From contig OZ316898.1 of NCBI GenBank assembly GCA_973895155.1, positions 12,489,659 to 12,553,658 of the forward strand: a stretch of DNA of 64,000 nt, given 5' to 3'. This DNA is from Marsupella aquatica. Lineage: Eukaryota > Plantae > Marchantiophyta. Every line of letters starts with the position of its first letter. The stretch's first letter is position 1. The translations under genes were made by a program, and so were the position numbers. The notes under the pieces were generated by a model. It saw nothing but the letters and a program-made list of their open reading frames with translations, was not told the DNA's origin and made no database searches. Shown here one piece after another: positions 1 through 64,000 of the stretch.

Positions 1-2635
1 ATCAGGCAGATCTGAGAAATAAAGGGCAATTATGTCTAAGAGTGCAGAGTTTTCGCTGACCTCTAAAATATTAACGCGACCGGGCGTGTGATGAAACAAA
101 GACCTCAATTTTAAAATAGATTGCTGGCCAATTCGCTAGGCTGTCGACTACAATAAACAATATCAAAAGACACGAGATAAATTGGTTCACGCGATTGTGT
201 GCGTGACAAACTACATGTGTAACCAAAAAAATAGGTCATCCTACTAACAAGTTGAGATCAGGAAGATCTGAGAAATAAAGGGCGATTACGTCTAAGAGTG
301 CAAAGCTTTCGCTGACCTCTAAAACATTAACGCGACCGTGCGCGTGATGAAATGAAGACCTCGGTTTTAAAATAGATTGCTGGCCAATTCGCTAGGCTGT
401 CGACTACAATAAACAATATCAAAAGACACGAGATAAATTGGTTCATGCGACTGTGTGCGTGACGAACTACATGTGTAACCAAAAAAAAGGTCATCCTACT
501 AACAAGTTGAGATCAGGCAGATCTGAGAAATAAAGGGCAATTATGTCTAAGAGTGCAGAGTTTTCGCTGACCTCTAAAATATTAACGCGACCGGGCGTGT
601 GATGAAACAAAGACCTCAATTTTAAAATAGATTGCTGGCCAATTCGCTAGGCTCTCGACTACAATAAACAATATCAAAAGACACGAGATAAATTGGTTCA
701 CGCGATTGTGTGCGTGACAAACTACATGTGTAACCAAAAAAATAGGTCATCCTACTAACAAGTTGAGATCAGGAAGATCTGAGAAATAAAGGGCGATTAC
801 GTCTAAGAGTGCAAAGCTTTCGCTGACCTCTAAAACATTAACGCGACCGTGCGCGTGATGAAATGAAGACCTCGGTTTTAAAATAGATTGCTGGCCAATT
901 CGCTAGGCTGTCGACTACAATAAACAATATCAAAAGACACGAGATAAATTGGTTCATGCGACTGTGTGCGTGACGAACTACATGTGTAACCAAAAAAAAG
1001 GTCATCCTACTAACAAGTTGAGATCAGGCAGATCTGAGAAATAAAGGGCAATTATGTCTAAGAGTGTAGAGTTTTCACTGACCTCTAAAATATTAACGCG
1101 ACCGAGCGTGTGATGAAACAAAGACCTCAATTTTAAAATAGATTGCTGGCCAATTCGCTAGGCTCTCGACTACAATAAACAATATCAAAAGACACGAGAT
1201 AAATTGGTTCACGCGATTGTGTGCGTGACAAACTACATGTGTAACCAAAAAAACAGGTCATCCTACTAACAAGTTGAGATCAGGAAGATCTGAGAAATAA
1301 AGGGCGATTACATCTAAGAGTGCAAAGCTTTTGCTGACCTCTAAAACATTAACGCGACCGTGCGCGTGATGAAACGAAGACCTCAGTTTTAAAATAGATT
1401 GCTGGCCAATTCGCTAGGCTGTTGACTACAATAAACAATATCAAAAGACACGAGATAAATTGGTTCACGTGACTGTGTGCGTGACGAACTACATGTGTAA
1501 CCAAAAAAAAGGTCATCCTACTAACAAGTTGAGATCAGGCAGATCTGAGAAATAAAGGGCAATTATGTCTAAGAGTGCAGAGTTTTCGCTGACCTCTAAA
1601 ATATTAACGCGACCGGGCGGGTGATGAAACAAAGACCTCAATTTTAAAATAGATTGCTGGCCAATTCGCTAGGCTGTCAACTACAATAAACAATATCAAA
1701 AGACACGAGATAAATTGGTTCACGCGACTGTGCGCGTGACGAACTACATGTGTAACCAAAAAAAAAGGTCATCCTACTAACAAGTTGAGATCAGGAAGAT
1801 CTGAGAAATAAAGGGCGATTACGTCTAAGAGTGTAGGGCTTTCGTTGACCTCTAAAACATTAATGCGACCGGGCGCGTGATGAACCAAAGATCTCAGTTT
1901 TAAAATAGATTGCTGGCCAATTTACTAGGCTGTCGACTACAATAAACAATATCAAAAGACATGAGATAAATTGGTTCACGCGACTGTTCACGTGACGAAC
2001 TACATGTGTAACCAAAAAAATAGGTCATCCTACTAACAAGTTGAGATCAGAAAGATCTGAGAAATAAAGGGCAATTACGTCTAAGAGTGCAGAGCTTTCG
2101 CTGACCTCTAAAACATTAACGCGACCGGGCGCATCATGAAATGAAGACCTCGGTTTTAAAATAGATTGTTGGCCAATTTGCTAGGCTGTCGACTACAATA
2201 AACAATATCAAAAGACACGAGATAAATTGGTTCACGCGATTGTGTGCGTGACAAACTACATGTGTAACCAAAAAAATAGGTCATCCTACTAACAAGTTGA
2301 GATCAAGAAGATCTGAGAAATAAAGGGTGATTACGTCTAAGAGTGCAGAGCTTTCGCTGACCTCTAAAACATTAACGCGACCGTGCGCGTGATGAAACGA
2401 AGACCTCGGTTTTAAAATAGATTGCTGGCCAATTCGCCAGGCTGTCAACTACAATAAACAATATCAAAAGACACGAGATAAATTGGTTCACGCGACTGTG
2501 CGCGTGATGAACTACATGTGTAACCAAAAAATCAGGTCATCCTACTAACAAGTTGAGATCAGTCTGATCTGAGAAATGGACCTCGATTACATTTTGTTTC
2601 GCTAGGCCGTCGACTACAATAAACAATAGCAAAAT
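1..2635. repeat. Satellite array of 255/256-bp units, ~10 copies plus a degenerate end; continues off the left edge
   Basis: Unit starts (ATCAGG[C/A]AGATCTGAGAAATAAAGGG) at 1, 257, 512, 768, 1023, 1279, 1534, 1790, 2046, 2302 and 2558. Each unit holds two ACGCG-N6-CGCGT-like palindromes. Confidence 0.97.
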
Positions 2636-4029
2636 GTATGGACAACTATACTTGAACGCCATACAATTTTAGACTAGAGAATTCATTTGGATCCTCTACT
2701 AGTACTTCTAATACATTGCTTCTGTATTGGACTTGAAACACGGATTGATCAAAATCGGAATGAGAAATTGGACCATAACTTCATTGACTCAATTCATGCA
2801 TTGAAGGCGTGATTTAAGGCAACTACTCTCCTCATTTATTGTGGAATTAATGTTGATTGATACTTACAAGTTATTCAATTGCGTGTGGTCTCAGCAATGT
2901 TGGCGGCAACCCTCCGATGTTGGCGGAAACCCTCCTCCCAGCCAAGCCTCTTCCTTCCAGCGTAGCCTCCTCCTCGTCCCAGCTAACTAAGCCTCCTCCT
3001 TCAAACTCCAATTTCCTTGAGTATCATGACCGAATCCCACCACCAGAGAATGACAACTTGTTGATCGTATCGAGATCAATATCCTCGACCAGACAGTGAT
3101 TTCAGAATAGCCGCTCTTTGTTGGTCCGCTAGAATGCTTCGATGAATGAGGCAGACTCTGGAGGTTCTAAATCTTTGTCGTCTCGCTTCGTCGCAACTCT
3201 CTCGCTTGATCGGATGTGCTCTCCCCAAGAAGGTGATACAACAAGAACTGCGCCAGCGTTGCTTGAATGAGCTCCGCCTCCAACTGGAATAGTCGAATGA
3301 TCCAATCTGCTCCACCTCAAATATGCCTTGGATCAGCCTCCGCTGAGAGCCCAGCTAGTATCCTGGTTAGGAGAAACTAAAAATGAAGAATGATCCGTGA
3401 GCAATGAGATCAGTCTATTGACTCCATGAAGGATGTGTTCATCTGGACTTGATTTTGATTTTGAAAATTGGTTGAGTCTCCAGTCTTGAGAATCATTGTA
3501 CAGGATTGATTTTGAATATCGGTTCTCCCCGACCGTGAGAATCGTTTTACGTTGTTTAGAGTTTGGGTTTGAATTGGCAAGATAGAGAGTGGAGTACGGA
3601 TCCGGATCTGACTGTCTCCACTACCAAAATGGAACGATTTTGAAGTTCGCCTCCACTACATGATGGAACGATCGTGAGAAAGTTGTCATTCGTTCACATT
3701 TTGGATTTGAATTGGCAGATATAGTGAAGATACGGATCCCGATCCGAGGGTCCCCACTAGCAATCTTTCGCAGTTGCATAGTTATCGGTTTAAATTTCAA
3801 ATTGGCGATCAAATAGAAATCTCCTTTAGTATGGCAAATCAAAAGGAATCCGGTAATCTTTTTTTCACAATTGCATAGTTTGTTGAGTCGATGGTGGAAT
3901 GTATGGAGATCATCTGGAACCTTCCTATCGCTAGGCTATTATTAGGGTTTTGCTAAAATGATACCCTAATTAGTCCTTAGTATCGGCGCCCACGGTCTCG
4001 AGTTCACTGTTCATTGTTGTTGTTTCTTG

Positions 4030-4800
4030 CTCCCTAGACTTTTGCGTGCCTGCTCTCGTCGCTCTCGCTCTCGCTCTTGTCATTCTCACTCTCGTCGCTC
4101 TCGCTCTTGCTCTCGCTCTCGCTTCTGCCCTGGATTTCATTTTTGTCGTTGCAGCTCATTCGTTGTGGTCAGGTGCTTGTCGGCGCGTTGCAGCTCTTAG
4201 TAGTTGTCGATTGTTTTGACCAGGAGCTCGTTGGTGCGTTGCAGCTCGCATTTACAGCTCGTATTCACTTCTAGTTTGCTTGAAGGGATTCTTAGGAGCT
4301 CGTTGGGTTTGTTGCAGCTAGTTTTTTGGGAGTGCTCATATCAGCTCGTGTCAGCCAATTTTAAGCTCATATCAGCTTGATCAACGTGTTTCAGCAGCTT
4401 GAACTACTTTTTGGCAGCTTGTTTCAGCTCCTTCCATTCATCATTCAGGTTTGTTTCACCTCTTTCAATCTTCAGGTTTAGTGCGCTTTTATTCATGCTC
4501 AGTTTGTCTATCGACAGCTTTGATTGTACTTCTGGAAGAGTCTTTTTAACTCGATATAATGAGTTCCTTAGCATTAAGCACATGTTATTCAATTGGCAGC
4601 AGTGAAGCTCTATGTATAGAAGTATAGAAGTTGTGTTGTTGTTGCTTAGCATATTAATATCTTCAATCTTATATTTACTTTCTGGAATGCCGCAACAAGG
4701 TCTTCAAGTGCTTGGACGTCAATCTCTCAGACGATTACATCAATTTTTCAGAATTCAGGTGCAATTTCTACATTTTCTGCTGGTGTTGATTGTTGTTTGC
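4030..4800 (-). pseudogene. Decayed low-complexity/coiled-coil coding remnant
   Basis: ORF 4404..4652 is heptad-like (LNLKIERGETNLNDEWKELKQAAKK). The CTCGCT-type repeats at 4050-4125 read as RE/SE repeats on the minus strand. Many stops. Confidence 0.35.
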
Positions 4801-5238
4801 TAAAATTTCTCTTGATTGTTAAGCTAAGTTTTCATAATGCAATTTGTTTGTAAACTCAAATATGTCTGAATCATACAAACTCACTAATTAAAATACAACC
4901 TGAATCGTCTTAAGTAAGTCATTACAAACCTGCACGCTGTGAATTTAATCATATAAACTCTCATGTTATGTAAATCTCATTACACTGAATCCTTTAATTG
5001 ACAAATACAACCAGTAGACTGCTAAATTGAATCATCTTAGCTGAATCATTCTCTAAATTTTTGATATATAATAGTTTCACAATGACAGAGCTTAAACATC
5101 TGAATTATTATAAAGTTCATGAATGAATACAAATGAATGAATACAAATGAATGAAATCATGCTTACTCGGATTTCCTTGTCCGTACGGGTCAGTAATCAC
5201 TATATTATCCTAGTGTCCAAAAGTTGTTTGAGCTGTTG

Positions 5239-6512
5239 ACGCGACCAGTCGCGTGAAAAGATTGTGAGGTTCCATTTAGGATCAGTTGACGCGACCAGTC
5301 GCGTCTGAGGTAGCTCTCTCATTGACTGGTTCTGTTAGAGGAGGTAAGGTTCCTTTTAGGACCAATTGACGTGACCAATCGCATGTGAGAAGGAAACATG
5401 ATAGATTTACTGAGCGCGTACCATATCCAAATCTCCACAAGGAAGGTTCAGTGGATATAGTTGTTTAGGTTCAGTTGACGCGACCAGTCGCGTCTGAGGT
5501 AGCTCTCTGACTGGTTCTGTTAGAGGAGGTAAGGTTCCTTTTAGGACCAGTTGACGCGACCAGTCGCGTATGAGAAGTAAACAGGATAGATTTACTGAGC
5601 TCGTACCATATCCAATCTCCACAAGAAAGGTTCAGTGGATATAGTTGTTTAGGTTCAGTTGACGTGACCAGTCGCGTCTGAGGTAGCTCTCTCATTGACT
5701 GGTTCTGTTAGAGGAGGTAAGGTTCCTTTTAGGACCAGTTGACGCGACCAGTAGCCTCTGAGGTAGCTCTCTCATTGACTAGTTCTGTTAGAGGAAGTAA
5801 GGTTCCTTTTAGGACCAGTTGACGCGACCAGTCGCATGTGAGAAGGAAACAGGATAGATTTACTGAGCGCGTACCATATCCAAATCTCCACAAGGAAGGT
5901 TCAATGGATATAGTTGTTTAGGTTTAGTTGACGCGACCAGTCGCGTCTGAGGTAGCTCTCTCATTGGCTGGTTCTTTTAGAGGAGGTAAGGTTCCTTTTA
6001 GGACCAATTGACGCGACCAGTCGCGTGTAAGAAGGAAACATGATAGATTATTGAGCGCGTACCATATCCAAATCTCCACAAGGAAGGTTCAGTGGATATA
6101 GTTGTTTAGGTTCAGTTGACGCGACTAGTCGCGTCTGAGGTAGATCTCTCATTGACTAGTTCTGTTAGAGGACGTAAGATTTCAGTTAGGATCAGTTGAC
6201 GCGACCAGTCGCGTCTGAGGTAGATCTCTCATTGACTGGCTTTGTTAGAGGACGTAACGTTCCATTTAGGATCAGTTGACGCGACCAGTCGCGTCTGAGG
6301 TAGATCTCTCATTGACTAGTTTTGTTAGAGGAGGTAACATTCCATTTAGGACCAGTTGACGCGACCAGTCGCGTTTGAGGTAGCTCTCTCATTGACTGGT
6401 TTTGTTAGAGGACAAAGCAACATTTATGATTTGCCACATTGTAACCCGAAAAAATCACAGTCTCTCAAAGAATTGTTTATACATTCTGATTTATTGACGC
6501 GACCAGTCGCGT
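5239..6512. repeat. Composite tandem array of ~80-bp and ~109-bp units, each anchored on the palindrome ACGCGACCAGTCGCGT (15 copies)
   Basis: Palindrome starts at 5239, 5289, 5369, 5478, 5554, 5662, 5742, 5822, 5931, 6011, 6119, 6199, 6279, 6359 and 6497. Confidence 0.95.
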
Positions 6513-6553
6513 GAAAATCATCCCTAGGATATATCATTTGGCTTAAAAGAGTC

Positions 6554-6874
6554 ATGGGCGAACCTGGTCTGGAGAGCTTTAGATATCTATGCCCAATATT
6601 TGACGTTTTGGACAGAAGCCAAGATGGTCTACTGGTGGGATATTTTGTATTTGTTGAAACACTACTACCTGGACTTCCAGATTTCATTGTGGCGGAATTG
6701 ATATGGCCTCGGATCAAGGAGTCTTTTAATTCCTCGGCTAATGCAGGAAATTTCTCAATAAAGGAATTGGATGAGTTTGTAGGACTATCTTCGGTGTGTC
6801 GCAGATGGCGCCACCTTGTTGGGAATACCTATCTTCTGGGTGTAATCAAGTTGAGTTTATTAGATTTGGCTTAA
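6554..6874 (+). pseudogene. F-box-like protein fragment 1
   Basis: LLPGLPDFIVAELIWPRI...LSSVCRRWRHLV matches the plant F-box pattern LPGLPDD...L..VCRRW. Confidence 0.65.
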
Positions 6875-6938
6875 ATCTCAGAATCTAGGTGGTCCCAGTT
6901 CTTAATGGATAGGTTTTGTTCTTAATATTTTCCATATT

Positions 6939-7469
6939 ATGTTGCAGTCCTTTGACATGAATCAAAAATCTCATCGTCAAATGATGATGGAGCGCATTGC
7001 ACGTGCAAAGGTTATGAACCGAAACATGATATGGAGTCAAGCTGAAGACCTGATACCCAGTCTTCCGGACGATATTGTCGAGAAATATATTTGGCCATTA
7101 GTCAAAGAGTTTTTCCACAGTCTTGGGAATTTGTCGGATAATGCGATTAAAAATCGGGTCATGGACTTGATCGCCATTTGAATAGTCAGTAAGAAGTGGT
7201 GCCACATAGTTACTTATAGTAGTACTTGGGCGACAGTCACTTTGGTAGCTTACGACTTCACTGATAGACCAGGATATGAATCGCTTCGAAGGCATTTGAC
7301 TTCACGGAGTGTAGCATTCAGATTTACAGAATCCATCAGAACTCTCCCGTCGCTGGACATTCTGGGTGGATTTGAAGGATCTGAACTTGACACGTTTAGG
7401 AACCTTTGGTTTTGGTTAGATGAAGATGAGCGAGAGGATTGGGTCAAGATAAACATTCCTAAAATATAA
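6939..7469 (+). pseudogene. F-box-like protein fragment 2 with a premature stop at 7179-7181
   Basis: LIPSLPDDIVEKYIWPLV...DLIAI*IVSKKWCHIV, continuing in frame into ORF 7242..7469. Confidence 0.6.
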
Positions 7470-8249
7470 TTCGGCACGACGCGACCATGCGCGTGTTAGT
7501 ATTTTATAATAAACGTTTAACTTTCAATATTTGTCTGTTTCAGAATGGATCCTACCCGAACTTCAAAGCGGAAAAAAGACTCGTCTAAAGCCGCTTCTCG
7601 TAAGAAATCCAAGACAAAAATGACTCCCGCAGAGACATCCATACTTGCATATCGAGGAAAGTCAATCAGAGAGAGAACAACGGAGATAAAGAGTATCCAT
7701 CTCTTTGAATCGACTGAGATATCCGATTTTGGAATAGTCGTTCGCAATGGGGCTGTCCATCTTGTGGTGGCAAAAAATGATAAAGCTACAGTTTTGGAGA
7801 GATCACAAATTCTTGGGTGTTTCTTTGAGAAGAACATGAAAGTTAAAGAGTATACAGAGGGATTGGTTCTGCTAGTCAGCGACGACCAGCAGGAGGACAA
7901 AATAAGCATTTGTTTGGATCGAACGCAATATGTAACCTTCAATCAGCCCAGAATCGATGATCTTCTAGGTGCAAGGCACGCCTTGGAAAAGGTTACTAGT
8001 GTGGGATATCCTTCCGATCCAGAGGGATCAACGGGAGATTTGATTTGTCAATATATTATTGACGTACTTGAGTTCCAGAGAGTTCCTTTCAACCAGGGAT
8101 TTCGCTTGGGAAAGGCCCCCCCAGTGACCAAGGTTGAAGTATACTCGGCGAAGAATCTTCCGAAAGTAATTACCTCAGCGAATGTCGGGGCTCTGTTCGA
8201 TTTTTTCCTCAAAGAATATAGTGCTGTGAATATATTTAACAGCAAGTCA

Positions 8250-8700
8250 TTTTTTGTTGAGACATCACGTTGTCATCTTGACCGGACCACATCAAGTGCC
8301 GAGAGTGGAATCAGGATTACATAGATAGGCTAAAGAATTCACTCCTCTCTCATTCAGCTATAAAGTTCAAAAAGCGATGTTGCATTTTAGTCCCTGTGAA
8401 GTGGGTTCAGTCGGAGGCCGACAGAGATCCCAACTACAATGGGGCGCCCTACGATTTGGCGCCAACGGAGGAGGACATTATGACCAGTCATTTTTGGATA
8501 CTCGGAGGCCAACACACAATAATAGCGTACAAATTGCTGAAAGAGGACGACAAAGTCAGCCAAGTTGTACGAGACGCTTGCGGTACTGTAGAAGCTATAA
8601 TGTTTTGGGCAACGCTCAACAACGACAATAATATTCATTTGATGGGATTATCGAAGGCTCTAAACCAGTGTCATCAAACATCAATGGAAGAAGGATAGTT
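8250..8700 (+). other. ParB/Sulfiredoxin-like N-terminal domain (within the large pseudogene)
   Basis: After frameshift correction: VETSRCHLxPDHIKCREWNQDYIDRLKNSLLSHS...ILVP...FWILGGQHTIIAYKLL. This follows the ParB-N pattern R....(I/V)..L..S...(I)xxG(Q/N)HR..A, with T in place of the R. Confidence 0.55.
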
Positions 8701-11700
8701 TCTCACCATTGTACGACAGTGTCGTAATATCTGGAACTCATTTGGGCAGCCTGGACCACATTATCGTCATCCAAATTGGAAGGTATATAAATAACCCTCT
8801 TCGATCACATTATCGTTTAAAATTTTCATGCGAAAGGTCGCGTCAAGCTTAGAATTTTTCTCACGCGAACGGTCGCGTTAATCTTAGAATTGTCATATTT
8901 CCATTGTTTTCAGGTATTTATGAGAGCTACGAGTTTTGTTTGCCCATGGGCTCAAATAGGGAAGAATGAAATGATGAAATTTGGAGAATTGGCTCCGTTT
9001 CTCTTTACAATGGAGGACAAAACATTCAAGAAGTGGATGGAGGTCTACGAACTGTCAAGGACAGGAGAGCTTGTAATTTACAACGGAATTTTACAGAGGG
9101 ACGCTGTCAAAATTGCGGATAATCCCTGTGCTTATCATCTTCTGAAGAAGATGTTCCGTTCTTGTCAAGGGTGCTCAGACTCGGTTCTTTGAAAGGCAGC
9201 GGAATATATGTTGAGCGGAAGACTGTCTATACTCAAAAACCGAAGCATCAAAGTGAAATCTGGAAAGGCGAGGAAGTCCTCTGAGGCTCCAGTGTTGTCA
9301 ACGACCAGCATGAGTTTGGAGAAATTTTGTATAAAGAAGAAGACAAAAGTTGAGTTTGAGATTTTATTATTGAGTAAACTCAACAGGGATACATCCACCC
9401 GGACGGAGCTGAAAAGTCTGACAGATTCAGCGCGGAAATTGTGGGTCAAATGAGTGATTGATCGTTTTAAGCTCGACAAGATGGTGTTGAAGCAGTTGAG
9501 AGATGCACTGAGTGCTTATCTAAAGAAGTGCTTAAATGTAAATATTAGTGCTGATAATTTGTTGAAAGAGATCGACCCGATATTCTACAGGTTGGTGGAA
9601 GGAATACAGAAATCAGTTGATAGTCAAGGAAACCAACTAGTGCGGCCGGTCAATGAGAGGCTGAAATTGCGATCCCTGCAGGATATACAAAATGTTGGGT
9701 TTGCAGACTGTATCATACGTGAAGACAAAAACCTTGCGAGCTTGATTTATATTGATTCCTCATCAATGGGAGATTTGCGTCCGCCAAATTGCTCATTCTA
9801 TGAGGGGTTATTTTGTGCTACTAGCAAGATAGGGGCAAAACCACACCATGTGGTTATTATTGTAGCCTCTCCCGTTGAGTCTTATTTAATCAAACGGGAA
9901 TTAGGGAAGTACACACACTACGTTGCTGTCGATAGCCATTATATTCAGAAGCGGCCGAAGGAGAAGAAGCTTATTGTAACCTACGCTTTTCACAGCTTAG
10001 CCTTCAGCACAATTGGCGATCCACAAGCCCTCGAGTTCCAATTGGTCTCCAAATATCGGATTGAGAAGATAGCCAATTTTGAAGAGAGCGGCGAGTACAC
10101 GACACCTTCCCCAGAAAAGATACTTCCATTCTTTGAAAGTATTGTTAGTCAATTCGTCCAATATGGGGAATGGGCTATATGCTTCGGCGAGGAAACGAAC
10201 TTGATCCAGTGCTTAATGGTAAGTTTTGAGATTTATATTTTGGGGTTTCGATTTTAAGATTATTTAGATTATTATATTCTCAATTAATATTGTGAACTAA
10301 TTTTGGCTTTTTTATAGGATGTTGGATCCAATGTAAAATATTACTGCCCTGTGGCAACGCATAGGGAGTTGTCTTGTTTCTTGCAACACACCACGGCGAT
10401 AATTGATACAATGCTGTCATTGATTGACCCAGTACGGGCTAGTATAGAAAAATGTATAGATAAATTAATGAAGTACCGTCCATCCATAACTGCTCTCAGG
10501 GCTGATGTTTTGGATGTCCTCCATGAACAACATATCCCTGATAATATTTGTAATCAATTATTGCAAGAGTATGCACTCTTTGAAGATTCCGATTGATTGT
10601 ACATTCGACCAACGGAGTACCCTAGTGGGTCAATCCAAGGTAGGTTACTTTTAAATTCTCTTACTTTTTCTTGCGTCACGCAAACATGCGCGTGGACATT
10701 CTTAACATTTATTTGCACGCGAATATGCGCGTGAGTCATTCTTATCAAATGATTTGATTTTATTGAGATCAAGTCGACTGCGGCTTCAATGTTGAGGATG
10801 CAGGGAGCAATGGTGATGCGGATGGTGAGGGGGAAGGTGACGCGGAAGGTGACGCGGATGGGGATGTCAATGACCAAGATCCAGAGTGGATGACCGATAC
10901 ACAGAACGACGTCGGAGATTCCGACAATAGAGGAGATGAAGAGAGTGACAAAGAGGAGATGAAGGACGTTGAGGACGCTGATGAAGAGGACGAGGAGATG
11001 GAGGGTTCTGAGGATGCTGAGGACTCTGATGAAGAGGCCACATAGGAGCCTCGACATGAGGTGGACCGAGAGGAGGCGGCCCGGCAGGAGGAGGCCAGCG
11101 AGGAGGCGGCCCAGCAAGAGGAGCTTCAAAAGGAGGCGGCCTGGCAAGAGGAGCTTCAAAAGAAGGAGGCGGCCCGGCAGGAGGAGGCCCGGCAGGAGGA
11201 GGCCCGGGAGGAGGCCCGACAAGAGGCGTCCCGACAAAAGGCGGCCCGGCAAGAGGAGCTTCAAAAGAAGGAGGCTAAGAAGAAAAAGGCGGCAGCTAGA
11301 AAAGCAACTACCGCGAAGAAGAAGGAAAAAGCCGACGCTGAGAAAGCCCAGGTGGAGAAAGCCAAGGCTGAGAAAGCCGAGGCTGAGAAAGTCAAGGCTG
11401 AGAAAGCGGAGGCGGAGAAAGCGGAGGCTGAGAAAGCCCAGGCTGAGAAAGCGGAGGCTGCGAGAGTCCTTTTAGTGACAAAGGCAATTAGGGCCAAGGC
11501 GGAGAGTGTGGCGGCTGAGAGGCTGCTGGCCGAGAGGATGGCAGACGAGACCGCAAGACCGGAGAGGGTGGAGGCGGAGAAGTTGGAGGCGGAAAAGGTC
11601 GATTCTGCAAGATTGGAGAGAGAAGAAGCCGCAAGACTGGAGAGAGAAGAAGGCACAAGATTGGAGGCAGCAAGGAAGGAGGCCGAGAGGGCCAAGGATC

Positions 11701-12504
11701 TTTCGCTTATTCCTGAGGCACAACATCTACCGAAAATAAAGTTGAATTTGAAGAAGCCTTCTTCACCCTCAGTTGTAGTTAAAAAGAAAATATTAGACTA
11801 TTTTCTTCGCCCGAAGTTTGAATTAAATGATCCACCCTTAAGTACGGTCTCGTTGGATGATTGGAATAAATATTCACCAAAGCAGCTCTGAGTCCAGGCA
11901 ATCTTTGCTTTGCAATATTGGAGGGGTCTTTTGATTACCGAGGAGAAGACTGCCAGTGCATCCAGAATGGAGACAATCATCAATAATGTCCGCTTTTCCG
12001 AGAATCGAGTGCAAGACCTGGGAACGTCTTTGGCACCAGACTCAGCTCAAGTCGTTAAGAGACTAACAGCTGACTTGACGCGACCGGGTTCATGGTCTCG
12101 ACCCCGATATATTGCAGAGGTCACTCGCGCAGAAATTGTGGCACCGGATATTTTGGAATCGGATTCCCAGATTGTGGAATATTTAAATCAAATGCCACAA
12201 CCATTTGAAGGTCTTCCCGAGTCATCGCTCCAACCTTCGCAAACTGGTCCGGTGGAGCGATCACTGCGATCTCGAGGAGGGCTGAAGGATGTTGTTGCGA
12301 AGGAGGCACCCAAGGGATCAGCTGCGAAAAGGCCGGATCCACCCAATCCAAAGGTCATTCGCAAGCTATAAGCTTAAAGTTTCTATTATAGACGTCATTA
12401 TTTTATTATTGATTTGTTATTGTTTATGTTTTTTGAGGTAGAACCCTTAGGCTACAACCTTAGTACGTTATTTGAAGGCGTACTGAAATCTCTGTTTTTT
12501 GCAG

Positions 12505-13200
12505 TTTTTTGAAAATTTGGCTAGTCGAATAGATCAATGCCTTGATCCTTCTAAGAATATGGAAGAGCTATTGACCAAGTTCTTACAACACTCGATCAAG
12601 AGGAAACATATGATGTGTTTGAGTCCGCGCGAGTTGCTCACCGATGATATAATTAACGCTTATTTGAGTTTTCTCGAACTGATTCTCGATAGAGTTGGAA
12701 AGTCAGACCTTGTCAAATTCTTCCAAATACACCATTTTGAGCTTCTCTCCATGGATCCTACCATTTTCGATGAGGAGAGAGCAGCTTGGACAAAGGAGTT
12801 TCCGCTAAAAATCAGTGAATATGACAAACTGGTCTTTCCAGTACATAATGCTGTGAAAGAACATTGGTCATTGGTAGATGTGTATCCGAAGGAGAAACGG
12901 CTCGAGTACCTAGATTCTCTAGTTCATAATCGACAAAATCCTGGGGTGCTAGATATTGTTGGGAAGTACTACGCCGACAAAATTGGTTGGAGAACTGGTG
13001 TCAACTTGGATCTCTCAGGTTGGGAACGGATATATCGGAATGATATTCCTCACCAGAGTGACGGCCACAGTTGTGGTGTGTTTATCTTGAGATACGCCAA
13101 GTGCTTGTGTCAAGGAAACGAAATTAATTTTGCCGTGGATCAAATTGAGAAATTCCGTAGGGAGATAGTCTTGTCGTTATTTGACATGGACTTCCGCAAG
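12505..13200 (+). other. Ulp1/SENP peptidase C48 (SUMO protease) domain with intact catalytic residues
   Basis: LTDDIINAYL, FPVHNAVKEHWSLVDV, EYLDSL and IPHQSDGHSCGVF give the His-Asp-Cys triad plus the oxyanion Gln. Confidence 0.93.
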
Positions 13201-13549
13201 CCAACGTCCGCAAGTAACCTAGTTACCGGGATCCATGCTGCTATGATTGACATTTCTGGCGGAATTCCAGCATTGAACGATCGTCTTGTACAGGTAATAC
13301 ACTTCATTTCAGTATCTCTCTCTGTAGTCACGCGACCGTTCGCGTTATAAACTTATTTTCATTTCTTAATATTTTATAGAAGCCTATCTTGAAACCCCTT
13401 GATCGAGTATCGAAGGCACCAGTCTGGAAGTCCGGTGATCGTCCGGAGGCGGGAAACAAACAGACCGTTCTAGTACGTTCTCCAAACCCTGCGGCACAAA
13501 AATCACAGGTACAGATGGCGCCTAATCCATCAGCAAAGAAGTCACCGGT

Positions 13550-15898
13550 TCAGAAGAGACTTGTAATTTTCGATCTGAATCGGGTACTTATCTGGTCAGA
13601 GAAGATCAGCCCTGGGATGCCCATTCGGTCAAGGGGTGTGAGACAGATGCATAAGGTTATCTATCCAAGGCCTGATTTAATGGAATTTCTTGAGAAGGTG
13701 GCAGATCTATACGACATTGTGATCTGGTCGTGCATGTTCAAACGAAATATTCTATCTTGTGTAAGGCTGATACTTCGACCCGAAGTTTTGAAATATATTA
13801 AATTTATATGGGGACAAGAATCAACTCGACTTATTGGGAAGAATAATAATGACATCCCCTTATTTGTCAAATGTCTCTCCGACATTGCCGCCAATATTAA
13901 AGATTACAACATCGAGAATGTCATTCTTATCGATGATGCTGCATATAAGACGAGTCTTAATGACTTCTATTCATCGCTGTATCCCGATGCATATTCTGGG
14001 CTCGATGATGACCTATTTTTTAGAAAGAAACTATATCCATATCTATGCGACATGTCAATTGACAAGTTGACATTCCGCGAGCTCCTTAGTGGATATGGGA
14101 TTCCAACGTTCTCTCAAGAAAATCTTGAGAAAGATTATATTGATAAGACGAATCTTTAGAGGAGAAATGTGATCATTCGTAATCAGGGGAATAAAGACCA
14201 TTTAGAAAAGTTTGACAAATTTATGAAATACTTATCTGCCAAAAAAGACCGTGCTATAGAAGCCCGGGATAAGTCCAATAAGTAAACATTTATTGTTTAT
14301 TATCAATTATTATTTATAAATTGATTGAAATTGAACTTTATATTTTGGGAGTGACGCGTCCGGTCGCGTGGTTGTTTGTAATTGCATAATATGAGAATTA
14401 AATTGTTCATTTATAGGTGTCTAAGTGGAGCAGGTCGCGGGCAACTTCTAGTTGTAGGACTGGAAAACTTCCTGTGCTCTGTTTCAAAATATACTCCTCA
14501 GCTCAAGTCGACACCCGGAATTCGTATCGGATCTCTATGTGTCGTTCCGAGGCTGCATCTTCATGATCTCATAAAATTCTGTTATGATTTTGATGTGATG
14601 GTTTGGTCTATTCTCGACGATAAACTGGTTTATCAAATACTTTCAGAAGTGTTGTCGAGCACCGACCTGTCGTAGCTGATATATGTGTTCACGCGGGATC
14701 ATTGCTGGAATCTTGGTTATGTGAAGAAAAATTATAAGACTGTTGTCTTCAAATCTATCGAGAGACTACGTGATATGTTTCAAGATTATCGACCAGAGAA
14801 TATAATCTAGATTGATCCCTGTCCTTCCCATACATGCCAGACAGCTGTATGCCGATTATTGTTTGCTAAGTCGTTTCAAGGATCGTTGGATGATGTCTTT
14901 TTGAGGGATGACCTCATTTCATATTTACGAAAGCTACCAGATTCAGGGCTTTGTCTTGCGTCCGCTAACAAGTTTGATTATCCCATCTGGTCGATTAGAA
15001 ATCTACATCGAGATTGGGATCTGAACGAGGATATATGGGAGCATCTGTACGTGCAAAGACATGCGGATCAAGTTCTTATCAAGCACTTCAACAGACGTCA
15101 CTTATCAATAGCTAGAGTATAGAGGATGTTGTCTCTGTAATATGTGATGCGTCCATTCGCGTGACTACATCCATACGGGCTCATGCATCTTCTTGTGTTT
15201 CTCTACAGGAGATTCATTGCAGCAGAGAAAATGGGCTCATAGTTTTAGACGTGGAGCATCTACTTTGTTACACTGCACCGCATTCCCGACTGATGGCGGT
15301 CTCAACTGGAATTCAGATTGGGAATATATACGTTTTTCCAAGGCCTCATCTTCACGAATTCTTGAGATTCTGTTTTGAGAATTTTGATGTAGGGATCTGG
15401 TCTTCTCTTGGGAAGAACCTTTTAGATCAGATTTTAGCATCTATTTTTACTGCGATGGAAATGGCCTCATTTAAGTATATTTGGGATCAGTCTCATTGTT
15501 ACTTATGCGATGGGGTGACATCAAATAAGCGGATATTTTTGAAGTATTTTGAGAAGGTTGGAATTTATACGAAGGCATATCTGCAGCAAAATATAATGCT
15601 TATCGAATCCGATGCATTTCATGCTTGTTTAGATCCTGTTGTTGGATCATTATTTCCACCCAAATATTTTGGGTCGGTCGACGATAGTTTCTTGATTAAC
15701 TTGCTGATTCCGTATCTTAGCAAGCTAGCAAACTCTTGTGAGCCGCTTGTCATTGCCAATGGAAGAGATTATCCTGATTGGTCAGTTAAATCTATTTTTA
15801 GAGATTATGATTATAATCATACTCTATGGGAAGACCCTATGATTCAGAGGCATGGAGATAGATATCTAGTAGAGCAATTTAACAAACGCCCAATTTAG
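13550..15898 (+). other. Three tandem FCP1/NIF (CTD phosphatase-like) HAD domains, one per exon
   Basis: RLVIFDLNRVL...YPRPDLMEFL...DIVIWS...KFIWGQE...FVKCL...NVILIDD. Copies 2 and 3 repeat it (VPRLHLHDLIKFCYDFDVMVWS; FPRPHLHEFLRFCFENFDVGIWSS...YIWDQSHC). Confidence 0.85.
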
Positions 15899-17204
15899 GA
15901 CGCTTCCAAAATAATAGTCGGCATGAGATCAGATTAATTTGTATTGTCGTTCTAGAAACCATTTGTAAACTCCTTATATACTGGTTATCATATATAAAGG
16001 ATCTCAGAGATTTATTTCTCTATTATTATTATTCGCGTGAGCATGTTTCTTGGTCCCGTCAAGTTGGATTGGTTAAAATATGATGTTGCAGTCATTTTCA
16101 GGGTTTCACGCGCAGCCACGCGTCATATCGCCCCCTTTTATTAAAATAATAATAGTGATTTTTGGAATTTCCAAAGTTTGGTTTTCCTTAAATTGGGGTT
16201 AGCCTGTCCATTTTTGTTTCCCATGTAACTTATTGGTCCATCCAGGTTCTTGGTAAGGGGGTGCTACTTCCTCTTGGGGAGCTCAATTATTGTGGTGCGC
16301 AAAATTGCAATCCAAGCTCTGTTGGAAGGGTCACATGATATGGAAGTGTATATACACTCTAACCACTGTAACCAAGGGAACCCAGCTCCTTCAATTGAAT
16401 GAGAATGGAGGCCTGCATGGAAAGAGTATTGGAGAATTCTACTGAAAACTTTCTATTCCCAGTCAAATGCTTGTTTACATGTCATCTTTGAAACATAATG
16501 TAAAACATGTTATGTCTGCAGGAAATTGAAACATTTCCTTTGTGTCCATAAGGGTTTCAATCGTCCATCCAAGCTTCCATTTTGAGACAAATGCATGCGT
16601 ACATGTCATCTTGCAAACATAAGTGTAAAACATGCTATGGTAGCAAATTTAAGCAATTCATTTGTCCGTCAGGTTTCATGAGTCCATCCGGGCAGTGCAT
16701 CAAAAGCTCGTGTACGAGCATGTGCCATACAAGGTTTTACTTTGAGTCAAATTGCTCACATGTCATCTTTGTACATAAGTGTAAAAGCATGCTATGTGAG
16801 CAAATATAAACTTTTCATTGGCGTCCATCTTGGAATCCTGTCAAACTTTTGCATCCAATTGAACTTCCACACAGATGCATGTTTACAAGTCATCTTTGAA
16901 ACAGAAGTGAGAAACATGATATGGTAGCAAATTTAAGCAATACATTTTTGTCCATCGGACATCACCTGAAATGTATGTTTACAATATCTGAGTGTCCACT
17001 TCAAGTCAAATATATGGTTACATGTCAATTTTTGAGATATAAGTGTAAAACATGCTATGTGAGCAAACTTAAACCTTTCATTAATTTTGTCCATCTGGGC
17101 ATTAGGTCTAACGTTTGCAGCCAATCTGAGCTATTACTTGAGTCAAACGCATGTTTACAAGTTTTCTTTGAAACAGAAGTGTAAAACATTCTCTGTGAGC
17201 ACAT

Positions 17205-18680
17205 CAGTGGTGGACCTCGCAACCCAGTGCCCTCACCAATCCCAGCACTCGCGCCTAAGTGCCCTTGGTGTCCGAACGCCTCCACGGGATACCTCGAGCA
17301 AGCACCCTAGTGCCCCTTGCACCACCAGCGGCCACTCCCATACAAAGCCGCACTTGCTCTCCTACACGACCCCTACTCAACGATCCTCACCGTCTGCACA
17401 AGCAACCAAGCACCTCGGTAAGTAACCCTTCAGGATCTAGAACTCACCAAGTCTAGCATCCTAACTCAAGCTCAACAGACGTTGGTAAATAGGTCAGCGA
17501 TAGGTCCTCCCGATGCCATAAGCCGGAACCAGAACCCACGCCCACTGTCCGTCCAGGACAACTCCTTCCTTGGGCGCGGCCCGGGTTCCCCCTCGTACCT
17601 ATCCATCACCAACTGACCGCCCTGACCTTAGGACATGCTCATGGCCCAAATAGCATAGCTTGTCCTAAAGCTTGTTCCAAGCTTGTCTCAACACGCCGGG
17701 ACCAGAATGGCCCCGACTCTACCAACCACTCCCGGTTCGCCCCACTGATGGTCTAGGGACCAAGCGCCCTTGGGACTCAGCCTCCATACCTACTTGGCCT
17801 TGCCTCCCCAACGCAAGCTCCCTTGGGAGGCTGAACGCGGCTTGGTTGCTGTTTGGCAGGATTTGGCAAGCGGGCGAGCTAACACCCCAAACCACGAGAA
17901 CCCATGGCACCCCCAGACCAATCTGAGCCTCAAGAGTTTTCCAACGCACCCAAGAAGTCCTCCAACGGACTTCCCGTTGGGAAGATATTGTCATTTATGT
18001 TTGGCAGTTTCCCTTAGTGTCGCGACCGCCGCGGCTCACGACTTCGGCTCGACCTTAGCCCCCAAGGAGACACCACTCCCCTCATATATGCTTCTGGAGA
18101 CCTGCCACCCCCGGACCAGCTTTGGTCCCTAAACATTTGGCCCCCAACCCGGATCTCATCGCGCATAATGGGCGCGCCACCAACTGGAAACACCCATAAC
18201 TTTCTTGATAGGCATCCGCAAGCAGAGTGCCTTAGCCCGTTGTGACCAGGCCGACCCGGTGCTCATGCCTAGGCCCTCAGGTCTGATTGTCGCTCGGGGC
18301 CCCCGACTGGCCCAACCCGGATCGGGCCACAACTTGCGCCCCAAGCGTCCGTTGCCAATGACGTCAACTCCATTGGCCTTGGGCCCAAGAGGAGCTCACT
18401 CCCAAGCCCTCAGAACTCAAAGTCCATCCGACGGTCCGGACAGCCATCCTTGAGCCCGGCCCATTTCCCCTTGACCCGACCAGCCATAGGCTAGTCCAAG
18501 TCCTTAGTGTGTGTCCCCAGCTTGGCCCCTTGCCTCGCCAGTGCCACGTCTCATTGCCCACAAGTCTCCCCATGCTAAGTCCTCCCCGGATGGCCTATCC
18601 GGGCCTGGACCATAAGGGAGCTCGGCGTCGGAGTCAGCGATGCCGGAGCTAAGTGTTAAGGTAGTCGAGTTCCATGACTA
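17205..18680 (-). mobile_element. GC-rich, heavily decayed insertion, possibly a LINE ORF2 remnant
   Basis: Abrupt GC shift inside the AT-rich repeat. Faint pre-RT-like motifs on the minus strand (SCPG../FW...PIADLF.N). Many frameshifts. Confidence 0.35.
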
Positions 18681-18949
18681 CATCTGAATATTTCATTATT
18701 CCATCCAGGCATTATGTGAAACATTTTTGTACATCTGAGTATCCACGTCGAGTCAAATGCATGTCTACATGTCATCTTCAAATAATTGTGTAAAACATGC
18801 TATGGTAGAAAATTATGTAAGCAATTCATTTGTGTCCAATATGGTGTGTCAAAAGCAGGGCCATAATTGAGTTACGACCAAGGACATAAAATGCTTTTAT
18901 GAGCCAGACAAGAACATTTTGGGTACGTTACCTACATACCAGCTCCTTC

Positions 18950-20290
18950 AGAATATATATCACATTGCCAAAAAGACAGGACGCCAAACTGGGAGACATG
19001 GTCCCAAAGGCAAAAGAAGGGGGGAAGGGAAAGACCCCAAGAAGACCAAAGAGGCCGAACAAGTCAAGGAGTATCCCAGAAAAACCAAAAGACTAAGAAG
19101 CCAACAACAAACAAAAAACCCTATTGGGTTGAAATTGGGTTGAAACTGAGAAGCCTGGTAGAGCTTCAGAGTAAACCACATAAGAGGGTCATGGAAGGGA
19201 ATTTTCCTAGAGGCCCTCAAATCGACTGCCTCGGCCATATGAAGAATAGTGAAAGCCTGGCCCTCTGAAGAGCCACTAACACCCTCATTCGAAAGAAGGT
19301 CATGAGGACAGAAACAAGGGGAAAAGGTCTCCATTCAATACAAAACACAACACAAGCCCGAGGGAAGTGGTCAAAACGAGGGTGGAGAGCACCAAAGACC
19401 TCAAGGGCAAAAGGGTAGAAAAGATCCCCCGGGTAACGAGCCGCATAAGCATCCTCCTTGAGCCGAGCTGCCTTGGCTGCAGCATGTCTAGGAACATGGG
19501 CTGCTACAACAACGTTACTCCCACCAGTAGGATCAGCAACCACCACATCACCGAGGGAACGAACATGTGCCCGAGGAAACATCAGGTCAGCCCGACGCAG
19601 GTCAGAAATGCCATTCTTGGGGGGGGGGGGAGGGGGAAGGACATGCCGGTGCTCCATAGCAACATGGTACCCAGAGTCCCCAGAAATGGCAGCAACCACA
19701 TCCCGAATGTCATCGTGAGTCCCCGTCCACTCACTCTTGTGGCCGCACCTAAGAATATGAACACCGGATGGGTCCAAAGATACCCCACATACACAAAAGG
19801 GTTTGGCCGAGGAGGCAAGGATGAAGGAGGCCCAGATGGAGGTGCATAGACATGGTGAAGAGGAAGGAGCTTATGCGCAAAAAGGCAGGCTCCCTAACCA
19901 GAACCCGAGCAAGATAAGAGGTCGGCCCGAACCGAGTCCAAAGGTGCATCTGAGAGCATGCTAGAAAGGTAATGATGGTGCATGCGGTCAAAAATCACCT
20001 GCTAAACACAATCCAGATTGTCAAAGACTACCTCCACAAAAGCGGGAACAATAGCCTGCACAACCTCGGGTAGTAATGACCGAGCATGGTGGAGTTGAAC
20101 CTGGAATGAAAGACTCTCATCCTCCACCCCCATGACATGGTCAAAAAGGATGGGCCAAAGATATACAATGAACCCAGAGGCAAGAGCAGGTGCCCAACAA
20201 CCCAAGAAGACACAAGGGGCTGTGGCCACAAGAGAGGAAACGCCCATGCCCCCACAGGATGGGGGCAAAGAGACCTGTCAAGTAGCAAAA
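18950..20290 (-). mobile_element. 5'-truncated non-LTR retrotransposon with Zn-knuckle and restriction-like endonuclease (CRE/NeSL-like)
   Basis: ORF 19217..19777: DPSGVHILRC...THDDIRDVV...RRADL...GDVVVADP...AARLKEDAY...PFALEVFGAL. ORF 20002..20268 (GGMGV) matches the post-RT region. Confidence 0.85.
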
Positions 20291-20875
20291 GAATGGTATC
20301 TCCAACAACTTTCACACATAATACCTTGTTTATGGCATGACTCTGACCCTGCTTATCTCTTATGCATGTTTACGTGTCATTTTTCAAACGGAAATGTCAG
20401 ACGTACTATGGTAGCAAATTTAAACAACCATTCGTGTCCATCACGGTTTCACGTCCAAACGTTTGTGAGCATCTGAGCTTTCAAGGGTATTTTGAGATGG
20501 GCGCTGAAGCAAAATGTTTGAATGTACAAAACGGGACATAATTCTCTTCAGCAATAATGGCGATGTCAAAAGCAACTCTACATTCAAAGCACCATCGAAA
20601 TTGATCACAAGCATAATTAATTGCCCGTCGTTCACAAAGGCGGAAGTGATCATTCGTGCTCTCGTCCACCACCTCATTGATTGCGCTCCACAGAGAGCTT
20701 TCAGGAATTGTCGAAGATGTCCGATTGTCCAATTTCTCGTTCTTCAATTGGAGACAACCTTTCCATTCCTTGAATCTCAGCTGCTCTTCCTTTGCGATGA
20801 GTTGAGCACACGTATGCTTTGCGGACCGATCGGTCCGTGATCAGAGAGCGAGAGAGAGAGAGATAGACTACGGTC

Positions 20876-23506
20876 ATGTCTGCTAAATCCCAGCTTTCCA
20901 TCAGTGCGGCCTCTCGTTCCCTTCCACCTTCTATGTCTTCAATTGAGTCTCCAGGTAAGAAATTTCGCAGTCTCCAGGTAAGAAATTTCGCACCGATCTT
21001 GCTCTTGCAGGTGCTGGCGAGCTAGACCGCAGGATGTCCGGCGGTGACGGTGACGATGACGACGATAAAGAACAAGAAGACGAAGAAAATGAAGAAGAAG
21101 AGATACGAGATGAGAAAGTCGTGAGCGCTGCATCGGACAATCGACGAGGGAGGCGCCCGGTTCTCGTGGTCGGACACGTTTGCCATGACCGAATTACGCT
21201 TCCGGGAGGCTCCCGAGTCGATGCCGTAGGCGGTTCGGTCTCCTACATTTTGAACGTTTTCGAAGCGCTGGACATGCGCTCAGAGATTGTTTCGAAAGTG
21301 GGACCAGACTTCGTCTACTCGGCGCAACTACTGTCTCACCTTCCGCACGTCGTTGAGAGCGAATTGACCACAGAGTTTTTTGCGGATTTCACTTCTGGCG
21401 AGGACAGACTGCTCAGAGTGGGAAATGTCTGTGAGCCAATTTTCCCCCATGACATTCCATCTGGTCAAACTTATGAATTAGGGTTAGCCGTGGGCATCGC
21501 TGGGGAGGTTTTGCCGGAGACCATCGAACGGATGGCTCAGAACTCACGGATCGTAATTGCGGACGTTCAAGCTTTAATTCGAGACATTAATCCCATGACC
21601 GGTCTCGTCAGCCTTCGCCGCCTGGAAGATACCCCCTATTATAGCCTTTTGAGTCGCATTTCGTTTTTGAAGGCGGCTCGCATCGAGGCTACTTTTATTG
21701 ACATAGAGCAGGTCAGGCAAATGACTTGTGTAATTGTCACAGAAGGGGAGAATGGAAGCAGAGTTTACAGTAGGGATGACGAATTCAGGGTTCTACCGTT
21801 TCATGCCACGGAGTTGGATCCAACCGGAGCTGGGGATTGTTTTCTGGCTGGGTTCTCAGCCGGTCTTTCTGAGGGGCTTTCCGTGTATCAGGCGGTCCGC
21901 ATGGGAAACTATTTCGGAGCTCTCGCTGTCGAACAAATTGGAGTGCCTCAATTCACGGACAAGCAATTAGAGGTGAGTGTTTGTGTGAATTTTATGAGTG
22001 CTTCGCCCCTCCCAGTTTTGTTGTGGTTTTCGTTGCATATGCCCAATTTAACCTGGCCCGGCATTGCAATTATTTTTTCTGTTAGCTTACAGTTCCAGTG
22101 GCCACACGCACAACCCCCACAGACGATCTCCTAAATATCTTAGGGGGGGAGGGGGGGCGAGGAAGGAAACTTGAACGGAAGTTGGGAAGTTGAAACCGGA
22201 TTGTTACCGAAAGTGTTGACCTAGTTGTGAATAGGTCGATTTTTTGTGACATGCTTCGAAGCGAGGCCTGATGTATTGTACTAGAATCTGGAGACATGGT
22301 CTACGGGCTGCCAGGAAGTTGTGAACGAACCTAGCAACTAGTAACCTCTCTACTCATCCGTCTAATTTTTTGCAGCTTAGCGCTCTACTTCTGGAGAAAT
22401 TGACAGCCAATGTAAGTTCAAATAAAGGGCAACGATGAAGAGGGTTTCTGATCTACGCTAAGCTGCCAAATACTAAGATTAGGGGAATTAAGGAATAGGA
22501 TTAGCCCAGCATTACTGGCACTCTTATTGATCTAGGTCGTCCCGCGAGGGAACTTTGTGAAAGTTCGTGACAAAATGCGTGATGGAATTTATGTCATCAT
22601 ATTAAAAGATGGTTCGTAAAATATTGACATCCTTTATCTACCCAATCCATCACCTTGCAGCTGCAGAGTTGTAATGGAATTTTCATCGTGAAAACGTCCT
22701 GTTGTTGACGGGTCGCAGACTCTCAGACCTTTAGGTTAAGGAAAGCGGGTAATACCGCAAAAACCTGAGAACTGGTCGCTGGGTCGGTTATCTTGGGCTA
22801 AACATATTCTCTCTGCCGTATAAATCATCTCCCAATGATTGTTTCGCACTGAAAATGGCTTGTAATTGCTGCCCTCACCATGTCATCTCACTGGAGCAGA
22901 GAGAGTAGATTGAGCATAGTGATTAGCTAGTAATGTGATGCCGGGGTGAGGTCTCTCTGACTATTAGTCTGTTTTTAGGTTCAGTGATATATAGTACTCG
23001 TTATATGTGGGCCCTATCAAGGCTATGAACTCAAATGTCATAGTGGGTTCATGGACCCAAGTAATAAAAGCCTCCGCTTGCTCGAAGGTAATCAACTAGT
23101 CCGGTTGTCGCCAGGGGTGTTCCATTCCTTCCATATTGCTACCAGTGAGGTTTTCTTTCATCAGGATATGTTGTCAAAGAACCTCTTCTCGTTTGATATC
23201 CATCCATGAGGCTATAACTAAGCATGCCTGGAAGGCCAGACGTTTGCCTGGAAATTGGAAGTCGCATGCAAGCTGGAAGGCATTGCATGGGTACTGTAGT
23301 TACCGAGCACATGGGAAATTCATGAGAGAGTCAGAGCTATCAGTTCTACAGTGCAGAGGTGTCTAATACATCACAGTTCTGAATTTTTGGTTTGCCTGCA
23401 GAATTTGCAGGATATACGTAAAACGATTCTAGAAGAAGAGACGCCCTCTAAAGTTGGCCCTTTCGGACGAGAGATCCCCCACTGTATAAGGTGCAATAAC
23501 GATTAG
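20876..23506 (+). CDS. MIK: pfkB-family carbohydrate kinase, myo-inositol kinase (inositol 3-kinase)-like; exons 20876-20954, 21011-21972, 23402-23506
   Basis: VLVVGHVCHD, GGSVSYI, SKVGPDF, AVGIAGEVLPET, DVQALIR and the pfkB signature DPTGAGDCF closely match plant MIK/LPA3. The main exon is secure; the first and last exons are inferred from phase-consistent splice sites. Confidence 0.88.
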
Positions 23507-24300
23507 CTGCAGTACGGGGCTGTGCTCCGAAGAATTGTCATGTTTTGAGGCAACTGTCATTATTAAATGAATCGTTAGGGTATATTAATCCCGAGGCGTG
23601 TTCTCCCTTCCATTTGAATGATCGACTTATATTATTGCAAACGCCCGAACGTTTGCGATCTTTAACAGGGCTCCCTCCTTGGACCACACACCCTGCTAGG
23701 ACTTCTGTAATCACTGCTGGGAAATGGAAGAGTTCACTAACACCTCCCACCAGTAGAATGAGAATTGACCTGTGTTCGTGCCAGGTCTGCAGCCACTTCT
23801 GAAGGGACAATGTTGTGACTCTTCACTTTTTTATTCGGAGCAATGCTTGACCCTCGTATAAACGCTGGGTCAAAAAACATATGAAGGGCAGGTTTGGCTA
23901 CCGTACAGAATTTAGTAAAGCTTGGTCTGGAGTCTTGTGATGGCGCTCCAGGACAATTTATGGAGATATAGAATCCCTCCATTTAGTAATTGTGAATGCT
24001 TCAGTGGAGCACAAGATCCCGATCATTGTACGCCTAAAACGATCCTCATTATCGCCTCTAGTCATCTGATCCTGGTGGAGCATTGCGGCAGAAGGATGGA
24101 ATCATAAATCTGAGAGATAATCATGCACCATTGACCTGACAACGATTTAATACCTGATATAGCACTTTTGACTGCTAAACTAGAACCACCGACACTGGTT
24201 TCTGACATTCTGAATAATTAAAACTTTCAAGCTTATCAGTACTGTACTTTTTGGCCCACCAAGGATGCATTCCGATTGGTATCTTTCAAACTGCGAGAAG

Positions 24301-24426
24301 TCACCGTCATCTAGGCTAACCCCATTGATGATCCTTGATGCTCAAAATCGTTACTCACCAGAATCACCGTCATCTAGGCTAACCCCATTGATGATCCTTG
24401 ATGCTCAAAATCGTTACTCACCAGAA
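24301..24426. repeat. Perfect 63-bp tandem duplication
   Basis: TCACCGTCATCTAGG...TCACCAGAA occurs twice. Confidence 0.95.
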
Positions 24427-25520
24427 TCCTGTAGAGATTGTTCTTTCTTTACTACGGTACTCGCAATCACTGCACAGTTCCTGGAATATTGCAAACACCT
24501 CAATAATGTAACTGGCAGATTCGATATTACCTTAATTGGTTGGGAGCTTCGTACAAATGTCCATGGATACCTATTAACGTACGTCCCAACTTTATGTTGT
24601 CAAAAGTAACGTGGTAGCCTGCTCCATATTTCTGTTCACAAATGCTAGCAGAGGCATGAGATGAGGTCAAGTTCAACGCGCTATCCTCTGCATTTTCATG
24701 TCCAATGGAACTGGAAATGCTGCATTGGAAGGGCGTGGGTTGGAGCCCTCTCGTCAATAGTGTCCAAAGAATACCGGCAGGCCACTTTTTGTTGTTTGTT
24801 ATGTTCGTCTTCTTGTTATCAGTTCGGCCCTGTCATTAACTCCATCCCTCTGTTATTCTTCTACGAAAATACACAGCCTGCCAGCAAGGCATTCGGATTG
24901 TCCGCTGCCCATCTGCTACAAGTCTGCTGGCTGCGAAAACTGAGCAATTATCATTTTTCTTCTCACTGTCAAGTCTTTTCAACCCAACTTTTGGGTGGGT
25001 TCGTGTCGGAAGGATTGCACCTGGAGGGGGCTTTGAGCACAGCATATTGACCTCCCCACTCAAATGGTCTATTGTGATACAGATAGTCTGCTGGACAAAA
25101 ACCGACCCAATCTTGGTATTTATTTTTTTTGTCATGTGCGGCGGTTTGCGGCAGCAGTCAGGGAGGACAGCGTGACCGGGATCCAAAAACATGATTAATA
25201 TGAATGTCTTCACTTCACAATTACCCTAATCTTGCAGTTCGAGTGGCGCAATAATGAGGGGCATGTCCCAACAGTGACGACGACGACCAACCTCATAAAT
25301 TGCATGCAATTCAATCGGGTACAATTTGTGGTTGAAAAGCATGTCGTCCCGGTTCATCCACTTTGGTCATCGTATCTAAAATCTCACATTAGAAGAATCC
25401 ATACAAGAAAATCTAATATGGCTCATTAATAGTGGATCAAATTTGCCAAAAAAGTGTAAGGTTTGTGGTAGATTAAATTGATTGGATCTGCGGTTTAGTG
25501 TATTTGCGGTAGCTAAGATC

Positions 25521-25813
25521 TGTTAGAAACTGCGCTGTACTCGTGACATTAAGGGAGTAATAGACCACTCGCTGTCCTTAGTACTATGAGCTTGACAGGA
25601 GCGCATTATGCGCTCCCCACTTACGGTAGTAAATACAGTAGGTGCGCCCCATGCGCTCCCCACTCTGCTTAGTTAGCGGTGTCTCTTATTACTAGTAGGT
25701 CTAGGTTAGTAGCCCAGTCCGTCGATCTCCCTTGATCTGCGATCTCCTCTCTCTACTTATATGGCCCTCCGCTGCATCTTCAGTATTCAGTCTACTTACG
25801 ATAGATTCCAACA
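25521..25813 (+). repeat. 5' LTR
   Basis: TGTTAGAAAC...GATTCCAACA, followed by the tRNA-iMet PBS. Confidence 0.97.
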
Positions 25814-26009
25814 TGGTATCAGAGCCAGGACTCTGAAAGATTAGCTACATCTTCGTAATCTGAGATTAGAACGATAGTGCAGTCATCAGGTAGAAAGTGT
25901 CCCTGATTAGCGCACTCTTTAGACAGCTCCTCGTGTAGAAACGAGATACGTGTAACTACAGTCTGAGTGAGAATTCCTCAAACTGCACTTACACCATCGG
26001 TAATCCCAG

Positions 26010-29000
26010 ATGGACCTACTTAGATTATTCTCAGAGAGCGACAAGCTCGATGGCTCTGTGAATCACATGACTTGGACCATAGTGGTCAAGAATCTCTTGC
26101 GAAGAGATGAACTATTTGATGAGCTGAACTTTGGCGTGAAGCCAGACGCCAATGGTGACATTGTTGACGGAGGTCAGCACCTGACGGCAGCTGAAAAGCA
26201 GAAGAAGAAGGTTCGGGCAACTTCAATCTTGGCAGCTACAGTCAAGTCCAAGTTCCTGCCCACTGTTGACCGATACAATGCTGACCCTGCCAAATGCTGG
26301 GCACACTTTCAGCAACAATTCGGAGGCAATCTTCTTCAGCGACAGTTACTGTTGGAGCAGAAGCTTCAAAGCGTCACCATGAGCAATGGTGGCTCGGTTG
26401 AAACGTACATCAACACTGTTAACGAGCTTGCTGGTCACTTGTCCAGCATCAATGCCGAGACCGATGAGACTCGCCTAATACACATCGTACTTAAAGGGCT
26501 CCCAAGTTCCTGGGGTCCCTTTGTCTCTATGTTTGCAGCTGATCTGTCTCGCACTCCAAAGCCAACCTACTCCAGTCTGGTTGAACACCTCCAGGCTGAA
26601 GAGTATTGGAAGAAGGGGAAGCAGATCGAGGTGACGGAGGAAGCAATGGCTGTTACACGTCACTTTGGTCGAGGTCGGGGACACTTTCAGCCACGAAACG
26701 ATGGCTACAATCAGCCACGAGGAAACGGCAACTTTGGCAACTTTTGTAATCCACGTCCAAATCCTGCTGGACGTGGCAGGAGGCTCGGGAACTGCAACTA
26801 TTGCAGCAAGGTAGGTCACTGGGAAGCTGATTGTGACCTTAAGAAACTAGATGATCAGATTGCTGACCTACAGTTGAAAGCTGCAGGCATTCGCAGGTTC
26901 CGTCCCCAGGCCAACATTGCTGAGCTCCTCCCTGAGGCAGAGGTCGACGAAGAAGACCAGATTGAGTTTGCCACTGACGAAGGCGAACCTATCGAGATCA
27001 ACTTCACTGAGATCAATGCTCAGCGTAGCTCTAGCGAATGGATTTTAGACTCCGGTGCAAGTACTCATGTGAGCGATGATAATGTTGTGTTCCACAATAT
27101 CACCCCAGGTGCCCGCTCTGATTCTGTAACCACTGCCAGTGGCACTCAGCTTCCCGTAGCTGGCCAGGGCAGTGTCTCCGTTGATGAGAATAAAGTTGTC
27201 TCCAATGTTTTGTACGTCCCGGGTCTGAAACGTAATCTTCTATCCATCGGAAATCTAACAGATGCAGGACACCTTATTCTCTTCAATTCTAAGTCCTGTT
27301 TCATCTTTGACAAAGATAATCCATGGAAGGTCTTCCTCCACGGCACCAGAGATCCTCGGAACAAGCTTTATAAGCTTCGTCAACGACTTCCTATTCTCAC
27401 TCCTCCCTATTCACCATTACGTGTACAGCTTCGATCAACTCCTGCACTGGTTACTGAGGTCTCAACTCCTGATCATGCTGCACCAGTCTCGACCACTGCT
27501 ACATCGACTTCCGATCAAGTCAAACTCTGGCATCGACGCTTAAGTCACGTCAATTACCAGATGGTACACCATATGTCTAAGGGCTCCTTAGTTACTGGTA
27601 TTCCGCTGCTACCACGAGTCAAACGAGTTTGCCATACCTGCACACTTGGCAAACATCATGGAGAGAAGATTCCAAAACATTCCATGACTCGCACTTGTCG
27701 CCCTTTGGAACTTATTCACACTGATCTATGTGGACCAGTCCGAGGTCCTGCCCCTTCCAAGTATATCCTAACCTTCATCGATGATTTTTCCCGTTTCACG
27801 TGGGTTTATTTCTTATCCAGAAAAAAGTGAGACATTTGATATCTTTAAGGAATTTCGACTTATGGTTGAGAATAAATTCTCCCACAAGCTAAGTTGTCTC
27901 CACTCTGACCGTGGTGGAGAATACATGTCTACCGAGTTCCTTGAGTTTTGCAGAGAAAATGGCATTCGACGACAATTGACTGTGGCTAATGCCCCTCATC
28001 AAAACGGGGTGGCTGAACGGAAAAATCGCACACTTCTGGAAGGCGCTCGCAGTATTCTCATCGGTTCACACACCCCTCTCTCACTTTGGACTGAGAGCAT
28101 CCGCACGGCCAACTATATTCAAGATCGTTCAGGCACGAAGGCCCTCCGTCAAACTACTCCGTTCGAAGCTCTTCATGGTACTAAGCCTGACCTTGGGCAC
28201 CTTCGCGTGATCGGCTGCACGGCATACGTGCTTCTTCCAGACTCACTATGCTCCAAATTAAGTGCTAAGTCTATCCCTACTTTATTTCTTGGTTATGATG
28301 AGGAGTCCAAGGCTTATCGATGCTACGACACCGTGCGCCACAGAATTCTCATTTCCAAAGATGTTATTTTTGATGAGAATACGATGTGCATCCCTTCCAC
28401 AGTTCGTTCCTCTGCTGCTGATTTTTTCACCAGACTTCTCTCAACTTCAGATGAGGATCCTCTCGACCAACAACATCGACCTGGGCCTCTCGTCCCAGAG
28501 GGGGAAATTCTTCCTGGACCCGAGCAAGTCCAGCATGGCATCGTGGACCAGGCCAACATCATACCTGCTGATGCTGCTCAACCTGAGCCCGCTACGCCAA
28601 ATATTCAGCCCAACATTCCAGCAGTTCCTCCTCCACCTCGGCCGGCTGCCACTCGACATTCTCTAAGAGCTCATCGACCACCACCTTGGCACGATGACTA
28701 CGATATGAGCACCAACTTAGTTGAATCTGCTAGTCCAGAATGTGAGCAGCTATCTCCAGAGGAGGCTCTCAAACATCCTGGCTGGAAAAAGGCTATGGAA
28801 GAAGAGATTGCATCTCTCCTGAATATGGGGACTTGGGAACTTGTGTACCTCCCCGCTGGCAGAAGAGCTCTTACAGCCAAATGGGTCTTTCGGGCCAAAC
28901 CCGACTCCACCCGGTTCCGTCTCAAAGCAAGGTTAGTTGCTCGTGGATTTGAGCAAAAATTTGGTGTAGACTATAATGAAACCTTTGCTCCTGTAGTTAA

Positions 29001-30354
29001 ATGGTCAACATTGCGCACCATCATTGCCTTAGCTGTTGCCAACGGATGGCCTCTCCATCACATGGATGTTGTCACCGCCTTCCTGAATGGCACCCTTACG
29101 GAAGAAATTTATATGCACCAACCACAGGGTTTTGTCATTCCTGGCAAAGAAGGCATGGTCTGCAAACTACGACGGTCCCTTTACGGATTAAAACAATCCC
29201 CCCGGGCATGGTATGAAGAAATTGACTCTCACTTAAGATCTACCGGATGGACTCGGAGCCTTGCTGACCCAAATCTCTACTTTCGACACCAAGATGGTCA
29301 GCTAGTTATCATCATGCTCTACGTTGATGATCTACTTATCACCGGTAGCTGCTCAGATCAAATTGCTACAGTCAAGGCTCACCTTCATCAAAAGTATCAT
29401 ATGAAGGACTTAGGCCTGGCACAAAAGTATCTTGGAGTCGAATTTCTTCCCACCCCATCTGGAATGATTCTTCACCAGACGGCTTACTGTGAACAACTTG
29501 TTCAGGAATTTGGCATGCAAGACTCCAAACATGAGCATATTCCGCTCCCAGAAGGACACGTTCTTACTTGTGACACTAGCACGCCCTCTGTGGATGTCAC
29601 TGATTATTGTCATGCTGTTGGCAAGTTAATATTTCTCACCCATACTCGACCCGACATCGCATACGCTGTGGGGATTGTCAGCCGCTATATGTCTTGTCCA
29701 CAAGAACGTCACTGGGAATCCGTCAAGCATATTCTTCGTTACCTAAAGGGGACTACCAATTTTGGCATTCAATTTCAGCGCTCTAATACGTCTCTTCTTC
29801 AAGGCTTCACGGATGCTGACTTTCTAGGCTGTCCTGATACTCGTCGCTCCCGAGGTGCCTACCTCATTCAGCTTGCCAATGGACCTATCTCTTGGTCCAG
29901 CAAACTCCAAACCACTGTATCGGATAGCACTACTGAAGCGGAATACAAAGCGTTATCTGAGGGCACCAAGGAGGCTGTTTATGTGCGACGACTCCTGGAA
30001 CTTAATGATACCTCGGCTATTAAGGTCCCTATTGGTATTTCAAATCCAACCATCCAGGGCAATCTTGCTCAGGCCTCTACTCCTACTTCTTTAGACGTTC
30101 ATTTACATTGTGACAATCAGGGCTCTATCAAGCTGGCCAAAAATCCTGTGTTCCATGCACGCACCAAGCACATCGAAGGAAAGCATCATTTCGTGCGCGA
30201 AAGAGTGCTAGAGGGGGAAGTTACTCTGTCTTACATTAACACAGCTGATAATCCCGCAGATTTACTCACGAAACCTCTTTCGAGACACAAATTCGAAAAA
30301 CATCGACAATTTATTGGGGTCACTTCGATTTCAGAAGTAGATGTTCAATCCTAG
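26010..30354 (+). CDS. Copia Gag-Pol (Gag CCHC, protease, integrase, RT, RNase H) with a single +1 frameshift at 27821-27826
   Basis: CNYCSKVGHWEADC; WILDSGAS; LWHRRLSH...CHTC; IHTDLCGP; SDRGGEY; QNGVAERKNR; KARLVARG; LYVDDLL; FTDAD; RTKHIE; NPADLLTK. Integrase precedes RT, the copia order. Confidence 0.96.
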
Positions 30355-30676
30355 TATTGCTGAAATCGATCAGCTCTACCTCCTGTAAAGTCTTATAACG
30401 CCTCACCACTACTCTCCTCCACCAGCTGCATCGACTCACCCGCCACTACTGACAACAAACTACCGGCTCTACCGGCTCTACTGGCTCTTGCATCAATGGA
30501 ATCCACCGTGCCATTATCCGGCAACCGATGTGCAGCACAGTAAAGGCATACCCAAGCATCTCGCAGCTTGCACTGAGACACACTATCAAGATGCCAATGA
30601 ACGACATTTTTTCTCTCTCATCTCGCCGCACTCCGCCTTCTGCACTCTGTTCCTCCCTTACTCACTCGAGAGGGGG

Positions 30677-30969
30677 TGTTAGAAACTGCGCTGTACTCGT
30701 GACATTAAGGGAGTAATAGACCACTCGCTATCCTTAGTACTATGAGCTTGACAGGAGCGCATTATGCGCTCCCCACTTACGGTAGTAAATACAGTAGGTG
30801 CGCCCCATGCGCTCCCCACTCTGCTTAGTTAGCGGTGTCTCTTATTACTAGTAGGTCTAGGTTAGTAGCCCAGTCCGTCGATCTCCCTTGATCTGCGATC
30901 TCCTCTCTCTACTTATATGGCCCTCCGCTGCATCTTCAGTATTCAGTCTACTTACGATAGATTCCAACA
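30677..30969 (+). repeat. 3' LTR
   Basis: Same as the 5' LTR except one G/A difference. Confidence 0.97.
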
Positions 30970-31599
30970 AGATCATGGTATGCTATTCATTGATTGGATG
31001 GCAAGTACTCAATCCATGTAGCGGGTTTGTTTACCAGCCTGTGCTGTGAAGATCGTCGTCATGAAGCTAACAACAACTGAATGTTAATGGATCTAGAGTG
31101 ATGACGGTTTGCACTGTGTGGTTGCATGCGATATGATGCGACTATGTTGGTGACAGTTTTGGATTGACTACTCTGAAATAGTTGTTGTGAATAGGGTCAT
31201 GGTTTGACCTACGCAGCGCAAACTGAGGTGTGCGATTTGGCTCCGCACTCAACAGAAGAGGTTTGCGGTCGGCAAAAATGTTGGAATTCAGTTTCTGATG
31301 CTTTTGTGATTGGATGTTGCATGCAATTTGGCTTCTGTGGGACATCAGGGTCTGTCCGCTTGTTGTGTGAAGACTCCTTCAGAGATCCAAATGTTGTTGA
31401 ATCTGGGTGTCCGCTTGCTGTGTGAAGAATCCTTCAGAGATCCAAATGTTATTGAATCTGGGCTTTGAGGCAAAGCAGGCTGTGGGCCACAAGAGGGGTG
31501 AGGGGACGGGAATTGGCCCAACGTTGGATCTAGAAGAGAGTGAGTGTTACTTAGAAAATCACCAAGCCCTTTTTTTTTTCCTCCTTCAAACATCCAATT

Positions 31600-31760
31600 G
31601 AATTCCATTGAAAGAGACTAGTACAAGAGGGTGACCCACAAAGGGGACAACACCCAAGGGGACCAGAGGTCAAGTGCCAGGAGCCTTGGGGGCTGGAACC
31701 AAGATAGAGGCCAGGCCTCCAAAGAGAGACAGCTGAACAAGGCATTCAACTACTGTAGGG
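31600..31760. repeat. Dispersed repeat fragment, related copy at ~46300-46435
   Basis: Shared CCCACAAA.GGG.CAACACC...GGTCAA.GTGCCAG...GGCCTC.AA...GAGA.AGCT.AACAAG...TTCAACTACT. Confidence 0.6.
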
Positions 31761-32159
31761 GGAGCCATACACACCCCAAGACTGGGCAGTGAAACAGCCC
31801 CGGCGGGGGGCCACCCAGTGGGTCCGAGACAAAAGGAGCCTCGTCAATCTAATCTACAGGTCAAACCTCTACCTTGAACAACTAAAACAATTTACAGAGG
31901 CCTTGGGGGCACTGGAGGAACCTGAAGGATGTCATCGTAGACCTCCCATAGGCCAGCGTAAGCACCGTCGTCAAAAGACATATCTGAAAGATTGCTGTTG
32001 ATTGAGGCCTTCCCTACTCTCATCTTCCCAACTTTTTGTTTTGGCTTTGGAAGCCTAGATTTAGGCTGAAATGTTACACACAATTTGTTGTGGGAGGGTC
32101 ACTCTGGCTGTCCCCTCCCTTTGTAAAGTCCCCCAATGATTGCTCTGGAAGGGTGGCAT

Positions 32160-32430
32160 AGATATTTATATATAACACTGCCAAAAAGACAGGAATGCCA
32201 CACCGGGAGACATGGTCCCAAAGGCAAAAGGACCCAATAAAGGGAGGGGAAAAGGGGAAGACCCCGAGAAGACCAAATAGGCTTGACACACAAGTGACTC
32301 CCCCACCACCACAAACAAATTCACAAAGAAGCAAACTAAGGACTAAAACCCCAAGAGCTCCAGAGCAAACTGCATAGGAGGGTCACAGAAGGGGAATCTG
32401 TCTAAAGACCCTACAACCAACAGTCACATT
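32160..32430 (-). mobile_element. Short 3'-end copy of the RLE non-LTR element at 18950
   Basis: TGCCAAAAAGACAGGA..GCCA.AC.GGGAGACATGGTCCCAAAGGCAAAAG...GACCCC.AGAAGACCAAA is shared with 18966-19050. Confidence 0.8.
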
Positions 32431-35408
32431 AGAAGAGAGTGATGGTTGTTAAGTGAGTTTCCCAAAGAGGGGCCAGTTGCACACACTAAGTTAATGTCTG
32501 AGTCAAGTGTGTCTTGGAGATAATAAATGCAAGACGCTGGATAGATATGGGTACTGGTAACTGAACATCAAAATATAATATATATGGTTTATGACCATGG
32601 TTCCATACGATGATAACTATCCTTATTTTCTTTAAATCAGTGAGTGCACACTTTATATTATCACATTTTGATGTGTAATTACCAGCAAGGGATACATATG
32701 GTGCCTTGGTCCATTCTTTTAGACCACCTTTGTTTAAGTTTTTGGCAAAAAAGATGTACACATAAGCAAAAACAGGGGATCCACAAGGGGCCCACTAGCA
32801 AGCGACTAAGATGGGTAATGGTTACCTGAAACTGTTGTCCAGTTCTTGTAAAGTGAAGTATGGCCTGTTTGCACAAACACTCCATTGGCTAGGATTGCAT
32901 CTGAGACATAGAAAAGAACGAGAACTGTAGGCCAATTCTTGTAAATCCACCCTAATAAATTGAACCAAAGGGTGAAGACTGTCCTACAATGCAAATTAAT
33001 GGACCAATCATAAGTACAATGAAGCTGTTGCCCTGAACCCTGCAGTAATGCATTCATTTATGGAGAAAGCCATTATGGAGGACATCAATGTGATTTATAC
33101 ACCTCCTTAGTACCGGACAGCTGCTCAGAGCCTGTTGGAAGAGGACTACAGTTTAGAGGTTGGCTTTCGTCTTTGAAATCTGATTTCTGACAGTTTAAGA
33201 TTGGCTTCCGTCGTGAATTCTGATTTTTTCTGAGGGTGGAGCCATTTGCACGTATAGTACGTTCATGTCCGAAAATGATTGACAATTTCGCAAAGCAAGG
33301 AATCAGAGCTGCGAGGGGCATGTCACAGAAACGTAATCCTACCAGGGCACCCTAGCAAACTACCATAGGACATAGCAATGCATCAGAGTGCAGTCATCGT
33401 TGCTGGAAAAGTGGAAAAAGGACTGATCATTGGACTTTACAGCTGAATGGCAGGGTACATGCACTTATAGCGACGTCCAGCAGAGCAATGCAGCGACAAC
33501 AACCAGAGTACTTTTCCAGTCGAGGTTTCCACTATTGCATGAGGAATGAAGGCTGAGTACAAAGAGGCGGTGGTACAGTTCCTCGCCATTAAGCCATCCT
33601 TTCATGTGCAGATCAGAGGCAATTCAAGGGCTGGAACCCACAGTTGCCAGTCTGGGATTTTGAGGCAAGTGATCTTCAGTACTGTTGTGTCCTTGAGCAT
33701 ACCAAATGGTTATAACCTCACCTCTCTTTCTCTTGGCTTGCTCAGGAATCACTGTAGTCTCTCCAAAACAACCCCTAAACAAGCTGAGTTCCTGTACAAC
33801 ACATCTGCTCCACTCCCTCTAATTAGAATCTGATTGTGGGATAGCCCCAGTGTTTCACTAAACACTCCCTTTGAATCGGCTCACTACTTCTACCATTTAG
33901 ATCTTGGAGGGAGAGGACGGTGCCCTCCGCATTCACCTCCCTCGACTACACTTCCTGCAATTTCGTCCATACAAATCACCCTTCAATGACCAAAGAACAA
34001 AACATGCATTCGGCACACAGAGAAAGGAGACAGTCTTCATGCATGTCGTCGGTGGGACTTTATGTTCAATCTGGATAGAAAAGAATTTAATTTATCTTCT
34101 GGACAGTTGCTGCAGACTAATGAACGGATCAAATGCGATGATGAGGCCTTGCTGGCAGATTTTCCTTCCTCAAAAGTATTCTACAAAACTTCTCGTCTAG
34201 AACAATCATCCCATGCGTTCTCTTTCTCCTTCCCATTCCTGCCGGAGAGAATTGGAACCTCAGGCTGCTACTGTAGGCTCCACCATCTTTCCTGATCATC
34301 ATGATCATGGGTAACAACGGGTAACTGAAGTTGGAGGATACATCGTCAATCTAAGAATTTCCAGGTTAGCCTAAAGACGCTGACTCATTCTAATCGCTGT
34401 TGGGTCCCCTCCCTTTCGGATCCGCCTCGGCTACATAAAGGAATGGCGTGACAGCCAGGTCCGGTCGGGTCCGATCACCTACCCACCTCTCCTTGTAGGG
34501 GAAAGGGCCCTCCATTGTTGCCGCCTCCTGCAAAGAAATCCAACAGCCAGCTGGATTCCAATGACCGATGAACACATTCCCTTTGTGTGGACAAAGTCAA
34601 TTAGGACCCTTTCAACCTTACAAACTGCAATTTGTGCGTTCTTTACAACGATTCAGGAGTTCTGTCATGAGACCAAATAAGAAGCCGGCATAAATTACAG
34701 AGAATACACTGCTCATTGATTTTATCTTCAATTCCAGAAATTTTAATCACCAAACTATGGCTTGTGCCCGCAAATTTTCTCAAAGCACTTTGCTCCTACG
34801 CATTATCCACTCAAGCATTTGTGTATGAACACGAACACATTGCACGAGGCTAAAGATGATTTATTTCCCGAAGCGCCAAATCTCACACAGGCTACATTAT
34901 ACTCTGAAATTCACTGAGGCTGGAGTCGAAATAACTGCTTCACTGTTTTTCTCCAAACGGGGAGCTCTGTGTAACTTCATGAAATCGCTGAAGTACATGG
35001 TCAAAAACAGTACTATAATCATCTATGCAGAAAACTCTCACAAGAGTTCAGGAGCATATACAATTCTTGCTTGATACACTTTTTACTGCCTGCCTTGGTC
35101 AGGCAGTGCAAGAAAAGAGTCCCTCATACTTTGTTCTCTGGTCTGGTCAGAAGAGATCCTTTGGTATTTTACATACTTTTATCACGAGTGAAGCCTCTAA
35201 ATAAATCTGTTCTGACATTAATAAAGGGGAAAATTGACCCCATATATACCTAAAGGAAGTTTCATTGTTCCAACATCAGGTACAAATTCCCAGATGATGG
35301 ATCTGCTGTCGCAACGGGTGAAGAGCGTAACTTTCCACGACCTCCAGAGACATCCTCATTCAGACAACATCCCGTGCTGGAAGTCGGGGACATCTGCGCT
35401 ACAGGTTT

Positions 35409-38176
35409 CTACATGACAATTTCAGGCTTGAGAATGCTCGTCTTGATTTCCTTGTGAGGAAGGACCACGCCGCCGTTGCTGTATATTTCATCTTGCACAT
35501 GAACGTCCTCTCCCAGTACTGTCATGTTCTCCACCCTGGCCCACTGTCCCACTGTAGAGTGCCACCCGATGATGCTACCTGAGACACAAGCATGCTTTTT
35601 GATTCTAACTCCACGCATTATTGTGCACCGAGATAGCCGCACTCCACTCTCTATCACACATCCCTGACCGATGGACACGTCGGGACCAATAAGACAACCG
35701 TCTCCAATCTTGGCAGTATCACAAATTACCACATTGCCGACAACGTGTGGACCAGTTGCCAGAAGAACTGGAGACCGCCTCCGCAACGAGTCCAAGTAAA
35801 GGCGTAATCCTGAATTGTAATATATCAGTGCAAACCACGCATTAGAAAACTAGACTAGGATGGTCATTACACAGGATTATGAATTCTCTAAACTCAGAGT
35901 AGCTGTACTCATGTCCATCATTGTGCCATCTGAATGGTCATAGCCCTGATTGAAAGTGAAATTCACGATCCCCTCCCTGCTATTCCAGCTCCAATCATCA
36001 CAAGCTAGAGTCTGACAAGACTTAGCATTTCTTTGGCCAAGACGACCAGTTCACCGACAGTAACTTTGCGGGCAACGGCACAAGTATCTATACCTGTGAT
36101 GTAATCTCGGGGTTGACCAATGTCCATCCAGAAGCCTGGTAGCACCATAGCAAAAAGCTTATTCTCGGCGGCAATCTTGGGGAAAACTTCCTTCTCAATG
36201 GATGTAGGCCGGAGTTCTATCCGATTCAGGGTGCTCGGATTGAGAAGGTAGATACCAGCATTGATTTTGTTTCCAACAAACACCTGGGGTTTCTCGACAA
36301 ATCTCTGGACACTCCCTGTTGCTTCATCCATCACTACCACTCCGTACTTTGAAGGCTCATCGACCTGCGGGAGAATTGAGAAGAGGTCATGTTAGTACTG
36401 AGTAGTACCCAATGAAATTGACAACAAGACCTTCATTAAGACAATACTCCCAAAATGCTGATTTGACTAACGGACTGAGGCCATTCTCACCTTAGTGACC
36501 ATGATAGAAGCTTCCCCGCCATGGGTTTTGTGAAAAGCAATCATCTCTTTCAAAGGGTACTCGCTGATGACGTCACTATTGAGGACGAAGAAAGGGTCGC
36601 CAGATCCATCATCAAGCTTATCCCGTGCCAGAGCAAGGGGGCCAGCAGTTCCCATAGGTTCTGTTTCTTGCGAGCAAACAATCTTGATGGCAAGTCTAGT
36701 CTCGAATTCCTTCAGGAAACTGAGCATTACCTGCAGGAACAAATAGGAGCCATCAGAACAGAACATTTCCGGCAGATGTGAATCAAAGAACGTGCAATTT
36801 CGAGCACATCAAAAATCGCAAAGCTACTAAGTGCAAACTTATGTAGAGGATTGAGCAGTGACGTCCCTAGTCTGTAGGATGACGAAGGTGGCCCCCCATG
36901 ACTTCTCCAATTATATTTGCATCATTCGTGGTTAACTCCAAGTTCCTCTTGGCTCCTACATTTGCTATTGTCTACTACTTTGACTACGGTTTCACCGGAT
37001 GATCAAATCCTGCTACGAAGGACACGGTGTCCACCTCATGATAACCTCATGATATAGTAGTTGTTACAGATCATGCAGCTGCCGATGGAAAGCTCGGCAC
37101 CAGGTACATGACTGCGCGTACGATCCCACTCTATTATGCCTATACTGTAGGTTACACAAACTGCTGTCACAGATCTCGCGCCACACGTTACGATGCTTCC
37201 CCGCTAGAAGGAGGAGAATGAAGGAGGCTGCAGCAAGTGTCAACAACATGGTCTTCCTCCGAAAAAGGGTCGGGTGGGGTTGAATTCGGAGATTTCCATT
37301 GTAAATGCTCCAGATTGGTGCACATCCTCAAGATCTTCTTATCCAATTGGTCTATCCGCCCCCGGTCCCCCCTACCAGACTTCATCTGCATCCCTCTCCA
37401 ACAACGTTCCCTTCTCCACCAGCGTTACCTCAATGTGCTAACTCTATCTCGTGCCTCTCCAAAAATCCCATCAGAATTTCGAGAAGACTTTCCAAATGCA
37501 TTCACTCCTTGATCCCATCTGAAACTCGCAAAAGTTTGACGGAAATAACGTACCTCGGGTTGATAGTTGATTGCCAGCACGACCTCGGTTACACCAGCTG
37601 CCTTCAATGCCTCAATCTGCATCGGGAGAAACCACGACGTACGGATGAGTACCATGAGTACGGATGAGAGATTCCATACTATACCGAGGAACTGATCTGG
37701 AACAAAACCGCGAAAAGGATCCACATTTTGCGACTGGGTGCATTTTGGCTCAGGGTCTCTCAGCTTCCCTTCATTTCGTGATGTATCTCGGCCACAAACA
37801 TTTTCGGCAATGTCATGATCATAAGACTAGTCCATTAACCACAATACGCCCTAATCTGGTCGATCCGCAATAATGGGAAGAAAAGAAGCTCACGGCTTGG
37901 TGCAGGGGAATTTCTGCTCGGTTAGACGCATCATCCACTATGAGTTATTATCATGGTAGAATATGTACATTACTGGCAATCTCTACAGAGAATGATCGTG
38001 GACCAAATCATCGCGTTCACATTCATCCATCAACCCCCAAAGTCATCGAGAGGGGAGGCACTGACCTGATGCAGAATCATAGGTTTGTTGGCGAAATCCA
38101 CCAGGGGCTTCGGCACACTCAACGTGAGTGGCCTCAGCCTAGTGCCAAATCCTCCCACCAATATGAGAGCCTTCAT
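35409..38176 (-). CDS. CYT1: Mannose-1-phosphate guanylyltransferase (GDP-mannose pyrophosphorylase), 361 aa; exons 38176-38066, 37616-37554, 36730-36491, 36364-36094, 35809-35409
   Basis: [37 protein letters not shown]...GTAGPLALA...VLNSDV...[10 protein letters not shown]...[18 protein letters not shown]. Exons sum to 1086 nt with GT-AG introns, matching the length of VTC1/CYT1. Confidence 0.97.
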
Positions 38177-40334
38177 GCTTCCTGCTGTCCGGAAAATGAA
38201 TGACTACTGTAGAAATCACCTCTGTCTGAAGCCGAGGATAGAGAAAGAAAAGAGCCGCGCACTTGAATATCGATTGACAATGTGAGCAACACGAATACCT
38301 CCGCACGAGACAGACAATCGTCACACTGCACCGAAGCAATACTTAGCAGACTGCGGTGGGAGGGGAAAGCCGCAGCGCGTGGCTTGCATACCATCACTTG
38401 ATAAAGATCCAGTCGTCGTCGCCTAAGGGTGGTAGCGTAAGGAAGAAACAGATCTCGGGAAATGAGATGCGCGGATCATTGACCGACTCGCCGGCGATCG
38501 ACGGGGAAGAAGTCCAACAAACAAAGATCGAAAATGCGGAGAAGAGGAGCGTAGCAAGAAACTACGACCACCACACCACAACCTTGCAAGCTTTGCTTTG
38601 GCTAATCAGCCACCTCTGTCTCGCCCCTTCCACACAAACGAGAGGCACTACAGCGACCTCGATCGAGAACGCGCACACAGGAGAAGGTCTGCCCTTTCCT
38701 TCACTCGGAGCCCACCTCTCTCACTCCCTCTCTACCAGTCTGCTGCTGACGAGCAGTAGTAAGGCGGTGGCTGGCTGGGCGATCGCAGCTCAAAGCAGAA
38801 GTAAAGAGGGGGGTGCTTATTTGACCCGACTGGGCAGGACCGGCAGGGGCTGCTGGTGGCAGCAGAGTACAGACCAGAGAGCCGTAACAAGAGGAGGAGC
38901 AGAGGCAGGAGGAGGCAGCCAGGCGAGGACGTGGGAGCAGCAATCGGAAAAGCAAAAAGGTCCTCCTCTCCGCTCGTTCGCTCGCTCGCTCACTCCAGCA
39001 TGGAAAAACGAGGCTACAGGAATCACTGAAACGACTCAATAATCAATCAGTGAGTCAGCCGATCAATCATTTAAAATTAATGCTAACAGTAGTATCAAAA
39101 CAACCACCCGCTCCGATTGCTACAGAGAATGTACTACGAGGCTCCGAGCGATCGAACGCGCGTATCAGAGCATGATTATTGTTCTCCTCCTCCACTTTTC
39201 CGCTCGCCTCGTCTTCCCACACTCTCCTCCAGATCCAGACAGAGCAAGCAGGGAGCAGACTCCTGTGGCCGTCTCTCTGTCCGTCGCTCTGTGCGTGTGC
39301 TTTCTGCGTGTTTTTTTCTCAGCACGTGCTCTAGTCCCAGCGAAGACATTTCTACTAGTCCGCGGTCTGCCAAGATCCGATCCGGCCTCCTTTCATTAAT
39401 TTATGCAGAGACAAATCGACCCCACTCGCCAATTCCTTTCTGCAGAAGATGCCTCCCCCTCTCGTCGCTCTTCTCTCGTCTCTCTTCTCTCGTCTCTCTT
39501 CTCCTCTTCGTCGTCTTCGTCGACCTTCGTGTCGTCGACTTCTTCCTTTTCCAAAGGTCCGCAATTCTCTCGAGAGCCGTCTCCGCGAGAGCGTTTTTAC
39601 TGCGGAGTGAAATTACCGTGACGCCCCCATAGGACGCGTTGACTGCTGGCCCAAGATTAGTATTTAGTAGGCTGGAAGTAGCGGCGCTCTGCTTATTAGC
39701 ATCCGACAAGTTCAGCACGCAACTTGGCCCCGGAGTCCTGGACGCATTAGGGGCTGCCCTTTGCACGAGGGCCTGATTTGTCCCTAGTTGAAGTACCGTT
39801 AATTAAAGAGAATTACAACAGCATGTTTTTTTAACTAAATCGCCACTTGCCATATCCGTGTATTTTTTTAAGGATTTTACTTTTTCGCCAATGTACGTGT
39901 GAAATAGAAGATGCTTGACATATTCCTTATTTGATTATTGAATGTCCAATGTGTGAAGGAGAAGATGCTCTAAATGTTTCTTATTTGATTATTTTCCTGA
40001 TCATGGAATCTCCCTAGATTAGATTTAAGGATGCCCCTTACATTCTGGCTAATGGGACCTCTGATCAAGTGGAACAAGGGCTAATGAGACAAAAAAAATC
40101 TAGCAAATTTTTGCCAAAAATGGCCAAAGCTTTTTGGGGAGATGAAATTTGGCTAATTTTCACCACTTTAAAAAAAGAGTGAGCCATATAAATGGGAAGT
40201 GTCCAATATTTTCACTTTTTCACTTTCCTCTCATCCTTCTCTTCACTCTAGTTTCATATTGCTTCACAAATTCAGGAAAGAATACTATTTAAGGTGACAC
40301 TTGGTGTAATCAAGTTTTTGTCATGACTAATGGT

Positions 40335-40670
40335 GATTTAAGAATTTTTCTTTTTGGCAAAGGTGACGAATGGCCCCAAAGTCCCAGACAAAGTAGGGGC
40401 TGTCCTTTGTGAATGCCACACGCCCCTGACTTGTCCCTGGTTCAAGTACAGTTAATTACCAGGAACTACACCAGCATAATTTTTAAGGATTTTTCGTTTG
40501 GCCAAGGTGGCGAATGGCCCTAGAGTCCCAGAAAAATGAGGGGTTGTCCTTGTGAATTACACGAGCCCCTGATTGTCCCTAGTTAACTACAGTTAGTTAC
40601 GGGGAACTACTCCAGCATGAGTTTTGTCCCTAGTTCAACTACAGTGAATTATAGGGAACTACTGTGGATA
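40335..40670. repeat. Degenerate ~145-bp tandem duplication plus a shorter partial copy
   Basis: GGC.AAGGTG.CGAATGGCCC.A.AGTCCCAGA...GTCCCT.GTT..A.TACAGTTA is repeated. Confidence 0.7.
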
Positions 40671-43600
40671 ATTATTAAACCTCCAATGAGGCCCTCACAC
40701 TGAAACGGCTCCCAACTTTACATCACAGTAAAAGTAAGAACATTAACTCTTCTTGACTTTTGCCTTCATAGGATGAATTGGTACAGTCTGTGGCAGAGTG
40801 AAAGGCATAGCAATGCAGAAAAGTGGAGGAATCATACCTTACCTCCATTGCAAAACCAGGTCTTCCTGTAGTTCTTAATTAAGGAGAGGCTTGAAACCAT
40901 TTCCTATTTCATTCAGCAATAGACCAAGGGGCTACTAATGTCTCACATGTTTTTGTAATTAAGTTTCTGGTCAAGAAAAACCACATGTTCCAGATGACAG
41001 TTGGAAGGCCATAGTCAAGAGAGGGGCAGCACATATAATCAATAGGAGGTCATGGCAAATAAAAGGATCAAGAATACGCTTGTATTCCCCGAGTCAACAG
41101 ACAAAATAAATACAATATTCCAAGTAAAGTCAGTGGTCAAGAAACTGCAACTCGTGCAGCATGTGAAATTCAGTGTCCAGTAGCCTCGCATGAGGTTTCA
41201 ATTTAATGAGCCATGCCATTAGAAAAGAGTGTCTTATACTCATGATTACTTGGTTGTTGTTTTACATACACCCAACTGAAAAAAAACAAAAAGCACCCAA
41301 CCAGGAGCACATCTCGCAGGCAAAAGACCCAATCAAAAAGAGGCAACCAAAGAGCCAAAAAGCCTGAGGGACCCTGGAAGAAATAGTCCTTTCTTTTTGT
41401 TCCCTTCTTTTTGTTCTCTTCTTTTTGTTCCCTTCTTTTTGTAATAGGGGGGCATGGCATCCACATTTTGCGTCTCTTGGAGCTTTTGTGTCTCTGTCAT
41501 GTCCTGTGTGTATGTCTCTCTTCGCTTTTGTCTGTCTGTCAATCATTCATTTCTTGCCTTTGCTTACGGGTCTCTCATATTTGCCTGTTTTTATTTCATG
41601 CCCCCATTTCACTGTCGCTTGGCCATTTATTTCACTGTCGCTTGCCTGTTTTTATTTCACTGTCTCTTGTTCACTCCAATGATCAAGACGACAAAAAAAT
41701 GAGATTTCAAAATATGGCATCTGTTTAAAATATCAGACAATGTTTTAAAAATGCTTCTGTTTACATATGTACAATCTATGGGATACTGGTCAGTTGGGTG
41801 GGAATTACATGCAACTGGAAGGTGTGTCACTATTAGTGGCCTATAACACAGTTAATCTAAACTGTCCATCTTCCTAAATTTCAGGAGAACCATTGGATAC
41901 CGCAAGTAGGGTACTAGAGAAGTAAGATGGTTTAAAACATCTCCAGTTGTGTCCTTGTATAAGTGGCAAGCCAAAGTCTTGGCCAAAAATGTGGTAAAAA
42001 TGTGCCATCCAAAAGTCTAGCACCTAGGCAATTTGACACCTATTCTATCCGAGAGTAACAATTCTGGCGTCTCTTGTCATTTAATCTGTAAAGTCTAAAC
42101 TTGCAACAGAGTGTGAGACATTATTTCTCAAATGCTAACATTGGTTTCCATGGAGGACATTTCTCCTTCAATAGAACCTTCTTCAACCCAAAATGAAGTA
42201 CTGGTGCTTAAAGGAAGTCATTTTCGTGCAGGCTTTTCTTCATCAAGAAAAAAGAGCCAGTCAGCCAGGCACCTATAGGCCAAGCAATTATGCGTGAGGA
42301 TTATGTTGTAATGGTACGAAGCAGACTGCTTAAAGCTGACATGCTGTTGACAGAACCTACAGTGTTTGTTAGTCACCTGCACAGAAACTTGATACATACT
42401 GTTTGCTTTTCAGTTTAAAAAAAGAAACATATATGTTAGTGTATAGAATGATATCAATGAACAAGAACTTCTTCACTTTCCTTGCCATCAAACACTTTTG
42501 AAAACCATACAATATTCACACTATTGTCCTTGTTACACAAATGTCTCCTCGATATTTTGGTCTACCACGCCTCAAGCCTTCACTATTAGTTGGCTCTCCT
42601 GAAATCATGGAACAAGAGTAACATCATAGTGGAGAAAGTGAGAAATGGAGACTTTAAGGTCGTGTGTTGATCTGGTATGTTCCTTGTCCACTCAGTCGTC
42701 TCAATGTGTGAAAATTTAGGTTTCACTAAAAAACTCAAGTGTCTCCTGTGTATCTTTGATATCTCTCTGCGAAAGATACACACACTCCATGAACATTGAG
42801 CAGTACAGATTGTACTCCTAATAACATGCACCCGCCCTGAAAATACAAAAAGTCACCCGTATAGTTGTATGAGGTATATGATCTACTTGTGTATGTGGCT
42901 CATCATATGGTCGCCCTATTTCCTCACCAGGTGATCGTAATCCTATATGTTATGGACACTTCTCCTTCTTTGTGGACTTCACGCGAAGAACCATCATTTG
43001 ATGCACACCCTGTTCTACCGTGAGAAACTCTCCTCCAAGTGGAAGTTGATTCACTTAACTATCATTAAAGGGTATCCCAACAAAATGTGATTGCTGGTCT
43101 CCTCCTGAATTGAAAAACCACAGCCATCATCACCTGACAGTCTCAACAAGATTAGAAACATCTTAGCCTTAAAGCTCAAAATTCACAAAAACTATCTTTG
43201 CAGTATTTGTTTGGGTGAGTGTTCCTAGTTTGCCTTGTTAGCTGCTCATACCTTGCATTGTGCAACAATGGAGAGTTGCTTAGCAATGGCGTTTTTGCAT
43301 TATCACTAAAGGAAACACTTGCATTCCAGTAGGAACTGTGCGTATCTTAGTAATTTCACAAACCTTAGGAGTAACTTGGCAAAACTGGTAACTTGGGTGG
43401 AGGTAATTTGCTAACTTTCCCAAAAAGAAATCAGTTGGGCACTTGCCTGTCTTCTCATCAAGATCCTGGCCAATAACTATAGTAGGCCCTGGACTTGTCA
43501 AAGTGCAAGAAAGACAGGGAAGGGCTGCCAACACACGCAACGCTGTTTGGACAATTTAATGTTTTTCAATGAGATTTTCAAGGCAAACAAAGCTTCTTAG

Positions 43601-46600
43601 ACAGTTTGGGATTGGCGGTGGCTAGTGGACTGTAGCTGAGAGACCAACTGTTAGGATCTAATAGTGCGGCTCAATACTCAGTCATACTAGGACAACATTT
43701 TGCCATAGGTCAAGAGTTATGGGAAGTCCTGTAAAGGTTATGGGAGCTGATTTTTTACTACAGTAAAGAAAGCTTGTGGGCTCAGCACTTAACCAATACC
43801 CTTGAATGGCTATTGCATTGGAAGTAGTGGTTACCCGAGAATGTAGGAACATATATGACAGACTGACGTCAGACTTAACTCCTGCCTTTGGGGTGGGTCA
43901 TCGTTACCTCCCCCATTTTTGAAAATACTTAACTGGTCCCACAACCAGAATAAATTATGGATAGGCCATAAATCCACAAGTGTAAACCTTTGAGAGGCCC
44001 CAAAGGTAAAATTTTACAATATTGTTGGCTAAACCGAAAAAGTCCCCCAAGACATTTTTTTTGCAATACATATGGACGCAATATTGGACTACAATCCTGT
44101 TCATTTGTTCTAAAGAGTCAACAAACCTATTCATGGCTTGTTCTAAAGAGTCAACAAACCGATTCATGATGCATGTATTTTATATTAGTATTGAGACAAG
44201 ACCATAATGACTTACTTAGGAATAGAAAAGAGATGAAAGGAAACATTTGTTTCATTTGTCTTTTGTGTTTATTTCATTCTTTTGTTTTTTTCCTTTGTTT
44301 GTTCCTTGTCATTTATTTCACTTCTTACTTTTTCCTTGGGGATTATTATTTTCTCTTGGGAGAAGGATGGGATAAAGCACTTCCAACATTGTTTTCAAAT
44401 TGAGTCTAATTCTCATGCATTACCAATAAAACACTCTCTCATTGAATATTTGCTCATTTAAGTTCAGCCTATTGTGACCAAACTCTCTTTGGTCACGGGC
44501 CTGGTACATTAAGTTGCAATTTCTGGCTACAAAAAAGTTATTGAATAGTAGGCTCAGAAACAAAGTGAGCGACTTCGTTTGATGGGACTCAGCACTGATG
44601 AGTGTCGTGTTCAGTGTCGATGACTCGATGTGCACCGTTCTCTAAAGCTCGCCTTGTCTTGTCTCAGTTTGTCACGGCTGTTAATGATCGTTATGACACC
44701 AACGAGACTATACTATTCTGCAACTTCTAAGCGTATGATGACGATGCCGCTTTGCTCTCGCACAGAGCCAGAAAAACATTCTCCGTTGCTGGGATCCAAT
44801 TTAGTTTCATCCTTTCTCTGCGGTCACTATTCAATCACTCACCTGCAAATCGTCCAGTTGGGTTGAGTTGGTGACTCCCAACTCCGCTCAGAGTCCTGGA
44901 TCGAATCTGCTATTCCACGACGGCTACAGCACAATAATTTTAAGCAAAGCTTCTGGTCTGTTTGCTCACTACTGTAGCTCCCGACTTCCCGGATCCTAAC
45001 AGGCGAGTAGGCGACCGCCCTCTGCAAGTCTGCATTGCTTTTCATGTACTGGGGTGTACAGTGCTCCCGGGAGGACATGGGTGCTATCAACCTTCCTCAG
45101 CTCAACCCACATTGAGACAAGAATCCAATGCTCTGGGGCAAATATACTGTCCAGTGTAGTAACATCTTCTACTTCATCGTCTACAGTAACTCATAACATG
45201 CTTGAATGATTAGGAAATGGAGAAATCATGTCTTGCACTGTGGGAGTTTAGGGCGTTTTTAGGTGCTAGAATTCTTGGAATTTTTGGCATCCAGCAATTT
45301 CGTAGAATAGAATACAATGCCGGTTGCATGCACTGTTGGAGTCTAGGGGTTAGAATTCCTGGAATTTGATTTTGCATCGAACAACCTAGATAATCCCATG
45401 GGAAGAAACAGAATACAATGTAGGCAGCACGAAGAAAGGACATACAAACAAGCAGGATAATCGATGGCAGGCCACAAGGCGGGCACAGAGTGACATCAAT
45501 GTTTGGTGCAGGTTTCTTTACTCAAAACCTGATTGTCCCTCGGTTGGAGCTAGCTTACAATTGACAACCATCGATCCGATTAGCAGTCCTCCCACCCACT
45601 CTTGTTCGAGCATGAATGTCTTGCTACATGGCTAAGCTCGAAACTGTTGGATCGAGATTCATACTATAGCTCCAGTTGTACATTTTTTGCCCTCTCGCCA
45701 GCAAATTCTATAGAATCATCTTGGGCATTAGATTCGACTTCGCAACTCACAACAACATTCTCCTGCTTTTGGGCTGAGACTGTTACAGAATCTACAACAG
45801 AGCTGAGCTCTACATCATGCAGTTATCTAAGCTAAGCTCTACAACAGAGCAGGCACAGTTGCACATGCAGGAGCTGGGGGTTACAGCAGTACCTGATTAC
45901 TTTTTCACCTCATGCTCTAGAACCATGGTCGTCCTTTTGTTCAAAAAGCAATCACTCTGCATGTCGTCGGAACTTAATGGGCATGACGACCCCACAGAAC
46001 CTTTGGCCCCAATAATGCACCAATGCACCAATGCCAGATGAATCCCGTATCTTGGTGGCATGGGTGACAGCATTCGCCACCCACGAGCATTGAACGACCA
46101 AACAACTTGGCTTTAGTTACATCTGACCTTTACAGAGAGGTTTAGGTGCCACCGTCCTGGATTTGAAGTTTTTTTCACTAATGATTGGAAATTTTCAAAC
46201 AAATACAAAAAGAGGGGCGGGGGGAGGAATGGATCTATTGTAGGTGCTTCTTTTTGCCTTGATAGATCCAATAGAAATATTTTCTAAGAGACAGCATACA
46301 ACAGGGCCGCCCACAAAAGGGGGGCAACACCGGGGGACTGAAGGTCAAAGTGCCAGAGGCCAGTGGAGCCGGCACCAAAATAGAATAGAGGCCTCAAACA
46401 CTGAGAGAGCTAAACAAGACTTTCAACTACTCTGGTGTTCAACTCAAGCAGCACACTCCTTAAGATTGGCCAGTGAGAAGGTGTTTCTTGAGGAAACACC
46501 TAGCAATAATTCCACTATAATACCTAATCCTGCCAAAACAATCCTGGCTATCTGATGATGGGCTTGATTTTTACCACCGTTTAATTGACACTACACCCCT

Positions 46601-49104
46601 CCTGAAGCCTGCCTGAATACCTGGCCCCGGCCCGCATGCTGCAGGGAGGGAGGGAGGGGAGAGGGGGGAAAAGAGGCAGGCAATGCCTCTTCCCTCGCCA
46701 TTGCCTGCCTTTACCCACACCTCGTCCTCCTCACGAATGGTCAAGGGCACCACACAATACCATGGCCTGGGTGGATGTGCAGTGCCATTGACTAGGTTTT
46801 ACTTGACAACATTTTGCATCAGCTGGGATATCAACAATACCCCAGATGACACTTCCTTCCCTCCCCAATGATTCATTTCCTCGCGTTGAAGACACACCCT
46901 TGCATCAATGACGCATAAGATGCCTCCCTAATTAGACTTAAAATTGTGGCTAGATTTTGCCAAAGTCAAGATTCTGATGGAGGTGGAATCTGGGGAATTC
47001 TTGACACTAGAAAGAAAGGCTGGTGCTGAGGATAAATAGTGGGTGTGGGGTGCGTAGGGGGGAGTTATGTTGGACTCTCAGGTTGAGTCCATGCTGGAAC
47101 AACATCCCCTGGTTCAACCTCAAAACTCTCCATTCTAGGGCCCATGTGATCAGCATGCATGTTCAGTGGGTCCTTCCTTTCAAGGAATTGTTCCCCATTT
47201 GGGCTGCCCGATGGACTGCCAGGCTACATTCAATGCATGCCCCTTTTGTTGATCTGCATGGGGCAACTGACCGTTCACCTTCATTGGCTTTCAAGACAAA
47301 AAAGAAGCAGAGGAAAGTCTAAAGTTTCTTTTGAAGAGAGAAATACTACGGTCAAGTCTTGTGCTCACTACCTGTAGTTAGGTTTGACCCACTTGAGTCA
47401 ATGTTACCTAAGCAAAAACATACTAGTGATATTATTGTCAACTAAACCAATGTGCTACATGATTTTTGCGTGACACAAATGAAATCAACACAACTTCAAA
47501 GAAGTAGATTTACACAATCATACACCATTACATTTGTTCTTGACAAACGAGGTGGCGGACCTTGACCCATTCCCGACCTAAGAGGCCTTCATATGCTGAG
47601 TGGGGTCTTCTTTCAGTTGTCTGGTGGTGCTCTGTGTTTCCTTCTTGTTTTTCTGGCCTTTTGGGTTTGTATTCTCTATCCCCATACAAGGAAATGTATG
47701 GCCTCTGGAATACATTTGCAGGTGCATCATTACCTTTCCTTACAAAGGAATTTAAAATGTTACAGTGATTTAGTCTTGTAGTCTTTATCAATGTGCTCCT
47801 CAGTCTGAATGCCATCGTACTTGAGATGTAACGCAAAGAAAATTCGGTCACTGTAGTTGCAGTCCATAAGTATGAAACTTTTCAAACAATTTGTCATCAA
47901 CCTGTTATACAATAAAAATAAATACTATAATAGTAATAATAATAATAATAATAATATGAAATAATATAATATACAATGAATAGCCTAAACTTTGTTAGGA
48001 GGCTCTTGAATAATTGAACCCTTTGTCCCCTTTCTTTGTCTGCGGCATGAAAAAGCTGACTCGATTATGTGTGCCTATCGTTGAGTCATTGGGATGGACA
48101 ATTGCTCATCCTAAGACACTTATTTTTCTTGTTTTGGTCCATAGTTTTGTGTTTCATTTGTTTTTCTTGTTTTGGTCCATTAATGTCATATTAATCACTA
48201 CGTCGATTATTAAATACTTATGTATGTGATTTAATAAAAGTCCGACAAAATTTGGGCGAGAGCAACAAAGGGACCTTAGAAGTCAAATCGATACATCACT
48301 TGTCACCAGGCTATCAATTTAATATTTATTGTATTAACGTGACATATATAATGAATAAATTTTATATTACACGTGGGAAAATAATTAAAATTAATACACA
48401 ATGTACACACGATACATTTAAATCTGAAAATGATTAGTTTTGAATAGTCTAATAATTATACAATTTCATGAACTCAGTTATCACTACCTCTTGTTTGTTA
48501 GAAGTCAACTTCATGACCTCAAGTATTTAAGATAATTATATGATTGATCTGTGGGACTCTGAGAGCACACATTCTGTGTCTCTGTAGGCCATTTGTGTGA
48601 CGAAGTCAATGTAGATGTGTATTTTCTGTCATGTGGCCATCTAAAATGCCATCTGATGTGTCAGCTAAAGCGTATGAAAACACTTGGAAAGGTGGATCCA
48701 GCGATTCTCAGAAAACATCCTTTAGCAATATGGTAGGCCTGTCTATTTGCCATGACTTGAGATGACAACTTTTTCATCAAATCGCAATAGTTATAAAACA
48801 GTCATCAAAACTTGCCTTTGTTATTAGTCCTATAATTACTGTAGGTACGTTGCTAATGAGTCAGTTTATATAGTAGATACATTTTGGCCCCCAGGTTGCA
48901 GGCCCTTTGGCTGAACTTTCTCAACATAAAAAGAGCCTAACTATGGCTTTGCAAGAAATTTGAAACACTTGTGATTGGTTTCACCAAGGCAAACTGGAGG
49001 GCCACGTCATAGACTCCACTCCATAAATCTTTTGAAATGAAGTCGAATGAATGTAGTTGCCAAAAGTTTGGAAATGTTTGGACCTCAGGTAGTAGTCTAA
49101 AATT

Positions 49105-49545
49105 CTCTACAATGTAAGCATTCCATATCAGCATTTTCTTGAGCAGACTATTTGCCATGTAGGATCTGTAGACACCATACTTGAATGGGCCCAGTTCTTG
49201 TAAAGGCAAATATAACAATTTCCACTCATTACATGGTCCAGATTTAAGCTTAGAGAGCTCGAGACAATGTAAGAAACAATGGGCACCTACTTCTTGTAAA
49301 GCCGTGCCACTTTCACCTAGTTCTAAAACCTTGCATGGCTACTTCTAGACAATGTAAGCCTTCCACATCAACATTTACTTGAGCCGACTATTTGCCATGT
49401 ACTGTAGGATCTGTAGACACCATATCTGAATGGGCCCAGGTATTTTAAAGGCATCTGCAACAATTTCCACTCATTACATGCATGGTCCAAAATTAATCTT
49501 AGAGAGCTAAGAGACAATAAAAGAAACAATGGGCCCCTACTTAAG
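49105..49545. repeat. Diverged ~240-bp tandem duplication
   Basis: ACAATGTAAGC.TTCCA.ATCA.CATTT.CTTGAGC.GACTATTTGCCATG...AGAAACAATGGGC occurs twice. Confidence 0.85.
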
Positions 49546-52500
49546 TAACATCGAGAGTAACATCCCACTTTCTCCTATTTATAATCCCTTGCATGTCTAT
49601 TTTGGTGTGCGTTCTTTCACACAGGGCACAATGGGATACGAGTTCACGTGTGCTGTACGACCCATGCTCCCAAACGAGCTACTATTGACGCTTGTTGGGT
49701 ACTATTCATAATTCTAGGCCATCATTCTGTTGATAATTGCAATTGTTGGCCGGTGACTTTTGAAACTGTCCTGAGTTGTGGGCACCACCTGGGATAGATG
49801 TGTCATTTGATGTGTCCTTGCCTCCTTGGTGTGACCTCTCTCCAGCCTGGGATTGCCAGACATACTGACATAGTACTCTCTGATTACTTGGAGCCTCGAT
49901 AGATATACTTTATTGCTTTTCACCTCGTTGCATTGGAAGTGTAAGTAGAGTACTGGAGCTAAGAAGAATCACTACTTCTAGAATACATGTCCCATCCATG
50001 TCATACTTGCACACTAAGTTAGAGCCTGATAGCGGTATACTTTAGTGCTTTTGAGCTATTGTATGATGCCAATAGACAAGTATTTCTGTTTTGTTATCAA
50101 GGGGAGTATTGCTAGCGAGTGGAGGGGCTCTTACTTGCTGACTTTTGTATTTTTAATGTATTTCTCAGACTCCATACTGTTAGTGGGTTAGCTAGCCAAT
50201 TTTTGCTGACTTTTGTATCTTTAGTGCATTTCTCAAACTCCATATAGTTAGCGGGTTAGCTAGCCAAAAGAGGAGGAGTCCCAAATTGAGTTTCACTAGC
50301 CAGGTTTGAAGTAAGTCTAGATTACATGTAGCACTTGGGATTCTTAGTTAGGACACTACTCTAGATGTGGACCATGAGTACAACACATTATTGCAGTAGA
50401 TAGATCTGTACCTCACTTAGTTTTTCCTCTTAAAAGGTTCTTGGGGTTTGTGTTTTGGGGGTTTGCATTTGGGCACTTCTTTTGAGTTTGGTGTTTGTCC
50501 CTCTGTGGATCTCTTTAATTGCTTTTGACACGATCTTAGTAACTTGGTCCTTTCTCTTTCTGTCTAGAATAGGCCTGCTTGTGTTCACTGTTCATACATT
50601 TGCGCAGTCAGAGTGCTGCTTCAAAACCCCAATACTGGTGCAAAGAGTGGATCATTGTAGCATGCAAAGAAACATTAAAAAAATTGCTCGCATGAGCAAA
50701 AACATTTCTCACATGACCCCTAACATGACCCCTAATTTTTCTATATCCAACTGCCTCACTAACTGGTTGATAACATCCATTTTGGGGACTCCTTTTTTTG
50801 CTAGCGATCTTGCTAGCCATCTGGAATCATGAAAACACACCAAAAATATAAAAGGCAGCAAAAAGCCAAAAAAAATAAAACCACAAGAGTCTCGCTAACA
50901 ACACTCCCCTAGCTAACAAAATTCTTGTTTGCTCGCATTATAGAATACCTCGCAAAGAGCAGAGAGGAATTATGTGCAAGCTCTTCTCGACTTGTCTCAT
51001 GGGGCACAAGTAAACAATTCAGCTCACAGCATAACTCACAGGCCAAACAAAGCGTAGTTTGCAAACCAACAGAGATCAATGTTACTTTTGGCTACAGTAC
51101 CTGTTCCCCAAAACTTATCAATTGGTTGATAACACTAATAGCTTTGAACAGTGTAAGGGGATCAGCACTATGGCTCATAGAAGCAATTGGACAAAGGTAC
51201 CAAACAGTGAACAGAGAAAGAATACATTCTTATATAAACTTGAACAGAAGGAGTTTGACATGAAGGGTTTTTCATGTGATACTTCCAAGGAACTACTTAC
51301 CTAGAAGCAAGTGCTCCTGTTTTGAATCAGGACACTTTCAGATCCAGTGAAGATATTCACTGTGATGTCTTGTAAGGGCTGAAACCTATGACATTCCCAA
51401 AGAATCAGCACTCTGAAGATTCAGTGACTTGACTTCAAAATTTTGAATGTTACATTCTTTTGCAAAAATATGTCATGGACTCTATGGTCTTTCATATCAT
51501 ATATTACACGTACTTTCTTACCACGTTCTTGTGGCACCAACTGAGGTGTCAAAGCAATGAGATTTTGGACTTCCTTGGTCAATATTGCCAGTGGAATAGA
51601 AATCCTCTCAATGTCTTTGTGGTTGACATAAACTTTTTCCAGCTTGAGCAATGGAGTTTTCATTTGCTTCTTTTCCACCAATTGGTCATATATCTGAACC
51701 ATGAGAAAGTCATAAACATTTATAGTCTAAATAACATATGACGTGCTATATGGACCAGTACAGTGTGATGTAGTGCTAGTGGAACCCTGCTGGAACGTGA
51801 AGGAAGCAAGGGGGGGGGGGGGAGGAAGCCAATCAATTATACTCGCAATTATATTTGAAAATGCAAATAATAAATCTACAACTATAATCAGGGATCCTGC
51901 TTTTTTCATCCATCGTCCCAATACAAAAAACTTCCTGGGCGGGAAGATCCACAATTGTTGTATTCATTTGGCTGTTTTACCTGACCATTGATGGAGGAAA
52001 TGGGCACCCCTGGCACATATGTGCTTCCCCATGCTGTCCCATAAATGCCCCGGCCCTACACCCTATGGGCCGGCCTCCTTGCACGGTGCAAAGCAAGGGT
52101 GCAACGCACGGGCATAAGGCTCATTAGATATAAAAAGGGGTTGAAGCAATTTGGAGATAGAAAAAAACCAAAGAAGACACCATCATAGACCCAGATTAAA
52201 ATTAAGATAATGTCAAAAAAAAGTGGCTTGAGAGACTGAAACAGAGATGCGCCATATATAGCATATAGCAGCATCAAAATTGGAATATATGTTTTGGTAG
52301 AAGAAAGGTGCGTAAAGCAGAACACGGTTGGTCATCACCTCTAGCGCTTATGGAGTATGCTAGGCTGGGACAGTTGAAGCCTGGTAGGGATCCAGCAGCA
52401 GCTTTCTGTGCCATGAGTTATGTTTGTCGTTGCAGCGCCACCACGACCGGCCTTCAGTATTGTTCTCTGCATCGGCTGGGTCTTGGATCTGCAACACACA

Positions 52501-52867
52501 GATGAGGGCGGTTCAGCAATCAGACAAGCCAAAGCCGAGCAGAGCCAGGGCATGTCCTAGACCACAAAACGGCAATAAAAATAATGTATCAAACTCTGCA
52601 GCCTAGTCCCCTGACTTCTCTCACCAGAAAGTACATGATCAAAGGAAGCACCGACCAACATAGATATTGTACAGAGGGAATTCTTACTCCAATGTAAACT
52701 TCTGATCAGATGAAGGACGACAGAGTATGGATTGCCAAGGCAAAGGACGTCAGAGTATGGATTGCCCCTTGTCTCCTCAGCAGCTTTGACGATCCTTCTC
52801 ACGTGCTGATCTGTTTCGTTCTGTGCATGATCCCAATTGTGTTCATCTTTTTCTTTTCTTTCCTTTT

Positions 52868-52928
52868 CTACTCTACTCTACTCTACTCTACTCTACTCTA
52901 CTCTACTCTACTCTACTCTACTCTACTC
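52868..52928. repeat. (CTACT)n microsatellite, ~12 units
   Basis: Read directly from the sequence. Confidence 0.97.
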
Positions 52929-55594
52929 TTGTCCTCCTTTACAAGCTTGTTACCTGACTAGAGTGAATGTTCTTGCTTATGCTTAGGAAAGGCTCTTTGA
53001 CCCAATCTCACATGCCAGTCCCTAATCTTAAGTATCGTCTAAATCTCAAAATTTTCTATAAGCACGCTAGTCCCTACTCATAAACATAGTCAAAATCTCA
53101 AAATTTTCTATTAGTAAACTCTCATGCCAGTCTCAACTACCAAAATTTTGCGTCACCAGAAACATTGTGGCCTATGGTTTCCAAAGAGTAGGTCATGAAT
53201 GGTAAACTTCAAGCACAAAGTATAGTATAGTAAGGGTGCCTTCACACAATGAGGAATTTTGCCTCTCTCTAATAGAGGGGATCAGAATGTGTAGGATAAC
53301 CCTGGCCCTGAGGAGGTACCAGGCCATAATTCTCCATAAGGTTATGTTGGTAGCCCCCAAAGAGGCAATGGATTATTGGGGGTAGGCCCAATTGTATTTT
53401 TGGCCATGTTTTCACTGGGAAAGTTTCACCTGAGTTTCATAACCCTCAAGATGAGCTGGCTACAATTGAAAGCTGTGAGCAAAACTACAACTGAAAGAAA
53501 AAGATAATTATGAGTGACAAGACTCAGCATTGGCTTGTATCTTTTCTGGGACTTCGAGAGTAATCAAGACCCGGGCCTTAGCCTCTTCCTGAACACCTTT
53601 TCCCTCAAAAATCAACTGCATACCATGAATGACTGCATAGGCTCACAATGTGCAGGTCACCAAATCAATTGCATATCATGAATGACCAAAAGTTTCTTTT
53701 GTAGGATGATAGCGATACAATGAGGAAAGGTAGAGTCTCACATTACTCCGTGGTATAGTGGACAATGAAAGGACGAGGGAGATTTATTTGTGTAGAACGG
53801 TATAAGGGACACACCAATCAGAGAGAAGCGTTAGGATATTTTGTTTCCCTCCCCCAAGCAAGACCACACCAAAAGTTGAGAACGATTGTACCTAGACACC
53901 CCAAAAGACTAAGAGGAGAAAGAAAAAGGGTGAAAGACTCTTGTGCTCTTCCTCGTGAGCTTTCCTCTGGTTTAACAAATGTTCTCAGTAGTTTAAGAGA
54001 AAAAATAAAGAGGGTACAAAGGGGAAGAGGCTGGGGAGTCCAGCAGGCATGCCCCACACAGTATGGGGTGGAAAAGTGTTAGATAGCAAAGATGTGCTTT
54101 CCAAAGGATGTTTCAAACGTTCTTTTTCCTCAGATATAACTTTCTCCTTGTTTGTGGTGGGGTGGGGGGGATTTAATTGGAGACACCCCAATCACGTGCA
54201 TGCTTTGGACTTTTTGTGCTACCCTTCAAACCTTAAAAAATAAGTATCTGTAAACCAATCAGGTGATGACATGTGGCATTTTCAACCTTAGTCCATATAA
54301 GTTCTTGTTATGCACAAACAGATTCTCGTTCTTGTTCGTACATGACGGGATGTTTCCACAAAAGTAATTTGTATGCTCTCAGCCCGAATCTGTCCCTACT
54401 CACTCTTCCCATAAAGGTCTTCGAAGTTACAAACATCAATCTTACTATTAATTTGCGAATAGAAGCTAGAGTTGGGGCCTAGGATTCTAGAGTGAAGCCT
54501 CTAGACCGTAACTCTAAAGCCCCACCACCCAACCAAATGTATGTCGATAGAGAGCAAAATAGGATGTACGGTATGTCAAAATCATCATGCATGCTGATTT
54601 TTGTTGTCACTCTATTGTTATTCAAAGAATGGGCATTCAGGCTCGTCCAAGTAACTCTGGAAATAAGAGGCAGAGACTCCTCATAACCAATATTGGCTGA
54701 ATAACAAGAGGAAAAAGAGAGACACACCCAGAGCTATAAGAGAACAAACTCCATCCATTCACATAGTAACTACCAAAATGAGGCAGAGACTCATTACTCA
54801 TTACCATGATCAAATGTTGTTAAGAAAGAACGAGCGAGAAGACTGAGACAGCGTTTGAAAAGAAAACACCCGATCCGAATCATGCGGGAAGCACAACCAA
54901 GAAGCAGAGGCTTTATTGTTAATTTCAAAAGAGGAAAACCACCTTTGAGTAAGCCCCACAACTGGCTTGCAGGCAGGGAAAACCCACAAATTTCTACAAA
55001 CGCCCACAAGCGCCTGTGATGGATATCATGTTTAAGCCGTCCAAGACCGCTTGGAACAGAACCCATGCTATATAAGAGCAAAACCTGGAACAGCACTTTG
55101 GTTGGGGATTGAACTTGAGACCTACTGCCCTGGTTAGAGCCCACAACATCCGCTGAGGCATTAAGTGCTTTACATAACGAGACGAACAACAATTCAGTTT
55201 CTTTGGGCTACCCAAACATTCTGAACTGTTGAGTACTGTAGAGATGGCGAGTTACACCTCACTTTTCTTAACGACAGTCCTTGCATTAACTTTCCCAATC
55301 ATAGTTGGCATGTCATGGGGCCCATATTATGCTGTCTGGGAAAGTATTTATGTCCTAGAATTCATACGTCCTCTGGAGGTTGTATGAAAGAATTTCCCTA
55401 AAGGCAAGGCTGAATTGGAGGGAGTCTTAAAGCAACCATAAATTGTTTGACACAGTTTGGAAGACTTTAACCATTGATTTCATAGAATTATAGGTTTCGA
55501 AAGGCGATTATGGGCACATTTCTCCATTCTGGTCCGAGCATGTGTTCAACAGTTTGCACTTTTTGGCAGTATGAACAAATGCGGAGGGCTATTA

Positions 55595-57629
55595 TCTTCT
55601 ACTATAATAACCAATCCCGCCAGTTTTAGTCCTTCGTCCCGTTACAAAAATGAAAAAGGAGGGAACAAAGCTAAGCCATCAGATATTTTCTTGAATTATT
55701 TATGGCTCTTGGATTGAGTGAAATGGGAACCTAAAATTGGCTATAAGTTATAGTACAAGGTAGGTATGTAAGTTATAGTACAAGGTAGATATAATATATC
55801 ATAGAGTACTTGCATGTGCTACTGTAGTTATTTTGTAGCTTGCTTATAATACTTTTTGACCCTAAACCCTAAACTCTCTCTCTTTCTTGGTTTTTAGGGG
55901 TTCCCTATTGTTCATTTCTTACTTTTAGTTCCTCTTTCTTGGTGTTTAGTGGTTCCCTTTTGCTCACTTCTTTTTCGATTGGTTTTGTCCACTTGGGCCC
56001 TCTTTTGTTTGTTCATTTGTACTCTGTTTGGTCCCTTTGTATATAAAAAGTGTGTATATTTTTATATTGTTATTTTGACATGGAGCATTAAAGTGTAAGT
56101 ATATTATTTTATGGTCTATTAATTTAGAGTACATTTGGCATGGGGCATGAAAGTGAAAAAATTTACTTGAGATAATGGTTTTGGTAGGGAACCAGCACTA
56201 AGGGGAAGAGAGTAGGTTGACATTATATTATTTTGGCTTTTGCTCTTAAAAAAGAGATTTAACTCTTTGGAAATTAGTTAATTTTTAGTTATCTTGCATG
56301 GACCCCAATTTCTATTTTGCACAATGATATCTTTCACTCAACAAAAGTTTTTGTGTAATAATGTATTTTAACAATTTATTTTTTTATTCAACGATTATCT
56401 GTTGCACCACGTACGATCTATTTCTCAACAACATCTTTAACCAAACAACATCTATTATGCAACGCACTGGGATTGAAAGGATATTGAGAGAATAGTCATC
56501 TTTGCTAAACCCTAAAACACTAAATCTGAAACCAATAATATAACGTTGCTCCAATTTATAGTGCTCGCCATTCAAATGCATGGGCATTTTGGGTAAAAAA
56601 ACAAAACAAAGAAAAAGACTCACTCCTTCTTAGTTTCCTTGATTTTTTATTTCATAACATCTTTCACAAAACATAGCTTGGGTGAAATAACACCATTTTT
56701 CTTTTAACATCTTTTACTTCACGATATCTTTGGCAAAATGACACATTTTTCTTAATAACATCTTTCACACAATGGCATGTTTGGTAAAACTACTTTTTCT
56801 TAAGACATCTTTTTACTTTGTGACATCTTTCACTTAACAACATCTTGGGCAACACAACATCTTATTTCTTAACAACATCTTTTACAGTGCAACGCACGGG
56901 TATTTTCCGTGAACGATGTCTTGGCTGACATGACGTTTTTTTCTCAACATCTTTGCCAACATGACAATTTTTTTTCAACGACATGTTGGCCGACACAACG
57001 TCTTTTTTCTCAACGACTTCTTGGCCGACATGACATTTTTTTGTTCAATGATCTCTTGGCCAACACGACATCTTTTTTTCTCAAAGTCTTCTTGATCGAC
57101 ACGACATCTTTTTTTCTCAAAGTCTTCTTGATCGACACGACATCTTTTTTTCTCAATGACCTCTTGGGTGACAAGACATTTTTTTCTCCACGACCTCTTG
57201 GTTGACACTACATATTTTCTTTCAACGACCTCTTGGCCAATACAACATCTTTTTTTCTCAACAACATCTTGACCAACACAACTTCTTTTCTCGCAATGAC
57301 CTCTTGGGCGACACGACATCTTTATTCTCAACGACCTCTTGGGCGACATGACATCGTTTCTCTCAACGACCTCGTGGGCAACACGACATCTTTTCTCTCC
57401 ACAACCTCTTGGGCAACACGACATCTTTTCTCTCCACGACCTCTTGGGCAACACTACATCTTTTTTCTCCACGACCTCTTGGGCAACACGACATCTTTTC
57501 TCTCCACGACCTCTTGGGCAACACTACATCTTTTTTCTCCACGACCTCTTGGCTGACACTATATCATTTTTCTCAATGACATCTTGGCCGACACGACTAC
57601 TTTTGTGCAACGCACAGGTATTGAGCTAG
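55595..57629 (+). mobile_element. Non-autonomous Helitron (~2.0 kb)
   Basis: 5' A|TCTTCTACTATAATAA; 3' hairpin TGTGCAACGCACA followed by CTAG|T. Inserted in an AT dinucleotide with no TSD. Confidence 0.85.
56650..57600. repeat. ~33-34-bp minisatellite inside the Helitron
   Basis: Consensus CTCTTGGGCAACACGACATCTTTTCTCTCCACGAC. Units are more homogeneous toward the 3' end. Confidence 0.92.
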
Positions 57630-58961
57630 TTTGACATAATTGTTGGGCCTTCGGCTATATACAGATTTGGGGACAGATCAGCCTCAGAGCTCTCCCATCT
57701 TTTGGGGCTCTGTGAGGGTCCGCAACGGGTGTGCTGGTGCGGTGTCTACAAGACTACGACCCTGCAGTTGGTATCAAAGTGTGAGAAAGGGGAACAATCA
57801 CACTATGAAAAGCTACAGTACTGACAGCCGCATCCATCCTTCACAACTGCAAAAAGAAATTTACAGTATTGTTGCATAGTGATGATCAGGAATTCAAGAC
57901 GGACAGAAAACATCAAAAGAGATTACGGACCTGAGGGCAAATCAATTTAACCACACCGCAAAATAAGCTGGAGGCAGACAAGCTCTAAAGTCGAAGGTCC
58001 AATAGGTGGGCTACAGTCTACATGATTATACTCTGAACCATGGCAGTACACTACGTCGTTGGCTAACTTGAGGATTGGTAAATTGACATGATCATCAACG
58101 AACAGGCAGCCGTCGAAAAGCCAACCTAACAGAAATCTGAATCTCATTTCGAGCTTGTTCACTCCTTGGTTACTTTCCACCAGGTTAGAAGACAGAGGAG
58201 ACAATATATTTAAGAGAGATGGCAAAACTCATGATCCAAGACTAATAGATACAGGAAAACCCCCAATGAATCAGACTAAAACTATCATAGTTTAGATCCC
58301 GAGACATCAAGAGCTAGAAAGAGAGACGAAAAAAAGGTCTTCAGAAAAAAAAAGCACTTGGCACCAGTTCCAAGATATCAGAAAGTACAGCAAAGACCAG
58401 AACAGATTCAAATTACAGTCCGACCCAAGTCACAGGGCACTGCACATAGAAAGAAACCCTTCCTAAGTCCCGTACCGTAGCGATCCAAACACACAGAGAG
58501 AGTTACGTAACCCAAATCATGAGCGAATGGAATTTCCACATGTCCTGAGCGAATGAGCTTAGGCTTCACAAGTAGTCACCCTTTTCCATGCTAGTCAAGT
58601 GCCTCGAACACCACGGCAGAAGAAGTTTGAAGACGGACTTAGTCACCACTGGTTTCACATGAGATACTTCCCGGAGAGCAAACTCATGGAAACTAATGGA
58701 GATCAAAACGGTAGGGGACAGACAACACTACATCCGAGACGAAAAACATCTTACAAATCCGCTCATCTTCCATTCGAATATGGCAACAGTGCATAATCAA
58801 GGTAGGACAAAATGGTGCCTCCCTCCCGTAGCTGCTTGTCGCTAAAGGTGAAACTGCATTTCAGAGATACCAATTTTTTTTCTCGGGATTACTAAGTACG
58901 CAACTACAATGGACACTTGACCAAACAATTTTACCATTCTAGAATAAATAGGGACACTATT

Positions 58962-61900
58962 TCACTGCATTTGGAGACCATACTGGAGGAAGTAGTCTCT
59001 AAACTCCTCCCAGACAACAACACCATCATGATTAGCGTCCAGTTTTTCATACATGTCGTCTAAAATCACCTGTATGACATGACAAACGGATTCCAGGCTT
59101 AGATAGAACATCATGCAGCCAGATGTTCATGGCTGCAATGGTACCCTAGCAGACATCCATCTACCGGGAGTCATGACATTTACGAGCCTGTATTGAATTG
59201 GCATGTGAAAGCAGACGGTAAATCTAATGACAAACTGACAGATAGAATTGCGAAAAGTTCATTCAACACTATAGTAGCAGGAAGGTTCAATTATTCACTC
59301 ACCTTGGGAACATTACGATGACCCGATTTAATCTCTGTGAGATCCTGCATCATTAGGCACAGTTCATTCCGACTAAGTGTGGAATCGCCATCTGTGTTGT
59401 ACCGGTCCCATATCCTGCAGCAAGAGAAATAATCAAGTTTTCAAAGTGCATTCTTACCCAGCATGTACAGAACCTTAACCTTCTTGGAGGTGTTGATCTA
59501 TTACAGACAGATTGTAAAACCTTCTTCGAAACACAAGGACAATATTTGACAAGAATACCTCCAATCAAGGCATTTATTGAGAACTCATAGACTGCAGTCA
59601 AGAAATATCTGTAAAACTGTTACGCAGTCTTAGTCATCCCTCTACAACCCTCTTGTACTTACGGTGAACAAAAGTTTACGAGTAGAAGTGTGAAAGTCCT
59701 TCCTCACCAAGGACATCCGATGCTCATGCTCTATGATACTGTCCAGTACTTCCAACTCTGCTGGCCCACACCAAAAAGGGAAGTGTCCCTTCGCTGTATG
59801 GATTTTCAAGAAGGAAAGATCTATGTACCTTCTTAGGTCACCTTCTTGCAACCGAACACTTTCCAAATGTACAATAAAGGCCTTTCCAGGTGGAGCCCAA
59901 GGTGCTGACAAGTAGTCAGCTGTCTGCATGTGATTCAAGCGTGACACTGTCCTTGCATATGCAAATTCCTCATCTTTCTCCACATAAGCCGAGGTTGAGC
60001 CCAAACGGTCGACGTCCTTTGGTCCACCCACTGGACCAACTTGTTCTTCCTCGACTCTGAGAAATATAATTCGTGGATGTGAGCCTTGCATTCTGTGGTG
60101 CAGCTTAAACGCTAATGCTCCAATTACTCAAATAAACTTACCGAGGTTGATACAAGAGTCCGGGATCCGCATCCGCACTGACAAGCAGCTTCACTCTCTG
60201 CCAAGACAACTCTCATGGCACATATCACAATAGCATCATTTTTTGAAAACCAGAATATATTCTAACTGACGTGATGTAGCTAAATTGCACGAGAAAGTTC
60301 TGAGGGAACTACGATTAGGGAGAGGAGGTGCAACGAAGGAGGGAAACAAAATTCAGCAAGTAAAACATCTTCTTAGTTGGCAACAAAAATCTCTCCGTAT
60401 CAGTTTGCGTCGCACGGATATACCCTGACCAGTTAAAGCACAGGAACAGCATTACCACTGCATTCAGTTTTCATTCAAGAGACGGTGAGTGGTACCTGCT
60501 CATAAAGAATGTCGACTACAGTTATAAATCTCCGTGCCTGTCCAAAGAGGAGACAATGATTACGATGCCAGTGCCGATTTCACAATGATGTAAGCTTGAT
60601 ATATATTTATGCACACCACACCACACCACACCACACCACTCTAGTATTTTCCTTTCTCAATAGCTTTTACCAGAGTTTATTCGGATAGATAATCTCACCA
60701 ATTCACCATGAGAACGAGTCATCTTTGGGATATCAGAAATGAACAGCGTGTGAAACGATGACGCAATTGCTACATAGTCAGCGGCACCTTTAGGTGTGCC
60801 ACAGAGCTCATCAAATGAGAAAAACGCAATTCCACCAGCGGCTCTTGGCACTGCAAAGCTCACGGGTGATCGTATAAATTACTCGTGATTCGATTGGTAG
60901 AACAAAGGGTGACACGAACAACAATCAAGAGCTAATTCAGTGCATTCCACCTAACACAAAAGTCAAGACCAGTACACAGGAGCTTTAAATTACCACTCTA
61001 TGAAAAGAGAGTATGTACGATAACTGTATCAATCGAGGAGGAAACGAGGGCTCTAACCAAAAATTGTACGTGAGCCTTCCTTAAGGACAGTGGGTCCAAT
61101 TACTCTGTTTCCTGCAAGCTCTGCAAATTGTTTCTCAAGTTTTTGTCGTGTGTCCTTGTTGAGTGGGTGGTGCCATACCGTAGATAACGCACTGCAACAT
61201 ATATGTCGGCATCATATCTCTAGAACACACGCGCAAAAACATTTCTATACCAAGTCAAGCTCACCAGCAGCCTAAGCAATAGACGGAGAAAATGTAAATC
61301 CAAACAGAAGTATACGTTTGGCAATAAAATCCTCGTTGTAACTATTTTCCAGTGCGTGCAAATGGATTTTTTCATTCTGTACTTTGAATACATTACTCTA
61401 TGTTCTTCTTTACAAGTCAATTAGTCTCATTCGTCCAAGTTTATAACAGCATCCCTTAGAACATAAACGTTGACTGTAATAATGCCTGCACTACTAAGAC
61501 AACAAACGTTAGAATTACATTTAGGTTTGTCTCTATTTCTGCCTAGGCCTAGCGTAATACTCATATCTGTTGGAAATTTGTGCGCGCATCTTGTCCACTT
61601 CTGTCCTATCTTGGTCCCCATTTAGCGGTCTGGTAACGAGCAGGCCATTGTCATGCAACAGCAACCTTGCAGGATATTAGATGTTTGTAATATCAAAAGA
61701 TGGCCTTTAGGTTTCAAGACTCTAGTACTTTCAAGCTAATCGGCCACAGTAGGTAATTAGGTGGAGTGATGATCAAACTTTCAGCTTTAATTGCGATAGG
61801 CACAGATCTGCTTTGGACATTTGCGAAGTGTTGAAAGTCATGAATCATTTATAAAATAAATATTTTGGGCATACCCTGTTCCACTTGGACGTGCACCAAT

Positions 61901-63982
61901 AAGACGATAATCTGGAGCATCAGGCCGAAATGCGTGAATATGGCAGCGTTGCTTTATAAGGTCAATGCAAGGTAAAAACAGCTCCCTTTGAAGTCCATTT
62001 TTATAGAGCTGCAAACATACACAACTTTCTGTTAAGTGCGCCCTGAAAAGAAAGCTTGCAACACTAAGTGCCATTTTCGAGAACGGTCATGAATGACTTG
62101 AAACAAAATATTCCACGAGCAGAGTTTGAAATGGATTGGCGGAGAAAGATCGATTGACTAGGTGTCTCATTGGACGAAGAATGATAAGAATATCAACGAT
62201 GTGCGTAATTACTGGCAGAGAGAGATTCCCCTGACATTTCTCATGAGTAGAACTGAAATTCCTGAAGAGAAATCAATGAATGGAAATTGCCTCAGAAGGA
62301 GCACGATTTGATGAGGCAACCATGACAGCTCCTGCCTTAAAAAGGCACTCGAATAGCCTCTTCAATATCATTGCATCAGCTATATCCAGTACCTGTACAA
62401 CTTCGAACACACGTTTAAAAACCAACAGGAGCCGGTGAATAAGACGACATCTGATTGGCTCACCAACATGGCACTACATAGATTACATCCGACTGTTGAC
62501 CATTAGAAATTAGACATCGAAACGGAAATTCGGGTCATCAATTCCTAGAATTTAGCCATCCTTACAAAGTTCAGCATGCACCATACTACTCACCTGGAAT
62601 TCGTCAAAGCATATCAGCCAGCCTGCTTCCAATAAATCTTCAGCAACAATTGCAATCACATCTCCTTTTTGGCCCTTCTCTCCTAACAAAGTGGCACGTT
62701 GGTGCAACCTAAAGCCCGCAAGAAGGCCCACGAGACCACCGTCCCCACCGTTCAAGACAAACCAGTAACAGTGAACGCATGCACTACTGAAAATCTATCG
62801 CTCTTAAGAAATTTCAAAGATTAAAGAGTCCCGTTTCTTTCCTGGAACAACTTCAGTAGTAATATTTTTGGTAAAGCTTTATAAGCGCATTTGTCAAGTC
62901 AAAGGTAAGGCTTCCAATACATTAGAGCCAGCAAGGGCGTGAAATGATTGCACACTAAAAGAATTTGTCAAGTCAAAGGTAAGGCTTCCAATACATTAGA
63001 GCCAGCAAGGGCGTGAAATGATTGCACACTAAAAGAATTTGTCAATCCTGGAATTTCAGACCTCTCAGCGGTGTATGTAAGAAAAATCTCTTCAGCAGAA
63101 ATGATTATAGACGATCGACAACAGTTAGATACACATTCGGAGTAAATTCGTAAAGAATTTTCTGGTTCAAAACAGAAAAATGAAGGAGTATGAAATAGAG
63201 ATTGGAACTTTCCAAACCGTTTGCACGTATCAAAGGCAAAATGATAGTTCAAGTCAGCTCGACAACGATGACAAACCCCAGACGAAAGTTCAGATATGAG
63301 CGGTTTGACGAAAACATGAATGTGTCGAGGGTACTGCCCACCTTTTGTGTACATCGAGCATAAATTGATGGAAATGTACCCGTCGTTTACTTTTGACAGG
63401 ACTACAGTGGAAAAAAATGTCCGCCACCAGCGATTTTCCTGATCCAACCCCTCCATAGATATAAACCCTGCACAGTACTCGGAAACAAAGTAACACAGTA
63501 TCATTTCAGGTACTGTAGATGAATTTCAACCTCCTACACAGGATCGGTCACCTGCATACATCTCAATCACTAGATTTCATGTAGAGGGCGTTTCAAGTAG
63601 TACTTTCTGAGAAACGCCCAACACTTGGATCTCTCTTAACCAAGCCGGAAAGGGCGAAATTCATATACATTACATTCACTGTTGATGGAATGGAGTTGCG
63701 GTGGGTGGCAAAACCGTACATGGCGGCACGGCATAGAATGCATCATACCCTCTGGGAGTCTCTTTTTGTCGTATGAGACTAGAAAACAACTTGGAGGTGA
63801 ATCCAGGAGGTGAAGGAGTGTAATTTTCAAGCTCTTGGTGCAGCCTCTCCAATGGTTGCAGAGCTGCAATCTGGTTCGGATCCTGTTTTATGGAGCCCGC
63901 TCTCACAAGCTCGTTGTACGCATCCACCGGCAGCGTCCCCACAGGAATCTGTTCCAAATTCGTCCCTCCGCCATGAAAATAC
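58962..63982 (-). CDS. AFG1/LACE1/ZapE-family ATPase with C-terminal EF-hand pair (5' end outside window); exons ~63982-63749, 63467-63342, 62708-62594, 62392-62291, 62008-61875, 61191-61058, 60850-60699, 60537-60496, 60197-60142, 60056-59829, 59414-59303, 59069-58962
   Basis: Walker [23 protein letters not shown], Walker [32 protein letters not shown]...[18 protein letters not shown] and [12 protein letters not shown]. All exon phases are consistent. Confidence 0.93.
62889..63045. repeat. ~74-bp tandem duplication in an intron of the ATPase gene
   Basis: ATTTGTCAAGTCAAAGGTAAGG...CACACTAAAAGA occurs twice. Confidence 0.93.
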
Positions 63983-64000
63983 CTGCTTCGAAGGAGGAGG

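Follow-up and report, generated by a model that had tools for sequence, protein, structure and literature searches.

In Arabidopsis, the VANC proteins of VANDAL (Mutator-like) elements bind a motif and remove methylation, as established by experiment (PMC5735166, PMC10398659). Among algae, Sola1-1_Ec32 of Ectocarpus carries a ParB plus DNA methyltransferase gene (PMC12477816), and PAG3 of the Bostrychia Plavaka element is a ParB-like accessory gene adjoined by tandem arrays of inverted repeats (10.1101/2025.02.11.637652). The authors describing these giant algal transposons proposed that the element is bound and modified by the protein it encodes (PMC12477816, 10.1101/2025.02.11.637652). For algal transposons, self-recognition by an element-encoded protein is already in the literature as an idea; its experimentally tested analogue is VANC/VANDAL.

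The locus described here lies in a 64,000-nt stretch of Marsupella aquatica DNA (the window, 64 kb). Like VANDAL elements, it has a private motif that is concentrated in the element's tandem repeats and non-coding regions and differs among related elements, and an accessory protein of the element is the proposed binder. The VANC motif, however, is not a CpG-rich dyad, and VANC is set apart by its domain content, the liverwort candidate being composed of ParB-like and apparently dead methyltransferase parts with Ulp1 and NIF units. VANC binding and methylation loss are experimental, whereas those of the liverwort system are putative. In the feature list that follows, intron limits are from splice signals only; no RNA runs containing the stretch were found.

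1..2577, + strand: array 1, a 256-nt unit present 10 times with two sites per unit (20 sites), continuing past the left window edge
5239..6512, + strand: array 2, units of 80/108 nt, 15 sites
6554..7469, + strand: immediately downstream of array 2, two paralogous F-box-like ORFs and a small third one
7479..7494, no strand: single motif site, 50 nt 5' of the ATG at 7545
7545..8276, + strand: N-terminal domain, colinear with relatives, followed by a frameshift at ~8277-8281
8282..8755, + strand: ParB/Srx-like candidate domain with an invariant W-I-x-G-G-Q-H-T and an in-frame TAG at 8696
8828..8878, no strand: motif site pair at a distance of 35 nt, within the inferred intron 8784-8918
8911..10254, + strand: single exon that encodes a beta-class DNA-methyltransferase fold, with D-S-S-S replacing DPPY, as well as a helical region
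10678..10732, no strand: motif site pair at a distance of 39 nt, in the gap that follows exon 10351-10596
10760..12371, + strand: acidic stretch, then Glu/Ala/Lys-rich repeats resembling a coiled coil
12499..13293, + strand: Ulp1/C48 SUMO-protease domain with His, Asp, Gln and Cys positions present
13330..13345, no strand: motif site in an inferred 90-nt intron preceding NIF unit 1
13389..14159, + strand: NIF/FCP1-like unit 1, DLNRV replacing DxDxT
14354..14369, no strand: motif site; the inferred acceptor of NIF unit 2 follows 47 nt on
14382..15122, + strand: NIF/FCP1-like unit 2, in two ORF pieces
15147..15162, no strand: motif site with one CpG-transition mismatch, in an inferred 76-nt intron preceding NIF unit 3
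15161..15898, + strand: NIF/FCP1-like unit 3
16108..16123, no strand: last motif site, 3' of the stop codon, the repeated DNA ending ~60-90 nt farther right
16172..16200, no strand: approximate right end of the multi-copy DNA, from contigs of public DNA runs

Difference-free contigs of public runs begin at 16172 and 16188, and after ~16200 the other copies continue unlike the window and the summed depth drops. The high copy number and sharp right boundary suggest that the element is a high-copy liverwort transposon. Neither a transposase nor a TIR was found in the window, and the left end of the element lies beyond it. The large gene is a pseudogene with one frameshift (~8277-8281) and three in-frame stops (8696, 9190 and 9451, the last two being TGA codons within exon 8911..10254), and the window's own copy of the element is dead. 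The F-box match of the ORFs in 6554..7469 (E 0.005) is under the Pfam cut-off. A GT...AG stretch directly after the site at 7479..7494 resembles a 47-nt leader intron, and the position of intron 8784-8918 is backed by a relative (P0008).

The initial annotation had counted about 44 copies of the palindrome ACGCG-N6-CGCGT between positions 74 and 16123. Exact copies number 23 in the 64-kb window against 0.01 expected from shuffles, and 39 are found with one mismatch (0.29 expected). Two mismatches give 46 matches, 44 of which are distinct sites inside 74-16123; the two surplus matches are at 16118, overlapping the site at 16108, and at 55000, a chance match. The claimed division of the sites was reproduced, with 20 in array 1, 15 in array 2 and nine dispersed sites starting at 7479, 8828, 8863, 10678, 10717, 13330, 14354, 15147 and 16108. 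So was the claim that full copies end before 16.2 kb, since rightward of 16123 the window has none at <=1 mismatch. Arrays grow by slippage, so copy number alone overstates the independent support. A search of metagenome contigs with an array-2 site as a DNA pattern hit three contigs, GC-rich and bacterial in appearance, each with a single chance match and none resembling the window.

The geometry of the sites is strict, as the annotation had observed. Within 1-16200 there are 40 occurrences of ACGCG and 34 of CGCGT, of which 23 pairs are spaced exactly 6 nt and none is spaced at any other gap from 0 to 30; aligned sites have constant arms and a variable centre, and 23 of 26 arm mismatches are CpG transitions. 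Comparison of the element with its surroundings, which the annotation had suggested, found the motif absent from the other 47.8 kb, where host genes are included and 7 ACGCG and 7 CGCGT form no pairs. Most half-sites are ACGCGA/TCGCGT, the GCGCGT type occurring at array 1, 7479, 10678 and 10717, and in array 2 the dyad is extended to GACGCGAC-CA-GTCGCGTC. Comparison of flanks bore out the view that the surroundings of the sites are mutually unrelated: flanking DNA is unrelated between site classes, the motif occurs in about ten unrelated contexts, and arrays 1 and 2 have no detectable similarity besides it.

Inferred non-coding DNA makes up ~1.05 kb of the 8.35-kb gene span and contains all seven sites of that span, a placement with a chance of ~3e-5 when they are counted as 5 independent places with inferred intron limits. 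Sites had been assigned to five of seven introns and both flanks. Their non-coding placement holds, in 5 of ~8 short gaps of the gene as read from splice sites without RNA evidence, but some of the breaks between ORFs are stops or the frameshift.

Three colinear cassettes in Calypogeia fissa (L002, L003 and L004) were used for comparison, and ACGCG-N6-CGCGT is absent from all three. L002 carries 27 copies of CGAACC-N2-GGTTCG (0 expected), and L004, with 75% protein identity to L002, has the same palindrome. L003, a 58%-identical paralogue, instead carries 30 copies of GCGAGCC-N2-GGCTCGC (0.01 expected). The L002 and L003 palindromes differ by one base per half-site, in arrays and single sites alike, and at <=1 mismatch the only cross-matches are one each way. 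At the homologous single site preceding the second NIF exon, L002 has CTGCGAACC and L003 has CTGCGAGCC. The Calypogeia layout is that of the window, with one array ahead of the gene, another following the methyltransferase exon (the place of the 10678..10732 sites in the window) and single sites before the NIF exons, and the positions of the sites in these introns are conserved between the genera. The N-terminal/ParB-like ORF is under purifying selection between the two palindrome specificities (pN 0.25 against pS 0.75). The intact Calypogeia ORFs, one for the N-terminal/ParB-like part and one for the helical region with the methyltransferase fold, lie at 9044-10264 and 10357-11655 in L002, and at 9893-11251 and from 11304 on in L003.

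The evidence for co-variation comprises four loci with three motifs. It agrees with the expectation that palindromes should co-vary with the protein: those of the relatives differ in step with protein divergence, and the close paralogues L002 and L004 are alike. Different palindromes at the same places among relatives argue against a host factor and for one encoded by the element. All genes of an element diverge together, so co-variation fits a transposase or an F-box partner as well as it fits the cassette protein.

All protein searches were run ORF by ORF. The methyltransferase fold was recognised in a model of residues 241-452 of a relative (P0001) that is 50% identical to, and colinear with, 8938-10233. 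This model aligns with CcrM over 176 residues (Z 12.3, VIA) and with MboIIA, M.BceJIV, RsrI and PvuII at Z 10-12; Foldseek gives E 5e-5, the top ten matches are all beta-class N6A/N4C DNA methyltransferases, and the fold has the beta-class order, in which motif IV precedes motif I. Motif IV itself, (D/N/S)PP(Y/F/W), is missing: the family alignment has D-[CS]-[ST]-x at the DPPY position, with D-S-S-S in the window and D-C-S-V or D-S-T-L in relatives, suggesting that the fold is catalytically dead. The relatives P0001, P0002 and P0006 are on short Logan contigs without usable context. Domain search confirmed the Ulp1 domain and three NIF units. The SUMO protease of the initial annotation is therefore a real domain; its CTD-phosphatase-like modules are real as NIF domains, but DxDxT is absent, so that phosphatase activity is unlikely on sequence grounds.

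The ParB-like label for the candidate domain is a weak lead. Its ESM features lie at 0.90-0.92 to the ParB_N, DUF6551 and DUF3723 clusters, and HMM matches to DUF6551 (E 0.16) and a PHROG ParB-like family (E 0.099) are below threshold. The CTP-binding GxxRxxA is replaced: G-G-Q-H-T-x-x-A-Y, without arginine, is invariant in 8 family members. Pfam, NCBIfam and PDB phmmer searches with 8396-8698 and 8282-8695 found nothing, nor did PDB profile searches for the ParB-like domain with 4- and 8-sequence alignments. No match was found in phages by tblastn, no candidates by a homologous-protein search with the 100-aa ORF, and no relative in a single-protein scan of metagenome contigs. Single-sequence AlphaFold gave an unusable model of the ParB-like piece (pLDDT 42), and ORFs of at least 60 aa scanned across 1-16200 contain no ParA-type domain. 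The likeness to bacterial ParB-parS lies in a clustered palindrome of the 16-nt class and in a candidate N-domain whose ESM features are nearest to the ParB_N and DUF6551 clusters. The differences are GGQHT in place of GxxRxxA, the lack of a visible ParA, Pfam and PDB sequence searches without a match, and a eukaryotic, nuclear context.

The algal ParB-like genes are comparable in architecture, in which a prokaryote-type ParB-like domain (in the liverwort a lead only) is combined with a methyltransferase in a DNA transposon (for the liverwort element a probable one) and inverted-repeat arrays adjoin the gene. The liverwort system differs in belonging to a land plant, in the loss of methyltransferase motif IV, and in a cassette that adds Ulp1, coiled-coil and NIF modules. 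Its sites also occur in short introns, and their turnover between paralogues is documented.

From these patterns we infer that a protein binds the dyad, and we see about an even chance that the transposon family encodes a sequence-specific DNA-binding protein, probably a dimer, whose cis-recognition site is the 16-base dyad, with the cassette's own large protein as the likeliest binder. The parts of this binder would be the N-terminal domain, the ParB/Srx-like candidate domain, the helical region and the catalytically dead beta-class methyltransferase fold, and in the window lineage it would extend into the coiled coil, the Ulp1 SUMO protease and three pseudo-phosphatase (NIF) units. Sites in the upstream arrays and short introns would load the protein along the entire element, and loading would be restricted to cognate copies. 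As VANC does for VANDAL elements, this loading would probably activate the element or shield it from silencing, and anti-silencing may act via deSUMOylation. The self-recognition suggested by the initial annotation stands as far as a private motif, strict dyad geometry and non-coding placement are concerned. A fuller account, which we rate well below even, has a land-plant transposon reader derived from a bacterial/phage-type ParB-methyltransferase fusion that lost catalysis; it would recognise a private dyad and bring a SUMO protease, together with F-box and pseudo-phosphatase partners, to the chromatin of its own element, and one base per half-site would suffice to reset its specificity between sister lineages.

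The palindromes might instead be bound by the element's transposase, encoded beyond the window, the cassette protein having another role; we think this unlikely. On this reading they would correspond to the subterminal and internal repeats that En/Spm TnpA binds, or to the sites by which the AtMu1 transposase activates cognate copies. The last site does lie close to the right end of the repeated DNA, the arrays sit toward the unseen left end, and co-variation would look the same for either protein. Transposases are reported to be sequence-specific activators of cognate copies (10.64898/2026.08.24.746577). The transposase- or TnpA-binding repeats of En/Spm, Ac and Mutator resemble the liverwort sites in being many short cognate subterminal or internal non-coding sites with self-specific regulation (10.64898/2026.08.24.746577), but the liverwort sites are fixed-gap dyads that reach into the introns of an accessory gene, with no transposase in view. 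No transposase ORF was found in the window, L002 or L003 within 10 kb of the cassette, although the full layout of sites is present, and sites lie deep in the gene, in the introns before NIF exons, at positions conserved between genera. L004 offers a hint in the same direction: a DUF7869 ORF is flanked by a palindrome of its own, TCGATA-N3-TATCGA, and the ParB-like gene keeps the L002 palindrome, a single element not being proven.

The palindromes may also have no dedicated protein, having spread and become homogenised within the element as GC-rich sequence by slippage, short-tract conversion or mini-insertion, or they may work as structures, either a cruciform or an RNA hairpin that affects splicing or small-RNA production. 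This is a distinctly improbable reading, though tandem arrays account for 35 of the 44 sites, each of the intron pairs 8828/8863 and 10678/10717 is a local duplication, and the L003 site, a 24-nt perfect palindrome, has strong hairpin potential (-13.9 kcal/mol, z -7). Several dispersed sites of the window, however, have single-strand hairpin energies near those of shuffles (z -1.3 to -2.5) and yet retain their arms and exact 6-nt gap, which indicates that the sequence and not stem stability has been kept. At the NIF2 and NIF3 intron sites the motif persists between flanks that have diverged to background, and the complete switch between L002 and L003 extends to arrays and single sites.

The CAMTA CGCG box is vCGCGb. 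The alternative of the initial annotation, paired CGCG boxes (or some other motif) recognised by CAMTA or a similar host transcription factor, would suit the GCGCGT-type half-sites, but this reading was rejected as very improbable indeed, since the ACGCGA/TCGCGT majority does not fit vCGCGb, the neighbouring 47.8 kb with host genes lacks the dyad, and paralogous cassettes of one genome differ in palindrome at homologous places.

If the cassette protein reads the dyads, liverworts would have a second, independently evolved transposon self-recognition system beside VANC, one that has a dead prokaryotic DNA methyltransferase as its basis and a link to deSUMOylation. On the fuller account it would be a natural, evolvable and sequence-programmable chromatin-targeting system distinct from VANC. 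The sister palindromes of Calypogeia fissa (GAACC and GAGCC half-sites) are a ready pair for a specificity swap. A cassette protein that reads the dyads would also extend to land plants the ParB-methyltransferase accessory genes reported so far from algae, and would offer a specific way into the question of how DNA transposons in haploid-dominant plants evade or tune silencing.

The palindrome ACGCG-N6-CGCGT occurs 23 times in exact form in the window (0.01 expected) and 39 times at one mismatch (0.29 expected). A two-mismatch search returned 46 matches, 44 of them separate sites within 74-16123, which agrees with the roughly 44 copies of the initial annotation and exactly with its division between two arrays and dispersed positions. 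The remaining two are at 16118, overlapping the site at 16108, and at 55000, a chance match. Gap and intron limits were read from splice signals.

Palindrome sites in the element
1-2577, array 1, a 256-nt unit repeated 10 times: 20 sites
5239-6512, array 2: 15 sites
Outside both arrays: 9 dispersed sites, as follows
7479, slightly 5' of the start codon: one site
8784-8918, short gap: two sites
About 10646-10760, gap: two sites
13294-13383, gap: one site
Before 14416: one site
15132-15207, gap: one site
16108, 210 nt beyond the stop codon: one site

The geometry is strict. Positions 1-16200 contain 40 ACGCG and 34 CGCGT words. Over gaps of 0 to 30 they form 23 pairs, every one with a gap of exactly 6, and the remaining 47.8 kb holds seven of each word and no pair. 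The claims that the spacing is held and that the motif is confined to the element therefore stand. So does its occurrence in unrelated contexts: the arrays have no detectable similarity beyond the motif and the sequences flanking the dispersed sites are unrelated to one another, so the motif occurs in about ten independent contexts. All seven sites in the gene span fall inside about 1.05 kb of its 8.35 kb, with gap limits set by splice signals, a placement for which we estimate a chance of about 3e-5, taking five independent places. Three further gaps of the gene have no site. In array 2 the dyad is longer, with 8-base arms and a 2-base centre. CpG transitions account for 23 of the 26 arm mismatches, an excess that marks a methylated, decaying copy. 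CpG observed/expected is 0.85-0.94 in the element (1-16200) and 0.53-0.67 in surrounding DNA, and is also higher in the element with the motif masked. The spacer between the arrays (2578-5230) contains neither the motif nor a recognisable ORF; similar CT-rich CTCTCGTCGCTCT repeats lie at 4052-4123 and 39459-39522.

In contigs from public DNA runs the element stretch is multi-copy in two organisms. Identity with the flank begins at 16172-16188 in such contigs, so the last site and the right end are roughly 60-90 nt apart; the window does not reach the left end and shows no transposase ORF. Directly outside the right end, a 40-77-nt unit (core ATGCATGTTTACATGTCATCTTTGAAACA) recurs seven times within 16459-20434, and another repeat begins near 16368 in public contigs. 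Elsewhere the window contains an ORF with a PfkB carbohydrate-kinase match (21034-22134, 4e-18), probably a host gene exon; a Copia-type LTR retrotransposon (25521-30969; gag, integrase, RVT_2), a young insertion since its 293-nt LTRs are 100% identical; and about 20 copies of a 35-nt unit (AACGACCTCTTGGGCGACACGACATC...) at 56912-57604, with degenerate copies from 56654.

Two F-box-like ORFs come next after array 2. The exons of the element's gene were searched piece by piece, not joined into a spliced protein.

Domains of the gene
12499-13350, Ulp1/C48 (Pfam, 2e-18), with His, Asp, Gln and Cys positions kept
13389-14159, NIF (Pfam)
14382-15122, third NIF unit, by self-comparison
15161-15898, NIF (Pfam)

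All three NIF/FCP1-like units lack DxDxT, having DLNRV, GLENF and DVEHL instead. Among 1.84 billion representatives, just 12 are related to the ORF at 9454-10257. The best, the protein P0001 (50% identity), aligns to 8938-10233 in a single frame, which identifies the breaks at 9190 and 9451 as in-frame TGA stops and rules out introns there. Position 8696 is an in-frame TAG, and relatives have arginine at two of the three stop positions. Colinearity with a single frame in L002, a related locus of Calypogeia fissa, places a frameshift near 8277-8281. With three in-frame stops and a frameshift, the window's copy is dead.

P0001 was modelled with AlphaFold from the family alignment (pLDDT 78). Residues 241-452 of the model take a beta-class DNA-methyltransferase fold, matching CcrM at 5e-5 in Foldseek and with Z 12.3 in VIA, where each of the ten best matches is an N6A/N4C DNA methyltransferase. 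At the DPPY position family members show D-[CS]-[ST]-x, and judging from this residue pattern catalysis has probably been lost. The ParB assignment is weaker. Single sequences and profiles of 4 and 8 members drew blanks against Pfam, NCBIfam and PDB; the nearest clusters by ESM features are ParB_N, DUF6551 and DUF3723 (0.90-0.92), and DUF6551 and a PHROG ParB-like family match at E about 0.1-0.2 only. GGQHT is invariant in this part and the arginine of GxxRxxA is absent. Thus, of the domains first proposed, Ulp1 and NIF are borne out and ParB is weakly indicated.

A further relative, P0008, is encoded in a Calypogeia fissa assembly, and two paralogues were also compared. The three loci are colinear with the window from the N-terminal domain through the ParB-like part and the methyltransferase-fold exon to the NIF units; none of them has Ulp1.

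Palindromes of the Calypogeia loci
L002, reference locus: CGAACC-N2-GGTTCG, 27 copies (0 expected)
L004, 75% protein identity to L002: the palindrome of L002, 6 exact copies
L003, 58% protein identity to L002: GCGAGCC-N2-GGCTCGC, 30 copies (0.01 expected), in the layout of L002

In that layout one array precedes the gene, a second follows the methyltransferase exon, and single sites stand ahead of the NIF exons. The window's motif is in none of the three loci, and the two Calypogeia motifs have essentially no cross-matches when up to one mismatch is allowed. At the homologous single site preceding the second NIF exon, L002 has CTGCGAACC and L003 has CTGCGAGCC, so this place switched along with the arrays. 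Related cassettes thus carry different palindromes that co-vary with the protein, the outcome looked for in a check proposed by the initial annotation. Between the two specificities the N-terminal/ParB-like ORF has pN 0.25 against pS 0.75, indicating that it is kept by selection.

We favour, with about even confidence, a reading in which the palindrome serves in cis as the binding site of a protein that the element itself encodes. This protein would probably bind DNA as a dimer, and the likeliest candidate is the product of the cassette. Transposase sites are an unlikely alternative. Transposases are themselves reported to activate cognate copies (10.64898/2026.08.24.746577). Within 15943-19883 of L004 a DUF7869 ORF (6e-38) is encoded on the other strand from the ParB-like gene and adjoins five copies of a second palindrome, TCGATA-N3-TATCGA, in a 36-nt array, a hint that transposase and cassette use different sites. 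Structure or neutral spread is more doubtful still: at several of the window's sites folding does not surpass that of shuffled sequence, so hairpin stability is not the conserved property. Reading by a host factor, raised in the initial annotation, is very improbable, as it could not explain different palindromes at homologous places within one genome.

If the cassette protein is the binder, it would load along cognate copies of the element and carry Ulp1 and its partners there, with an outcome that may resemble that of VANC, the tested analogue from VANDAL elements (PMC5735166). Of the self-recognition originally envisaged, the element-private, lineage-specific dyad is upheld; the binder and the chromatin effect remain proposals.

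The core idea is already published for algal transposons. ParB-like plus methyltransferase accessory genes are described from transposons of brown, green and red algae, and their proteins are proposed to bind the very element that encodes them and to modify it (PMC12477816); in red-algal Plavaka tandem inverted-repeat arrays adjoin a ParB-like gene, with the same proposal (10.1101/2025.02.11.637652). Our search turned up no paper on liverworts. The observation itself is real and well supported, its interpretation as self-recognition is partly supported, and the sister Calypogeia specificities offer a clean pair for direct experiment.
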